The notes below the pieces were generated by a model. That model was not told the DNA's origin, made no database searches, and worked only from the letters and a program-made list of their open reading frames with translations. Of a stretch of 50,482 bases of DNA, positions 1 through 50,482 are shown one piece after another; the first letter of the stretch is position 1, and each line of letters opens with the position of its first letter. Both the position numbers and the translations under genes were made by a program. The stretch lies in NCBI GenBank assembly GCA_024276795.1, contig JAJRWK010000272.1, forward strand, positions 1-50,482. Reading direction: 5' to 3'. This DNA is from an archaeon. GTDB taxonomy: Archaea; Asgardarchaeota; Heimdallarchaeia; Heimdallarchaeales; JAJRWK01.

Positions 1-186
1 CACAATATTTATTCGAGTGGCATTATTATATCTAGGAACTTGAGAACCAAATTCTTCAGGATTAACCCAGGGAAAATTCGCTAACTCTACTAGAGCAAGG
101 GCTTGTTTTTCAAGATCATCCTCATCAAAAGGCTCATCTTCGCCCATGAAACCAACACTGGGATCTTTCTTATTTTCTACCACCAT
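1..186 (-). CDS. hypothetical protein, first 62 codons only (gene runs off the left edge)
   Basis: ATG at 186..184 on the minus strand, then an open frame to position 1 (MVVENKKDPSVGFMGEDEPFDEDDLEKQALALVELANFPWVNPEEF...). It is missing from the ORF track because there is no stop inside the window. No recognisable motif. Confidence 0.3.
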   Translation of the reverse strand, partial: MVVENKKDPSVGFMGEDEPFDEDDLEKQALALVELANFPWVNPEEFGSQVPRYNNATRINIV

Positions 187-280
187 GCTTACCCCACAGA
201 CCACACCTACTAATAATTCTTTGTACACTGCAGTATAATTTTAGGGGTTACTCTGGTATTTCCGATTGTTTCTTTGAATC

Positions 281-3115
281 TTAGTTGGATGAAAGGTGGA
301 GCATTCTCTCCTTGGCAATTTTCCAGAAAGTAGGCTCTCCCCCCAATAGCTCAGTCAGTATCTCAGCTAGTTTCATTGTTGAAATCAAAGGTGCAACACT
401 TTTTCTCCAAGAGTGGTTAAGTAGTGCTTCTCCTATCGTAAGATAGGAATTCGTTTGGTAGCCACTTGATTCTATGGGCAGAGCAATCCTCACATTTGCT
501 CTTCTCCCTTGCATTTCAACAGTAGCGTGGGAGTGAAAAAGATCTTCTAGTTTTCTAGCATGGTCGGGGTCGATTCTGAAGGAAAGGATTTCGACCAATG
601 GATTTCCTTCTTCAAATTCAAGAGGCGAGTCTTCGATCACTAATCTTGTTTCGCAGAGACGTAATATCTCTCTTAAATTTTTCAACAATTCTTCGAATTG
701 ATCTTCATGTGATCTTTGAAACAGACCAGGTCGCCCTTCTGTTTCCCAATCAGTTGGTCTAAAACCCGAAATCAGAATTCTCTCGAAATGCTCAACTATT
801 CTTGGAACGAACATTTGGATTTCTCGTTCGAGTTCAGCTAGGTTCTGCTCAGCTGTGAAAAGCATTTTCAAGGGTCTTTGTGCTTTTTTCACAGAGGAAG
901 AAAGGTACTGGTTGATCGTTTCATGATTTTTAAGGGAAGATTTGATAAGAAATTCAATTTCTGGTACTATCTGATAGTTGAAATCAAGCATCAAACGCTC
1001 AAACTGTCTTGCAGATTTTTTGGATTTGTCTTGAACAAGTCTAAGTAATTCCTGGATAGCTAAGGAATATTTTTCTATTGCTTGAATTGTTTTCTGGGTT
1101 GTTTTGGATGATGAAAATGTGAGCACGGGGTCTTCCAAGAGAGCTTGTTTGAGAGTTGCTATGTTTTGTGCAATTGTTTCAATAGCACTCGTTACTTTCT
1201 TTGGGAATTGATTTGCCCTTAATAGATCCAAGAGTTCTGTTGCACTAGTATTGTTAAAATCGGCAAAGATTGTGACTGCTGAGGCATGTGAAGTAAGCAA
1301 GTCTGCGAGTTTGGCCAATGCCAAGGACGATAATAAGATATCATAGTCCCCCAGTAGCAAGAGAAGCTCATTTGGCGTTATTCGTTGATGTTTTGCTGAA
1401 AGTAATATTCCCTCAGGCGATTTTATAATCAGAGGTTCTTGGCCAAGAGATGGTATCAACGGATGAAGTTTTATTTTTCCTTGACTAAGAATATTTTCTC
1501 CTTTTTTCACTGACGGACTTGTCCACTTAACTTCAGCATCGCCTATGTAGACACTTAATTTGTCTTTCCTTGCCCATGAGACTAATATTTCAAAAGTGGA
1601 TGGGAAATACTGGGAAAAATCGATTTCTTGAGTGCCAAAAGCAACGCCAAGATCGCTCAGTATTGATCCCAAGGTAATTAGTGGCAGGATTTCCTTGTAT
1701 TGGTTGAAGAGCGTCCGGGCAAAATTGTCTTGATGAGTGGATCCAATCATAAGAGCGTTGATTGAGTTGACAATAGCTTCTGATAGGCCTTCTAGAGAAG
1801 CATCAACAAGCAAAACTCCTAGGAAAGGCGATAGTTGAATTTTCCTTCGACTGCTTGATGATAATTTGAAGAAGGCTTCCCATTCTTTTTTCCACTTTGG
1901 GGTCTCGTCCGGTATGAGGGGCTTGCCCTTATTTGCGATGTCTTTGAGAGAGGCAAATTCGCTAAGAATGACTCGAATAAGTGTCTGGCTGGCTCCATCT
2001 ATGGCAACGGGGTAGAGCATAGAAAAGAACTTCTTGAAAAAACCAGAAAGAACAATGGCATTTTCTGGAGGAAGCTGCGAAGAGACCACAGACATCAAAA
2101 TGTCAGGCAGGGTAGGTGGCAGATTTTCTTGAATAAAGCTCGAAAATTCTTTGCGAATGGTGGTTTCAGAGATTGGTAGGAACGCGATGAGAGGATGTTC
2201 AGATATGGATGTGATTAGAGCCTCTCTAAGAAGTTTTTCTTCAAGAACTGTTATTATGCGATGAGAATCTGCTATTTTTATTTTTGCGAGTTCCGTTTTG
2301 AGTTTCTTGGCAATCACGGTTTTGATGGATTTTTGAATGAGTTTGTATGCTTCTTCTTTTTCAGGTTCTATGAGTTGATTGAAAATCGTAATTACTTGAT
2401 AGACCAATTCTCGTGGTCTTTGGCAGTAGAAAAGGCTTATGGGATGTTTCGCTAAGACTAACCCGATGAGTTCGTAGCCGAGATTTATTTCCAACTCATG
2501 ACGTGAAGTTTTTCTGAGTACTCCTTTTTCCCATAGATTTGTTCTTTTTTTGAGCTCTCGTTTGCTCTTTAGGAAAGAAAGCGTTTTGCTAGATTTGGGA
2601 TTCGAGAGTAACTCCTTAGCTACTTCGAGAATGGTTTCTTCAATGATTTCGTTAGATGAAGGGAAGTCTATCCTTAACTTAGACAACATGAGACTGTTAA
2701 TGAATGCTTGAATAATGTGCCGAAATGGGATGGATTTTCCCTGAGATGCGAATTGGGCGATATTTATCATTCGGGACAGTTGCTGTCCAAAGGTAATCGC
2801 GAGGTCCTCAACTATCCGATCAAGCATGGGATCAGGATATTCCTCTGTGGTGTATGATAATAGGTAAGTAATGACGATGGGCTCCCCTTCATCAGTTTTT
2901 AGAGCAAAGGTGCCAAAGCGCGTCTGATCAGTAGTGCCCGTCATGAAAGAAGAGTCTGTGTTAGTGATTTCCGATGTAACCATGCTCTTTAGTGCTGGAA
3001 TAGTTGAGGAAAGAATTATGGGATCTAGATTGCTAGCTACATTGCCAATTTGACCGAGTTGGAGACCGCTTTGGGAAGAAATCGTAATCAATAGGTTAGG
3101 CACTGTAATCCCCAT
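281..3115 (-). CDS. large hypothetical protein (944 aa), mostly helical, no recognisable catalytic motif
   Basis: Uninterrupted 944-codon ORF. A TATA-like TTTTATAA (plus-strand ttataaaac at 3136..3144) sits about 25 nt upstream of the ATG. The N-terminal ~150 aa have a beta-alpha-beta pattern and the rest looks like long helical repeats. Confidence 0.65.
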   Translation of the reverse strand: MGITVPNLLITISSQSGLQLGQIGNVASNLDPIILSSTIPALKSMVTSEITNTDSSFMTGTTDQTRFGTFALKTDEGEPIVITYLLSYTTEEYPDPMLDRIVEDLAITFGQQLSRMINIAQFASQGKSIPFRHIIQAFINSLMLSKLRIDFPSSNEIIEETILEVAKELLSNPKSSKTLSFLKSKRELKKRTNLWEKGVLRKTSRHELEINLGYELIGLVLAKHPISLFYCQRPRELVYQVITIFNQLIEPEKEEAYKLIQKSIKTVIAKKLKTELAKIKIADSHRIITVLEEKLLREALITSISEHPLIAFLPISETTIRKEFSSFIQENLPPTLPDILMSVVSSQLPPENAIVLSGFFKKFFSMLYPVAIDGASQTLIRVILSEFASLKDIANKGKPLIPDETPKWKKEWEAFFKLSSSSRRKIQLSPFLGVLLVDASLEGLSEAIVNSINALMIGSTHQDNFARTLFNQYKEILPLITLGSILSDLGVAFGTQEIDFSQYFPSTFEILVSWARKDKLSVYIGDAEVKWTSPSVKKGENILSQGKIKLHPLIPSLGQEPLIIKSPEGILLSAKHQRITPNELLLLLGDYDILLSSLALAKLADLLTSHASAVTIFADFNNTSATELLDLLRANQFPKKVTSAIETIAQNIATLKQALLEDPVLTFSSSKTTQKTIQAIEKYSLAIQELLRLVQDKSKKSARQFERLMLDFNYQIVPEIEFLIKSSLKNHETINQYLSSSVKKAQRPLKMLFTAEQNLAELEREIQMFVPRIVEHFERILISGFRPTDWETEGRPGLFQRSHEDQFEELLKNLREILRLCETRLVIEDSPLEFEEGNPLVEILSFRIDPDHARKLEDLFHSHATVEMQGRRANVRIALPIESSGYQTNSYLTIGEALLNHSWRKSVAPLISTMKLAEILTELLGGEPTFWKIAKERMLHLSSN

Positions 3116-3322
3116 TTACATTGAAGCCGGTAAGTTATAAAACAGTTTACTGGGGGGTAGAATAAATCTAATCACACCTCTTGACGGATGCACTAAAGTT
3201 AATTTCTGAGAAATGCTCACACAATAACAAAACCCTTCCAGAAAAGAGAAACAGATGTGTATTGTAACTAGTTGCACGATTGCAACACTAGTTTTGGGAG
3301 ATATTCTTGTCGAAATCCTTTT

Positions 3323-4402
3323 TCACCAGACAGTAATAGACGAATCGCAAAACATCTCAGCTATTAAGCGCTTCTCGTGGTCTGACATGACTTGGTCTTG
3401 GAAGAAGGAAAGATTGTACATGAGTGCAGCAATAGCTAGATAATAGCTGATCGGTGGGACACCATTGTAGAGCTTTTTCAAAGGACTACCACCAATCTGA
3501 GCAAGAGTTTTCTCGTATCCTTTCATGAAGCAAATGAGTGAAGCAATCGTTTCTCTCGAGTAGCCTTGTTTTGTGAACTCCTCAAAGGCTTGGTCAATGA
3601 ATGCTAGAGCTATTTCAAAAAGCCGGTCTTGAATAATAAGCTCTGCGGGTTTGTACAAAACGTATGAAAGAATGCCTTCACCGAGAAGTATTAAATCACT
3701 GGTTAGCTGATCTCCGGGGAGAATTGACTGCATTCGGATGTATTCGGGATCATAACAAGCGAGAGCCACATAGCCTCCTTTTGATTTTCTTAGCTTGTTT
3801 TCTTCTCGCTGGGAAAGTTTTTGAATTGCAACTTTTTCTTCGTCTGTGAAAGGATAAGCATCCAAAAGATGGTTTAGAAGCAAGTTTGTTTTTTCAATAG
3901 GAGTCCTTCTCTCGTCCTTGCCGTGAATTGAAGCACACACTCTTCCTAGTGCAAAGTTCACCAGCGATTGTGAGACATCTATTTCAGTAGGTTTTTCCCC
4001 GACGGGAACTTCGTATGCTAGTGCTCTCAAGTGTTCATAAACGCCAATGATTTCAGCAGTCTGGATATCTTTTTGCTTCTTTAAGCGATTGGCTAATGCC
4101 TTATAGGTCTTAACTTCGTTAGCCATGTGTTCAATTCGTTCAAACTCTCTTACAACAAAGTCCACTTTAAAAGAACCTTGGTCTGTCAAGTAGATGGCTT
4201 TCACATGATATGTATAAGTGTTTTTGAATTGTTCAACGAGGAAATCCGTGGTTTGAACACTTACATATCGAACTGAAGACCCATCGCTACCTACAAACAT
4301 AGGTTTGAAAACTTCTATGAGATCCTCTGCAATTTCCATTATTTCATTCCGACCACAGACCCGATGCCACAGCGGGCTGGATTCCACATTTTCCTGTGTC
4401 AC
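3323..4402 (-). CDS. hypothetical protein; weak resemblance to a degenerate APH/protein-kinase-like fold
   Basis: 359-codon ORF. Segments LGRVCASIHG and ALACYDPEYIRM...SDLILLGEG loosely resemble the APH/choline-kinase 'LG..LA.iH' and 'H.D...N ... D.' blocks, but the catalytic His and Asn are not conserved. Family assignment is weak. Confidence 0.55.
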   Translation of the reverse strand: MTQENVESSPLWHRVCGRNEIMEIAEDLIEVFKPMFVGSDGSSVRYVSVQTTDFLVEQFKNTYTYHVKAIYLTDQGSFKVDFVVREFERIEHMANEVKTYKALANRLKKQKDIQTAEIIGVYEHLRALAYEVPVGEKPTEIDVSQSLVNFALGRVCASIHGKDERRTPIEKTNLLLNHLLDAYPFTDEEKVAIQKLSQREENKLRKSKGGYVALACYDPEYIRMQSILPGDQLTSDLILLGEGILSYVLYKPAELIIQDRLFEIALAFIDQAFEEFTKQGYSRETIASLICFMKGYEKTLAQIGGSPLKKLYNGVPPISYYLAIAALMYNLSFFQDQVMSDHEKRLIAEMFCDSSITVW

Positions 4403-4476
4403 TTTAACTCCCAGAGCGATTTTTAGGAAAGGCCCTGTAGAAGCCTTCCCTCTTATTAATTAGCACTTACATCCTA

Positions 4477-4992
4477 ATGAACCTTGTTATTTTCGAACTA
4501 ATCAAGAACAATATGCAAACAGCCTTAGAGCAAGAAGAGCACCCAAGCAAAGCTAAATTTCATCACATTTTCCTATTTGCTATGCATCATCTTATTACGG
4601 TGAACAAAATGGCTTTGGACTTTAGATGCAAACTGTATTTGCTTTTTTCCAAAGAAGACTCAGCCATGTATGAACTATGTCAAATGTTGTAAACACTTCC
4701 GAATTTTGCTGTAATTTTCACTTTGGAATCCAGACTTAACTTTTATGACTCTAGCAAAGTCGAAAAGGACTTTATTCGTAATGACATGGTTGCTCAGCAT
4801 GTACCTTACATTTTTCTGACATCGAAGCTACTATTCACTATGGAAGATCATGATGCTAATGAGCAAGAAAAACAAGGGATCGAGCAATATTTTCGCGACA
4901 CGATTCTGAGTTACAACTACTCCCCCAAGATTTGGCACGGATTTTACCTTGAAAATCAAATATTTTCAAGAACAGAACGTTCTAGAGCATAA
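4477..4992 (+). pseudogene. possible pseudogene: 171-codon frame interrupted by one in-frame TAA (4690..4692)
   Basis: Track ORFs 4477..4692 and 4723..4992 are in the same frame. The only stop between them is the TAA at 4690..4692 (...CQML*TLPNFAVIFTLESRLNFY...). No recognisable family. Confidence 0.25.
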
Positions 4993-5339
4993 TTAGAGCT
5001 ACTCTTCCAAAAACAAGCATGTATGGGTAGCCCTCTGGGGTCATAATCTTAGGACTACTTCTCATTATTTAGTGGTTCAGTGGTACCGTTCGCATGTACT
5101 GAAAAGCGGCAACTTTTCTCATGAAATTCTTGTCAAAAGGCTTGCAAGACCGAATTCACTTTTGAAGAATTCGTGGGAATGTAAATAAGTAGCAGTTTTT
5201 GTTCTCACAAGGATTTTTTCGGTGTTGCCAGGAACCCATAGTTGTGAGTGCATATAAACCGATTATTTTTGCAAAAATGATTATAGAAATTAGTATCACC
5301 TACGTATTCTGTTTCTGGCTCGTAAAACTAGGATATTAC

Positions 5340-5801
5340 ATGAATACAAAAAGCGCCAGATGTTATGATGGTCACATGGGAACAGATATCGCGGGAACAC
5401 CGATTGGAAATTTTGACGATGAGGAAAGAGAGGAGCAAATAGAAATATTTCGAGCCTTGAGAAACTACGGGGAAGTAATTACTAATGCTACTTTGCCAGA
5501 TAGGAGAGGCAAAAATCTCGTATTAGATGCTTTGCTAAAGAACAAGGAGGAAATGTATGGCATAATCTACCTTAACTGGAAAAGAAAGGTTGGTACCAAT
5601 AAAATACACCAAGCTGAACGATTAGTGAGTGAGACAAATCTTAACGGTGCGATTATCGTGGGGCCGTCCTTTTCGACAACAGCTCATGAATTAGCCAAAC
5701 AAGTAAATCTTAGAGGATCCGGAAGAATCATGTTGTTGGAAAAAGATGTTGTCAAGAGACTACAAGGATATGATAGCGGGAATCCTCTGCAAGCATCATA
5801 G
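5340..5801 (+). CDS. restriction-endonuclease-like (Mrr catalytic domain-like) protein
   Basis: The pattern LDALL...GIIYLNWKRKVGTNKIHQ...LNGAIIVGPSFSTTAHELAKQV...RIMLLEKDVV matches the Mrr_cat layout as I remember it (D ... [QE]xK-like block, then 'gi.vtts.Ft..A...a', then 'i.Lid'). Start placed at the ATG at 5340, because the upstream part of the track ORF begins with TTG and looks non-coding. Confidence 0.5.
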   Translation: MNTKSARCYDGHMGTDIAGTPIGNFDDEEREEQIEIFRALRNYGEVITNATLPDRRGKNLVLDALLKNKEEMYGIIYLNWKRKVGTNKIHQAERLVSETNLNGAIIVGPSFSTTAHELAKQVNLRGSGRIMLLEKDVVKRLQGYDSGNPLQAS

Positions 5802-5834
5802 AGAAATGAAATAGTTGTCGGGATCATCTTTTTC

Positions 5835-6428
5835 TTACACGGGGAGGAAAACAGCTTCTGCAAATATGATGAGAGTCCACTCTAATCGCACGGCCTTCAG
5901 ATTTTTCTCACCTATTGATAGATAGCTGTAACCAATTACCTCAGAGAGAAACAAAACAATAGCAATAATGCCCACCGTGGAACACAACTGTTCCGAAACA
6001 ATGAAGGCAATCAGAGGTTTTCTCTGAATGATTGAAACATAGTCCCCTACAGGGAAAAGGAAAAATGCAACTGTAAGTAATAGTTTTGCGGTTACAGGAT
6101 ATCTCCTCGCACGAACGAGGGCTGAAAAAGAGGATCCGATAGGATTAATAGGCAACGAATCTCCGAATAAATACGTAAAGAGAAAGTAATTTACGAAAGT
6201 TTTGATGACCCATATGGTCATTCCAAACATGGTAACTGCGAAAAAAACACTCAGCAGTAATGATTTTTCAAAACGTTCTTGCAAAATTGGATCGTAAGAT
6301 AAGGAAAGATTGGTTTTGGTTGCAACAACGAGCAGAAACAAAGTAGTTACGGCAACTTCGATAAGATTCCATTTCAAAAGCAAGACCCAATCGAAGACCT
6401 CACTTTCGTTGTTCAGTTCTCTTATCAT
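5835..6428 (-). CDS. polytopic membrane protein, unknown function
   Basis: 197-codon ORF with about 6 hydrophobic segments. Confidence 0.55.
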   Translation of the reverse strand: MIRELNNESEVFDWVLLLKWNLIEVAVTTLFLLVVATKTNLSLSYDPILQERFEKSLLLSVFFAVTMFGMTIWVIKTFVNYFLFTYLFGDSLPINPIGSSFSALVRARRYPVTAKLLLTVAFFLFPVGDYVSIIQRKPLIAFIVSEQLCSTVGIIAIVLFLSEVIGYSYLSIGEKNLKAVRLEWTLIIFAEAVFLPV

Positions 6429-6508
6429 TTATTTGACGTTAGGAATCAGGCTTTTAATTGTTGTTTTAAAACTGATCCTGTAGCAAGATAGGAGTGGTTT
6501 AGGCAAAA

Positions 6509-7507
6509 CTATCGTCGATATTTGCTAAGCTGAGTTTCAAGAGCTTTCGTTATGTTCTCAAGATTGATTCCGAGACTACTGATTTCGCTCAAATTTTCGT
6601 TCAAGGACTTTGTTTGCGATGCGACTTCCATTGAAATGTCTTGGATGACTTCATAACTTGTCGATAGCCGTTTAATGATTTTTGAGAGTTCGTCAACTAC
6701 AGCCGTTATGTCGATTTCAAACTCATTGGTGGTCTGAGTAATAAGAGAAGCCTGTCGTTTGGATTCTTCAGCAAGTCTGCGGATTTGTTCGGCAACCACG
6801 CTGAAGCCTTTTCCATACCTTCCTGCTCTCGTAGCTTCAATACTTGCGTTGATTGCAAGAAGGTTTGTCTGCTTAGCAATACTATGCAAGGATTCACTGA
6901 GTTCGGTAATTCTCGAAAGAACCCTATCGATGCCAAAGCCAAGTGATGCTAGAGCTGAAATTGCAACGTTAATGGCATCTTTTTCTGATTGAACTTCTGC
7001 GAGAAGTCGCGCGGCATCAATTCTTGCAGCTGTGGAAATTCGTTCTGAAGAATGAGAAAGATCAACGAGAGAATTTACATTTTCGATGAGACCATGATGG
7101 ATAATTTCTAATCTGCCTTGAAAGTCTTCAATAGAGTTCCTCAGATCGATTAGTGCATCAACAACAGTACTGATCTCTATGGATCTTATTTTTTCCAGAG
7201 CAAGAGGATCTAGATTCCCGTTGCTCAGGTTTCTCAAAGCCATCGAAGTTGCATATAGGGAATCGCTAGGATTTTGAATCAGATCAAGCAAGATCAAGGC
7301 TTGACCGATCAAAATCAACCCAAGCAAACCGAGTCGCAAGACATCACTAATGAATGGAAAGTAAACATAAAAGATCAAACCGACAGCAGTTAAGGAGACT
7401 ACGCTTAGCATTTTCAAGAGCTTGTTGGTCGCAATCCCGACATGTGATTCAAGAATTTGCCCCGTGGTGGCCATAAAGATCACTATTCTTTTGACTGTAA
7501 GCTTCAT
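6509..7507 (-). CDS. methyl-accepting chemotaxis protein (short form: two N-terminal TM helices, no obvious sensor domain)
   Basis: Carries the highly conserved MCP signalling hairpin motif AKQTNLLAINASIEATRAGRYGKGFSVVAEQIRRLAEES. The N-terminus has two hydrophobic helices. Confidence 0.85.
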   Translation of the reverse strand: MKLTVKRIVIFMATTGQILESHVGIATNKLLKMLSVVSLTAVGLIFYVYFPFISDVLRLGLLGLILIGQALILLDLIQNPSDSLYATSMALRNLSNGNLDPLALEKIRSIEISTVVDALIDLRNSIEDFQGRLEIIHHGLIENVNSLVDLSHSSERISTAARIDAARLLAEVQSEKDAINVAISALASLGFGIDRVLSRITELSESLHSIAKQTNLLAINASIEATRAGRYGKGFSVVAEQIRRLAEESKRQASLITQTTNEFEIDITAVVDELSKIIKRLSTSYEVIQDISMEVASQTKSLNENLSEISSLGINLENITKALETQLSKYRR

Positions 7508-7736
7508 TTATCTGATTTACGGGATAATAACTTCGATGACCAAGAAAAGGCTTGAGCTTCAAAAGACCGCAAAAGAATCACGTAATTGCTAGAACACCCT
7601 ATTCTCCGTCTCCAGTGCACCACAAGAAAAAAGACTGTCTTGGCATGGCTATTTTCAAAAGCAATCAGAAGAACTGTTAAGATTGTGTCTCGATACCAAC
7701 ACGTGTCCTCATCGTATTCAAAAGATAAGGTGAAGA

Positions 7737-8339
7737 TTATTTCTCTTCCTTGGTTTCGGCTGCCCTTTTTAATTCCTCAAGTAAAGATTCCACTTCATCT
7801 GCTTCTTCTTTTAAATCGACTGTTTCACCTTTGAATTTTTCAGCTAGTTCCAGTTGGCTTGGAATGATGTCACTTTCAAAGTTCTGCAGGTCAATGGTTG
7901 CTTCCATAAGGATTGAGTCTGCGGTAGGTCCGAAGGTCTCTACTAGTTCCTCGAATTCTTTGTTCTTGCCTCCAGACGATTGATAAATAATTTCGAATGC
8001 TAAAGAGATATTTTCCAAAAGATTGATGGCAGTTTCGAGGATATCTGGGTCTGTGTAATATTTCTGTTCTGGGGTAATGTTGATTGAAACGACGTAGATC
8101 AATGACTCTTTCTTAAGGAAGAAGTAGCGCCTAGTCGTCATCCCGATATCAGAGATTTCACCCTCCAAATGTGCTCGCGCAAACAATTCGATGGCTGCTA
8201 AGAAACCACTTAATAGGACAGTTTCGTCACCGATATCTGTATTATCATAAGTTCTAGCAAACAATGGGATGCCAGTTTCGTCTAAGATATAAATTCCTCT
8301 TACTGGGGACAGCGAGTTTTGAGACATAGAACGCACCAA
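7737..8339 (-). CDS. longin/roadblock-like domain protein with acidic C-terminal tail
   Basis: The N-terminal 110 aa (GIYILDETGIPLFARTY...LLSGFLAAIELFARAHL...RRYFFLKKESLIYVVSIN) follow the beta-beta-alpha-beta-beta pattern of sybindin/Bet5-type longin domains ('lYifdr.G.cl...l.G.l.slksf...yklh.fet.tg.k.vl'). This is a motif-level call only. Confidence 0.55.
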   Translation of the reverse strand: MVRSMSQNSLSPVRGIYILDETGIPLFARTYDNTDIGDETVLLSGFLAAIELFARAHLEGEISDIGMTTRRYFFLKKESLIYVVSINITPEQKYYTDPDILETAINLLENISLAFEIIYQSSGGKNKEFEELVETFGPTADSILMEATIDLQNFESDIIPSQLELAEKFKGETVDLKEEADEVESLLEELKRAAETKEEK

Positions 8340-8468
8340 TTGGATGATCAGAGCTAGCCTAAGACAGCCAGATTCGTACTCATAATATTACCGAATGAGG
8401 ATTTATGTTAAAGTTTCGCTGAATTACTTAAAGTGAACGAAAAAAATGCTGAAAAAATAGGCGGGTTG

Positions 8469-9200
8469 CTAAAACATCTTGATATTGTATTTGTTAAGTA
8501 TTTTTTCGATCTCCATGAATTCAGTGATTTGCTTAATGCGAATTCTATTGCGATAATATTCAAGATTTAGTTGGTTTGCAAGATTGTTTACCTGTCTTAC
8601 GACGAATGGATTGACCTCACCAATCAGCAACAAGTAACCTTCGTTCTTCGCTTCGTCGATAACGAGTAGATTGTTTCCCGCAGGAATTCTTGATTCGTCA
8701 AAAAATTCATGAAAATGGGTCCCATCAATTCTTATAGTGCGTACTCTTGGTCGAGTCAAAAGATCAGTGATTTTTTTGTTTAGCATCTGCGCAAAATCGT
8801 CGTCTAATTCTTCTTCCCCCTTAATCTTGTTCAGGTTGAATTCAAGATAGGCTTGAATAAGGCCAGATCCGCGAATTATGTCACGTGTCCGATCTTCTTG
8901 GAAAATAAGAAATACAGAGCAAAGTCTTCCATGCTCTACGATTCTAGTATCGCTTGTATTGCTTGGTTTCAAAGTGAATAGATATACCAATGCTTTGAAC
9001 TCCGGAATTCCAGGAACAGGGATTGGGCCAAACATTCCTTTAGGAGACTTGTTTGCACCCATACCGATTAGTGTCATTCCTTGCACGCCAAGTGAAAATG
9101 CTGTGGACTCGTCTAGTGGGCTAAGATTGGCCCTAATCTCAGGCCCAGTGTCCGTAACTACAGATAGCACAATTCCTTCAAATATGCTTCGCCCTATCAA
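8469..9200 (-). CDS. hypothetical protein, possible second longin/roadblock-like module
   Basis: 243-codon ORF. The N-terminal segment IVLSVVTDTGPEIRANLSPLDESTAFSLGVQGMTLIGMG...GMFGPIPVPG...ALVYLFTL...DTRIVEHGRLCSVFLIF again shows a beta-beta-alpha-beta-beta pattern. No confident family. Confidence 0.5.
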   Translation of the reverse strand: MIGRSIFEGIVLSVVTDTGPEIRANLSPLDESTAFSLGVQGMTLIGMGANKSPKGMFGPIPVPGIPEFKALVYLFTLKPSNTSDTRIVEHGRLCSVFLIFQEDRTRDIIRGSGLIQAYLEFNLNKIKGEEELDDDFAQMLNKKITDLLTRPRVRTIRIDGTHFHEFFDESRIPAGNNLLVIDEAKNEGYLLLIGEVNPFVVRQVNNLANQLNLEYYRNRIRIKQITEFMEIEKILNKYNIKMF

Positions 9201-9924
9201 CTGGATTACCCCAATGTGTTCTATTTTCTCTGTGAGGATTTAAGGTTAATTCCTTTATATAATCACTCCATAACACTACTATTAATTAATCATGGAATCC
9301 CAGACCAAAGGATACCCTATCAAGATGATTATTCTCTAAGCATAAATCCTTTTTGACAAAAAAGGCAAACAATTGGTAAGCTTTCTCAAAAACAAATGAA
9401 TTGTTGCGTTAAGTATGTGAGATTTACTTTAAGTATTAAATCACATGTTATACTAACATTTGTTAAAAGAAAAAACGTCTCGATTCTGTGTCCCCAATTC
9501 GTTACGTATTTTCAGTTTTTTCGCAAACAAATGAAATTCATTAATTCTAAAGACGGCAATGATATCTGTAAGAGGTTTAGACTCTAAAATCAAGAAAATA
9601 GGGAGTACTGTGATTTATTGTCAATTTTCTTGCCTTGAATGTCCAGAATTTCTAGGCGCTATTGGGTTTTAGGGCTTCAAACGCTATAAGCTTGTTTTAA
9701 TAAGAACTAGAACGATCCCACTTTGTCTAGATTGAAAATGTTGAATTTTAGTGGCGCCTAGATGTATTCTCGGAATAGAATTAATAGGCGATTATTCTAG
9801 AGATAAAATCCCCTCTAAGACTTGTTTTCCATAGTTTCAAGGCTTGAAACCCATTTCAGACTAGACGGCTTGAATATATTATTTATGAGGATTTGAGACA
9901 AAATGCTTTTATGGGAGCTTGTAA

Positions 9925-9934
9925 TTTATAAAAA
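9925..9934 (+). promoter_or_regulatory. TATA-box-like element (TTTATAAAAA) upstream of the small histone-fold gene
   Basis: Lies 60 nt upstream of the ATG at 9994. That would give a ~35-nt leader containing GGAGGA at 9981..9986. Confidence 0.3.
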
Positions 9935-9993
9935 ATGACCAATGATCCTAGACGCGTCTCTGGGGTCATGGTGATACCAAGGAGGAAAGAACC

Positions 9994-10167
9994 ATGGTGA
10001 AAATGCTCGTACAAAGCAAAACCCGAGAATATATCAAGTCTAAGGGGTTGAACACTGGCGGAGACGCCTTGGATGCCCTAGAAAAGAAACTCGTTAAAAT
10101 CATTGACGAGGCTATCGAAAGGGCCAAGGCTAACAACCGCAAGACCCTCATGGGCAAAGACATCTAA
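9994..10167 (+). CDS. small histone-fold-like protein (DUF1931-like), 57 aa, absent from the ORF track
   Basis: Translation is MVKMLVQSKTREYIKSKGLNTGGDALDALEKKLVKIIDEAIERAKANNRKTLMGKDI*. GGAGGA lies 8 nt upstream of the ATG. The pattern 'SK.keyiK.kg...s.da..aL.ekv..ii..A.erAkangRKT....D' matches DUF1931/histone-fold proteins as I remember them. The 65-aa track ORF 9966..10163 (-) is its antisense shadow. Confidence 0.55.
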   Translation: MVKMLVQSKTREYIKSKGLNTGGDALDALEKKLVKIIDEAIERAKANNRKTLMGKDI

Positions 10168-10230
10168 AGTTCTTAATGTCTAACCCTGTGTCCCCTCCCT
10201 TCTCTTTTCTCATCAATCGCTTATTCCTTG

Positions 10231-10237
10231 TTTTTTT
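10231..10237 (+). terminator. oligo-T tract (T7) between convergent genes
   Basis: T7 run 64 nt after the stop at 10167. Archaeal termination commonly uses oligo-T tracts. Confidence 0.25.
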
Positions 10238-10286
10238 GTGGATTCAAGGCATGTTTTTCTATTGAATATGAAATATAGGAGTCAAA

Positions 10287-11417
10287 TTAGTATTTTCTTG
10301 GATTGTACCTTGAACGCGAATACCTTTTTCTGCTTTCTTCATTGGCTCTGCGTAGTCGCTCGATGATTTCTTTGATTGATGTACCTGGCTTAGTGGCGTC
10401 CGAGAATTGGAAAGCTTTTGAATCCTTTGCGTATGGCGAAGTTTTTCTTCTCAACCTAGCTTGTCCCGTTTGCATAGTTGGAACAGTAGTAGCCGTTCGG
10501 CCAGATTTTTTCTGATAAATTCTATGCCTAAGATCCAGGGGGTGCAAATTGGAGCGAATGTTTCCAAAGACGGACTCAGTTCTTCCGAGAACCAGAATTC
10601 CGTCGTCATCTAAACTATTGATAAAGCCTCGGATGATGCGTTCTTGCTCTTCTTTTGAGATGTATATTAACACATTTCTGCAAGAAATTAGATTCACGTT
10701 TTTGTAATAGGGATTTGCAAGCAAGTCATGTGTTTCAAATCGGACATTTCGTTGTAAATGGGGCTTGATTTTATACTCTCCGTTGAGGGTTGGAATAAAG
10801 TATTCTTTTACTTCGTTTGATTCTAGTTCCTCGAGGAGCTCTTCAGAGAATACTCCTCTCTGAGCAAAATTAATGTTAATTGTGTTGATATCGGTGGCAA
10901 TTATTAAATATTTCAAGTTGCGAACTACGCGTTTTGCTAGGCGCTCCATTAAGATGGCGTAAGTGTATGCCTCAGCTCCTAGAGAGGTTCCAGCAACCCA
11001 TATTTTGAATGCCTTGTTTGGGTTATCATGAACAAACTGCTTTAGAACACCGGGAAGTATTTCATACTCTAAGTACTCAAACGTGTCCCGATTTCTGAAA
11101 AAACGAGTAACATTTATGCTCATACTGTCAACAAATGTTCTAAATTCTTCAGGGCTTGACTTGAGAACTTCGAAATACTCCTTGTAAGTCTTTAGACCGA
11201 GTCGACTCATTCGAACTCTGATTCTGCGAATAAGGTATTTTTCTTTATAAGATGAAGATTTGATGGATTTCTGAGCTAGAAGTCTTTTAATCAAAGCAAT
11301 GTTTTCAGGATCGGATATGGGATCAAACAGCGGTGAAAATTCTTTGGATGAACCCGCTCGTGGAGCCACGAAGCGCGGTGGCGGGTCACGGTCTCGAGAA
11401 TAGTTTTTCCAGCTCAA
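10287..11417 (-). CDS. cheR: chemotaxis protein methyltransferase CheR, with basic N- and C-terminal extensions
   Basis: CheR motifs are present: NVTRFFRNRDTFEYLE, FKIWVAGTSLGAEAYTYAILM (SAM-binding), IIATDIN, ISCRNVLIYISKEEQ. The start codon appears to be TTG at 11417, preceded by GAGGG 8 nt upstream. The next in-frame ATG would delete the N-terminal helical domain. Confidence 0.9.
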   Translation of the reverse strand: MSWKNYSRDRDPPPRFVAPRAGSSKEFSPLFDPISDPENIALIKRLLAQKSIKSSSYKEKYLIRRIRVRMSRLGLKTYKEYFEVLKSSPEEFRTFVDSMSINVTRFFRNRDTFEYLEYEILPGVLKQFVHDNPNKAFKIWVAGTSLGAEAYTYAILMERLAKRVVRNLKYLIIATDINTININFAQRGVFSEELLEELESNEVKEYFIPTLNGEYKIKPHLQRNVRFETHDLLANPYYKNVNLISCRNVLIYISKEEQERIIRGFINSLDDDGILVLGRTESVFGNIRSNLHPLDLRHRIYQKKSGRTATTVPTMQTGQARLRRKTSPYAKDSKAFQFSDATKPGTSIKEIIERLRRANEESRKRYSRSRYNPRKY

Positions 11418-11571
11418 TATATTCCCTCTCTTTAGCCTTTTCTTCTAAGAAATAGTAAGCGACAATAGTTTTTGACATTTGCGGGAAGGCGTGGCCACTG
11501 CTAAGTATTCAGAAGCGTGTTAAAGAACATGGAAGCCGGGAGGGAAAAGGGACAAGATGCAGTTTCGTGTT

Positions 11572-13104
11572 TTAACTTTTCGGTGGTCTGCGTGGAGATT
11601 TGGTGGACTTGGATTTTTGTCTCTTTGTATTTGGCTTTGCCTTCTTTGGCTTTTTCTTTTCTGGTTTCTTGAGAAGGTCTTCTTTCTCTTGAAGAGTGAT
11701 TCCGGCTCTTTTCGCAGCGGTTTTTCTCTGCAGTTCGCGAATGTATTGAGTAACTTGTTCTTCGAGGATTCTTTCTTCAAATCCCTTGGTTCCAATTTCT
11801 TGTATTCTTCCAATTAATATGCCTAGCGCAATGATTGCTACAACGATAGGAGTCAGTACGAGAAGAATTCCTTCCGGCTGTGTTACTTCGATACTTCGTG
11901 AGACAGAGGGAGACATCCTCACATAATCAAGAAAGGTCGTAGGATTAAGAATAAACCATGTGAAGAAGATAACAAAACCAAGTCGTAATAACATTGATCC
12001 TCCAGCAAATAGCAGAATTGCTACTGGATTTATCTTGTGAGTTGCTCCTGCTAGCTTCGCGTCTAGTTCAGGGTCTCCTCTTAGGATTCCATCATGGTAT
12101 CGTTGCAAACGGCCAGTAAGTTTTTCCCTTTCTCCTCCGGGTTTTGCGAACAACGAGTCTTGAGCCTGTTCGAGCATGTAGACTAGAGCTGTTGCACCGA
12201 ATTTCTTTGCCAAAGTCGATCCTGAGGAAGCAACTGCTTTTTGAGTCTTGTGCAATTCTTCTTTGCTTGTCTTCCTGGTTTCCCCCTTTTCTGTCGTTAG
12301 ACCTAGTCGGAAGCGTTCTAAGCGTTCGAGAGATCTTGTTACTCTCTTCTGTCTTCCTACGGTTGGGCTGAGCAAGTTTCCCACGTAGCCCGTCTGTAAT
12401 GCATATTCAAAGTAAAGGTAGCTTATGAGAGCCAGAGTGAACATGCTTGATCCAAAGAGCGAGCCAAGTGTAGTTGGATCCATTGTTAAAGTGACAAGTA
12501 AATCATTCATGTAACCAAAAGCAATAATGACTTGGCCTAAGCCGAATGCGTAACCGGCAAGCTTCACTTCGTTTTGAAATGCAAACGCAATTCCTGAAAG
12601 AATTGTTGCCAAAAGGAAGATCGTCAAAAGACCATACAGGAATTCATGAACCCACTGGTCTCTTACTGGTTTGTCATAAAGATATGCGATCGGGGCAAGA
12701 AAAGAAACATTACCGAGCAAGTCTTGTTTGACAACGCCAGGAGTAACACCGAGTCCTTTGAAGACAAAATCGAGAATATAGAGCCGTGTAGTATAGACGT
12801 AGACAGCTCCTGTTGAGGGATACAAGGCAGATATTAGAAGCCCAGGGATCACGAGAATCTCGACGATGAATAATATCGCAGTTAGAGTGACAATAGTGAG
12901 AACTAATAGGGCGTTATCTATGTTGAAGACAGATCCTGGGTCTTTGAATGCTGAAAGCAGATAGGAAATGTAGATGAATAGAATTGTGAGACCGACAATT
13001 CTTAGCGTCCATGTTACAACGTTTACACGTGTTGTTGCTCTAGCAAGCAGTTTCTTAGCGACCAAGGTTGGGTCTTCTCTTCGTCTTCTTCTGGATTCGC
13101 TCAT
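11572..13104 (-). CDS. polytopic membrane protein with Lys-rich C-terminal tail (last gene of the MoxR/DUF58 unit)
   Basis: 510-codon ORF with about 10 hydrophobic segments. Its ATG overlaps the DUF58 stop (ATGA at 13101..13104), indicating co-translation. The tail is ...KKPEKKKPKKAKPNTKRQKSKSTKSPRRPPKS. Confidence 0.7.
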   Translation of the reverse strand: MSESRRRRREDPTLVAKKLLARATTRVNVVTWTLRIVGLTILFIYISYLLSAFKDPGSVFNIDNALLVLTIVTLTAILFIVEILVIPGLLISALYPSTGAVYVYTTRLYILDFVFKGLGVTPGVVKQDLLGNVSFLAPIAYLYDKPVRDQWVHEFLYGLLTIFLLATILSGIAFAFQNEVKLAGYAFGLGQVIIAFGYMNDLLVTLTMDPTTLGSLFGSSMFTLALISYLYFEYALQTGYVGNLLSPTVGRQKRVTRSLERLERFRLGLTTEKGETRKTSKEELHKTQKAVASSGSTLAKKFGATALVYMLEQAQDSLFAKPGGEREKLTGRLQRYHDGILRGDPELDAKLAGATHKINPVAILLFAGGSMLLRLGFVIFFTWFILNPTTFLDYVRMSPSVSRSIEVTQPEGILLVLTPIVVAIIALGILIGRIQEIGTKGFEERILEEQVTQYIRELQRKTAAKRAGITLQEKEDLLKKPEKKKPKKAKPNTKRQKSKSTKSPRRPPKS

Positions 13105-14654
13105 ATTGCACCAAGTCCTTTTTGTTTTGCCGCATTGAATTGTTGAAGTACTGTGGGCAAGAAATCGTCAGGACCGACGGATATTGCCGGAACCTCGTAT
13201 TTCTGGAGTTTCTTGAACAGTTCTCTTCTTCTTGCGATTTGTTCCTCGACGATTGCTTCGCCAATCAACCGATCGGTTGGGCTTAGTTCGTGCCGTCTGA
13301 TTTCAAACCATGGCCCGAATGGGGAAATCACAATCGCTTGATGCTTGTGGCTTCTTAATTTCCTTACTGCATCCAAAATATCTTCGGGTCGACCTTCTAA
13401 ATCACTGATGATTACAAACAAAGAAGCACGCTTGAGTCGTTTTACCACATATTCCGCGGCTTGAGCATATCGTTTTCTTCCTTGGGGAATCGCATATGCA
13501 AGGGATTCCATAATTCGGAACATTGTTTTTGGATTATTCGTTGGTTCAAGCCATGCTCTGACTCTTTCGTCAAATTGTAACATTCCGACCATGTCTCTTT
13601 TTTCCATCGCCACGTGAGCAAGCAAGACAGCCGCTCGAATGCCATATTCAAGCTTAGTGTTTCGCGGAATTCCAGCGCCCATGCTCGCACTTGTGTCAAC
13701 CATTATAACGACTCGAATGTTCTGTTCTGCTTCGAATTCTCTGACCATTAGCTCCCCTGTTCTTGAGAAAGCTTTCCAGTCAATCCATTTGAACGAGTCT
13801 TCAGGCACGTATTTTCGGATTCCCCAGAAGTCAGTACCCATTCCTTTGATTTTTGTTTTATGTGCTCCGAACAGCGCTCCTAGTTGTCGTTTTTTCCCAA
13901 TGACTTCCATTTTTCTGATATCTTCATAGGAGGGATAAACTAGAAGTTCTGAAACGTCAGCCAGTACTGCTTCTTCGCTGTAGAAGCCTTGACGATCATG
14001 CAAGATGACTTTGGTTGGACCAATAAAGAATAGCCCTCGGATTGGAATTCTGACAATGTATGCAAAAGTGATGCTTTGCTTGGGGTTTAGCTGTGTGGTG
14101 ATGAAGTTCTCTCCAAGGACTAGTTCAAAGACCTCTGGATAAGCGTCATATATCTCAATAACGGGAATTTGCTGAATACTATGATTCTTGACAGTTACTT
14201 CAACAAGCAGGTAATCTCCGGCAAATGCTCGGTTCTTTTGTAACTTACGAGTTATTTCTACGCTACCAGGACTTGCTCCTGCTTTGAAAAATGGAAAACC
14301 AATGCTCACACTCATCACAAATAACGATCCAAGAATCAGGAAGTAGAGCATGAGATCAGTAGATATATTGACCAGAGTACCGAGGAACAATCTGCCGAAA
14401 AATTCACCAAACCAGCCCATTAATACCCCGAAAAAGTCTGCGGTGGTATAACTACTACCCTGGCCTTTGTTTGGATACAAGAAACCAAAATCGATGTTTA
14501 GGCCAGAGCCAGAAGCACCTTGGGTCTGGAAGAAAGGAGAAAGGAATGGCTCTGTAAAAATACTGATGGACTGATAACCGGCGATAGCAATAGCTATTGC
14601 GATCATTAGGAGACCGTAATAAATGACAAGCCCGCCTCTGCGTGTAAAGATCAT
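13101..14654 (-). CDS. DUF58 (vWA-like) domain protein with N-terminal TM segments
   Basis: Classic DUF58 block DFWGIRKYVPEDSFKWIDWKAFSRTGELMVREFEAEQNIRVVIMVDTSASMG. Start placed at the ATG at 14654, with GGAGAG 8 nt upstream. The longer track ORF would overlap the MoxR gene. Confidence 0.85.
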   Translation of the reverse strand: MIFTRRGGLVIYYGLLMIAIAIAIAGYQSISIFTEPFLSPFFQTQGASGSGLNIDFGFLYPNKGQGSSYTTADFFGVLMGWFGEFFGRLFLGTLVNISTDLMLYFLILGSLFVMSVSIGFPFFKAGASPGSVEITRKLQKNRAFAGDYLLVEVTVKNHSIQQIPVIEIYDAYPEVFELVLGENFITTQLNPKQSITFAYIVRIPIRGLFFIGPTKVILHDRQGFYSEEAVLADVSELLVYPSYEDIRKMEVIGKKRQLGALFGAHKTKIKGMGTDFWGIRKYVPEDSFKWIDWKAFSRTGELMVREFEAEQNIRVVIMVDTSASMGAGIPRNTKLEYGIRAAVLLAHVAMEKRDMVGMLQFDERVRAWLEPTNNPKTMFRIMESLAYAIPQGRKRYAQAAEYVVKRLKRASLFVIISDLEGRPEDILDAVRKLRSHKHQAIVISPFGPWFEIRRHELSPTDRLIGEAIVEEQIARRRELFKKLQKYEVPAISVGPDDFLPTVLQQFNAAKQKGLGAI

Positions 14655-14694
14655 CGTTTTTCTCTCCGTGCATGACCCTTTTCTTACTTCAATG

Positions 14695-15693
14695 CTACAC
14701 GGGAACAGGAGTAGAAGCTTCGATATCCTCCATGACAAGATATCCTGTTGTTCCTTCTAGCTCCGCTTCAGCAGCTAGCTGTAATCTATGGCCAATACCC
14801 CATTTTAGGACTCGTTTCACGTCATCAGGAATAACGTAGGAACGTCCATTCATTGCAGCCCACGCCTTAGAAGCATTGAGTAAAGCGATGCTCGCTCTGG
14901 GAGATCCGCCAAGTAGTACTCGGGCGTCAGTTCTGGTTCGCACGACAATGTCTCGAATGTAACTCATTACTTCCTCTGTAATGTGGATACTATCACGAAC
15001 CACTTGTTGCATCTTAACTACGGTAATTGGATCGACCTTTTTCTCAACGCGGCGATAGACTCCCTCGTGTTTGAGCTTGATGATTCCTAGTTCTTCATCC
15101 GGACTTGGAAGTTCGAGGATTAGCTTGAACATGAAGCGATCCATTTGAGCTTCTGGCAATGGATAGGTTCCTTCCTGCTCAACAGGGTTTTGGGTAGCAA
15201 TAACCATGAAGGGAGGATCCAATTTGTATGTGGTTCCTTCAATAGATACTTGTTTTTCGGCCATTGCTTCCAAGAGAGCCGCCTGAGTCTTGGGGGGACT
15301 ACGGTTAATCTCGTCTGCAAGCAAGATGTTTGTGAAAATAGGGCCTCTTCGCATTTTGAACGTTCCAGATTTTGGATCATAAATGTTGGTTCCTAGAATA
15401 TCTGATGGCAAGAGGTCGGGGGTAAACTGAGCTCTCTTGAAGGTGCATCCAATCGCAGTTGCAAACGCGTTGCTCAAGTGCGTCTTTGCAATTCCGGGAA
15501 CACCTTCCAAAAGGATATGCCCCTCTCCTAGGAGGGCAATCATGAGGTCTTCCACAACTGTTATCTTTCCAATCATTACTTTTTGGATTTCTCGGTACAC
15601 TTCTTTCCAAATGGCTTGAATATCCTTTGGAGTAAGTGTTACTCTTTCTCGTTCCGGTTCTGCTTGTTTTCCTTTCGCTTTGTCTTTGGACAT
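14695..15693 (-). CDS. MoxR-family AAA+ ATPase
   Basis: Walker A GHILLEGVPGIAKTHL, then FTPDLLPSDILGT and ILLADEINRSPPKTQAALLEAM (Walker B / sensor region), typical of MoxR. The ATG at 15693 is preceded by GAGAGGA. The track start at 15708 is a TTG. Confidence 0.9.
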   Translation of the reverse strand: MSKDKAKGKQAEPERERVTLTPKDIQAIWKEVYREIQKVMIGKITVVEDLMIALLGEGHILLEGVPGIAKTHLSNAFATAIGCTFKRAQFTPDLLPSDILGTNIYDPKSGTFKMRRGPIFTNILLADEINRSPPKTQAALLEAMAEKQVSIEGTTYKLDPPFMVIATQNPVEQEGTYPLPEAQMDRFMFKLILELPSPDEELGIIKLKHEGVYRRVEKKVDPITVVKMQQVVRDSIHITEEVMSYIRDIVVRTRTDARVLLGGSPRASIALLNASKAWAAMNGRSYVIPDDVKRVLKWGIGHRLQLAAEAELEGTTGYLVMEDIEASTPVPV

Positions 15694-15909
15694 CTTGGAT
15701 CCTCTCAAAAAATTAATTCCTACTTTAACCTTAGGCTCTTTATACTTTTTATCTATTTCTCATAAAAGTATCAGCAGATTGAATTTAAGTCTTGGAACCG
15801 AGAGATTAGCTGAAAACAAAAAGCTAGGAAAAAACATTCCTCACATAATGGGAATAGGGAAAAAGAAAGGAGGAGACAGAGGAGTAGTAGCTTCGTTAGG
15901 AGAGTGAAC

Positions 15910-17679
15910 CTAATCTTTCGTTAGAAGATCGCTCATTCGTTTTAGTAAGGCCATATAATTCTTCGCCATCAGAGGCCTTACTCTTTGGTACGGATTATGG
16001 TATATGGCTTGGATCTGTCTTAGTTTTCTCAATAGTTCCCTTCTATTGAATAGAGATGGGAATTCCGCAGCATAGAAATCAGCAATTGTCTGTGGAGTGG
16101 GCACGTCTTCAAATCGGACGTCTTGTTGCAACAGTCGCAGGATCTTACGATAAAGAAGGCGAATTGCCTCTCCATAGGCGCCGGTCTCTTTGATATTTCG
16201 CAATCTTTGTTCGAATCTTGAGACACCGCGTTCTCCACGATATTTTGTTCTCAGCAGGCCTTTCTTTGACACGGGTTCTGGAACGATGAATTTGGCCAAT
16301 GACCTAGCAACTAAGGGCGCGAAAGGTGCTAGGATGGGAAACATGCTAATCTGAGCGATGAGTCTCATATACGACGCTGAATAGAGAGTGGGGCTATTGA
16401 TCGGTTGGTACACATGGGACAAGTCAAAAATGACGGGAACAGGCTTCGTGCGGTCTTGGTGAGCAGTGGCCATTTCAACAATGTTTAGAGCCAAGCGTAG
16501 GTTATCATTTTCAGTTACTTTCGATGTCCACTTGTTGATGAAAATGGACGGGTCTGCGATGAAAACCATTTTTCCGCCGTTCGGAACTAGGGGCATTGTG
16601 AGAGCTACTGAGAACTGAGTGTTTCCCCATTCGTCTAAATCAGGTTGTGCAGTGCCTTCCACTGCTGCCTTGTGATCTGTTTCGATCCAAGTGTTTCTTG
16701 AAGTATAGAGGGGGAAGAAAGGTAGCGAAATTGAGTATCCCGTATCGACTCCGTCTATCAGACCACCTAATACTTGATCAAGTGTTATTTTTTGCAAGGG
16801 GAACCATTGTCGATATGTTTCATTATTGTCACCGACAATTTCTGCCTGGAATGTTACTATTGAAGCAAATTCAAGTTGGACTTTGTTTACACCATTTGTA
16901 AAGGTATACCCTGGAATGTCAGTGTGGTCTATGTCTGTGATAAGTGGATTTACCGGGCTTTCAGTGAAGCTACCCACATCCATGAGGACACTTCCGTTGA
17001 ACCCGAAGCGCTTTAGCTTGGACATGATGGTTAAAAGAACGGTAGTTCCAATGTCTTCTTCCGTTGACCCGCCAGTCGTATTCCCTCCTCCGGAGAATTG
17101 TTCGAAGAAGGAACCAACTGTCGGGATACCCAAGCCAAATTGGTCGTTGAGTTTTTCGAGGGTAGAATCCAAATTGTCTAGAGCGTCAAAAATGGGATCC
17201 AGAACATCATTGCCAGATCCATAGTCGTCGACAACAACTACGGATCCTCCTCGTAACATGTAGAATATTATTGACATGGTTTCCGATGTGTCAAACCTAG
17301 AGGAAGGTCCGATTATGAAGAGCACTCCTGAACCGTTGAATCTATTCAATGCATTGAGTGAGGAGATCGTGGAAAAAGTCTCAATGTCATATTGTAGGCC
17401 ACCAGTGATTGATGTCTGAGAGATGAGTTCATTCCGAAATACCGATAGCCCGTCATAGTCGGTATTATAAATCGAAAACGTCCCGTAGGAAGTTCCAAAT
17501 GGAAGTAGGCTTAGGCCGATGGGAGCTAGAGCTAGGACTACGACAATGGTTGCAGCGATCGATTTCAAAGTGACTCGCTTGTACCACTTTGTCTTATGCT
17601 TGTCGGCGTGGTCTCGCTCTTGCCCTTGCTGGCCTCTTTCCGCCACGTTTCTCACCCTTACCCTTAGTCTTGGCTTCAA
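15910..17679 (-). CDS. DUF4350-like membrane-anchored protein
   Basis: One N-terminal TM, then VLFIIGPSSRFDTSETMSIIFYMLRGGSVVVVDDYGSGNDVL, which matches the DUF4350 pattern usually found beside MoxR/DUF58. The start is uncertain. The track start is TTG and overlaps the upstream ORF by 86 nt; in-frame GTG at 17655 and 17646 and TTG at 17568 are alternatives. Confidence 0.55.
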   Translation of the reverse strand: MKPRLRVRVRNVAERGQQGQERDHADKHKTKWYKRVTLKSIAATIVVVLALAPIGLSLLPFGTSYGTFSIYNTDYDGLSVFRNELISQTSITGGLQYDIETFSTISSLNALNRFNGSGVLFIIGPSSRFDTSETMSIIFYMLRGGSVVVVDDYGSGNDVLDPIFDALDNLDSTLEKLNDQFGLGIPTVGSFFEQFSGGGNTTGGSTEEDIGTTVLLTIMSKLKRFGFNGSVLMDVGSFTESPVNPLITDIDHTDIPGYTFTNGVNKVQLEFASIVTFQAEIVGDNNETYRQWFPLQKITLDQVLGGLIDGVDTGYSISLPFFPLYTSRNTWIETDHKAAVEGTAQPDLDEWGNTQFSVALTMPLVPNGGKMVFIADPSIFINKWTSKVTENDNLRLALNIVEMATAHQDRTKPVPVIFDLSHVYQPINSPTLYSASYMRLIAQISMFPILAPFAPLVARSLAKFIVPEPVSKKGLLRTKYRGERGVSRFEQRLRNIKETGAYGEAIRLLYRKILRLLQQDVRFEDVPTPQTIADFYAAEFPSLFNRRELLRKLRQIQAIYHNPYQRVRPLMAKNYMALLKRMSDLLTKD

Positions 17680-18103
17680 TTGTTGGTGCTGATTTCTTTA
17701 CAATTGAGTCGAGAACTGCAATTGCTTCTTCAAAGTCTTCTTGAGCTACCGTAAATGGACTGTACCGTGCAATCTCGAATTGCAAGATAATTGGTTCGAA
17801 AAGGTCGGGGTCTATTTTGGCTTTTTCCGCAAAGGCTTTCGAATATTCTCTTGCTGTTTGGCTTGGTTTTCGAGGCAAGTCCATCTTAGTGCTTCCGTAT
17901 TCTACTAGAGCTTGGAACAGGTGAACCGATGCTGCGTTGTAGTTGCCATTATTCGCCTCGTTTTCTGCGGCCTTGCGGGCTTTCTTGTAGCTTCCTGTGT
18001 CTACTTTGGGTTTCATCCCAAAGATGCCCTTCAATTTGTCTATGAAGGACTCTTTCTTTTCTTCTTTTCTTCTTCTTCGGGGTGGTCTTCTACTACTCCT
18101 CAA
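17594..18103 (-). CDS. DUF4129-like domain protein with Arg/Lys-rich termini
   Basis: NGNYNAASVHLFQALVEYGS...KPSQTAREYSKAFAEK...ILQFEIARYSPFTV matches the DUF4129 pattern ('A..G.y..A...ly......l........T..Ey... f..arYs'). The track start is TTG; an ATG alternative lies at 18016. Confidence 0.55.
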   Translation of the reverse strand: MRSSRRPPRRRRKEEKKESFIDKLKGIFGMKPKVDTGSYKKARKAAENEANNGNYNAASVHLFQALVEYGSTKMDLPRKPSQTAREYSKAFAEKAKIDPDLFEPIILQFEIARYSPFTVAQEDFEEAIAVLDSIVKKSAPTIEAKTKGKGEKRGGKRPARARARPRRQA

Positions 18104-21100
18104 AAGCTTTCACTCCTATTTTTGCTATTGTTTGCGTTGTTACTTCCAACGCTTTAACAACATTATCAAAATCTTCAAACGTTATTTCCTCATTGCTGTA
18201 TTTGGCTTTTTCATAGGACTCAGCAATGAGGCGAAGTGTACTGGGTGCCACTGGTGTGAGTGTAGCAAGGTAGTCCGCAAATTCCCGAACCGTTTGGTTT
18301 TCCAAACGTGGTGCATACAGGTTCTTGCTCGCTAGTTCTTCCATTGCTCGATATGCGAGCTGAACCGCTCGGCGATACTTGCCTTCTGCACCCAACCGTT
18401 TGATTTCATCTAATTTTTGTCTGAGCGAAGCGGTTATTCTGCCAAGTTGTTCTCTTTTTCTGAAATAGCCCATGATGGCGGGCCAGCGGTAAAAGATCAT
18501 CACACCAGTGAGCACGAGAAGGAATACGACAATTATAATGACGATATTTGGTCCGCCTTTGGTGGTTTCGTCTTCCAGAACAACTCTGGAGGGTGGTGGA
18601 ACATATTTCTGAACCAAGTAGGTGTTTGTGACGGGATCAGCTTTATTACCGGCCTGATCTTGAACACTAACACTCCAGATGAGAGCGATGTTGGTAGGCC
18701 ATGTCTCAGAGGTATTCAGAAACGAAGCAGGAAGTAATGGAATCGTAAATGTTACTTTGAATTCACCAGACGTGTAGAGATGTGCAATGCCAGTTGCACT
18801 CCAAGTGTATGATGTTAAGTTGTCAGTGTTTCGAATACTAAATTCGAATAAGAGCGGCGTACCATTTGTCCAAGCTTGCATGAGCAGTGATGCATTAATC
18901 AATGGATTTGCGGAATCATTGGTGTAGAAATAGATGAAATTGATGTATGTTGCAGTGGGTTCAATTCCTGTGCCATCGTCGGAGAACACCACTGTAACAT
19001 TGAGATAGCCTGTTTGGTTCCCAAACTCATATCCGTTAGGAATCTGGGTTCCGTTGTACTCAACGCTAGTTGGTGGGACCTGAACTGGCTTTGTTTGGTC
19101 TACGAGTTTGGGAAGTCTATTCAAAGCCTCTGGAGCAATAGCTTCAAGTGTCTGAGAGGCGGTTGGTGTTGCGACTATGTTGCCACCGCTATCAACGATG
19201 GTGAATGCAAAGTCTACTTCGATCTCGTATTCCAGAGTTGAGTTAATCAGAATTGTGTAGGCATATACTCCATTTGTAGGATCACTAAGTCCGGGCGCAA
19301 AATTCATTGTGTAGTTACTCCATTCGCCCCAGTTGGATGTGTTGACGAAAGCGCTTAATGCTAGTGCTTGGTCTTCAACCCAGACAACCGTGCGGTTCCT
19401 AATGCCTATTTGAACAGATTGGATTCCTCCCGAGTCAACAATTACGATTGTAACATTGAGGACTCCGGGTTCTTGCTGATTGCCAGCATATACGGAAAGC
19501 CTAGTTTGATTGATCAGCAAGTCATTTCCCAAATCAACTTGGGGTGGACTGCCATCTCCTATCTGATACATGAATGGTTGTCCATTGTTTAGGAGGGTTG
19601 CATTATTCGAATAGTTGGGATCATATTGTGGTGTAGTGAATCGGGTTCCAGACGATATGTTATAGCCATATCCTGCATAGTCAAATGCAACAATAAAGTA
19701 GTGCACCCATTTTCCATGTGAGTTGCCATCTGGGAAGATGCTTCCATCAGGAAAGAGGATTTTATAAGTATAGGTAATGCCGTCTGCAGTGCTCATAGTC
19801 GCTGCTGTGTAGTCGCCAATATTCAATGAGTATGTTGTATCATTAAGTGCGTACCTGTAGTAGAGAATCACTTCCTTAATTCCGGTTTTGCTTTGAGCAT
19901 TATCATCGACTGTTATCGTGATGGTAACATTGTATCTTGGAACAGGCTGACCTTGTAAGTATGTGAGACCGGGTGCTTCGCCAGGAGTTTGAGTTGTAAA
20001 CACGGGAGCATAAATATCTGGACCCCATAATGAATATGTTATTCCTGATTGTGCTAGTGATGTGTCTATACGCGAGTATACTTTTGTTTGCCAAGACGCG
20101 GAGCCTCCGTTGTTAAGAATCTTTGTGTCGAAGTTTGTCGCGGGTAAAGTTGGATCATATGTTACTAACCCATTGTTAACGGAATCGACTGTCACATTTT
20201 GAATTGAACGTCCTTGGTGGAAGATTTCGACCCGTACACCAATTGGTGCGCGACCAGCTTGGTCTTTTACAATAATAACAAAGACCTTTGCCAAGTTAGT
20301 AAAGTTAGAGATCGTTACTCCATTGAAATAATCCGCAAATGTCGAGTTGAATATTTGGATAATGGGATTCAGGTCATTAGTGGAGTTGAATTCGTATGTT
20401 CTGAATTGTAATTGGATGCTTCTAACAATATTCAGGGAGGCAAAATTGAGGGCAGACGAAGTCCCACTCCAAACGACTTCCTCGGATCCAGTCAAAGGCA
20501 AAGGTGTGGGATCGAAGTTAATCCAGAAGTTTAGAGTGTCTTGCGTCTGTCCTGTTGCGTCTAAATTGTTGAAAGTCATTGTCAAACGGAATTCGCCATT
20601 AGCATCAGTTATCGTGGTAAACGATTTGAGAGAGATCGAAAAGTCATAATAAGCATAAATAGTGACTCCTTTAGCTGGTCTTCCAAATTCGTCAGTTACA
20701 TTACCTACTACGGTTACGGATTCTTGGAGAGTCCTAAAATACTGAGAATCTACTATTTTTGCTTGTATAGTTGTAACTGTCGCGTTAAATATTATCTTGA
20801 AGGTTTGGACATATCCGGGTTGAACAGTATCTGTAGTGTTTTCATAAGTGAATTTTGCAAAAACGGGGTATCCTGCTTGCGTGTAAAGCGTATTTGGCAA
20901 TGTAACATTGAATATCAATATCCCCGTAGTTGTGGTTTTCTGCTGATATGTTGCTTTTACTTGCGAATTCTGAATGAGTTCGAGCGTGATTAATCGGTCG
21001 GGGACACCCGCTGTTGAACCATTTTGAGACTGGGTGATTGTGACATTTGCCGCAAAGTAGTCGTCTCGTTTTTGAACAACATAGCTTCTCGTTTCGTAGG

Positions 21101-22172
21101 CTGAGCCGTTCCATAACTGTACTTGGAAATTGACATCGACAGTTACATTGATGAGAATAAAACCGGAGGGATCATTTACAACATTGAAATTCGGGTATTG
21201 CGTTCTAAGGTTTGAAATCGAATTAGGGGTCAGGACATAGCTGACATTTATTTTTCCTCCGGGTGGAAGCTGGTCTCCGATAGGGTTGGAAAAGACAATA
21301 GGTTGAACAGAGAAGTCACTTGTTACAGGAGTAACAGCACCAGGATCTGTGAGGTTAATTCTAGTTTCGCTAAAAGTGATTCCAGCAACATTTGTCAGTA
21401 CTGGTGTTCCATTGTCAAAAGAGAGTTTCGCTGTAAATTGATATTTAGCAGTGGAACTCGCTGAAATTGTACCGGGTGAGTCCATTGTTACCGAGAAACT
21501 CATCTGACCAATCACGGTGATGGTACCTGAACCCGCGACTCCTGCTTCTCTTCCGAGGGTTGGGTTGCCCCAGAAGTAAACAACAAAGTCGTGGCTACCT
21601 AGCTTGGACTGAGCGTTCCCTTCGTTAAGGTCAGTGGGAAGAATAAAATCGTACTGGCCATCTGCATTGGTAATATCGCTTGTTAATAGATAATTAGTAT
21701 CTAAGTAATTTCTAGCATTTGATCCTAATGTAGTAAGTATATTCTCAAATTCTGTTGTATTGATATTCCAATACAAATAAACTGTTTCATCACTCCATCT
21801 GTCATAGGGACCAGTCCACAACAAACCGCTGATAAGGATGTCATTTCCTCTCGTTATGGTTGCTGTTCCACCAGACGGAACGACTAAAGTCGAGAGTTTC
21901 AGATCAGCTTCAGTATTTCTCTTGTCTAGCCCCGCATTCTCCGTGCCTATTCGTGCTACTTGATCAGTAATTGAAAATGATCCTTGGGGATGTGAGGAGC
22001 GCGAGAGAGAGCTTGATGATGAGATGTCTGGAACTGAATATCTTGGCTTAGTTGGGAAGCGTTTGTTTGCTTTGGGAGAAAGCTCTCCAATAGTTAAATC
22101 GGTAAAAGCCAAGCTACTACCAATGAAACAAAGAATCAAGAATGTTGTAAGCACTACCCGTTTGTTTTTCAT
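18093..22172 (-). CDS. giant secreted/surface protein (1359 aa) with C-terminal TM anchor and cytoplasmic DUF4129-like tail
   Basis: Signal peptide MKNKRVVLTTFLILCFIGSSLAF. A long beta-rich ectodomain carries well over 30 N-x-S/T sequons by eye. TM segment NIVIIIVVFLLVLTGVMIFY is followed by GKYRRAVQLAYRAMEEL...TVREFADYL...ESYEKAKYS (DUF4129-like). The ATG directly follows the upstream stop (TAAATG at 22170..22175). Confidence 0.8.
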   Translation of the reverse strand: MKNKRVVLTTFLILCFIGSSLAFTDLTIGELSPKANKRFPTKPRYSVPDISSSSSLSRSSHPQGSFSITDQVARIGTENAGLDKRNTEADLKLSTLVVPSGGTATITRGNDILISGLLWTGPYDRWSDETVYLYWNINTTEFENILTTLGSNARNYLDTNYLLTSDITNADGQYDFILPTDLNEGNAQSKLGSHDFVVYFWGNPTLGREAGVAGSGTITVIGQMSFSVTMDSPGTISASSTAKYQFTAKLSFDNGTPVLTNVAGITFSETRINLTDPGAVTPVTSDFSVQPIVFSNPIGDQLPPGGKINVSYVLTPNSISNLRTQYPNFNVVNDPSGFILINVTVDVNFQVQLWNGSAYETRSYVVQKRDDYFAANVTITQSQNGSTAGVPDRLITLELIQNSQVKATYQQKTTTTGILIFNVTLPNTLYTQAGYPVFAKFTYENTTDTVQPGYVQTFKIIFNATVTTIQAKIVDSQYFRTLQESVTVVGNVTDEFGRPAKGVTIYAYYDFSISLKSFTTITDANGEFRLTMTFNNLDATGQTQDTLNFWINFDPTPLPLTGSEEVVWSGTSSALNFASLNIVRSIQLQFRTYEFNSTNDLNPIIQIFNSTFADYFNGVTISNFTNLAKVFVIIVKDQAGRAPIGVRVEIFHQGRSIQNVTVDSVNNGLVTYDPTLPATNFDTKILNNGGSASWQTKVYSRIDTSLAQSGITYSLWGPDIYAPVFTTQTPGEAPGLTYLQGQPVPRYNVTITITVDDNAQSKTGIKEVILYYRYALNDTTYSLNIGDYTAATMSTADGITYTYKILFPDGSIFPDGNSHGKWVHYFIVAFDYAGYGYNISSGTRFTTPQYDPNYSNNATLLNNGQPFMYQIGDGSPPQVDLGNDLLINQTRLSVYAGNQQEPGVLNVTIVIVDSGGIQSVQIGIRNRTVVWVEDQALALSAFVNTSNWGEWSNYTMNFAPGLSDPTNGVYAYTILINSTLEYEIEVDFAFTIVDSGGNIVATPTASQTLEAIAPEALNRLPKLVDQTKPVQVPPTSVEYNGTQIPNGYEFGNQTGYLNVTVVFSDDGTGIEPTATYINFIYFYTNDSANPLINASLLMQAWTNGTPLLFEFSIRNTDNLTSYTWSATGIAHLYTSGEFKVTFTIPLLPASFLNTSETWPTNIALIWSVSVQDQAGNKADPVTNTYLVQKYVPPPSRVVLEDETTKGGPNIVIIIVVFLLVLTGVMIFYRWPAIMGYFRKREQLGRITASLRQKLDEIKRLGAEGKYRRAVQLAYRAMEELASKNLYAPRLENQTVREFADYLATLTPVAPSTLRLIAESYEKAKYSNEEITFEDFDNVVKALEVTTQTIAKIGVKAFEE

Positions 22173-25100
22173 TTAATTCGGCCTCCTCACTAATACTTGA
22201 GAAATGCGATCCATGTCCATGACTCCTTCATTTAAATAAGTAATTGCATTGGCTATCCGTGGTAAAGTATAACTTTGAAGTTTGTGAACCTTGGGGATAC
22301 CGATTCTCGGGGAAGAGCCATGGTCTATATCTACAATTTTTTGCTGCTGATTGCTCATCGTTAAGGGCAACGGTGCTCCCGTAAGAATGAGACCAGTTCC
22401 ATGTTGCACATGGTCTCTTCCATCTTTTGTGATTGCTACTATCCTCCATGTTCCAACTCCGATGACGGAAACATTAGAGAGTACTAGAGTTATTGAGACC
22501 GTTCCTGTGGTATCCGTATAGCCAAACCAAGTTGTTAGATTAAGGTATTCAGTCTGGTTGGTCCATGTGGCCATCTGTGCTTCAAGAGTGTCGTATGACA
22601 TTGATTCGGTGTAATAGGTGTCTTTAATGAGATAGTAGCGAATGAGAATACCTTCTGCATTCTTCTGGTCGATACCAGCGGTTTGTGAGAATGCAATAGC
22701 TTGAGTAGTTACTGAGAAAGATACAGATTGTTGTGAACTCTGAGAAAGTGATTGGCTATCTGGTGTGGTGCCTTGAGCAATTAAAACGATGTCATTGGTT
22801 ACGTATACGAAGAAATAGCCATATACATCTGTTCCCTGCCAGTGAGCGGCCACGATATACAAACCGCTATCTGTTGGTTTGAAAACGACAGTTGTGTTGG
22901 CAATGCCTGAAGAGTTAGTAACTGATGAGCTAAAGTTTTGTCCAACGAACTGTGTGAAATCAATGTTTGCGGGATCTGCGATGTTATCAGAGTCAAGCAG
23001 ATACCAATCAATTCCTTCGTTGGGGAGCGAGTTTCCAGTGTCTACGTCGGTTAGGTTCGCAAAAGCTGGAATGGATGAATCTGGGACCGTTATGTAGCCA
23101 GTAACGTTTTGATTCTTTTGCGGGTCTTGATATTCAACTTGTTTGGCTAGTGTAAACACTTCGATGTTCCCAGAAGCCAAAAATCCAACACCTGAATAGC
23201 CATAGCTCAGACCAGAAATTGCGATAAGTGCATATACATTATATGGCTGTGATTGGATATTGAGCCTGTTAACTTGGGTGTTTGTTCCTTCTATTGTTCC
23301 GTTGCCAGCGATCTTGGTTCGATACTCATATCCTCCAGTAGAATTAGTCGTACCGTCTGCTAATAGAATACCATTTTCGTCAAGAATCTGGAGCGCAGTT
23401 CCTAAATCTCCTTGGTTGATTGCAGCAAGCATTGCGTTCAGATTATTTTCGTCTAACAGTTTCAATGAAAATGCTTGGGAAGGTAACGGATTTCCACTTC
23501 CATCTCGAGCAATGACATCCACAATCATATCTTTTCCTAACGGCTGAACATAGACTTGAACTCGATCATTGCCCATTGTAACTTGTTGGATCGAGGTCGA
23601 GGTCCTCACAGAGACTTGGAAGTTCCCGCTTCCTCCAAACGCGTTTCTACCATAATCTAAGATTGTACCACCGGATGCTGCAAGAATATTTGCATCTGGT
23701 ATCAAGTTGAATATAGCCCAGCGATAAGAGATTCTGCCATTGTCATCACTGACTGGAATCAAGACTTCTGTCCAATAGTGAAGATTCTTGTTCCTAATTT
23801 CATAGTGTGGACCCGTTGCGTCGCTAATGTAAGTTCCAATGCTGTAGCCCATGATTGGTCTAGCTGGAATATATAGTGCCCTAAGCATTAGAACAAAGGA
23901 GAGAACGAGCTCTTCGATTCCGGGTGAGCCTCCATCGTAGACAAAATATGCGGGATCTTGGCCTTCAGCATCGGGATTACTGGGTAATAAATTATTGAGG
24001 TCGAGATAGTTTGCAACCAGATCATTGTAAACCATCTGAACTACTTCAAAAATAGTCTTGTTTTGTGCTTTGGTCAAGTAATTATTGTAGGCATTTTGAA
24101 AACCAGTGGATCCCGTTACATATTGAGATCGGGTGATGCCTGTAAATGAGTCGCCACCCCAGCGACCTTGGACGTCACTATTATACAAATTACTAACTTG
24201 TGAGTAATTCAATGATCCCGACACGACCTGTGACTTATTTTCGGGATACCAATATCCAGTATACGATGAGGTCGCAAAAAATTCAGATTCTGAACCGTCC
24301 GCAAATTTCGCACTTATGAAGGGCTGATTGCCAGAATTATTGCTAACTGATGCCTCAACAACGTTCGCTCCCACAGGATTAGAGATCCCAGCCGCGAAGT
24401 CAATATTTTCCAAATCACTTCGATAGAGTGAATTCCATGTTGTTAGGAGCTCTTGGTTTGCTTGATTAGAAATAACCGTTAGATTCAAGTCAAATCGCAA
24501 ACGCTTTGCCCCTTGAATATTGGAAGGAATATCCGTTCTTTCGTTGTGGAAAGTCATTGTGGTTAGTTCTTGAGAAGAGGGCAGATCAAAATCTTTTTGC
24601 GTAAAACTATATTTCTCGAATGCCCGCCAGCGATATAAGTAGTGATCCTGCGTCGCGTCCATCGTTTGACCATCGTCTGCAGCATAAACTTTCATCACTA
24701 CGTAGTCGCCGCTGAGTAGTTGTTGGGCTAGATCTCTTAATGATTCAAACAAATCTGACAAGAAGGGAGAACTGAGAAAACTTGTATCGATGTCTCCGTA
24801 AAGAGGAGGATTTCCTTCAAGTTGTCTAGTATAGAGGAACTGTGTATAGAAAGGTTGAAGCATTGATGAAATAATAAGTCCTGCCATGACGATGGCAAGG
24901 AATAAACCGATGCCTCTAGGCCATCGTTTAATGTGAAAACCAGCGTACCAGCCTAGGAAACCTAGTGTTATTGCTAACCAAAATCCAGCAGTTCCTTGAA
25001 GAAGGTCTAGGGGGAATGCTACTGTCGTGTGGAGAAAAGACACCTCAGAGACGTACTTGTCAATTAGAAAGATTCCTGCTGGGATTGATAATGTTGTTCC

Positions 25101-25238
25101 GCTGAAAACCTTTGTCCATGGAATCTTAACTCGTCTTTTTTTCTTGATTACGCGAGCTCTAGAAACGGGTCGCCTTCTTGTTCGGCGACCAGCAGATACT
25201 GGGACGTCTGAACTGCTGGGGGCACTGGCTTCACTCAT
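22173..25238 (-). CDS. transglutaminase-like membrane protein (core apparently lacking catalytic Cys and Asp) with Ig-like C-terminal repeats
   Basis: Basic N-terminus and about 3 TM segments. The TGase-core-like block is GSPGIEELVLSFVLMLRALYIPARPIMGYS...LHYWTEVLIP...RWAIFNL. Start set at the ATG at 25238 (MSEASAPSSSD...); the track ORF extends to 25322. Confidence 0.75.
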   Translation of the reverse strand: MSEASAPSSSDVPVSAGRRTRRRPVSRARVIKKKRRVKIPWTKVFSGTTLSIPAGIFLIDKYVSEVSFLHTTVAFPLDLLQGTAGFWLAITLGFLGWYAGFHIKRWPRGIGLFLAIVMAGLIISSMLQPFYTQFLYTRQLEGNPPLYGDIDTSFLSSPFLSDLFESLRDLAQQLLSGDYVVMKVYAADDGQTMDATQDHYLYRWRAFEKYSFTQKDFDLPSSQELTTMTFHNERTDIPSNIQGAKRLRFDLNLTVISNQANQELLTTWNSLYRSDLENIDFAAGISNPVGANVVEASVSNNSGNQPFISAKFADGSESEFFATSSYTGYWYPENKSQVVSGSLNYSQVSNLYNSDVQGRWGGDSFTGITRSQYVTGSTGFQNAYNNYLTKAQNKTIFEVVQMVYNDLVANYLDLNNLLPSNPDAEGQDPAYFVYDGGSPGIEELVLSFVLMLRALYIPARPIMGYSIGTYISDATGPHYEIRNKNLHYWTEVLIPVSDDNGRISYRWAIFNLIPDANILAASGGTILDYGRNAFGGSGNFQVSVRTSTSIQQVTMGNDRVQVYVQPLGKDMIVDVIARDGSGNPLPSQAFSLKLLDENNLNAMLAAINQGDLGTALQILDENGILLADGTTNSTGGYEYRTKIAGNGTIEGTNTQVNRLNIQSQPYNVYALIAISGLSYGYSGVGFLASGNIEVFTLAKQVEYQDPQKNQNVTGYITVPDSSIPAFANLTDVDTGNSLPNEGIDWYLLDSDNIADPANIDFTQFVGQNFSSSVTNSSGIANTTVVFKPTDSGLYIVAAHWQGTDVYGYFFVYVTNDIVLIAQGTTPDSQSLSQSSQQSVSFSVTTQAIAFSQTAGIDQKNAEGILIRYYLIKDTYYTESMSYDTLEAQMATWTNQTEYLNLTTWFGYTDTTGTVSITLVLSNVSVIGVGTWRIVAITKDGRDHVQHGTGLILTGAPLPLTMSNQQQKIVDIDHGSSPRIGIPKVHKLQSYTLPRIANAITYLNEGVMDMDRISQVLVRRPN

Positions 25239-25508
25239 GTTTTTCCCTTCACTGATGGTAATTGTGATAGAACCTATTATACAAACATAATCTTTTGGGT
25301 TAAAAGCATTATCCAGTCTCAATTCAGCAAGTCAAAATCAAGAAGAATAGACTAGATGGATCGCTAAACAACTCATTGATTTTTTCTTGCTTGAACCCTT
25401 AGAATTGGAAAACTAATACCCAGCAGGAATAGATTGTATTGTGTGGTTATCTCATTGAGCTTTTAAAAGAAATAAGGGGACACAAATAGGCGCTGAGACG
25501 TCGCGATC

Positions 25509-26123
25509 TTATCTGCTAAGGCTTGGTAAGTACGGCAAAATTTCGTTGAAAGCCTTGTTAGTAAGATCCTCTGGAGACAAGGTTGAATCAAGGCAGATGA
25601 TTCTGCTCTTTGTCTTGGAAAGAGCTCGTTGGTAGTGTTTCTGTATTTTTTCTAGTTCGTTTCTCACTTCAAACTTCTCTAGTTGGGATTTCTTGTTGAT
25701 TCGTTCAAGAGCAGTGTCAATAGGGATGTCTAAGTAGATGATGAGGTCAGGATCTGGAACTAAAGTGTTGATCTCAAGTATCCAATCCATTTCAAGTCCT
25801 TGCGCTGATTGGTATGCTAATGAGGAAAGTTTGTGCCTATCGCTCACAACGATTCTCCCTTGTTCCAAGGAAGGAAGGATTAATTCCTTCCAGTGCTCCA
25901 CTCGGTCTGCTGCAAATAGAAGAGCGTCGACTCCTGGGGGGATTTTTGCCTCCTGTAAGTAGGTGCGGAGCAATTCACCAATCCTTCCCTTTGTTGGTTC
26001 TTGGGTTTGTATTACTGGATAGCCTTTCCTAGAAAGTAATGCAACTAGATTAGTAGCAAGAGTAGTTTTCCCGGAGCCATCGATTCCTTCAATGGTAATA
26101 AATAATCCTTTCATGAGTTTCAC
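25509..26123 (-). CDS. tmk: thymidylate kinase
   Basis: ITIEGIDGSGKTT P-loop, DR(H/Y) motif region (VVSDRHKLSSLAYQ), LID-like region, and ~200 aa length. Confidence 0.9.
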   Translation of the reverse strand: MKLMKGLFITIEGIDGSGKTTLATNLVALLSRKGYPVIQTQEPTKGRIGELLRTYLQEAKIPPGVDALLFAADRVEHWKELILPSLEQGRIVVSDRHKLSSLAYQSAQGLEMDWILEINTLVPDPDLIIYLDIPIDTALERINKKSQLEKFEVRNELEKIQKHYQRALSKTKSRIICLDSTLSPEDLTNKAFNEILPYLPSLSR

Positions 26124-26163
26124 AATCCTTGAATGGGAGAAGTAGGAGGGGAAAAATCATATC

Positions 26164-27483
26164 TTAACTCTTTATTAGACCATTCACCATTTTCTTGATT
26201 GTTTCTTCAGGATCTTCGAAATCATATCTAACTCGAACAATTGGCTTATTGGTTTTTATCAAGCGTGAAAGATCAATTGGGGTTCCTGCAAGAACAACGT
26301 CACACGGTGTGTTATTAATTACCTCCTCTAGTTCTTTGAGTTGTTCTTCGAAGTACCCCAGAGCAGGTAGAGCCTTGTCAAGTTGAGTGTATTTTTCGAA
26401 TGCAGCTTTGATGGAACCTACTAAATAGGGTTTTGGATCAACAATCTCTCCGGCTCCTAGCCTCTGTGCAGCAACGGTTGCAGCTCCATATCCCATTTCA
26501 CCATGGGTGATTGTTGGACCGTCTTCAACACAAAGTACCTTCTTCCCTTTAACCATTTCAGGATCTTCTACTGTGATTGGAGAAGTTGCTTTCAAAATGG
26601 TAGCATTAGGATTAACTTGCTTTGCATGTTTTTGGACAATTTCAATTTGCTCAGGAGTCGCAGAATCAACTTTGTTTATTATGATTACATCAGCCATTCT
26701 AAAATTCGTCTCACCAGGATGATATTTCATCTCATGTCCTGGTCTCAAGGGATCTGCAACCACTATATGCAAGTCTGGTTTTACGAAGGGAGTATCATTG
26801 TTTCCACCATCCCAGATTATCACATCTGCTTCTTTCTCTGCCTCGCGTAGAATCGCCTCATAGTCGACTCCAGCGAAAACGACGAGCCCTCGTTCGATGT
26901 ATGGCTCGTACTCCTCTCGCTCTTCAATCGTACATTCTGCCTTATCCATGTCTTCATAGGAAGCGAATCTCTGTACTTTTTGTTTGGTGAGGTCTCCATA
27001 GGGCATGGGGTGTCTAATTGCTGCGGCCTTGATGCCCTCGTCACTGAGAAGTTTCGTTATGTATCGAGAGGTTTGAGATTTACCGCTTCCTGTTCTCACG
27101 GCACAGACTGCAATCACTTTCTTTGATGATTTCAGCATAGTGTGTCTTGTTCCGGTGAGAACATAGTCAGCACCATGTGCATTTGCAAGACTAGCACGAT
27201 GCATGACATATTCATGGCTAACATCACTGTAGGCAAATACTACTTGATCAACCTTTTTCTCCTCAATAATCTTGGGAATATCTTCTTCTGGCAGAATAGG
27301 TATTCCCTCTGGATAGAGTGAACCAGCCAGTTCTGCGGGATACTTTCTGCCCTCGATATTCGGTATTTGGGTTGCAGTAAAGCACACCACTTCAAATTCG
27401 GGATTGTCGCGATAAACGGTATTGAAAACATGAAAATCTTTTCCAGCAGCACCCATGATTACAACGCGCTTCTTTTCTGACAT
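26164..27483 (-). CDS. COG2403-type P-loop protein (family usually annotated as cyclic 2,3-diphosphoglycerate synthetase or 'GTPase')
   Basis: N-terminus KKRVVIMGAAGKDFHVFNTVYRDNPEFEVVCFTATQIP and P-loop AVRTGSGKSQTS match the family as I remember it. The ATG at 27483 is preceded by GAGGTG 8 nt upstream and a CTTTATAC TATA-like box. Confidence 0.65.
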   Translation of the reverse strand: MSEKKRVVIMGAAGKDFHVFNTVYRDNPEFEVVCFTATQIPNIEGRKYPAELAGSLYPEGIPILPEEDIPKIIEEKKVDQVVFAYSDVSHEYVMHRASLANAHGADYVLTGTRHTMLKSSKKVIAVCAVRTGSGKSQTSRYITKLLSDEGIKAAAIRHPMPYGDLTKQKVQRFASYEDMDKAECTIEEREEYEPYIERGLVVFAGVDYEAILREAEKEADVIIWDGGNNDTPFVKPDLHIVVADPLRPGHEMKYHPGETNFRMADVIIINKVDSATPEQIEIVQKHAKQVNPNATILKATSPITVEDPEMVKGKKVLCVEDGPTITHGEMGYGAATVAAQRLGAGEIVDPKPYLVGSIKAAFEKYTQLDKALPALGYFEEQLKELEEVINNTPCDVVLAGTPIDLSRLIKTNKPIVRVRYDFEDPEETIKKMVNGLIKS

Positions 27484-27689
27484 AAAATTGCACCTCACGA
27501 GGGCTTAGGCTTGACCGGTATAAAGAATTGTACTTGTTAGAAATAATAATGTGCTTGCAGAGAAACACAGATGAAACTGTTATCTTCAGAGCTGTAGTAA
27601 CAGCATAATGCCAGTAGGAGCAAAAAATGATAAGAGAATGCTTAGTATGAGTAGCAATCAGCAATTGTTTAATTCACTCTGATTTGTTG

Positions 27690-27944
27690 TTACGATACAG
27701 AGATTCCTGCTTTTGTTACTTCTTCGATGAATTTGGGTAAAGGAAGTCCACTTAGCTTCCAAGCGCTTCGAAAACTTACTTTTTCTTCGCGCAATTGTTG
27801 GATGGCAATTTCTACTCTTTTCTTGCCCAGAAATTCTTGAACCAATTCTGTTAGAACTTCATTAGGAGATTTTCCCTCACTCGATGCAAGCATCGATATG
27901 AGCTTCCATTCGTCATCTGTCAATTGCACGGAGACTTCTACCAT
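27690..27944 (-). CDS. UPF0175-like small HTH protein (antitoxin-like)
   Basis: The C-terminal half EEKVSFRSAWKLSGLPLPKFIEEVTKAGISV fits the UPF0175 pattern ('g.lSlgkAAelaGms..eF.e.l.k.gi'). 84 aa. Confidence 0.45.
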   Translation of the reverse strand: MVEVSVQLTDDEWKLISMLASSEGKSPNEVLTELVQEFLGKKRVEIAIQQLREEKVSFRSAWKLSGLPLPKFIEEVTKAGISVS

Positions 27945-28134
27945 TATTCGGGCACCTAATTTTATTCATGAAGGATGCGAAACTTCAGTATTCAAACATA
28001 AACCCAAAGTAATAAACGTAATGGGGATTTGGGAATAGTTTGCTTAAACTTGGTCGTTGCAACGAGACAATAACTTGAAAGAATAACAGTATGAAAAGGA
28101 GGGAGAAAAAGACTGAAAAGGTACGTAAACTTAT

Positions 28135-30021
28135 CTACGTCTCGAATTTGGAAAGCACGCGGATAAGTTCTTGAGAAAGGTTAGAAAGCTCATTTGCAGT
28201 ACTACTTACCTCTTCCATCATTGCTGTCTGCTCTTCAGATGCGGCATTGGCTTCTTCCGAGCCAGCAGCGTTTTCCTCTGCCACTTCTCTTACCCTCTCC
28301 ACGGCTCTGGCAACATCCTCGACCGTCTGCTTTAGTGTTCGGTTAATGGTGTCTACAAGGTCCGCAATCTCTTCAGCACGGCTCTTTGTGTCGTCTGCGA
28401 GTTCTCTGATGCTTTGAGCAACAATGCCGAAACCTCTTCCGTAAATTCCTGCCTTCGCTGCTTCAATGGAGGCATTCAGTCCGAGAATGTTTGATCTCTT
28501 GGATACCTTTCGTACAAATTCTGCCGCATCAGTGATCTTTTCCGAAGCCTCACTGACGTATTCGATTAATTCGCGCAACTGTTCAGATACGCGGTTAACC
28601 ATTTCTGTCTGTTCACTGGCGCCATAGCTGATTTCAGAAACCGTTGCTGACACTTCCTGCACACTGGATGATGCTTGTTCTGCAGCCGCAGCCAACTCTT
28701 CAGAAATTCCTGCAACACGTTCTGCTACTTCTTGGCCTTGGTGAATAACTTCTTTCATCGAAAGAACCATCATGTCGAATGCTTGTTGCACTTCTGAAAG
28801 CTCGTCGGTTCCTGTTGGATTAAAGAGATCGACTCTGAGATTTCCTTGGGAAAGCATTGTTGCTTTCTTTCTCAGATCACCTAACGGTGGAATTATCTTA
28901 GCGCTACTGATGGCAATAAGGAACGCGACTATGATGATTGTTACTATGTTTACTGTCAGAATTGTTTGTTGTGTCTGTTGTTTCTGGAAGGAAACTTCTT
29001 GTCGCTTTCTTTGGACGTCTTCTTGGAGCAGTATTGCAAGATTGTCGAGTTTTTCGACTAGATTTCCAAGACTTCCCGGTATTCCAGCACTGGCACTACT
29101 CGTGATTCTACCAATATCACGAGTGAGAGTGAGAATGTCTAGAAGATTTTGCGAAATAATTTCTGAGTCTTCGATAATATCTTCGATGAGATTGAGAAAT
29201 ATTGGGTCTAGGAACGCTTTTTCCGTTGAATTTAGAATTTCAGTACTAGCATTAGTATAGGTTGCATTGATGCCTTGAAGGGTTAAAGCAAGATTATCCC
29301 GAATTGTGCCCACTTGTTCTTCGGTGAAACTTTCTACAGATAAAGCAAGAAGATTGGACAGTTCAGCTTTCGCCTTGACTTGAACTTCACTCCACAGCTG
29401 AGCAATTAGAATTGTGGAGTTGAGGATTCTGATTGCTTCTGCTTGATCCGTACCAATGATTTGATTTGCGTATTCAGTTCTATTGTCAAGCCATGATTGA
29501 ACATACGTGTTATTGCGGTCTATTTCTTCTTGAATATGAGCGGAGGCGTCATAACTGATTTTGTTGAGCCCTATGATTTGTTGGATTCTGGATTCCACAG
29601 CATACAAGTAATCAAAAATAATGTCGATCTCTTCGGTGAATGTTTGTCTGATATCATCGACTGCAATGGTGAAGTTTTCAGAGAATTCGTCTTGAATCGT
29701 GCTTCGTTTTTCTGCAGTATCTATGAATTCTGAATATGCAAGGAGAATATCATCCAGAATCGACGACCTAACAAACGAGGACTGTGTTCCAATGCTCTTC
29801 GTAGTGAATGTTGCGTAGCTTTCATAGAGTATTCTCAGGGTCGTTGTCCGAAATTCTAGAAGCTTTTCGAAGATTTCGGTGTTGATATTGGCCGCTTCTT
29901 GTCTTGGTGCAATTTCTGTTCGATCGAAATAGATAGGAGCAGTGGATGTAATCGCGAAAGATGTAATTATCACGATGAATGAAATCAAGAGTATAAATCG
30001 GATTTGGCTATAGAATGCCAT
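28135..30021 (-). CDS. methyl-accepting chemotaxis protein (TM, large extracytoplasmic helical sensor, TM, HAMP, signalling domain)
   Basis: MCP hairpin motif KRSNILGLNASIEAAKAGIYGRGFGIVAQSIRELADDTK. HAMP-like segment PPLGDLRKKATMLSQGNLRVDL...DELSEVQQAFDMMV. The ATG at 30021 is preceded by GAGGAG 8 nt upstream; the track start at 30075 is less likely. Confidence 0.85.
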   Translation of the reverse strand: MAFYSQIRFILLISFIVIITSFAITSTAPIYFDRTEIAPRQEAANINTEIFEKLLEFRTTTLRILYESYATFTTKSIGTQSSFVRSSILDDILLAYSEFIDTAEKRSTIQDEFSENFTIAVDDIRQTFTEEIDIIFDYLYAVESRIQQIIGLNKISYDASAHIQEEIDRNNTYVQSWLDNRTEYANQIIGTDQAEAIRILNSTILIAQLWSEVQVKAKAELSNLLALSVESFTEEQVGTIRDNLALTLQGINATYTNASTEILNSTEKAFLDPIFLNLIEDIIEDSEIISQNLLDILTLTRDIGRITSSASAGIPGSLGNLVEKLDNLAILLQEDVQRKRQEVSFQKQQTQQTILTVNIVTIIIVAFLIAISSAKIIPPLGDLRKKATMLSQGNLRVDLFNPTGTDELSEVQQAFDMMVLSMKEVIHQGQEVAERVAGISEELAAAAEQASSSVQEVSATVSEISYGASEQTEMVNRVSEQLRELIEYVSEASEKITDAAEFVRKVSKRSNILGLNASIEAAKAGIYGRGFGIVAQSIRELADDTKSRAEEIADLVDTINRTLKQTVEDVARAVERVREVAEENAAGSEEANAASEEQTAMMEEVSSTANELSNLSQELIRVLSKFET

Positions 30022-30252
30022 CTTTATTCTCCTCGCATTTATTGTTACTATTCCCACGAAACACGTTATGATCACTGTTTTTTTAGCTCGGATTCTGATC
30101 GATGATCGTGGATAGTTCTACTGAAAAGTAATTACAGTCCAGTTTTTTTAACTCTTGCGTGAATTTGAAGGAAGGGTAATAATAGATCGGGAGAAAAGAA
30201 GGAACTAGTTGATGCTTCTAACAACGATGATTCTTTTGGTGGAGTCTTCGCT

Positions 30253-31011
30253 TCAGTAAGTCATTCTTCTTGGATTGCGGTAAAGCATTTGTTCGTCACT
30301 ATCTAGCTTGATCCATGCATCCTTGGACTTTTGGATGTATTTGATTCTTTTCTTGACAGAAGAAACGACATCTTTGTAAAACTTGGCTATAGCTGTGAAG
30401 AGAACGATAGCATCGTCTAGATCTTTGGGCACACCTTTGGAGGCCATCTTAATGACGAATTTCCCTCCAATATTTAGTTTAGAACCGTTGATGTTGGCAA
30501 CCTTTTGTTTCTTTGCATTGTGAACAGTCCAATCACTTCCAAATGTGAATCGATTTTCTTCGAAATAGAAAGGATGAGCTATTCCTTCATCGACTATGGT
30601 GAATGCAAAGATTTTCTTGTCAAAAGACATTGATCGATTGACTCTTTCTAATGTAATAAGGGAGTCTGTTCCACTTAGATTAATTACAAAGACGGGAAGT
30701 GCTTTGCGAGCAGCAATTGACTGGGACATTGTTTTCGCAGTCAGCTGTTCTAAAGAGCCTCTCCAGCTTAGTCCCTTGGTGAATGTCTTGAGAACGAGTC
30801 GCCTTTCGACTTTGCTAGCTTCCCATTCACTTCTCCTAATGGCTAGATATCGAGTGGTTTCATCTTCTTCGATGACCTGACCGATTATGTCCATGTCTTT
30901 GGTGAATTGTCGCGATTTGGACATCAGCTCTTGTTGCTTTTTGATTCCGAGTTCTATTCCATGCATTCCTGTGCGCCAATAATCTACTTCGAATTTTCGA
31001 TCCAAATTCAT
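30253..31011 (-). CDS. hypothetical protein; weak tubby-C/LURP-one-like (DUF567-like) resemblance in the C-terminal half
   Basis: The ORF is solid (about 250 codons). FGSDWTVHNAKKQKVANINGSKLNIGGKFVIKMA...DLDDAIVLFTAIA loosely matches 'w.i.d..g..vA.i.rk...f.v.v.pg.D.alvla..v'. First ATG is at 31011; the track start at 31020 is a TTG. Confidence 0.5.
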   Translation of the reverse strand: MNLDRKFEVDYWRTGMHGIELGIKKQQELMSKSRQFTKDMDIIGQVIEEDETTRYLAIRRSEWEASKVERRLVLKTFTKGLSWRGSLEQLTAKTMSQSIAARKALPVFVINLSGTDSLITLERVNRSMSFDKKIFAFTIVDEGIAHPFYFEENRFTFGSDWTVHNAKKQKVANINGSKLNIGGKFVIKMASKGVPKDLDDAIVLFTAIAKFYKDVVSSVKKRIKYIQKSKDAWIKLDSDEQMLYRNPRRMTY

Positions 31012-31099
31012 GTTAATCAACCAATAATGGATGTCCTCTTATAACAAGGTTTCTCGATAAATGATAAGATATTGTAAGAAAAGCAAGAGTCTGAATGGA

Positions 31100-32128
31100 T
31101 TAATTGTTTGATTGAATGACGTCAGCAACAATGTCCGCTGCTTGTAGAATGTCGTCTCTCGAAATCATGCGGTGAGTTACAAATCGCACTAGGGTCTTTC
31201 CAAAGGACACTGCCTTTACGCCTCTTCCTTCAAGTTCCTTCAACAATTCAGAAGATTGATATTTAGTGTTAGCAAGATCAATTATCACAATATTTGTTTC
31301 AACCGGCCATACGTTTAGCGGTTCTATTGAGGAAAGCCTTTCGGCCAGGATCTTAGCGTTTTCATGATCTTCTCTCAGCCTCGTGATCATGGTTTTCAAA
31401 GCTACCAATCCAGGGGCAGCGATGACTCCGGCTTGTCTCATTCCCCCTCCAAGCATTTTTCTGTTTTTCCGTGCTTTTTGAATGAACTCTTCGGATCCAA
31501 CAATTATGGATCCGATAGGGGCTGAAAGCCCCTTAGACAAACAAAATGTAATAGAATCAGCAGGCTCTATGAGTTTTGCAACATCCATATTTAGGCCTAC
31601 GGCAGCATTGAATATTCTTGCTCCATCAATGTGTAACGAGAGCCCCCGGTCATGGCTAATGTCTGCGATTGCTTTGATGTTATCAGGGGGAATGATGGTT
31701 CCTCCAGCGCGATTATGGGTATTCTCTATGACAACCAATCGAGGAGTTGGGTAGTGAATGTTTTGCGGACGGATTTCTTCTTCAAGAATCTCAGGGGGTA
31801 TCTGACCCCGATTCCCAGGAATCAAATGTGGGATTACTCCTGCAATTGCCGAAAGTCCCCCAACTTCATAATAATAAACGTGGCTTTCAGCTTCCATATA
31901 GACTTCGTCACCGGGATTCGTGTGAGTCATTATACTTACTAAGTTTCCTTGTGTTCCACTTGTTACTAAAAGTCCAGCCTCTTTTCCTAGTATGCTAGCG
32001 GCAGTTTCTTCTAAAGTATTTACTGTTTCATCTTCTCGGCTGACGTCGTCTCCAAGTTTGGCTTCCAAAATGGCTTCCAGCATTTCTTTTGTTGGCAATG
32101 TAACAGTATCGCTTCTTAGATCGATCAT
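31100..32128 (-). CDS. ltaE: low-specificity L-threonine aldolase (PLP-dependent)
   Basis: MIDLRSDTVTLPTKEMLEAI...GDDV...TSGTQGN...FCLSKGLSAPIGS (PLP lysine) is the canonical Beta_elim_lyase/threonine aldolase signature. Confidence 0.85.
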   Translation of the reverse strand: MIDLRSDTVTLPTKEMLEAILEAKLGDDVSREDETVNTLEETAASILGKEAGLLVTSGTQGNLVSIMTHTNPGDEVYMEAESHVYYYEVGGLSAIAGVIPHLIPGNRGQIPPEILEEEIRPQNIHYPTPRLVVIENTHNRAGGTIIPPDNIKAIADISHDRGLSLHIDGARIFNAAVGLNMDVAKLIEPADSITFCLSKGLSAPIGSIIVGSEEFIQKARKNRKMLGGGMRQAGVIAAPGLVALKTMITRLREDHENAKILAERLSSIEPLNVWPVETNIVIIDLANTKYQSSELLKELEGRGVKAVSFGKTLVRFVTHRMISRDDILQAADIVADVIQSNN

Positions 32129-32179
32129 AGCAAAAACTCGTTTGGAAATTTATTATCTATTTCCTTGGAAGTGTCGCGA

Positions 32180-33502
32180 TTAGAAGTCTATTTCTGAGAA
32201 TGTGTTTGCTGGGATTTCAGCGATTTGGTCAGGGTATTTGGAGAACACTGGAAAATGCATAAGGAATCCAAGGATCGTAGCGATGAGGGCCCCAATAAAT
32301 GCGTATTGAAATGCGCGTTTTTCAGACAAACCTAATCCAAGTGTGAAATCAATGATGGGACCTGTTATGAGCAGTCCGCCGGCACCAAAAGAAAAGAATA
32401 GCAGACCATTATAGTATCCGAATCCCTTTCCACGGGTTTCTATGGGAATTATTCTTGCCGCGATTAGATATGAAAATTGTGAAGCGGCGTTGGTCATTCC
32501 ATTGAGAAGCATGATAAATATGAGGTAAATACCGAAATCACTGGTCTGGATCAAAAAGGGAACTGAGGTTGTAACAAAGATCGTGCTGAGCACAACACCT
32601 TTGTTTGCACCAAATTTGGAGGCAATGATGGAAACTACTGGACCGATAGCCATTGTCGCCAGGGCCCCGGAGGATCTCAATAGGGCGATTTGCGTTTCAG
32701 AAGCCCCAAACGTTGAAGGAAGCCGAGCGTAAAGGACAACGGGGATAAAAAAGGAGTATAAACCAATAAAGTAAATCGTGCTCGCCATTAAGAAGAAGTA
32801 ATACATTGGTGGAAGCTTTTGCTCTCTTCCAACAGACGATTCATTTCCCAATATATTTTTCTTTCCATCTTTTAGGGGTTCAGGTAACAGAACTCTCACA
32901 AGCAGTGCCGACACTAGGATTAATATAGCAGTAGCATAAAAGATGGTTCCACTTCTAAAGCCTTCTCCAGCACCAGGACGGTTGTACAGGTAAGCAGCGA
33001 GGAATGATCCAACTATTGTTCCTGCTCCTCCTAGTGAAGAAAGAACACCAATAAGTTTGGAACGAGTTTTCTCAGTTGTTAGGTCTGCAAAAAGTGCAGA
33101 CCAGCCAACATTGCTTGAACTCCAAATGAATTCAGTAATCGTCATTCCAATAATAATGACAATACCACTTTCAACTGGTCCGATTTTTTCATAAGTAAAT
33201 TTATGAGCCGTAAACAACAATATGTGAGCAAAGGCAGCAAACACCTCTCCAATCACTATGAGATCTCTACGAATCCGAAATCGATCAGAAACTCTTCCCC
33301 ACACTAGTGTTTGTGAGAGACTAGAGGCCAGCATTGACCAAAAGAACATTGAGGAAGTTAGCGTTGCGCTTACACCAAGCTCAAAGTACATGTAGATGGA
33401 CAAGAATGTGAAGAAGACGGATCTTCTGAATGAGATGAGAAATTGGAAAGATGAAAGTCCAAGAATCTCCTTATAGTGTAACTCACCAAATCTAAGGTTC
33501 AC
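32180..33502 (-). CDS. MFS-type transporter
   Basis: About 12 hydrophobic segments in a 6+6 layout with a central loop. The GRVSDRFRIRR motif after TM2 is typical of MFS ('G..sDr.GRr'). GTG start. Confidence 0.7.
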   Translation of the reverse strand: MNLRFGELHYKEILGLSSFQFLISFRRSVFFTFLSIYMYFELGVSATLTSSMFFWSMLASSLSQTLVWGRVSDRFRIRRDLIVIGEVFAAFAHILLFTAHKFTYEKIGPVESGIVIIIGMTITEFIWSSSNVGWSALFADLTTEKTRSKLIGVLSSLGGAGTIVGSFLAAYLYNRPGAGEGFRSGTIFYATAILILVSALLVRVLLPEPLKDGKKNILGNESSVGREQKLPPMYYFFLMASTIYFIGLYSFFIPVVLYARLPSTFGASETQIALLRSSGALATMAIGPVVSIIASKFGANKGVVLSTIFVTTSVPFLIQTSDFGIYLIFIMLLNGMTNAASQFSYLIAARIIPIETRGKGFGYYNGLLFFSFGAGGLLITGPIIDFTLGLGLSEKRAFQYAFIGALIATILGFLMHFPVFSKYPDQIAEIPANTFSEIDF

Positions 33503-33645
33503 AAGATGAGAAATAGCGAGGATTTGAAAGGATTTTTGATCGGAGAACAGAATGTAGACCGGAAAAAAGGAGATTTCAGATGCTCAACGCCCAACAACAT
33601 TGACAGATACTACTTTTTGACACTCGCTGACGAAATTGGGTTTGT

Positions 33646-34626
33646 CTATTGCGTATCTGAAAAGATCATGGTCGCTAATTTTCGAAGTTTTTCGACTCCC
33701 TTTACTTCTTCAGGCAAGTAAGGAAGCTCAGTTCTAATATAATCTGAAAATACTTGGCGAGCGTATTCAAGAACTTCTTGCTGGTTGTGGTATCTCGCAG
33801 AGCAGAATGCACAACTTTCATTTTTTGGCATGATCTGATTAATCACAACATTTCTTACCAAAATATTCTGATCTGATAGAGCAACTAGCAGTCTCTCACT
33901 CTCATAAACGGACATCAATGTTGGAATAGAAACGACCACGAACTCAGTTTCAACATGGTTCTGCAGATCCTCTCTGATCTGTAAGATATTTTCCTTGAGT
34001 TTTTCCATGATTTCGACGGATCGATCCCTTTCAGCCTCCATGCCAACCATTGATTTGAAGAATGCGAGCGTGTTGCTAAGTTTTACTCTCATTTTAAGAA
34101 GTTTTCCAAGAAAACTGTCTAGAAACTCGGGGAGAGACAACAGCCTTATTGTGTGCCCAGTAGGAGCAGTGTCGAGTATGATACGGTCGTAATCACCTTG
34201 CCTTGCGATTTGCATGACTTGAGAAAGTGCCACTGCTTCATCCATGCCTGGGGGAGTATTCTGGTGAAGGTCTGTTGTAAGGTCATCCAGTCCCAGCATG
34301 CTGAGGGATTGGGAAAGTTCGTCAGAAACGCCTTCTTCCTCCAGCATGTGTTTTACTTCTTCGGTTCCTTTCTCTGGGCTGATTTCGAGCCCGAATAGCT
34401 CGCCTTCGACTCCTTTGATCGGGATGACTTCTCCTCCTGAAATGTCTTGAGAAAATGAGTCGCTTAAAGAATGGGCGGGATCTGTGCTTATGATCAAGAC
34501 CTTGTCTCCTTGTTCAGCGAGGAAAATTGCCGTTGCCGAACTAATACTAGTTTTGCCAACACCGCCCTTTCCGCCGAACAGTATCATTCTCTTGTTGGTG
34601 TCATTAGCGAGATTCGAGAGACTCAT
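33646..34626 (-). CDS. get3: ArsA/Get3 (TRC40)-family ATPase with CxxC motif
   Basis: ILFGGKGGVGKTSISSATAIFLA (deviant Walker A), LIISTDPAHSLSDSF, DTAPTGHTIRLL, and the CAFC (CxxC) motif in ...PKNESCAFCSARYHNQQ, as in Get3-type members. Start set at the ATG at 34626, 23 nt after the upstream stop. The track ORF extends to 34731 and overlaps the upstream gene. Confidence 0.85.
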   Translation of the reverse strand: MSLSNLANDTNKRMILFGGKGGVGKTSISSATAIFLAEQGDKVLIISTDPAHSLSDSFSQDISGGEVIPIKGVEGELFGLEISPEKGTEEVKHMLEEEGVSDELSQSLSMLGLDDLTTDLHQNTPPGMDEAVALSQVMQIARQGDYDRIILDTAPTGHTIRLLSLPEFLDSFLGKLLKMRVKLSNTLAFFKSMVGMEAERDRSVEIMEKLKENILQIREDLQNHVETEFVVVSIPTLMSVYESERLLVALSDQNILVRNVVINQIMPKNESCAFCSARYHNQQEVLEYARQVFSDYIRTELPYLPEEVKGVEKLRKLATMIFSDTQ

Positions 34627-34649
34627 ATCCAGCACCAGTTTTCTTGCCT

Positions 34650-35207
34650 CTATTTCTTGTAACGGATGAAAAGAAGTGGGATGGCAGGCAGAGCAATTAT
34701 CCCTACAGAAATCAAGGAAAGGTAGAGCCAATATCTACCTTCACTGGTTTGCTGTTTTTCAACGAGCGGGGACAAGAAATAGCCTTGAGAGCTGGCCTCG
34801 TACTTCGTGCCATTAATATCGTACCAAGTAATCCGAGTCGGGGGAATGAAGACGTTCTCATCTTCTACTAGCTTAAATTGGAAGTAGTAAACATAAGATG
34901 CGTTGGGTTTTAGTTCTTCAATAAAATCGATGTGTGGCGTATTTTCGAGTCTAAGTACGCCTTTTGGTGTTATCGGTTCTGCGATAGTAACATTATACGC
35001 CGAGCTGTTTCCGTAGTTGGTCACATTTACTAGAGCAATGGTTTGCTCGCCGATTTTTAGTTCCGTTTTTTCAATATACTTGGAGACATCGAGAGCCCCG
35101 AATGCCGGAGTCGGTTTTTCCACTGCTGTAGACGCCGACAAATTAGCAAATAGGATAACCAGAAGAACTACAGTTGATAGTTTTGCACGAGTGGAGTTCA
35201 TAGGCAT
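34650..35207 (-). CDS. TRAP-beta (SSR2)-like type I membrane protein: signal peptide, single Ig/CARDB-like domain, C-terminal TM
   Basis: 183-185 aa. Signal peptide LSTVVLLVILFANLSAS. Ig-like block IALVNVTNYGNSSAYNVTIAE ... LKPNASYVYYFQF ... PPTRITWYD. C-terminal anchor YLSLISVGIIALPAIPLLFIRYKK. Layout and several blocks parallel human SSR2 as I remember it (YNIYNVGSSAALDVELSD ... TSATITY ... LPSIGIPLLLWYSSKRKY). The second ATG at 35201 has better GGTG spacing. Confidence 0.5.
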   Translation of the reverse strand: MPMNSTRAKLSTVVLLVILFANLSASTAVEKPTPAFGALDVSKYIEKTELKIGEQTIALVNVTNYGNSSAYNVTIAEPITPKGVLRLENTPHIDFIEELKPNASYVYYFQFKLVEDENVFIPPTRITWYDINGTKYEASSQGYFLSPLVEKQQTSEGRYWLYLSLISVGIIALPAIPLLFIRYKK

Positions 35208-35360
35208 CGCACCGTTCTACGCTTTTCGCTTAGAACTGTAGTTATAATGCTTTTTGCTGGAGACACTAAAAGAAAAATACATCGATCTTTCGTGATCAGC
35301 TCAAACAATTGCTGGAGATAAGAGAGGGGGGGATGAAAATCAAGCAAATCGAAGTTAATT

Positions 35361-35951
35361 TTAGGCAAATGGAGTGCTGAGTGTGCCAGCTTTGATCAAT
35401 GTAGAGCCACTCTCACCAGGGAGTCTCCATTCGACCCATACTTCCCATGTATAGATAGTGTTACCATCAAGGTTTAGGGAGGTGTGCACAAAGTTGTTGG
35501 TTGCAGATGCACCAGTATAGGCAAAATCAAGGTCATTGTAGGTTCTTGACCCTTGAATTGTACGGGTGCTCTCAGATTGGGACGAGAACGTGCTTGTGGC
35601 AAGGTTTCCCTGCCAATATTGCTGTCCACCAAGATTTCTGCTGGCTGCTCTAAAATACCAGTTGTTTGCAGTGTTCTTAAGATAAATATTCTCAATAATA
35701 ACAGCGTCTGCGCCATCGACCGTGAGAGTGAAGTCTAGCTGGATGATGTTGTTGTGGTTATCGCTATCTCGTTGGATAATACCATTCGTCCATGAAGCCG
35801 TAACAGTAGCGGTTCCGGTCGTATTACTCAAATAGTTATTTACGACGACCCAGATCACGGCTCCAGCAGCCACCGTTAGAGCAATCAGCAATACAGTGGC
35901 AACAACTGGAGAAACTCCTTTCCGATCTAATGATTTCATTAATTTAAACAT
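35361..35951 (-). CDS. archaeal type IV pilin-like protein (class III signal peptide)
   Basis: MFKLMKSLDRKGVSPVVATVLLIALTVAAGAVIWVVV is the canonical archaeal prepilin/archaellin-like N-terminus (K/R-G-[VI]-S-P-V-[IV]-A-T-V-L-L). The ATG at 35951 is preceded by AAGGTGA. Confidence 0.8.
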   Translation of the reverse strand: MFKLMKSLDRKGVSPVVATVLLIALTVAAGAVIWVVVNNYLSNTTGTATVTASWTNGIIQRDSDNHNNIIQLDFTLTVDGADAVIIENIYLKNTANNWYFRAASRNLGGQQYWQGNLATSTFSSQSESTRTIQGSRTYNDLDFAYTGASATNNFVHTSLNLDGNTIYTWEVWVEWRLPGESGSTLIKAGTLSTPFA

Positions 35952-36147
35952 GGTTCCTTCACCTTCTCCTTCCTCTTGAGGAAAAGTCATGTTAAGATTA
36001 ACGGGCCTAAAATATAAGCTTTATAGATATTTATTCCCGCTCTTTCCGAAAAATCCCGAAAACCTTTGTTTTTTGAAGAATGAGCGGGTAACAAGAGGGT
36101 CAATTTTGACGACCAAAAAGTAAGAACTTTTCCAAATTGGCTCTGAA

Positions 36148-37266
36148 TTATGCTTGGAAAGGAATGATATTTTGATCAACAGATCTTAAGCCAAACGGCG
36201 AATTGGCAAATAGAATAACTTGTATCCTTGCCACTTGTCCAACTACGTCGGGTGTCAAAGAAATACCGATCCCCGTTGTGAGTAATCCTTTCACAGGGCG
36301 CAAGATAGTCCATTTCATGATGTGAATTATGTCATCTTGACTGGAAAGAATTCTCACTTCCATATATGGTCTTGCAGGAGCTCCTGAGAAGAGGAAAGAC
36401 ACGGCCACTTGGAAGTACAAACGATTGATGCTTACCGTTTCAACTTGGGACTTGATGCTTGTTTGAACCCCGATTTCAACAGACTTAATCTCTCCAGATG
36501 TTGTGAAACCAAAAAAGCCTACAACCCAAGCGCCTAAAAGCAAGCTTATCAAAAGAATGAGAACAAGAGTAATTGCAACCACTTGGAATCGTCTGTTCTT
36601 TGCTAAGAGCTCTCGCCAGGAAGTGCTGGACTGGGAACTGACTTTGTTCTCGTTTGAAGTGCCTGACGCGTCAGTAAGTTCACCCGATTTCTCAAGCTTC
36701 TCGGGTTTTGATTCTGGCCAGAACATTAGCGCCAAAAATCCCAGTATAGCGGAGATATACACCATAACTGTGTTTTTCGTAGCATCTGAACGAATCAAAC
36801 TGATTTCTCCAAGCCAGGGCAGTCTTGAGACTACGACTCCAATGATTGATTCATACGAAACGAGGCCTCCACCAAGGAGGGTATTATCTGGAACTGAGTT
36901 CTCGATTGGATTGTCTCCTTTGACTCTGAAAAATAATTGAGTCTCACCATTGATTGTTAGCTCAACAATTTCGATGACTCGATGGATGATCAATGGAGCG
37001 TTGGAAAGCTGGTTTCGATAAACGATAACATCTCCAATTTTGATTTCAGAAGCAGGTTTCTCCTTAATAATGAAAATATCTCCCTGGAAATAACCTGGAT
37101 ACATTGAGTTTAAATCTTCGTTAACGATAACCACTAGAGAATAAGGCCCTACAGTGAATGAATAGACGGTAACAAGTAGCAAGACAGCCATGGCGGCGTA
37201 TCCAGCGTTTTTTTTGGTTAACAGATTGTCCTTGACTGAACTGGAACTGGATTCCTCCAAACTCAC
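36148..37266 (-). CDS. signal peptidase I, archaeal/ER Sec11 type (S26B), with ~190-aa C-terminal extension
   Basis: LNSMYPGYFQGDIFII (catalytic Ser box), IGDVIVYR, PLIIHRVIE (His box) and FRVKGDNP (GDN box) align with Sec11/SPC18-21. A further TM (VVAITLVLILLISLLLGAWVVGFFGF) and a beta-rich domain follow. GTG start. Confidence 0.8.
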   Translation of the reverse strand: MSLEESSSSSVKDNLLTKKNAGYAAMAVLLLVTVYSFTVGPYSLVVIVNEDLNSMYPGYFQGDIFIIKEKPASEIKIGDVIVYRNQLSNAPLIIHRVIEIVELTINGETQLFFRVKGDNPIENSVPDNTLLGGGLVSYESIIGVVVSRLPWLGEISLIRSDATKNTVMVYISAILGFLALMFWPESKPEKLEKSGELTDASGTSNENKVSSQSSTSWRELLAKNRRFQVVAITLVLILLISLLLGAWVVGFFGFTTSGEIKSVEIGVQTSIKSQVETVSINRLYFQVAVSFLFSGAPARPYMEVRILSSQDDIIHIMKWTILRPVKGLLTTGIGISLTPDVVGQVARIQVILFANSPFGLRSVDQNIIPFQA

Positions 37267-37315
37267 AAGTAGATCGTAAATAAGGAAATGAAAAAACTTT
37301 CCGTTTTCATTATTT

Positions 37316-38620
37316 TCAGATGAATAATTGTATCCCTAGAACTCCAATAGAAACGAAAAGTATGAATGAACCGAAGACAGACCATTTCTTGCTTGGTACA
37401 GAGATTGTATCTAATGGACTGAGAGTTTTCGTGAGTAAATGCATAAGAGCGAGTATGATCCCGAAGACATAGTCGATATAGAGAAGCATGCTTATAGTGG
37501 CCAAAACAAGCCCTAGGTACTCATATTTGCCAACTAATCCTCTTGCAATGTTTCCTCCTAACATTGTTCCAACTGGAAGTGCCTGAAAAACAGTAAACAG
37601 CAAAAATGTAATTCCAGCGAGTTCGATAGGATTTAGCCCATTTGTTCCAGAAAAGGATCCAAAAGCATTTTGCATGATTCTTACCTGAGCAGGAAATAGG
37701 TTGTCTCCCTGATTTGCAATAGGTTTAACAAGATTCTTAGGTAGAATAGAATTCAACAAGATTCCTGCGAACAGATATACCATGCCAATGACGGACCAAG
37801 CAGATAAAAGATAAAGAGAGTCTTTCATTGCTTGCTCTCGATTCTGTGGTGGAGTGCGGTATTCAACGAGGAAAGCAAAAATACCTACAGGATAATGTGG
37901 AATCGAGGGGAGAACTATAAAGGATCTTTCACCAAGGTTACGTTTTGTTTTTTCAAGCTTGAAAGCAAGCCCTAATCCGAGCAAATAACCAATCAAGTGT
38001 AACAATATTATGAGAAGCATGGCGGAAAAATTACTCCAGAGTAAGTCAAAACTGAGCCTGGTGTTTTCAGTTTGAGTTAACAGTATCCAAGAATAAGAAG
38101 CAATCGCCCCTGCAACGGTGAGAAAGAATGCTGTGATAACGTGAAACCAAGTTGGAGTCATGGATGAAGGTACTTGCTTCAGAAAAATGACGATCTTGTC
38201 TTTGACGAAGGGGTCTTTCCTTGCTGCCGGAACAATTGTGGGACTTATTCTGGAAAGCTCCTCCTGTAACCCGTTAAACCGTGAATTAAATGAATCTAGG
38301 ATTTCCCCATTTGCTGGTACCCTGAAGCCAATTTCGCTCGTAATAATCATTGCTTCAACAGGGAAGAATTTTTCGATAACTTCCCGTACAAACCCTACGT
38401 TGACTGTTATTTTTTTTGTTGTCTGAGTCGCTGGAAACGCCAAATCTAAATTATTAATGCTCTTGTGAAATTCTTCTTGGGTGGTGCTTCCAGCACCTTG
38501 GGCGAGAGCATTTTGCCCTATTTCTCGGATTTCTGCTCCGCAGTGAATGCACTTTGGCGGGGGGGTTTTTTCATAACAGTTCCAACAAATCAAGTCCTCG
38601 TGTTTGTTGCTCTCGCTCAT
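37316..38620 (-). CDS. site-2-protease (M50)-like membrane protein with N-terminal zinc ribbon; metal-binding motifs degenerate
   Basis: Zinc ribbon CWNCYEKTPPPKCIHCGAE. M50-like blocks are LLHLIGYLLG (in place of HExxH), FIVLPSIPHYPVGIFAFLVEYRTPPQNREQAM ('f.P.iP...GtfGA.i.....p.R') and FQALPVGTMLGGNI (in place of NxxPxxxLDG). Start set at the ATG at 38620 (MSESNKHED...). Confidence 0.55.
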   Translation of the reverse strand: MSESNKHEDLICWNCYEKTPPPKCIHCGAEIREIGQNALAQGAGSTTQEEFHKSINNLDLAFPATQTTKKITVNVGFVREVIEKFFPVEAMIITSEIGFRVPANGEILDSFNSRFNGLQEELSRISPTIVPAARKDPFVKDKIVIFLKQVPSSMTPTWFHVITAFFLTVAGAIASYSWILLTQTENTRLSFDLLWSNFSAMLLIILLHLIGYLLGLGLAFKLEKTKRNLGERSFIVLPSIPHYPVGIFAFLVEYRTPPQNREQAMKDSLYLLSAWSVIGMVYLFAGILLNSILPKNLVKPIANQGDNLFPAQVRIMQNAFGSFSGTNGLNPIELAGITFLLFTVFQALPVGTMLGGNIARGLVGKYEYLGLVLATISMLLYIDYVFGIILALMHLLTKTLSPLDTISVPSKKWSVFGSFILFVSIGVLGIQLFI

Positions 38621-38681
38621 AAGCAATCTGATCTCAACTGAAAAGAATAATAAGGATTGACACTCAGACAATACGAGGAGC

Positions 38682-39161
38682 ATGGAAATTTCCGAAGTCT
38701 TGATACGCAAACCAACGATGGAGGATGTTCACCAAATAGTCCACATAAACCGGGTCTGCTTACCCGAAAACTATTCTCTCCAATACTTTATTAGCATCAT
38801 TCAAAAATACAAAGAATTTTCTGTCGTAGCTGAAGTCGATCACAAGGTTGTAGGGTACGTTCTAACACGAATCGAACGGATGACCAAGGGACTCGTCCCG
38901 TTTTCTGCCAAGCGAGGCCATGTGATTAGCGTTGCAGTCTTACCCGACTATAGAGGCAGAGGCATTGGTGCTCAAATGATGAGAAAAGTCATCGATAAGC
39001 TGAAGGAGGAGAATATGGAAGAAGTCATCCTAGAAGTCAGAGTTTCAAATACTATTGCAAGATCATTGTACTTCAAACTTGGTTTTCATGACGAGGATAT
39101 TCTAAGAAGATACTATTTGGATGGGGAAGATGCAGCATTGATGAAACTATCTTTAACATGA
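38682..39161 (+). CDS. rimI: N-alpha-acetyltransferase, archaeal Ard1/Naa10-like (RimI family GNAT)
   Basis: INRVCLPENY...VVGYVLTRIE...GHVISVAVLPDYRGRGIGAQMM...LEVRVSNTIARSLYFKLGF...YYLDGEDAALM closely parallels Sulfolobus Ard1 as I remember it. Confidence 0.85.
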   Translation: MEISEVLIRKPTMEDVHQIVHINRVCLPENYSLQYFISIIQKYKEFSVVAEVDHKVVGYVLTRIERMTKGLVPFSAKRGHVISVAVLPDYRGRGIGAQMMRKVIDKLKEENMEEVILEVRVSNTIARSLYFKLGFHDEDILRRYYLDGEDAALMKLSLT

Positions 39162-39197
39162 AAACATTGTTATCAGAAGCCATGATCGAATCACGAG

Positions 39198-39205
39198 AAA
39201 AAAAA
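39198..39205 (-). terminator. oligo-T tract (T8 on the minus strand) 5 nt after the ABC-2 permease stop
   Basis: A8 on the plus strand at 39198..39205, immediately downstream of the TAG at 39210..39212 (minus). Confidence 0.4.
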
Positions 39206-39209
39206 CATA

Positions 39210-40505
39210 CTACTGTGATTGGAAATGCCTCTTGGAATAAGTCATCAAGCCAGCAATCAAGTAGATACCAGAGAGGGTGCTCAGTAAAGTCAGGTCGAAC
39301 CATGAATTCTTTATCGACTGCTGCCCTAGTAGAATAGTTCTCATCAATCTGACAGCTGGTGTTGCGGGTAGGAAGTCAAGGACTCGAATCGTGTTCCCGC
39401 CCAGTAATTTTGCTGTCCACTTTAATTCGGGATTTGGAACAATGAAAAAGGAGCCAGCAAGAAATGCCATAGGAACGCTAATAATGTTTGCGAGGCCAAT
39501 TGCTGCTTCTGAGTTTTTTGCGATGCCGGCTAGGATAAAACCAATTCCTGTTATTCCAAACATAAGGATAACAGCAATGACAAAACCATACCAGAGTCTG
39601 GAACTTAGAGGAAAACCAAACATTACCCCGGTCAAGAACATTATTGGTAATTGTAGAAGAGAAAGTATCAATTGACTCAGTATCATCGAAGCAACGTATG
39701 TGCTACCACTGGCTTGAGTAATCTTTATTCGTCTCAGTAAGCCACTCTCAACATCTGTCATCGCTAGTGTAGTTATAGCAGAAAGAGTCTGAAGGATGCC
39801 AAAAATTACGAGACCAGGAAATATGTAGTCGAATACTGTGAGGCCTTGAGTAGTAAGTTCACTTTCAGTCGAAATGGTTACTCCTTTGACTTTAGAGGAA
39901 CCGAGTGAAAAAAACTCTTCTGTTATTTGTCTCAAAGCGGTGCTTGCGATCGAAAATTGCTGAAGTGTTTGATCCCCTTGAATAAAGATCTTGGTTGAAA
40001 AAGTGGGTTCGGGGTAGCCTTCCCAATTTTTTGTAATGTTTTGTAGTAAAGGATCATCTGCAAATATGTTCCTCAATGCAGCAAGGAATCCAATTGAGAA
40101 ATCGTTTGGAATTACTACTAGAGCCAAAATTCGTCGATTTTCAAGATCGGATTTAGCCAATTCAAGATTCGAGCTATTGTATTCTTGCACATTGAATAGT
40201 TTGGTAGTATTATTGGGGTAAGTAGCGTTTCCTATGATAGATATGAACCTATCAGAAAATCTGATGGCTGAGACAATCTTGCCTTGAAAAGGATCCAATA
40301 TCACTACACCGTTCGAGACCCCTTCATCATTGTTGATAATTCCAATGTCAATGGGGGAATTCAACGGATCACTAAATTGGAAAGCGATCCCAAACACACC
40401 AACGAAAATAAGTGGGAAGATAAGCAAGAAGAAGAAAGCCACTCGGTTCCGGTAAAACGATTTGAAGAAGCTAATTGTTAAAACGTAAAGCATTTTGTGT
40501 TGCAT
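39210..40505 (-). CDS. ABC-2 type transporter permease
   Basis: One N-terminal TM, a large extracytoplasmic loop, then about 5 C-terminal TM segments, which is the ABC-2 topology. Lies 18 nt downstream of the ABC ATPase gene. Confidence 0.7.
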   Translation of the reverse strand: MQHKMLYVLTISFFKSFYRNRVAFFFLLIFPLIFVGVFGIAFQFSDPLNSPIDIGIINNDEGVSNGVVILDPFQGKIVSAIRFSDRFISIIGNATYPNNTTKLFNVQEYNSSNLELAKSDLENRRILALVVIPNDFSIGFLAALRNIFADDPLLQNITKNWEGYPEPTFSTKIFIQGDQTLQQFSIASTALRQITEEFFSLGSSKVKGVTISTESELTTQGLTVFDYIFPGLVIFGILQTLSAITTLAMTDVESGLLRRIKITQASGSTYVASMILSQLILSLLQLPIMFLTGVMFGFPLSSRLWYGFVIAVILMFGITGIGFILAGIAKNSEAAIGLANIISVPMAFLAGSFFIVPNPELKWTAKLLGGNTIRVLDFLPATPAVRLMRTILLGQQSIKNSWFDLTLLSTLSGIYLIAGLMTYSKRHFQSQ

Positions 40506-40523
40506 CTTTTTTCCTCCTTGTAT

Positions 40524-41477
40524 CTACTCCCTAAGTTTCCTCCCCGTAAGCTTGATAAACACATCTTCCAAAGTTTCAGATCGAAGCGAGATATCCGCTA
40601 TTTTCTGTTTAAGGTCGTGTTGTTTCAGCAGTTCAAGGAGTTTCGAAAGATCATCTATGGCGTCATCGGTGTGGATCTGCAAGGAATGATTTGAATTCTT
40701 AACATCGGGCCAAATTTCTTTAACTTTAGCCTTAATCAGCGAAAACTCATCTGATGCTAAATCCCCCTTAACATGGATCTGTATGGTTTCGCCATGTCCA
40801 AATTTTCGCTTTAGCTCCTCTGGAGCATCTATTACTAAGTCCTTGCCATGATCGATAATAACAATTCTATCACTCAATTTATCAGCTACTTCCATTAGGT
40901 GGGTGGCAAGAACAATTGTCTTGTTTTCGCTTCTTACCAGTGATTTGACGCTTGACCAGAGAACTGCTCTGCTCTGTGGATCCATTCCTGCCGCGGGCTC
41001 ATCTAGGATAAGCAAATCAGGATCATGAAGTAATGCCAATGTAAGATTTAGCCGTCTTTTCTGTCCCCCCGATAACTGATCTGATCTCTGATGACGTATT
41101 TCGTCTAGTTCAAAAAGGTTAAAGAGCTCATCAATTCTTCTTTCGCAATTCTTAACATCATAAAGAGTAGCAAACAATTTAGCGTTTTCATAAACGGTCA
41201 GATGAGAGTAGAAGGAGAATTCCTGAGGCGCAACCCCTATTTTTTGCTTGATCTCTTTTCCATTATTCATTATTGATTTTCCAAAGATTGTGATTTTACC
41301 CTTTGTGGGTTTGAGAAGCCCAATCATCATATTCATTGTCGTTGTCTTACCTGCACCATTCGGACCAAGTAATCCAAATACTTCACCTTGCTCCACTTCT
41401 AACGATAATCCTTTAACAGCATGAATACCGTTGGAATATATCTTATGCACTTGCTCTAGTGAAATAATGCAACTCAT
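40524..41477 (-). CDS. ABC transporter ATP-binding protein
   Basis: Walker A GLLGPNGAGKTTT, signature LSGGQKRRL, Walker B LLILDEPAAGMD, and H-loop ATHLME. Confidence 0.9.
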   Translation of the reverse strand: MSCIISLEQVHKIYSNGIHAVKGLSLEVEQGEVFGLLGPNGAGKTTTMNMMIGLLKPTKGKITIFGKSIMNNGKEIKQKIGVAPQEFSFYSHLTVYENAKLFATLYDVKNCERRIDELFNLFELDEIRHQRSDQLSGGQKRRLNLTLALLHDPDLLILDEPAAGMDPQSRAVLWSSVKSLVRSENKTIVLATHLMEVADKLSDRIVIIDHGKDLVIDAPEELKRKFGHGETIQIHVKGDLASDEFSLIKAKVKEIWPDVKNSNHSLQIHTDDAIDDLSKLLELLKQHDLKQKIADISLRSETLEDVFIKLTGRKLRE

Positions 41478-41598
41478 TAAATCAAATAATCACACCTTAT
41501 TACATAAGGAAACTCTTTTTTTCTCATATAGAGTTATTCTTGCTGCAAAATACTTTGTCCCGCAAAGTAAATGCATAGTTTTTCAATTACCTCCCCGC

Positions 41599-42270
41599 AT
41601 GAATCTTGTGGTCGAATTATTCCAAGATCCTGAAGATTTTGAAGAACTTCTTCAGTATTTTCGCAGATTTAAGGCCTACGATGTCCTCAGATTTTACCAA
41701 TTTGAAGCGACAAGCTTGCTCATTTGGGGATTGTTAATTCTTGCCGCTGGTCTGTTAGACTACATGATTTCGCGACTGCTTGGCATTAACGGACCAAACG
41801 GGATCTCATGGTTATTCATAACAATTATTGGAGTAATCACAGACTGGTTTTTAGGTAAGAGCGTCTCGCTTTCCCCATTTTATCGACCAAAAGGCAATTC
41901 TTTCTTGCTTGCATTTTGGATGCTGGGGCTCTGGGGTTCGATAACGACCTTGATCGTTTTTTCTCTTTTTCAGTTCATAATGCCAGTAGTGGGCATAATC
42001 ATAGGGCTACTACTCATAAGTGTAGCTAATCAAAAGCCAGCAATATCCAGAGACTACTTTTTGCCTCCTCCCATAAGATATATCCCAAGCCTTGCTTCCT
42101 TTCTTAGCACAATTGTTAATTTGATTTTGCTAATTATCCGCGGAAATGACTCAGCGATTTATCATGGAATCGTGTTCGGGGTTTTGGTTGGGCTCTCGAC
42201 AGGATTTGTGGCTCTAAGCATACAAAAAAGAATAGAAACAGTAGACCTAGACCAAATAATGCGGGGTTGA
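41599..42270 (+). CDS. polytopic membrane protein, unknown function
   Basis: Start set at the ATG at 41599. About 6 hydrophobic segments. The upstream part of the track ORF overlaps the divergent ABC gene. Confidence 0.55.
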   Translation: MNLVVELFQDPEDFEELLQYFRRFKAYDVLRFYQFEATSLLIWGLLILAAGLLDYMISRLLGINGPNGISWLFITIIGVITDWFLGKSVSLSPFYRPKGNSFLLAFWMLGLWGSITTLIVFSLFQFIMPVVGIIIGLLLISVANQKPAISRDYFLPPPIRYIPSLASFLSTIVNLILLIIRGNDSAIYHGIVFGVLVGLSTGFVALSIQKRIETVDLDQIMRG

Positions 42271-42322
42271 ACATTTACATACTTTGATCAATTAGCTCTA
42301 TTTGGTATCTAGAGGTGTGCCA

Positions 42323-42652
42323 GTGAATCCACAATCACCTTCTTGGGACGATTTCCACAAAATCAATGAAGTAATTCATGTTCCTGCACGCCTAGCGATC
42401 TTATCTTTTCTCTTCCAACAAGAAAAAGCCAAATTCAATACTCTCAGAAAAGTTCTTGGTGTAACACCAGGCAATCTCTCTTCTCATTTGAAAAAACTTG
42501 AAATAAATGGTCTTGTTGAAATTGAAAAGAAATTCATAGATTCCAGACCAACCACGGTCATATATATTACAGAAAAAGGGCGCGAATCTCTCCAACATTA
42601 TGCCAATAAAATGGTTGAATTTTTGAGTAATCTTAAGAACAAGAAAGATTAA
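42323..42652 (+). CDS. winged-helix transcriptional regulator (HTH_34/ArsR-like)
   Basis: IHVPARLAILSFLFQQEKAKFNTLRKVLGVTPGNLSSHLKKLEINGLVEIEKKFIDSRPTTVIYITEKGRESL matches the 'h.p.RL.I...L......f..L...lg.T.GNLs.Hl.kLe..G.v...K.f...rp.T...iT..Gr' family. AGAGGTG at 42311..42317 favours the GTG at 42323; the track start at 42302 is a TTG. Confidence 0.8.
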   Translation: MNPQSPSWDDFHKINEVIHVPARLAILSFLFQQEKAKFNTLRKVLGVTPGNLSSHLKKLEINGLVEIEKKFIDSRPTTVIYITEKGRESLQHYANKMVEFLSNLKNKKD

Positions 42653-42817
42653 TTAAAACTTACTTGCAGAGACTGTGTTCAAAAAAATGCTCCAAAGACG
42701 AATTGTGACATGGATCTAGATTAACTTCTATCCGTTACGGAGAAGGCTTTTCAAAATGAAACCTCTGATAAATAAGAACCACGGACATGAAGCCATTCGA
42801 CGTCGACTTGCTAATGC

Positions 42818-43720
42818 TCATATTGAACTTCGTTGATCTAACACAATTCGGATGAATTCGAAAAATATGCTTAGGATGGTCGCTGTAATTATAGCCCAAG
42901 AAAAGTCTAGAAATTCTTGCAACAAAGCGTCTGAATCTACAAATGACAAAAATGCCATGAAGCTGAATGCCCCCATGAGCAACAAGCCACTGAAAAATCC
43001 AAGGATCTTTGGTAATTTGCCAGTGGTGAGCCTCTTCTCTTTTGGGAGAGCAAAAGCATCGAACAGAATGATGAGGCCAACGGCCATTGCGAATGAGAAG
43101 ATTATCAGCCCATGACGTTCAACAATGCCTAACATTGTTTCTCCGTTGTACAAGAAGGGGAGAACAGAGAAAGGCAGTAAGACAATCAGAGAAACAAAAA
43201 CCTCTAATGCCTTGAATGGCTGTTGTTCAACAACGAATAATACACCGATCAAAAGAAGTAGAACAGAAGCAATGGCATTTAGTGCCAGCATTTTGAATTC
43301 AATAGTTTCAAGATTATTTGCCCAATCGGCCACGGAACCTACCTGTAAGTTTTTCATAGTTACATAGTTCCACAAAAAGTCCAGAATGTTTGTACTTGTT
43401 TGAGCAGCGAAAATCCAACCAAGCAACCATGTAGTTACTGATAAGGTAGCGAGTAATTCAATTATTATGCGAAAGATACCGGCTTTGTCTTGATTATTCT
43501 CTGGCCTAAAGGACACGACTCTGATATCAGAGTCCTTTTTGACTGCTAAGTTTTGGTACTCCTCATTCAATCGTTCAAGGTATGCTTCTTGTTTTTCTTT
43601 TTCTTCAATAAGCTCAGGGGTTTTGCCGTGCGTCTTGAGTTTTTCCTCTAATTCTTTTAGCTTGTTTCTTGTTTCTTCAATTTCTAGGCGGATTTCATGC
43701 CGCATTCTTTTAGTACTCAT
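42818..43720 (-). CDS. membrane protein: N-terminal coiled coil plus ~6 TM segments, translationally coupled to the upstream ATPase
   Basis: The sequence TAA-GAGGAGCGGAG-TAA-ATG links the ATPase stop (43735..43737) to this ATG at 43720. The N-terminal 60 aa are charged heptad-like (EIEETRNKLKELEEKLKTHGK...). Confidence 0.7.
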   Translation of the reverse strand: MSTKRMRHEIRLEIEETRNKLKELEEKLKTHGKTPELIEEKEKQEAYLERLNEEYQNLAVKKDSDIRVVSFRPENNQDKAGIFRIIIELLATLSVTTWLLGWIFAAQTSTNILDFLWNYVTMKNLQVGSVADWANNLETIEFKMLALNAIASVLLLLIGVLFVVEQQPFKALEVFVSLIVLLPFSVLPFLYNGETMLGIVERHGLIIFSFAMAVGLIILFDAFALPKEKRLTTGKLPKILGFFSGLLLMGAFSFMAFLSFVDSDALLQEFLDFSWAIITATILSIFFEFIRIVLDQRSSI

Positions 43721-43734
43721 TTACTCCGCTCCTC

Positions 43735-45579
43735 TTACACAATTTTTCGCAATCTATCTATTTTATTTTGTAAGGCTGTTTTTGCATGCATAGGAGTTAG
43801 AGCCTCAGGATTATACCCAAGGAACCACTTTCTTTTTTCCCGGTCATAGGATAAGTATTCCCCTATTTCAAGTTCTGTAATTAGGCGTTTGATTTCTGGA
43901 GTCAGTAGATCTGCAAGAGGTGAAGATTGATCTAGACGTCTTAGTCTAAAGATAGCAACTTCGGAGTTGCTTAATACCCAGGGATCAAATTCTGGCAGCT
44001 GAGAAATGCTGATTTGGAATAGCCCGAATTTTCTTCCTTCTGAAGATATGCTTCGAACCCATTGACTGCCTGCAAGCCTCTGGGCTTCTTCGTTTACTAG
44101 AATTGTTTTTTGCTTGAGTCTGCCTTCAATTGCCATTTGTAAAAGATGTTTCATGATGGTTTCAATGACGATATTGGCAGTTTCTGTATCTCCTAGTTGA
44201 GCCCAAATAGCTATGATAGGAGGTTCTTCGGCATTACCAATTGGAAAAATTTTGTCTTCGTCCTTTTCCAATACCGCTTCTACTGCATCAATAATGAAGT
44301 TTCTAACCATTGGTCTTGTCTGTTCCTGAAATGTTTTCATCTTAGCTGCCAGGTCTTCTGGATTCATGCCCTTTTGAGCGAATAGTTGTTGCTGTTGTTG
44401 CATGAATTCTCTGGCTTGCTCGAATGTTTCTCCCAATTCTTCCAGTGGATAGTATAAGGATGCCTCTTCTTGCTCTTCGCCCCCAAACTGCACGATGTAG
44501 TCAGCAATATCTGCGTATTCAAAGTGGTGATCAAAGATTACTGTGGCTGTCTGTTGGATTCTTCTATTCTCTTTAATGACATGTCGCGCAAAAGTAGTCT
44601 TCCCACTACCTGTTTGCCCAACTACTGCAAGATGCGGAGGCCCTGCTGGATTTGCACCCAAAACAGGAGTATATGACACCTTACAATCGATCCCATGGTA
44701 ATTTCGAACTTTCAAGTATTTTCGGATCAGATCCTCGAGAACCTTGATTTGTGGGTCATCTAGGATTGTGTGGGGAATTATTTTTGAGGGGACGTGGCTA
44801 ATTTCGGGAAGATCAACAATGTCTTGAGACGAAGCGCGGATTTTTGCTTCTAGAGCCAAGAGCCTTTCCTCAAGATAGGAGAAATCAAAACTCACGTAGG
44901 GTCGTAGATTCCTCAAGACTCTGATAGCATCGGAGTAAAAGCCTAGGCCTCGTTCTCTTCGCTCGAGCATAAGCGCCAGTAAGGACAGAAAATCACGATA
45001 AATCTTGGTTGCGACCTTAGTTGAATCCCCTGAAAAAAGCTTAGAGAATAGTCCTTTCTTTGTTTCATCAATCTGAGTCCTTATTTCAGAGATTAGTTCG
45101 TCCTTTTTCTCTCTCGCATATTCGAGATATCTGATCCCGAAGTCGAGGTGATCCTCAAGTAATAGATTAACCATTATCTGCAGGATTTGTTCTATGGCTT
45201 CTACTCCTTCCGCCAATTCAAGCGCTTTTACACGAGCAGCTGTGGCCTCTGTCAGGTCAGCATTCAGTCTTTCCAGTATCCTTGCTTTGAATTGGTTGGC
45301 AAAAAGAATGAAGAATGGACCTAATTTAGCGAACTTAGGTGCATCTCGGTCGCCTTTTTCATCAACAACTTCCATTATTCTGACAAGTCGACGGCCTAAT
45401 GAGAGAGCATCTGCTCTCTTTCCAACGCTTTCAAAATAGAGAATGGCTTGTTCATAGTCTAAGAATCCTTCTATGAATTCTGATGGAAGTCCTCTAGCGA
45501 TAGCTCGTTTTATTCTTTCCTCGGCCTGTTTTGCTTTCTCTCTCATGTTTTCTTGGTAAGTACTCACTTGCTGTGTCAT
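43735..45579 (-). CDS. HerA/FtsK-superfamily (DUF87-like) P-loop ATPase with ~300-aa helical N-terminal domain
   Basis: Walker A VVGQTGSGKTT, Walker B-like KTILVNEEAQRL, and SSEGRKFGLFQISISQLP ('eGRK.G....l.sQrP') are typical of HerA/DUF87 ATPases. The N-terminal domain is helical, not a HAS barrel. Confidence 0.75.
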   Translation of the reverse strand: MTQQVSTYQENMREKAKQAEERIKRAIARGLPSEFIEGFLDYEQAILYFESVGKRADALSLGRRLVRIMEVVDEKGDRDAPKFAKLGPFFILFANQFKARILERLNADLTEATAARVKALELAEGVEAIEQILQIMVNLLLEDHLDFGIRYLEYAREKKDELISEIRTQIDETKKGLFSKLFSGDSTKVATKIYRDFLSLLALMLERRERGLGFYSDAIRVLRNLRPYVSFDFSYLEERLLALEAKIRASSQDIVDLPEISHVPSKIIPHTILDDPQIKVLEDLIRKYLKVRNYHGIDCKVSYTPVLGANPAGPPHLAVVGQTGSGKTTFARHVIKENRRIQQTATVIFDHHFEYADIADYIVQFGGEEQEEASLYYPLEELGETFEQAREFMQQQQQLFAQKGMNPEDLAAKMKTFQEQTRPMVRNFIIDAVEAVLEKDEDKIFPIGNAEEPPIIAIWAQLGDTETANIVIETIMKHLLQMAIEGRLKQKTILVNEEAQRLAGSQWVRSISSEGRKFGLFQISISQLPEFDPWVLSNSEVAIFRLRRLDQSSPLADLLTPEIKRLITELEIGEYLSYDREKRKWFLGYNPEALTPMHAKTALQNKIDRLRKIV

Positions 45580-45753
45580 CTGCTACCACGATCACTCGTT
45601 ACATACGGAAGGAACTAATTTGGATTTGATTTCCTTCCCTTTATAATTTTTAGTAGCTTTTTCAGAAATATCTTAATGGCAATAACTACCCGCTTGGCAA
45701 AATAAGACACGCCTAATCGTCACAAATGAAACAATTGATAGAAAATTCTAGCG

Positions 45754-46344
45754 TTAGAGTGAATTCCATCCCCTATGGCCACAACTTGAGCATCTATAGT
45801 ATACTCGCTCATTTTTGACTTCGATGTCGTCTTTTTTGGTGAGTAATTTCCCGCAATTCTTGCAAAGATCTGATCGACGAGCCTCCACTTTCTCCATGAG
45901 GGGCTGGAACGGCTTCCATTGACGAATCCTAGTGAGAATACACGTTTCACAAGAGAAGTCCCTGCACTCATCAAAGAATTCTTTGAGGGGAGTACGTGTG
46001 CACTTAATTCTTACGAAAAACTCGGTAGGAGTTGTTAAGACGAGATGATCTGAGAAAACATTGGGAACTGATCTGCGAATCAATTGAATCATTTCAAGGT
46101 TATAGATTTCGTTCTGAAAGAGGTAGTGTAGTCCTTGTTCAGCAGTAGGTCTTTCATTTGCAAGATCTTCGGTGAGAGCAAGAATTCTCATGGCTTGAGC
46201 GTGTGGAAACATTCGCGAAAGCACAACCATCAGGTCATTTTGGTTCTGCCCCATCAAGCGTTTCAGGAAGCGTTTTGTGAGAACCTCGGCGGATTCTTTG
46301 ATTTGGGAGGCACTCTCGGTCTGCTCTGGATCACTCATTATCAT
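45754..46344 (-). CDS. hypothetical protein with C-terminal Cys4 zinc ribbon
   Basis: CKNCGKLL...(17 aa)...CSSCGH, plus an upstream CRDFSCETC. A TATA-like AATAAATAAAAA lies about 25 nt upstream of the ATG. Confidence 0.6.
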   Translation of the reverse strand: MIMSDPEQTESASQIKESAEVLTKRFLKRLMGQNQNDLMVVLSRMFPHAQAMRILALTEDLANERPTAEQGLHYLFQNEIYNLEMIQLIRRSVPNVFSDHLVLTTPTEFFVRIKCTRTPLKEFFDECRDFSCETCILTRIRQWKPFQPLMEKVEARRSDLCKNCGKLLTKKDDIEVKNERVYYRCSSCGHRGWNSL

Positions 46345-46461
46345 TAGGTTTTCTCTTAACCTTTTTATTTATTGTGTGAAAAAACCCTCAGATTCGCAAA
46401 AAAGTATGTTTTGAATACTTATTGAGGAATTTCTTTGAGTGTTTTATCCAAAATGAACACG

Positions 46462-46486
46462 CAAAAATTCCCGAAGGGGTTTTTCG
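46462..46486 (-). terminator. hairpin plus oligo-T terminator-like element directly after top6A
   Basis: The minus strand reads GAAAAACCCCTTCGGGAATTTTTGC starting 6 nt after the TAA at 46492..46494. Two further T6 runs follow before the next gene. Confidence 0.45.
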
Positions 46487-46491
46487 AGAGA

Positions 46492-47892
46492 TTAGATGAA
46501 GTCTCCTCTCTCTATTTTTTCTGGCAAATAGTGATTGGTGATAAATTGGGGATCTCTTGCATTGAGAGCTTGTATTTCTGCCTTGATTCCAAGGTCAAGA
46601 AGGACTTGTAGTTGTTCCCTCCATTTGGGTCTCTTAAGAACGAATTCTTCATCTAAGAGTCTCCGAGCTTTCTTGACATCAGACTGGCTCATTTTGATAA
46701 AGGCGCTTTTTGGAATGCCAAATCCTGAATCTTCCATGAGATCTGTAGGTAAGAGTCCAAGCCATTTGATATTAGGCACTGCAAGTGTTCTTGCTTCAAA
46801 ACTAAGTGCTTTGCTTCCCACTGTGTAAACTCTCATGATTTCGAAACCATACACATCTGCATCCATGATTGCTAAGATGGGTAGCTGGAGTTCATCGTTA
46901 ATTTTTCTGAGAAATTCTCTCGTAGCCATATCTGGTTGTCCTTTTGCCGTTACGAGGATGGAAGGCACATAATCGTAAAAGTGGTCTTCTGCAAGACGGT
47001 TGAAAACTGCATCTTTCTCAACGACAAGAACGAATTCAGCGTCGCTTTCGAGGTTATCGATGTCATCGATGTTTGGAGCAATAGATTTGCCAGAACCAAT
47101 AGCCCTGCAGTCGATGTAGTCTCCTCTTTCTGTGAAGGAGAGTCGACCAATCACGACACCCTTGCTTGTGGCCCAGATATTCATTGACGAGCGTGTTACT
47201 TGTAACATTGCTCCTAAGTCTTCAATCAAAGCATCGCTAGTGGATTGGGCTTCGAATTCATTGACGGCCATGTAGAAGAGGTCACGTTTTGTTGTGTGTA
47301 TTTCACGGTCTAAAACTTCGTATAGAATTCTCATCAAAGTTGACATTTGAGCTACGCTCTTGACAGATGAAAGGCTCCTGAACTGGCGCTCAATCATTTG
47401 TCTTCCAAGAAGAACCATTTGTAATTCATCGTCATAGCTAATATTGTCTTTTGATCTGCTGGGGATTCTGAAGGAGGCTGAATGAGGATTGTAAAGTGCA
47501 TCAAAGATGAATTCTTGGGCTTTCTCTACCAAGATTCTTTTTGTTTCAGGAGCGGGCAATTCATCTACTCCAATCACTCCGTAAGGGAAGTCGGTATCGC
47601 TGAGCTCCTTGAATTTTAAGATTAATTCTTTGATGGCTTGAGTTGAAACATATCTTTTTATGTCAATTTTACTTTTCCCTGCTTCTAATGGATAGTCAAT
47701 AAGTTTCTTATTGGGATCTAGTCGGTACCATTTCTTTCTAGTCCGCAGAAAAAGAACAATTTTTTTGGATTTGGGAATCTCGGCTAGTTCTTTTAGCTGT
47801 CGCTCAATAGCTGAGACACTCATTTCAGGATCTATTTCCGCAACATGATCTGTTCCGGGAAGAACAGTTGAGTTTCTAACTTGTAACTTCAT
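46492..47892 (-). CDS. top6A: DNA topoisomerase VI subunit A / Spo11-family protein with ~100-aa N-terminal extension
   Basis: 5Y-CAP motif TKRDLFYM (compare Spo11 RDIFYS), Toprim VLVVEKDAVFNRL and IMDADVYGFEI, and C-terminal KAEIQAL. The ATG at 47892 is preceded by AAGAGGTG (7-nt spacer) in the 17 nt after the upstream stop. Confidence 0.85.
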   Translation of the reverse strand: MKLQVRNSTVLPGTDHVAEIDPEMSVSAIERQLKELAEIPKSKKIVLFLRTRKKWYRLDPNKKLIDYPLEAGKSKIDIKRYVSTQAIKELILKFKELSDTDFPYGVIGVDELPAPETKRILVEKAQEFIFDALYNPHSASFRIPSRSKDNISYDDELQMVLLGRQMIERQFRSLSSVKSVAQMSTLMRILYEVLDREIHTTKRDLFYMAVNEFEAQSTSDALIEDLGAMLQVTRSSMNIWATSKGVVIGRLSFTERGDYIDCRAIGSGKSIAPNIDDIDNLESDAEFVLVVEKDAVFNRLAEDHFYDYVPSILVTAKGQPDMATREFLRKINDELQLPILAIMDADVYGFEIMRVYTVGSKALSFEARTLAVPNIKWLGLLPTDLMEDSGFGIPKSAFIKMSQSDVKKARRLLDEEFVLKRPKWREQLQVLLDLGIKAEIQALNARDPQFITNHYLPEKIERGDFI

Positions 47893-47909
47893 TCATCGCA
47901 CCTCTTAGT

Positions 47910-50441
47910 TCATTTCTTTTTTGTTTTTCTCCGAGATCCCGAGGGGCTTTTCTTTGATGATGCACTTTTCTTGGACTTAGAAGCAGATCCCTTTTTCGTA
48001 GCTGATTTCGACATTGCTCCGCTAGTTCTTGATTTCTGGAATGACTGTTTTGTGCTCGAAGTCATCTCAGTAGTCTTTGATTTCCTGTCTGAGGAGCTTG
48101 GTTGCTTTTGTTTTGAAGATTTTGATTTCATTGGTTTTGTCTTCTTGATCTCTTTTGTTTCTAGTTTTTTGGAAGTCTTACGGGATTTTGTCTTTGCCTT
48201 GGGCTTTGAGCTCTGGGGCACTTTTTCGGCTTTTGGTTTGGGAGAGAGGGACGGAATCTTAAACTTGATCTTGCGTATTGCAGCGTAACTAAGTCCGGTT
48301 TCTTCATGGATTTTCTTATCTGGTACGAATAAGAATTCGCCCCATGTTTTGATCTGGAGCGATTTTCCCATAACTGAGCCTAGCTTGGAGTCAATTAGTT
48401 CTAGAGGGGTTTGAAGTCTGCGTGTAGCTTTCGAGAGCTTTTCTTCTAGTTCCTTTGTCAACCCCTTCTGTCTGATAGCATTAGCAGAAACAAGTTGCCT
48501 AACATCAATTATGCCAAGCCCCTTAAGCGTTTCTTGATCTTGAGCTCGGATCTCAGGGAAGTCCTTGAGCTGAGGAATTTTGATTTTGCTTGCGATTCTG
48601 AGCTCTTTAGAGCTTAGATCAGCAATTGCTTTTTCCAGAAGTTCATCGCTTATTTTTGCTTCTTTCAAAACCCATGATTTTGGTAAAAATAGTAGTTGGT
48701 CGATTTGGTTGACGTTCTTCTTGATTAGACGCAGAATGGCAGTAGGAATAGTTTCTGTTAGAGTAATGAAATCATAGAGGGGGCGATGGAGCGTTTCCTT
48801 GGTGCTGTAATAATTCTTTTCTGTTACTCCTTTTATCTTCTGCAAATGGACGGGACTAAGGGCAAGGAATTGCTGAATAGTGAGACATCCGCTTTCACGA
48901 AGTGTCTGGATCTGTGGACCAGGAAGAATTGAAAGCAGATTGATAGGATATCCATTATTCTGGAATTGAGTCTTGATGTCTAACGAGAGTAGTTTGTCGA
49001 CGTAAGCATTCAAGTCAAATTTCTTGAGCACCTTGTTGTTTTGATACGCTGTTACAATCTGGGGCAGTAACAAATGGATTGAGCGTGAAATTCCAATGGA
49101 ATAAAGGTGAAGTACGTCTGAGGCTGATTCTAAAACAAAAGTAATCGGAATTGCGCCTACAATTTCAGTAAGCGGTTTGTGTTCATACTCAAAGAAGTAG
49201 TCGTTGACGAGAGCATCCATTATTTGTTGTGTTTCATTGTCTAGAGCGTTGAAAGACACGGGCTTATGTTTTAAGATTTCTTGGGTAAGAGACACGTTTT
49301 CCCCATCCAGCAAAGCGGCTCGTATGTTTTGAGACAAAATGGGGTTGAGAGATGCTATCGTTTCCTCAAATTCTTTTATGTTGTCTTGGGTGAATTCGAT
49401 GAATTTCCAAGTTGGCACCTCAAATGCAGCTTTTGCCTCGGCAAGTAACTCAGAGACACCTAACGCTATGAAAATTTCTGGGAGTTTGCTCGGTAGAAGA
49501 ATAACGTCTTCAAGAAATGTTACACCAACGCTTAGTAACTGATTTGTTAAGTCTCCAATGAAATGAATGTCCTTGATTGCGAAGAGCCCATCTACAGCAT
49601 TGTTCGTTACTATTTGATCTTTCAAGGCTTCAGCTTTAGTGACAGAGATTCCAAGCTTCTCAGCTAGCTCTTGGGATGATAGGTACAGAATTTGGACTCT
49701 AGATGATAGTCCAAGTCTGATTAGTTTTTGAGCAATCTTCGAATCCAATGTTTGAAGCCTGATCGGATTAGCTAAAAGATAGGGAACTATAGCTTTCTTC
49801 AGAGCTGGAGTCAGTTGACTGAGTGATTTGGAAGTAGAATGCAACAGCTGGTTGAGGGATTGGATTCCCAGGGTTTCAGCTTCCTTCTTCGGCAGATCTG
49901 GAATAATCTCAAGTAATTGATAATCTTTTTCAATTGATGGTGAATCTGCTAGTACTTTGAAGATCTGTTTTCTCTTTGCTGGTGGGAATTCGAACCAGCT
50001 CTTAATGATCAGATCTTTTAACGGTAATCCAGAGTCTTGGGCATCTAGTGTTTTGGCCAGTGCGGGGATGGAAGAAACTTTTGTGGTTAGAAATTCGTCA
50101 ATTTTTCTCGCAATTTCTGCAGGTATATCAAGGGAACCTTGATTTGAGAGTAGATCTTCTATCGTATAGATCCCCCATTTTTCAAAGAAACGCTTCTCTT
50201 GGGCTTTCAGGTTGGGAACAATTTCCAAGGACAATCCTGCCTCACGCAATTTCTCAGCGTCTTCCGCTTTTTCAAATCTGGACATGATTGATCCAAGGGA
50301 AGATTCACCGCGTAAGACGAATTCTCTCGCAATGTCTTCTAAGTTTCTTATCCTACTTTCCCACAATTCTACTAGCTGTTGCTTCATGCTTGGATAAGTT
50401 TCTGCAAGGTAAAGAGTTGAAGCCTTTACAGCTCTCCTCAT
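47910..50441 (-). CDS. helix-hairpin-helix (DUF4332-like) repeat protein with 114-aa Lys/Ser-rich C-terminal tail; N-terminus may lie outside the window
   Basis: At least 7-8 copies of an 'x-L-x-x-x-G-[ILV]-x-[ST]-[ILV]-x-[DQ]-[LF]-[LV]' HhH-like motif, for example FFEKWGIYTIEDLL, AETLGIQSLNQLL, LIRLGLSSRVQIL, AEKLGISVTKAEAL, LRESGCLTIQQFL and LKGLGIIDVRQLV. The tail is KPKAEKVPQSSKPKAKTKSRKTSKK...SRRKTKKK. The reading frame stays open from 50441 to the right edge at 50482, so the true start may be further upstream. Confidence 0.75.
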   Translation of the reverse strand: MRRAVKASTLYLAETYPSMKQQLVELWESRIRNLEDIAREFVLRGESSLGSIMSRFEKAEDAEKLREAGLSLEIVPNLKAQEKRFFEKWGIYTIEDLLSNQGSLDIPAEIARKIDEFLTTKVSSIPALAKTLDAQDSGLPLKDLIIKSWFEFPPAKRKQIFKVLADSPSIEKDYQLLEIIPDLPKKEAETLGIQSLNQLLHSTSKSLSQLTPALKKAIVPYLLANPIRLQTLDSKIAQKLIRLGLSSRVQILYLSSQELAEKLGISVTKAEALKDQIVTNNAVDGLFAIKDIHFIGDLTNQLLSVGVTFLEDVILLPSKLPEIFIALGVSELLAEAKAAFEVPTWKFIEFTQDNIKEFEETIASLNPILSQNIRAALLDGENVSLTQEILKHKPVSFNALDNETQQIMDALVNDYFFEYEHKPLTEIVGAIPITFVLESASDVLHLYSIGISRSIHLLLPQIVTAYQNNKVLKKFDLNAYVDKLLSLDIKTQFQNNGYPINLLSILPGPQIQTLRESGCLTIQQFLALSPVHLQKIKGVTEKNYYSTKETLHRPLYDFITLTETIPTAILRLIKKNVNQIDQLLFLPKSWVLKEAKISDELLEKAIADLSSKELRIASKIKIPQLKDFPEIRAQDQETLKGLGIIDVRQLVSANAIRQKGLTKELEEKLSKATRRLQTPLELIDSKLGSVMGKSLQIKTWGEFLFVPDKKIHEETGLSYAAIRKIKFKIPSLSPKPKAEKVPQSSKPKAKTKSRKTSKKLETKEIKKTKPMKSKSSKQKQPSSSDRKSKTTEMTSSTKQSFQKSRTSGAMSKSATKKGSASKSKKSASSKKSPSGSRRKTKKK

Positions 50442-50482
50442 TTGAAGTAATCGTGCTGTATCGCTGGGAGTAAACTCGGCAA

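Follow-up and report, generated by a model that had tools for sequence, protein, structure and literature searches.

A TRAP-beta homologue gene beside a zinc-CxxC get3 gene in Heimdallarchaeia and Hodarchaeales

In this contig of a heimdallarchaeial genome, a gene for a small membrane protein resembling the beta subunit of the eukaryotic translocon-associated protein complex (TRAP) lies directly before a gene for a Get3-type ATPase. This raises the questions of whether the first protein is truly a TRAP-beta and whether the two genes form a unit that has been kept during evolution. The original prediction, which was made from the letters of the window (the whole stretch of 50,482 nucleotides that was analysed), held that an ORF of ~185 aa encodes a TRAP-beta (SSR2)-like protein, that its stop codon lies 23 nt from the start of a Get3/TRC40-type ATPase gene, and that the two apparently form an operon. 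The ORF (34650-35207, minus strand) lies where it was described, and the stated distance between the two genes is right as well, with the get3 ATG placed at 34626. The central features are as follows.

34650..35207, minus strand: TRAP-beta (SSR2) homologue gene, 185 aa, ATG start and TAG stop, assigned by profile, family and fold evidence
34627..34649, minus strand: 23-nt spacer from the TRAP-beta TAG stop to the get3 ATG, TAG aggcaagaaaactGGTGctggat ATG, read from the sequence
33646..34626, minus strand: Get3/TRC40-type ATPase gene, 326 aa, single-domain (ArsA_ATPase 2.8e-85; TIGR00345)

The 185-aa ORF is a real gene, conserved in two relatives (81-82% identity) and over ~50 family representatives (21-30% identity). 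The closest related locus is that of a Candidatus Heimdallarchaeota MAG, and the window protein belongs to a divergent subclade of three sequences without Pfam annotation. The word-indexed homologue search returned the two relatives with the single sequence and six proteins with a 51-sequence profile, and an exhaustive HMMER search was needed: with a three-sequence profile, it found ~50 proteins of ~190 aa that can be aligned over their full length (E as low as 2.5e-13) and have a common architecture, consisting of a signal peptide, one Ig-like domain, a C-terminal transmembrane (TM) segment and a basic tail. In the window protein, the signal peptide spans about residues 1-27 and the TM helix about residues 156-181; the Ig-like beta-sandwich (39-147) contains five of the seven N-glycosylation sequons of the entire protein, and the cytosolic tail is the basic four-residue RYKK. 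The AF2 model (pLDDT 91) has an N-terminal helix at 6-21, the beta-sandwich at 39-147 and a C-terminal helix at 156-184; a model made from a three-sequence alignment reached a pLDDT of 48.5 and was discarded. AF2 secondary structure, family alignment and tail analysis all agree with the architecture of TRAP-beta, including its length of ~180-190 aa, and the predicted order of signal peptide, single Ig domain, C-terminal TM segment and basic tail is the one seen in the model. With this layout, the protein would be a signal-peptide-bearing type I membrane protein whose Ig-like domain, probably N-glycosylated, lies outside the cell membrane, in a place that is topologically the ER lumen. In the window clade and its nearest clades, 4-8 residues follow the TM segment; the Heimdallarchaeaceae-type homologues have cytosolic tails of 35-44 residues with 17-22 Lys/Arg.

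When the window protein alone is compared with Pfam, DUF11 (E=3.6e-4) comes before TRAP_beta (PF05753; 12.5 bits, E=0.099, with a gathering score of 22.4 bits), both under the Pfam cut-offs, and a search of the single sequence against the PDB gave no matches. At the level of the family, PF05753 matches 49 of the 51 members at E<=0.01 (best 1.9e-16), the other Pfam matches being DUF11 in 26, BatD in 24 and CARDB in 5, and homologues linked to get3 reach 64.7 (L044), 53.3 (L055) and 41.7 bits (L043). The comparison of PF05753 with CARDB and DUF11, proposed as a check together with the original prediction, therefore favours TRAP-beta for the family, but DUF11 for the single sequence. When the family profile was run against the PDB, three TRAP-beta sequences were matched at 1.4-1.6e-7, the next match followed at 2.6e-3, and TRAP-alpha was not among the matches. 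Alignment of the family with human SSR2 by hhalign gave a probability of 95.7% and an E-value of 8e-9 over 95 columns. The three sequence blocks that the original prediction set beside human SSR2 coincide with those aligned by HMMER and hhalign; the NxGxxxAxxxxI and T(I/V)TY blocks fall on SSR2 residues 37-113. A Foldseek search with the AF2 model, likewise proposed, placed TRAP-beta chains on PDB ranks 1-5 (E 1.1e-8 to 6.5e-8; target-normalised TM-score 0.61-0.63 over about 160 columns, TM helix included), followed from 2.5e-6 on by chains that we take to be TRAP-alpha, and by CARDB at 4e-4. Sequence profile and fold both put solved TRAP-beta first, ahead of TRAP-alpha and of generic Ig domains.

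We consider it highly improbable that the 185-aa protein is instead a generic archaeal surface protein of the DUF11/CARDB/BatD type, whose likeness to TRAP-beta would reflect no more than a shared Ig fold. These domains do belong to the same fold superfamily and give weak cross-matches, DUF11 being the best single-sequence Pfam match; in addition, one family member carries the NCBI name 'BatD family protein', and the family HMM is matched by Methanoperedens DUF11 proteins. PF05753 also cross-matches generic DUF11/CARDB repeat proteins, so that the assignment to TRAP-beta rests on family membership, architecture and fold ranking, and not on a domain match. DUF11, CARDB and BatD domains are as a rule repeated within long proteins of the adhesin-like or Bat-operon type, whereas the window protein has one such domain in the TRAP-beta architecture and, unlike the multi-repeat adhesins, fits the 183-aa human protein in length. 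The surface-protein reading also has to face the predominance of PF05753 in the family over DUF11, BatD and CARDB, the fact that TRAP-beta is the sole strong PDB profile match and holds the top five fold matches, the lead of these fold matches by ~2 orders of magnitude over TRAP-alpha and ~4 over CARDB with the TM helix aligned, and the homologues that adjoin STT3 and SRP54. The family of the 185-aa protein is clearly TRAP-beta, as originally proposed.

Compared with eukaryotic TRAP-beta/SSR2 (PF05753; 8B6L chain F, 8B5L chain v, 8BTK chain TB), which is its best profile and fold match and with which the motif blocks align, the window protein has a similar length (185 versus 183 aa) and the same layout. 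It differs from it in having only ~11-18% identity over the aligned structure and in lying under the Pfam cut-off. Moreover, the archaeal homologue would sit in the cell membrane and not in the ER, with TRAP-alpha, TRAP-gamma and SecY as putative partners, and its gene is linked to get3, an arrangement without a eukaryotic counterpart. The existence of Asgard TRAP-beta homologues has already been published by Eme 2023 (PMC10307638, supplement), by Lewis and Hegde 2024 (PMC11186639), who identified TRAP-beta candidates of Heimdallarchaeota by structure and HHpred (reciprocal HHpred 9.4e-14), and by Carilo 2024 (PMC11417166), who reported a homologue in Prometheoarchaeum MK-D1. All three concern the same protein family and infer an archaeal origin of TRAP. 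Eme et al. (PMC10307638) call the Asgard PF05753 proteins 'usually much longer' than those of eukaryotes; the family of the window protein, in contrast, is eukaryote-sized. No candidates for TRAP-alpha or TRAP-gamma were seen among the window ORFs scanned.

The identification of the neighbouring gene product as a Get3/TRC40-type ATPase with the motif CAFC was verified in the sequence. The mechanical ORF listing starts this gene at a TTG at 34731; the alignment of homologues places the start at the ATG at 34626 (MSLSNLAND...), and the stop is at 33646. Its two signature motifs lie at these positions.

34549..34575, minus strand: Get3 P-loop GGKGGVGKT, residues 18-26, in invariant columns of the alignment
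33802..33813, minus strand: Get3 CxxC motif CAFC, residues 272-275, aligned to CEFC of M. thermautotrophicus Get3 (3ZQ6)

In solved structures of Get3, the dimer zinc site lies at the position of CAFC. The ATPase scores 284.7 bits with TIGR00345 (Get3), for which the cut-off is 135. A reading as an ArsA arsenic pump was rejected: the TIGR04291 score is 142.6 against a cut-off of 650, the protein has a single domain, and there are no ars genes nearby. The P-loop (deviant Walker A), the switch II motif DTAPTGHT and both CxxC cysteines are invariant in 10 of 10 TRAP-beta-linked Get3 proteins. The single ArsA-fold domain, the P-loop, DTAPTGHT and CxxC are all features of known Get3/TRC40 proteins (3ZQ6, M. 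jannaschii 3UG6, human ASNA1 6SO5, yeast Get3). Among the single-domain PDB matches, the Methanothermobacter protein 3ZQ6 comes closest; full-length alignment gave 3.7e-72 to 3ZQ6 and 7e-52 to human ASNA1, and by these scores the window Get3 is no closer to eukaryotic than to methanogen Get3. By homology, it would bind tail-anchored proteins in an ATP-dependent manner and deliver them to the membrane. A CxxC Get3 is normal in archaea and already published; the protein itself is ordinary, and only its conserved genomic partner is unusual.

How the two genes are expressed in the window genome can be judged from their surroundings, in which we note the following features.

35242..35248, minus strand: TATA-like ATTATAA that follows A-rich sequence and lies 38 nt before the TRAP-beta ATG, a candidate archaeal promoter of the TRAP-beta-get3 unit, suggested by the sequence
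33562..33567, minus strand: T6 run, ~80 nt past the get3 stop, that may be an archaeal terminator of the oligo-T kind before the MFS gene, suggested by the sequence
35361..35990, minus strand: next gene upstream of TRAP-beta, for a protein of 209 aa whose N-terminal signal is of the archaeal type IV pilin/archaellin kind
36148..37266, minus strand: archaeal signal peptidase I (Sec11-type), two genes upstream of TRAP-beta (TIGR02228 2.1e-20)

Inspection of the 23-nt spacer revealed neither a TATA-like element nor a T-run. It does contain a Shine-Dalgarno-like GGTG that ends 6 nt before the get3 ATG and is kept in the 82%-identical relative L002. In the window lineage, the pair thus has the marks of an operon, namely the same strand, a short spacer without promoter or terminator, and an internal ribosome-binding site, and TRAP-beta and get3 are likely co-transcribed in the window genome. 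Most probably, a single bicistronic transcript would start behind the TATA-like box upstream of TRAP-beta, and get3 would be translated from its own GGTG site. A pilin/archaellin-type gene also lies directly upstream of TRAP-beta in L001, L002, L004 and L008, and the signal peptidase I gene stands in the same order in L001, L002 and L008. This signal peptidase has a C-terminal extension of ~190 aa, for which comparison with solved structures (e.g. SPC3) and with Pfam gave no matches; an Rfam search of the window found nothing. An export/insertion theme can be noted in the window, where signal peptidase I is encoded two genes upstream of TRAP-beta.

The conservation of the gene pair in related genomes, suggested as a further check, extends across deeply diverged Heimdall/Hod lineages. 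The get3 gene follows TRAP-beta on the same strand in 26 loci (the window, L001-L003, L007, L008, L014-L030 and L036-L038), and likewise in L044. The two genes are divergent neighbours in L055 (Ca. Hodarchaeum mangrovi) and L123, and convergent ones in L043. The linked loci, which include Ca. Heimdallarchaeum aukensis, Ca. Heimdallarchaeum endolithica and MAGs labelled Hodarchaeales, encode proteins with 21-30% (TRAP-beta) and 40-49% (Get3) identity to those of the window. Clustering of ORF families showed that TRAP-beta and Get3 are the only families common to all contexts, with at least five unrelated sets of flanking genes. Neither of the two outcomes that the original prediction had named as speaking against it, generic CARDB/DUF11 matches lacking a TRAP_beta signal and an adjacency that is not conserved, was found. 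The claim of an operon holds for part of the loci. It agrees with the window lineage and several others, in which no more than 28 nt separate the genes or the two overlap (gaps of -7 to +28 nt in L003, L007, L008, L037, L038 and L044), but not with the three divergent or convergent loci, nor with those of the Heimdallarchaeaceae type. In the latter, an oligo-T run and a conserved TTTATATA/TTTAAATA box (TATA-like) precede the get3 ATG by 22-30 nt, which suggests that get3 is separately transcribed there from its own promoter. It should be noted that the 17 Heimdallarchaeaceae-type loci have wider synteny in common and are hence not independent.

The TRAP-beta-get3 pairing is not a general Asgard feature. 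A Get3-anchored scan covered a sample of ArsA/Get3 loci and not the closest 80. Among the loci listed, a TRAP-beta-domain gene adjoins get3 in all three that are labelled Heimdall/Hod and in none of the 77 others. The linkage is absent from the Njord-type loci, from the eS26/SRP54-type loci and from two Get3 loci of Thorarchaeota. Elsewhere in Asgard archaea, TRAP-beta directly follows STT3 (Njord-type) or is found in the order TRAP-beta-eS26-SRP54. As to the labels of the eS26/SRP54-type loci, one is Korarchaeota and one Promethearchaeati.

Based on these data, we regard it as probable that a TRAP-beta orthologue and a zinc-CxxC Get3, bicistronic in the window genome, have been kept together as a co-regulated module for membrane protein biogenesis. 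In this reading, the 185-aa protein is the Heimdallarchaeial orthologue of eukaryotic TRAP-beta and, most likely, an accessory subunit beside the SecY/Sec61 channel, and the homodimeric Get3 would capture tail-anchored proteins in the cytosol and deliver them to the membrane. In eukaryotes, tail-anchored clients include the translocon subunits Sec61-beta and Sec61-gamma. A module of this kind, retained across Heimdallarchaeia and Hodarchaeales while its surroundings were reshuffled, may keep the translocon accessory subunit in balance with the insertion factor for tail-anchored proteins. It is rather unlikely that the adjacency is merely an inherited gene order without function, which arose once in a Heimdall/Hod ancestor and was never broken, TRAP-beta and Get3 working independently as they do in eukaryotes. 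Such an origin would fit the limitation of the linkage to one Asgard clade, the broad synteny common to the 17 loci with their apparent get3 promoters, and the absence of a direct link between TRAP and the GET pathway in the literature searched. The flipped orientation in L055, L123 and L043 fits it too, and for this reason the operon is not what has been preserved everywhere. An inherited order does not easily explain, however, that, from one to another of at least five contexts, all other genes within ~6 kb have changed and the pair has stayed, at 21-30% and 40-49% protein identity, or that the genes remain neighbours even after inversions. Chance adjacency of two given genes in a ~3000-gene genome is of the order of 1e-3, and elsewhere in Asgard the neighbours of TRAP-beta are also export/insertion genes (STT3, SRP54).

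A physical coupling of the two proteins, in which TRAP-beta forms part of a docking, handover or insertion site for Get3 as a stand-in for Get1/Get2, or in which the terminal TM segment of TRAP-beta is itself a Get3 client, seems doubtful indeed. To our knowledge, a Get1/Get2 receptor is not established in archaea. The pairing is conserved, in several lineages the genes overlap or lie close together, the TM end at 4-8 residues from the C-terminus in the window and nearest clades fits the positional criterion for a tail anchor, and the Lys/Arg-rich tails of the Heimdallarchaeaceae type could bind an acidic partner or rRNA. The likeness to Get1/Get2 (WRB/CAML) is one of pathway position only, in that get3 has beside it a gene for a membrane protein whose cytosolic segment is basic; there is no similarity in sequence or fold, and a receptor role would be hypothetical. 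A tail of four residues, as in the window protein, leaves too little room for a docking site. Basic C-terminal tails are equally present in get3-linked and unlinked family members and hence do not speak for coupling in particular. From the N-terminal signal peptide, targeting is predicted to depend on Sec and not on Get3, and among the longer family matches no TRAP-beta-Get3 fusions were found, the fusions there being to Laminin_G_3, PEGA or further DUF11/CARDB domains. If physical coupling were nevertheless true, it would tie the GET pathway to the Sec-TRAP translocon in the archaea nearest to eukaryotes and provide the Get3 receptor that is missing in archaea. By implication, the insertion pathways of the eukaryotic ER would then have split from a single integrated machine.

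The new element is the TRAP-beta-get3 linkage, since both proteins are already known in these archaea. We found no description of the pairing in the literature searched: Get3 is absent from the main texts of PMC10307638, PMC11186639 and PMC11417166, the supplement of Eme et al. (PMC10307638) was also searched for Get3, and the terms 'operon' and 'gene cluster' do not appear in the main text of Carilo (PMC11417166). A conserved linkage between a translocon accessory subunit and a tail-anchor targeting ATPase, restricted to the Asgard clade nearest to eukaryotes, bears on how archaeal Get3 meets the membrane and on what TRAP did before there was an ER. Together with the STT3-TRAP-beta (Njord-type) and TRAP-beta-eS26-SRP54 arrangements, it provides independent support from genomic context for a role of these archaeal proteins in export and insertion. 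The protein identifications add little alone, because both proteins are already known eukaryote-like Asgard components; what they do add is one divergent TRAP-beta subclade that Pfam misses, and the observation that eukaryote-sized TRAP-beta is widespread in the Heimdall/Hod lineages.

TRAP-beta and get3 lie in tandem on the minus strand, and the predicted ORFs, their coordinates and the 23-nt spacer between them (TAG aggcaagaaaactGGTGctggat ATG) were borne out by direct reading of the sequence and by homologue alignments. These alignments set the get3 start at ATG 34626 (MSLSNLAND...) instead of TTG 34731, where the mechanical ORF list opens it. A GGTG in the spacer, ending 6 nt before the get3 ATG, is kept in L002, an 82% identical relative. 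The features of the locus are the following:

36148-37266, minus: archaeal signal peptidase I (TIGR02228, residues 24-175), two genes upstream of TRAP-beta
35361-35990, minus: type IV pilin/archaellin-like protein (archaeal class III signal), directly upstream of TRAP-beta
35242-35248, minus: TATA-like ATTATAA, 38 nt upstream of the TRAP-beta ATG
34650-35207, minus: TRAP-beta-like ORF, 185 aa, ATG to TAG
33646-34626, minus: get3 ORF, 326 aa
33802-33813, minus: get3 CAFC (CxxC), aligned with CEFC of 3ZQ6
about 80 nt past the get3 stop, minus: T6 run, read directly from the sequence

On the single 185-aa sequence, the family assignment is ambiguous: DUF11 (E=3.6e-4) scores better than TRAP_beta (PF05753; E=0.099), each under its Pfam cut-off, a PDB sequence search with this single query gave no match, and just two close relatives came out of a word-indexed homologue search. 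The 3-sequence profile of this trio, run exhaustively with HMMER, returned 69 proteins (E down to 2.5e-13). About 50 of them are 175-260 aa long and align end to end; each of these has a signal peptide, a single beta-rich domain, a TM segment at the C-terminus and a basic tail. At the family level the Pfam comparison favours TRAP-beta, since 49 of 51 aligned members match PF05753 (best 1.9e-16), against 26 for DUF11, 24 for BatD and 5 for CARDB. The family profile matched three TRAP-beta sequences at 1.4-1.6e-7 among all PDB sequences, the next match being at 2.6e-3, and hhalign aligned the family with human SSR2 over 95 columns (probability 95.7%), using an SSR2 sequence of which residues 37-113 are confirmed by the PDB profile search. 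The AF2 model built from the 51-sequence alignment (pLDDT 91) retrieved TRAP-beta chains of five ribosome-Sec61-TRAP structures at Foldseek PDB ranks 1-5 (E 1.1e-8 to 6.5e-8, ~160 columns, TM helix included). Chains that we take to be TRAP-alpha come next, starting at 2.5e-6, then archaeal Fsx1 (3e-5) and a CARDB domain (4e-4). Because the PF05753 profile cross-matches generic DUF11/CARDB repeat proteins, it is family membership taken together with the architecture of the whole protein and the fold ranking that carries the assignment. Together, these four lines tie the family to TRAP-beta and uphold the identity and architecture originally proposed. The 382-aa Methanoperedens proteins (L032, L034, L035; e.g., L034 5611-6759) match the family HMM at E ~1e-25, and Pfam puts DUF11 and BatD ahead of TRAP_beta for them, which shows the softness of the TRAP-beta/DUF11 boundary outside Asgard.

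The identification of the neighbouring gene as a Get3/TRC40-type ATPase with a CxxC motif also stands. The 326-aa protein matches ArsA_ATPase at 2.8e-85 and the NCBIfam GET3/ArsA/TRC40 subfamily with 284.7 bits (cut-off 135). The arsenite pump ArsA was ruled out, the true-ArsA model giving 142.6 against a cut-off of 650. Its top solved structure is the tandem-domain Chlamydomonas ARSA1 (5e-123); this aside, the closest are Get3 of Methanothermobacter (3ZQ6, 3.7e-72) and Methanocaldococcus (3UG6, 3.5e-63), followed by human ASNA1 (7e-52) and E. coli ArsA (1.8e-38). The P-loop, switch II and both Cys are invariant across 10 TRAP-beta-linked Get3 homologues. Judged by these matches, the ATPase is a CxxC Get3 of the usual archaeal kind.

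The adjacency is kept in related genomes. In TRAP-beta-anchored sampling, 26 loci have get3 as the next gene in the same orientation, namely the window with its close relatives L001 and L002, and the following:

L003: 7-nt overlap
L007: 1-nt overlap
L008: 5-nt gap
L014-L030: Ca. Heimdallarchaeum aukensis and endolithica and 15 further Heimdallarchaeota species representatives
L036: Hodarchaeota label
L037: Hodarchaeales, 15-nt gap
L038: 2-nt gap

In L123 a single small ORF separates the two genes, which are divergently oriented there. The loci nearest to the window are Candidatus Heimdallarchaeota MAGs. Identity to the window proteins in pair-bearing loci is only 21-30% for TRAP-beta and 40-49% for Get3, and ORF clustering of 22 such loci left these two as the sole families present in all. 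The pair occurs in at least five unrelated flank sets, the 17 Heimdallarchaeaceae-type loci (L014-L030) counting as one. In a Get3-anchored sample of 80 ArsA/Get3 loci among the matches listed, a TRAP-beta-domain gene adjoins get3 in all three Heimdall/Hod-labelled loci, L044 (same strand, 15-nt gap), L055 (Ca. Hodarchaeum mangrovi; divergent, ~95 nt apart) and L043 (convergent, a 507-aa multi-Ig form), and in none of the 77 others, among them two loci of Thorarchaeota and one with a Promethearchaeota label, as well as loci of methanogens, haloarchaea and bacteria.

In the window, L002, L003, L007, L008, L037, L038 and L044, the spacing of -7 to +28 nt is too tight for a promoter to fit between the genes, which makes co-transcription the simplest reading of these sequences. 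Outside L024, where the spacer measures 587 nt, Heimdallarchaeaceae-type loci have 45-114-nt spacers that open with T-runs right after the TRAP-beta stop and hold a TTTATATA/TTTAAATA box, conserved among them, at 22-30 nt ahead of the get3 ATG. This is where the archaeal TATA box of a leaderless or short-leader mRNA is expected, and in these loci get3 is therefore probably transcribed on its own; the arrangement suggests termination and re-initiation between the genes. Given tight spacing in some loci and a get3 box in others, it is the neighbourhood, not always a shared transcript, that is conserved clade-wide.

The reading with the best support is of a co-regulated pair for membrane-protein biogenesis, made up of a TRAP-beta orthologue and Get3 and specific to Heimdallarchaeia/Hodarchaeales. 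Further backing for this theme comes from the signal peptidase I gene, two positions upstream here, and from STT3 and SRP54 as neighbours of TRAP-beta elsewhere. In L001, L002 and L008, too, signal peptidase I stands ahead of the pilin-like gene, TRAP-beta and get3. Neither Pfam nor the PDB sequences gave a match to its C-terminal extension, which is ~190 aa long and comprises two predicted TM segments along with a beta-rich domain. In Njordarchaeota-type loci (L012, L013, L039, L040, L041), TRAP-beta directly follows the oligosaccharyltransferase gene STT3 (18 nt), and in another Asgard-like group (L005, L006, L009, L033) it adjoins the ribosomal protein eS26 gene, with SRP54 ~1-1.2 kb off; L041 has both STT3 and eS26 nearby. 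The STT3 neighbourhood fits the most conserved family motif, N[IV]TNxGNx[ST]AYN[LV]TI (residues 61-74 of the window TRAP-beta), which is made of N-glycosylation sequons; 40 of 51 members have the N72 sequon, with a median of 6 sequons per protein (alignment A2).

A purely historical linkage of the two genes appears unlikely. Physical coupling, with TRAP-beta as a dock or client of Get3, is attractive but unsupported: the window protein ends in a tail of just RYKK, homologues not linked to get3 have basic tails as well, and the longer family members checked include no TRAP-beta-Get3 fusions. Cytosolic tails of Heimdallarchaeaceae-type proteins (P0022, P0032, P0034, P0036, P0039, P0043, P0057 and P0058 in A2) have 35-44 residues, 17-22 of them Lys/Arg, whereas those of the window clade have four. 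An acidic partner or rRNA could be bound by such long tails.

As a whole, the original observation and interpretation hold, on the family-level TRAP-beta evidence and the conserved adjacency; the novelty is narrower than was supposed, because both proteins were already known. Asgard TRAP homologues, including a "much longer" TRAP-beta type, were published by Eme et al. 2023 (PMC10307638), the TRAP-alpha and -beta subunits of Heimdallarchaeota were identified via structure and reciprocal HHpred by Lewis and Hegde 2024 (PMC11186639), and MK-D1 TRAP subunits were studied experimentally by Carilo et al. 2024 (PMC11417166). Get3 is absent from the main texts of all three and from Eme's supplement as searched, and the literature searched held no description of the pairing, which alone appears undescribed. 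A 507-aa Heimdallarchaeota protein (L043 4504-6027, minus), with several Ig-like domains and convergent with get3, is probably of the "much longer" type; its last domain and TM segment match PF05753 out to profile position 168.

The pilin-like gene directly upstream of TRAP-beta recurs in L001 (6467-7093), L008 (3747-4154) and L004 (238-651), which places it in two further TRAP-beta clades besides that of the window; between clades, conservation is limited to its N-terminal 40-50 residues. A methyl-accepting chemotaxis gene (HAMP and MCPsignal) lies a few kb from the pair in the window (28135-30075, minus) and likewise in the distantly related locus L008 (6872-8902). About 10 kb from TRAP-beta, a cluster at 13101-25322 (minus) encodes DUF58/VWA, a MoxR AAA_3 ATPase, DUF4350, two DUF4129 proteins (one of 1359 aa) and a 1049-aa transglutaminase-core protein, and resembles a Bat/MoxR-type surface-protein operon. 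An 843-aa ORF (47910-50441, minus) with no Pfam match at E<=0.001 occupies the position where Topoisomerase VI subunit B is expected, subunit A (46492-47892, minus) lying 18 nt downstream.

What the first reader, a model, noticed from the sequence alone, without database searches (positions are those of the whole stretch)
47593..47892. Top6A/Spo11 with a translated ~100-aa N-terminal extension that threads onto a ubiquitin-like beta-grasp
The catalytic Tyr (TKRDLFY) is at aa 207, whereas characterised archaeal Top6A proteins have it near aa 103-106 (from memory). The region C-terminal of the Tyr has the normal length. The strong AAGAGGTG 7 nt before the ATG at 47892 supports this start. So does the absence of any in-frame ATG downstream that would keep the CAP domain intact (the only ones are M24 and M159). 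Residues 1-80 (MKLQVRN..DHVAEIDPEMSVSAIERQLKELAEIP..KIVLFLRT..WYRLDPNKKLIDYPL..SKIDIKRY) match the ubiquitin beta-beta-alpha-beta-beta-beta spacing, including the 'IP' after helix 1 and an 'L.DY' turn. A UBL-fused Spo11/Top6A would be unusual.
Basis: partly seen in the sequence, partly recalled or inferred. Interest (0 to 1): 0.7.

Follow-up and report, generated by a model that had tools for sequence, protein, structure and literature searches.

The report
Ubiquitin-like domain on Asgard topoisomerase VI-A
The DNA-cutting subunit of topoisomerase VI (the archaeal relative of the meiotic enzyme Spo11) in this Asgard archaeon really does carry a built-in, positively charged ubiquitin-like domain at its front end; the domain is conserved across Asgard archaea, was not found in other Top6A/Spo11 proteins including eukaryotic ones, and was not mentioned in the papers I could search.

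Summary
ORF 46492..47892(-) is a 466-aa Top6A/Spo11 with its catalytic Tyr at 207, about 100 residues later than in solved archaeal Top6A.

Evidence that residues 1-82 are a ubiquitin-type beta-grasp:
- AF2 gives pLDDT of about 90 for this region.
- The top 50 Foldseek hits in the PDB are ubiquitin, NEDD8 and UBL domains.
- A family profile hits ubiquitin (hhalign 93.7%; 12 of 30 members hit PF00240).

The domain has no Gly-Gly (0 of 63 sequences) and is basic: +7 here, mean +6.2 across the family. It is under purifying selection (dN/dS 0.07). A short helix follows it, which I equate with the published "alpha1".

The architecture is standard in Asgard archaea, in 60+ species-level genomes from Heimdall-, Hod-, Kari-, Thor-, Loki-type and other lineages. 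I did not detect it in about 145 other Top6A/Spo11 representative clusters, a diatom protein among them.

The "843-aa ORF" 17 nt upstream is open to the window end. It is the 3' fragment of a giant Top6B (2,200-4,300 aa elsewhere) with helix-hairpin-helix arrays, found upstream in 52 of 53 loci.

Function is inferred only: a fixed interaction module at the A/B junction. I found no paper describing it.

The parts
47647..47892 (-). Ubiquitin-like beta-grasp domain, aa 1-82 of Top6A. It is basic (net +7) and has no C-terminal Gly-Gly.
   Evidence: AF2 pLDDT about 90. Foldseek hits are ubiquitin/NEDD8/UBL. Profile to ubiquitin. Pfam on family members. dN/dS 0.07. Charge and GG count.
47563..47646 (-). 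Linker, aa 83-110. It contains an amphipathic helix (aa 85-94, coordinates 47611-47640), which I equate by position with the published 'alpha1' helix of Asgard/eukaryal TopoVIA. It also contains the invariant P103 of the PYGV motif (47575-47586).
   Evidence: AF2 helix H85-94 and H85-92, with linker pLDDT about 69. P103 is 100% and V109 98% conserved. The alpha1 helix is described in bioRxiv 10.1101/2022.05.08.491100.
46495..47562 (-). Canonical Top6A/Spo11 core, aa 111-466. By position I take helix 114-134 to be the Top6B-binding helix (inference). The core also holds the 5Y-CAP with R203 and Y207, and the Toprim domain with E292 and D344/D346. The stop codon is at 46492-46494.
   Evidence: Pfam. 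PDB sequence hits. Foldseek to M. mazei Top6A 9o0g, TM normalised to target 0.87, rmsd 2.4. Invariant columns.
47272..47274 (-). Codon of the catalytic Tyr207.
   Evidence: TKRDLFY at aa 201-207; invariant in 53 sequences.
47899..47906 (-). Shine-Dalgarno-like AAGAGGTG, 6 nt upstream of the ATG at 47890-47892, inside the 17-nt gap after the upstream stop codon.
   Evidence: Read directly from the sequence.
47910..50482 (-). 3' fragment (857 codons) of a giant Top6B gene: a helix-hairpin-helix-like repeat region followed by a 115-aa Lys/Ser-rich tail. The reading frame is open to the end of the window.
   Evidence: There is no in-frame stop in 50442-50482. The region is collinear with the last 2.3 kb of a >3326-aa Top6B ORF in L006. 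52 of 53 related loci have such an ORF upstream, and 24 of them show the Top6B GHKL/transducer N-terminus. Pfam on full-length examples.

Best explanation
The gene encodes the A subunit of an Asgard-type topoisomerase VI. A permanently attached, non-conjugatable ubiquitin-like domain (aa 1-82) is joined through a short amphipathic helix and a flexible linker to the helix that I take, by position, to bind Top6B, and then to a normal 5Y-CAP/Toprim cleavage core.

Shown: the fold, its ubiquitin-family affinity, the lack of Gly-Gly, the basic charge, purifying selection, restriction to the Asgard 'conserved copy' clade, and operon linkage to a giant Top6B with HhH arrays.

Inferred: because the Top6A N-terminus sits at the A/B junction beside the DNA gate, the basic UBL acts there as a fixed interaction module. 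It would contact either flanking DNA or the HhH-rich C-terminal region of Top6B or another partner. In this way it would tune DNA capture or holoenzyme assembly rather than serve as a transferable tag.
For: Fold and family:
- AF2 pLDDT 88.7 and 87.1, pTM 0.83, for the full length.
- Foldseek hits are ubiquitin/NEDD8/UBL.
- Profile hits ubiquitin in the PDB; hhalign 93.7%.
- PF00240 in 12 of 30 members and precomputed for P0071 and P0075.

Not a tag: 0 of 63 sequences have GG at the junction.

Basic character: net charge is +7 against -11 for the core, with a family mean of +6.2. Basic residues at positions 50, 53, 54, 79 and 80 are conserved.

Selection: dN/dS is 0.07.

Context: a giant Top6B-HhH ORF ends from 4 nt overlapping to 181 nt before the Top6A start in 52 of 53 loci. 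HhH arrays are instead fused to the Top6A N-terminus in Asgard paralogues P0126 and P0127, which ties this junction to DNA-binding add-ons.

Position: published models place the Asgard N-terminal helices at the A/B interface.
Against: No partner, DNA-binding activity or docking site was tested. Model coordinates and PAE were not available, so I cannot say whether the UBL packs on the core or floats; linker pLDDT is about 69. No ubiquitin-binding domain was found in the Top6B C-terminal regions by Pfam. HhH-Top6A paralogues work without a UBL, so the UBL is not required for HhH tethering. The positive charge could serve an acidic protein partner rather than DNA.
Confidence: 0.55

Rival explanations
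1. The UBL is a built-in ubiquitin-type signal, UBX- or Rad23-like. It recruits Cdc48/p97, the proteasome or other ubiquitin-binding factors to Topo VI, for example to extract or degrade Top6A trapped covalently on DNA.
For: 11 of 30 family members hit the Npl4 UBX-like family UN_NPL4, best E 1.8e-4. Positions I map onto ubiquitin's L8/I44 patch (L11, L47) are 95-97% hydrophobic (the mapping is my inference from the alignments). From general knowledge: Asgard archaea encode ubiquitin systems and Cdc48, and eukaryotic type II topoisomerase adducts are handled by Ub/SUMO-dependent pathways.
Against: There is no UBX 'FPR' loop motif; I judged this by eye on the window sequence. No Cdc48 or ubiquitin-system gene is linked to the locus in the window or in the loci inspected. 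The UN_NPL4 hits may only reflect a generic beta-grasp. The strong positive charge is atypical for shuttle UBLs.
Confidence: 0.2
2. The UBL is an intramolecular regulator, as in Parkin or USP-type UBLs. It docks on the Toprim or 5Y-CAP domain of its own or the partner protomer and gates cleavage or dimerisation.
For: The full-length model has pTM 0.83 with a confident UBL. The helix after the UBL has conserved hydrophobic positions I87, L90 and F94. Published models suggest that the alpha1 helix packs near the Toprim T2BI box. As a precedent, the SMCHD1 UBL stabilises its GHKL ATPase module (title of PMC6620310).
Against: The linker at 91-110 has pLDDT of only about 69. No coordinates or PAE were available to see any contact. 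The UBL evolves about five times faster than the core (pN 0.076 against 0.015).
Confidence: 0.18
3. The UBL is a cleavable ubiquitin-fusion precursor, like the eukaryotic Ub-ribosomal protein fusions, that releases a free modifier.
For: It has the ubiquitin fold and lies at the N-terminus.
Against: 0 of 63 sequences have Gly-Gly between residues 76 and 100. The junction is a conserved basic strand running straight into a helix.
Confidence: 0.02
4. The extension is an annotation artefact: translation really starts at GTG106, TTG112 or TTG121, and codons 1-100 are not expressed.
For: In-frame alternative starts exist at codons 106, 112 and 121.
Against: The extension is conserved in 60+ species-level genomes. 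dN/dS is 0.07. The fold is predicted with confidence. A Shine-Dalgarno-like sequence lies 6 nt upstream of the ATG at 47892.
Confidence: 0.01

Closest known systems
Archaeal Top6A (M. mazei 2q2e/9o0g, S. shibatae 2zbk, M. jannaschii 1d3y)
   Same: The 5Y-CAP and Toprim core, the R-x3-Y catalytic pair and the E/DxD metal site are shared. Foldseek TM normalised to target is 0.80-0.87 and sequence E-values reach 8.5e-57. A top6B gene lies immediately upstream.
   Different: The solved enzymes start about 100 residues later and have no UBL; the alpha1 helix is reported absent from characterised archaeal TopoVIA. Their Top6B is about 500-600 aa (from my own knowledge), not 2,200-4,300 aa.
Eukaryotic TOP6A/SPO11-3-type proteins (for example the diatom protein P0124)
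   Same: They are the closest non-Asgard relatives at 42-46% identity. They are reported as sister to the conserved Asgard copy (PMC12680538) and share the extra N-terminal alpha1 helix.
   Different: Their N-termini are low-complexity and basic, not a UBL. The Asgard UBL HMM finds nothing in them.
Ubiquitin/NEDD8 and integral UBL domains (USP11/USP15 UBL, Get5/Mdy2 UBL, Rad60 SUMO-like domains)
   Same: The beta-grasp topology is shared, as are the F45-equivalent (F48), the L-x-D-Y turn (L64-Y67) and the 'IP' after helix 1.
   Different: There is no Gly-Gly, so the domain cannot be conjugated. It has a 5-residue longer beta3-beta4 hairpin and a net charge of about +6 against 0 for ubiquitin. 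It is fused to a topoisomerase.
SMCHD1 N-terminal UBL-GHKL module
   Same: A UBL is fused in cis to a member of the GHKL/topo VI-related machinery, and it is needed to stabilise the ATPase module (title of PMC6620310).
   Different: In SMCHD1 the UBL is on the ATPase; here it is on the DNA-cleaving A subunit. There is no evidence of homology beyond the fold.
Asgard HhH-Top6A paralogues (P0126 of 950 aa, P0127 of 746 aa)
   Same: They are Asgard Top6A proteins with an accessory module added at the same N-terminal position.
   Different: The module is an HhH repeat array, not a UBL. Identity to the window protein is 41-42%.

Membership tests
Top6A/Spo11 (type IIB topoisomerase A subunit) | 5Y-CAP/winged-helix domain with the catalytic Tyr and the Arg four residues before it | tested here: met
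   R203 and Y207 lie in TKRDLFY and are invariant in 53 sequences. PF04406 scores 1.3e-18, 66.9 bits against a cut-off of 26.
Top6A/Spo11 (type IIB topoisomerase A subunit) | Toprim domain with the acidic metal-binding residues (E and DxD) | tested here: met
   PF21180 scores 1.1e-57. E292, D344 and D346 are invariant.
Top6A/Spo11 (type IIB topoisomerase A subunit) | Overall fold superposes on solved Top6A | tested here: met
   Foldseek hits 9o0g (TM normalised to target 0.87, rmsd 2.4), 2zbk (0.80) and 1d3y (0.84).
Top6A/Spo11 (type IIB topoisomerase A subunit) | Cognate Top6B (GHKL plus transducer) partner | tested here: met
   The upstream ORF fragment is collinear with the 3' end of Top6B-containing ORFs. 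The N-terminal GHKL part itself lies beyond the window end.
Top6A/Spo11 (type IIB topoisomerase A subunit) | ATP-dependent double-strand passage activity | not testable with these tools
   This needs a biochemical assay.
Ubiquitin-like beta-grasp domains (Pfam PF00240 and related families) | beta-beta-alpha-beta-beta-(3-10)-beta beta-grasp fold | tested here: met
   AF2 secondary-structure order with pLDDT of about 90. The top 50 PDB fold hits are all ubiquitin, NEDD8 or UBLs.
Ubiquitin-like beta-grasp domains (Pfam PF00240 and related families) | Sequence-profile match to the ubiquitin family | tested here: inconclusive
   At family level the match holds: 12 of 30 members hit PF00240 (best 2.1e-7), hhalign gives 93.7%, and the profile finds PDB ubiquitin at E about 1e-4. 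The window sequence alone scores 13.1 bits, below the 25.4-bit gathering cut-off.
Conjugatable ubiquitin-type modifiers (Ub, NEDD8, SUMO, SAMP, Urm1) | Exposed or processable C-terminal Gly-Gly | tested here: not met
   0 of 63 sequences have GG between residues 76 and 100. The chain continues into Top6A.
ThiS/MoaD/SAMP sulfur-carrier beta-grasp proteins | Profile similarity to ThiS/MoaD | tested here: not met
   No ThiS/MoaD family appears among the 25 most-matched of 40 Pfam families hit by the 30 members at E up to 1. The top 50 fold hits contain no ThiS/MoaD structure.
UBX / p97-binding UBLs | R...FPR signature in the S3/S4 loop and binding to the Cdc48 N-domain | not tested
   There are only UN_NPL4 Pfam hits, in 11 of 30 members. 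By eye there is no FPR motif in the window sequence. Binding cannot be tested here.

The most novel reading that the evidence does not exclude
The Asgard Top6A UBL is a genetically hard-wired ubiquitin mark. It would couple the Spo11/Topo VI lineage to ubiquitin-recognising machinery (Cdc48/proteasome or UBD proteins) in the archaeal ancestors of eukaryotes. On this reading it is a cis-encoded forerunner of the Ub/SUMO-dependent control and removal of type II topoisomerase and Spo11 DNA adducts, later replaced in eukaryotes by trans modification when the domain was lost.
Probability: 0.12. Interest if true: 0.8.

Novelty: new variant of a known kind. Interest (0 to 1): 0.58.

Why it matters
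Top6A is the archaeal orthologue of Spo11, and the Asgard 'conserved copy' is reported as the sister of eukaryotic Top6A/Spo11 (PMC12680538). A ubiquitin-family domain conserved across this clade, paired with a giant HhH-decorated B subunit, suggests that Topo VI in the closest archaeal relatives of eukaryotes was already an elaborated, probably regulated machine. Since I could not detect the domain in eukaryotic Top6A/Spo11, it was probably lost on the way to eukaryotes. The finding gives a concrete, testable handle (enzyme with and without the UBL, UBL pull-downs). It bears on how accessory modules shape type IIB topoisomerase function, and on what non-conjugated ubiquitin-like domains did before the eukaryotic ubiquitin network expanded. 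The two papers that modelled or analysed Asgard TopoVIA contain no mention of ubiquitin.

Tried and rejected
1. The search for homologous proteins with the N-terminal profile A1 returned nothing at E up to 1e-3. This is probably a limit of the word-index step. The search was wasted, and I replaced it with the representative-library search, a genome scan and a local HMM.

2. Pfam on the window's N-terminus alone is sub-threshold (E 0.082), so I relied on the family profile and the structure model.

3. I could not retrieve model coordinates or PAE, so UBL-core docking and surface exposure could not be assessed. The mapping of L11 and L47 onto ubiquitin's L8 and I44 is by alignment only.

4. Downstream genes were considered as functional partners: a Zn-ribbon protein of 196 aa, a HerA/DUF87-like ATPase of 614 aa and a 300-aa ORF. 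I rejected them as conserved context because they recur only in the 85%-identical relative (L005) and not in L001-L004.

5. I looked for ubiquitin-binding domains in the Top6B C-terminal regions. Only HhH-type families were found.

6. The cleavable Ub-precursor and mis-called-start readings were rejected.

7. ThiS/MoaD/SAMP/Urm1 affinity was rejected.

8. Six literature searches found no description of a UBL on Top6A.

9. The ORF listing shows 47910..50441 as a complete 843-aa ORF, but the frame is open to the window end.

Full report
**The observation**

ORF 46492..47892 on the minus strand encodes 466 aa. Pfam finds TP6A_N at 179-239 and the Top6A/Spo11 Toprim domain at 287-460. TKRDLFY ends at Tyr207. 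S. shibatae Top6A (2zbk_A) aligns from query 135 to chain 34, and M. mazei Top6A from query 127 to chain 25. The window protein therefore has about 100 extra N-terminal residues.

However, GTG106, TTG112 and TTG121 are also in frame. AAGAGGTG lies 6 nt, not 7, upstream of the ATG.

**Is the extension real protein?**

- All of the 120 best database homologues for which the catalytic-Tyr motif could be located place the Tyr at 175-238, nearly all at 204-238. They are 434-496 aa long apart from two fragments.
- A scan of species-representative genomes gave 68 loci, all from Asgard MAGs or genomes. The record titles name Heimdall-, Kari-, Hod-, Borr-, Sif-, Hermod-, Thor- and Promethearchaeota.
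- Every complete ORF in these loci is 463-495 aa with Tyr at 206-237. The one apparent exception is L068 (434 aa), which still encodes the full N-terminal sequence upstream of its first canonical start codon.
- Against the closest genome (L006), codons 1-82 have pN 0.076, pS 0.58 and dN/dS 0.07. The core has pN 0.015.

The extension is therefore translated and selected, but it evolves about five times faster than the catalytic core.

**What is the extension?**

- AF2 on residues 1-110 with a 30-sequence alignment gives mean pLDDT 88.7. The elements are E2-7, E14-19, H26-36, E45-51, E54-57, a short turn at 63-66 and E74-80, followed by helix 85-94.
- The same elements keep pLDDT of about 90 in the full-length model, which has pLDDT 87.1 and pTM 0.83.
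- The top 50 Foldseek hits in the PDB are ubiquitin and its variants, NEDD8, ISG15, the USP11/15 UBLs and the Get5 UBL. E-values run from 2.4e-4 to 1.2e-3, and TM normalised to target is mostly 0.6-0.78 for the single-domain ubiquitin/NEDD8 targets.
- An HMM of the extension finds mono-ubiquitin chains at E 4e-5 to 5e-4 in the correct register. hhalign against human ubiquitin gives 93.7% probability, E 1.9e-7. It pairs F48 with ubiquitin F45 and L64-x-D66-Y67 with L56-S-D-Y59, with a 5-residue insertion in the beta3-beta4 hairpin.
- Of 30 family members, 12 hit PF00240 (best 2.1e-7), 11 hit UN_NPL4 and 5 hit Rad60-SLD. No ThiS/MoaD family is among the 25 families listed. The window's own sequence reaches only E 0.082.

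Two features set this domain apart from ubiquitin itself. None of 63 sequences has Gly-Gly at the junction. And it is basic: +7 here against -11 for the core, with a family mean of +6.2 against 0 for ubiquitin. Basic positions 50, 53, 54, 79 and 80 are conserved.

It is therefore an integral, non-conjugatable ubiquitin-like domain.

**Distribution**

In a library of 1.84 billion representative proteins, 3883 are Top6A/Spo11 relatives at E up to 1e-3. Among the best 150 clusters, only P0031, P0121 and P0156 align over query residues below 95. A local HMM of the UBL finds only P0121, P0156 and P0294 among 174 retrieved sequences.

The closest non-Asgard relatives are 42-46% identical. They include a diatom protein (P0124) and similar sequences. 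Their N-termini are basic and low-complexity, not a UBL. Ten other long-N-terminus representatives show no ubiquitin-family Pfam hit.

**Genomic context**

The '843-aa ORF' 17 nt upstream (47910..50441) has no in-frame stop up to the window end. It is collinear, at 65% nucleotide identity, with the last 2.3 kb of a >3326-aa ORF in L006.

In 52 of 53 related loci with enough upstream sequence, a giant same-strand ORF ends between 4 nt of overlap and 181 nt before the Top6A start. Where the whole ORF is visible it is 2194-2346 aa and begins with the Top6B GHKL and transducer domains. The Heimdall-type ORFs exceed 3320 aa, reaching 4301 aa in Ca. Heimdallarchaeum endolithica.

Pfam shows HATPase_c, Topo-VIb_trans and then many helix-hairpin-helix-type matches (RAD51D_N, HHH_5, RNA_pol_A_CTD). 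In a few genomes the HhH part is a separate gene that still sits directly upstream of top6A (L002/L055, L017, L045). In Asgard paralogues P0126 and P0127, HhH arrays are fused to the Top6A N-terminus instead, without a UBL.

The window thus holds the 3' end of a top6B-top6A operon for an elaborated Topo VI.

**Mechanism (inferred)**

From the holoenzyme literature (my own knowledge, consistent with the models described), the Top6A N-terminus binds the C-terminal end of the Top6B transducer, next to the DNA gate. Brinkmeier et al. describe an extra N-terminal helix alpha1 in Asgard and eukaryal TopoVIA, and large C-terminal domains in Asgard TopoVIB. By position I equate their alpha1 with H85-94 here, and their B-binding helix with H114-134.

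The UBL hangs immediately N-terminal of alpha1 on a linker of moderate confidence (pLDDT about 69). A basic, non-cleavable UBL at this junction most plausibly acts as a fixed interaction module, contacting flanking DNA or the HhH-rich Top6B C-terminal region or another partner.

The rivals are recruitment of Cdc48 or ubiquitin-binding machinery, and intramolecular regulation. Neither is excluded, because no coordinates, PAE or multimer prediction were available.

**Comparison and novelty**

The core meets every testable Top6A criterion. The N-terminal domain meets the fold criterion for ubiquitin-like domains but fails the Gly-Gly criterion for modifiers.

Two papers analysed Asgard TopoVIA in detail: Nat Ecol Evol 2025 (PMC12680538) and bioRxiv 10.1101/2022.05.08.491100. 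Neither contains the word ubiquitin. Six full-text searches found no description of this architecture. Precomputed Pfam annotation does flag PF00240 on two homologues, so the signal exists in databases.

I rate it a new variant of a known kind. It is solid as an observation and moderately surprising, and its function is open.

Noticed in passing
window 47910-50482 (-), and loci L003, L006, L011, L042, L046-L072: The Asgard Top6B is a giant protein of 2,194-4,301 aa. A normal GHKL plus transducer N-terminus is followed by long arrays of helix-hairpin-helix-type repeats; in the window fragment there is also a 115-aa Lys/Ser-rich tail with 39 K/R and 40 S/T. From my own knowledge, this recalls the HhH arrays of Methanopyrus topoisomerase V. 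The window holds only the last 857 codons.
   Followed up: partly
window 47910-50441: the ORF listing reports this as a complete 843-aa ORF starting at an ATG. There is no in-frame stop between 50442 and the window end, so it is a truncated ORF and not a stand-alone gene.
   Followed up: yes
proteins P0126 (950 aa) and P0127 (746 aa), from Loki/Thorarchaeota MAGs: A second kind of Asgard Top6A has 5-9 HhH2-like repeats fused directly to its N-terminus and no UBL. The same junction has thus been decorated in two different ways.
   Followed up: partly
L002/L055 (CP070760), L017, L045: In some Heimdall-group genomes the HhH-repeat region is a separate gene of 424-3018 aa with no detectable Top6B N-terminus. 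It still sits immediately upstream of UBL-top6A, which suggests a split B subunit or a third subunit.
   Followed up: no
window 42818-46344 (-): Downstream of top6A lie a 196-aa C-terminal Zn-ribbon protein, a 614-aa HerA/DUF87-like P-loop ATPase and a 300-aa ORF with no Pfam hit. The trio recurs in the 85%-identical relative L005 but not in more distant genomes. Its function is unknown.
   Followed up: partly
window 13101-25322 (-): A cluster encodes a MoxR AAA+ ATPase (AAA_3), a DUF58/VWA protein, a DUF4350 protein, a 1359-aa DUF4129 protein and a 1049-aa transglutaminase-like protein. It looks like a MoxR-VWA-type system next to very large proteins.
   Followed up: no
window 6509-7507, 10287-11417, 28135-30075 (-): Chemotaxis components are present in a Heimdall-group contig: two MCP-signalling proteins and a CheR methyltransferase.
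   Followed up: no
L068 10001-11383: The first canonical start codon would truncate the UBL, giving 434 aa with Tyr at 175. Yet the full UBL sequence is encoded in frame upstream, after a stop codon. This points to a non-canonical start codon or a sequencing error. P0021 (434 aa) looks the same.
   Followed up: partly
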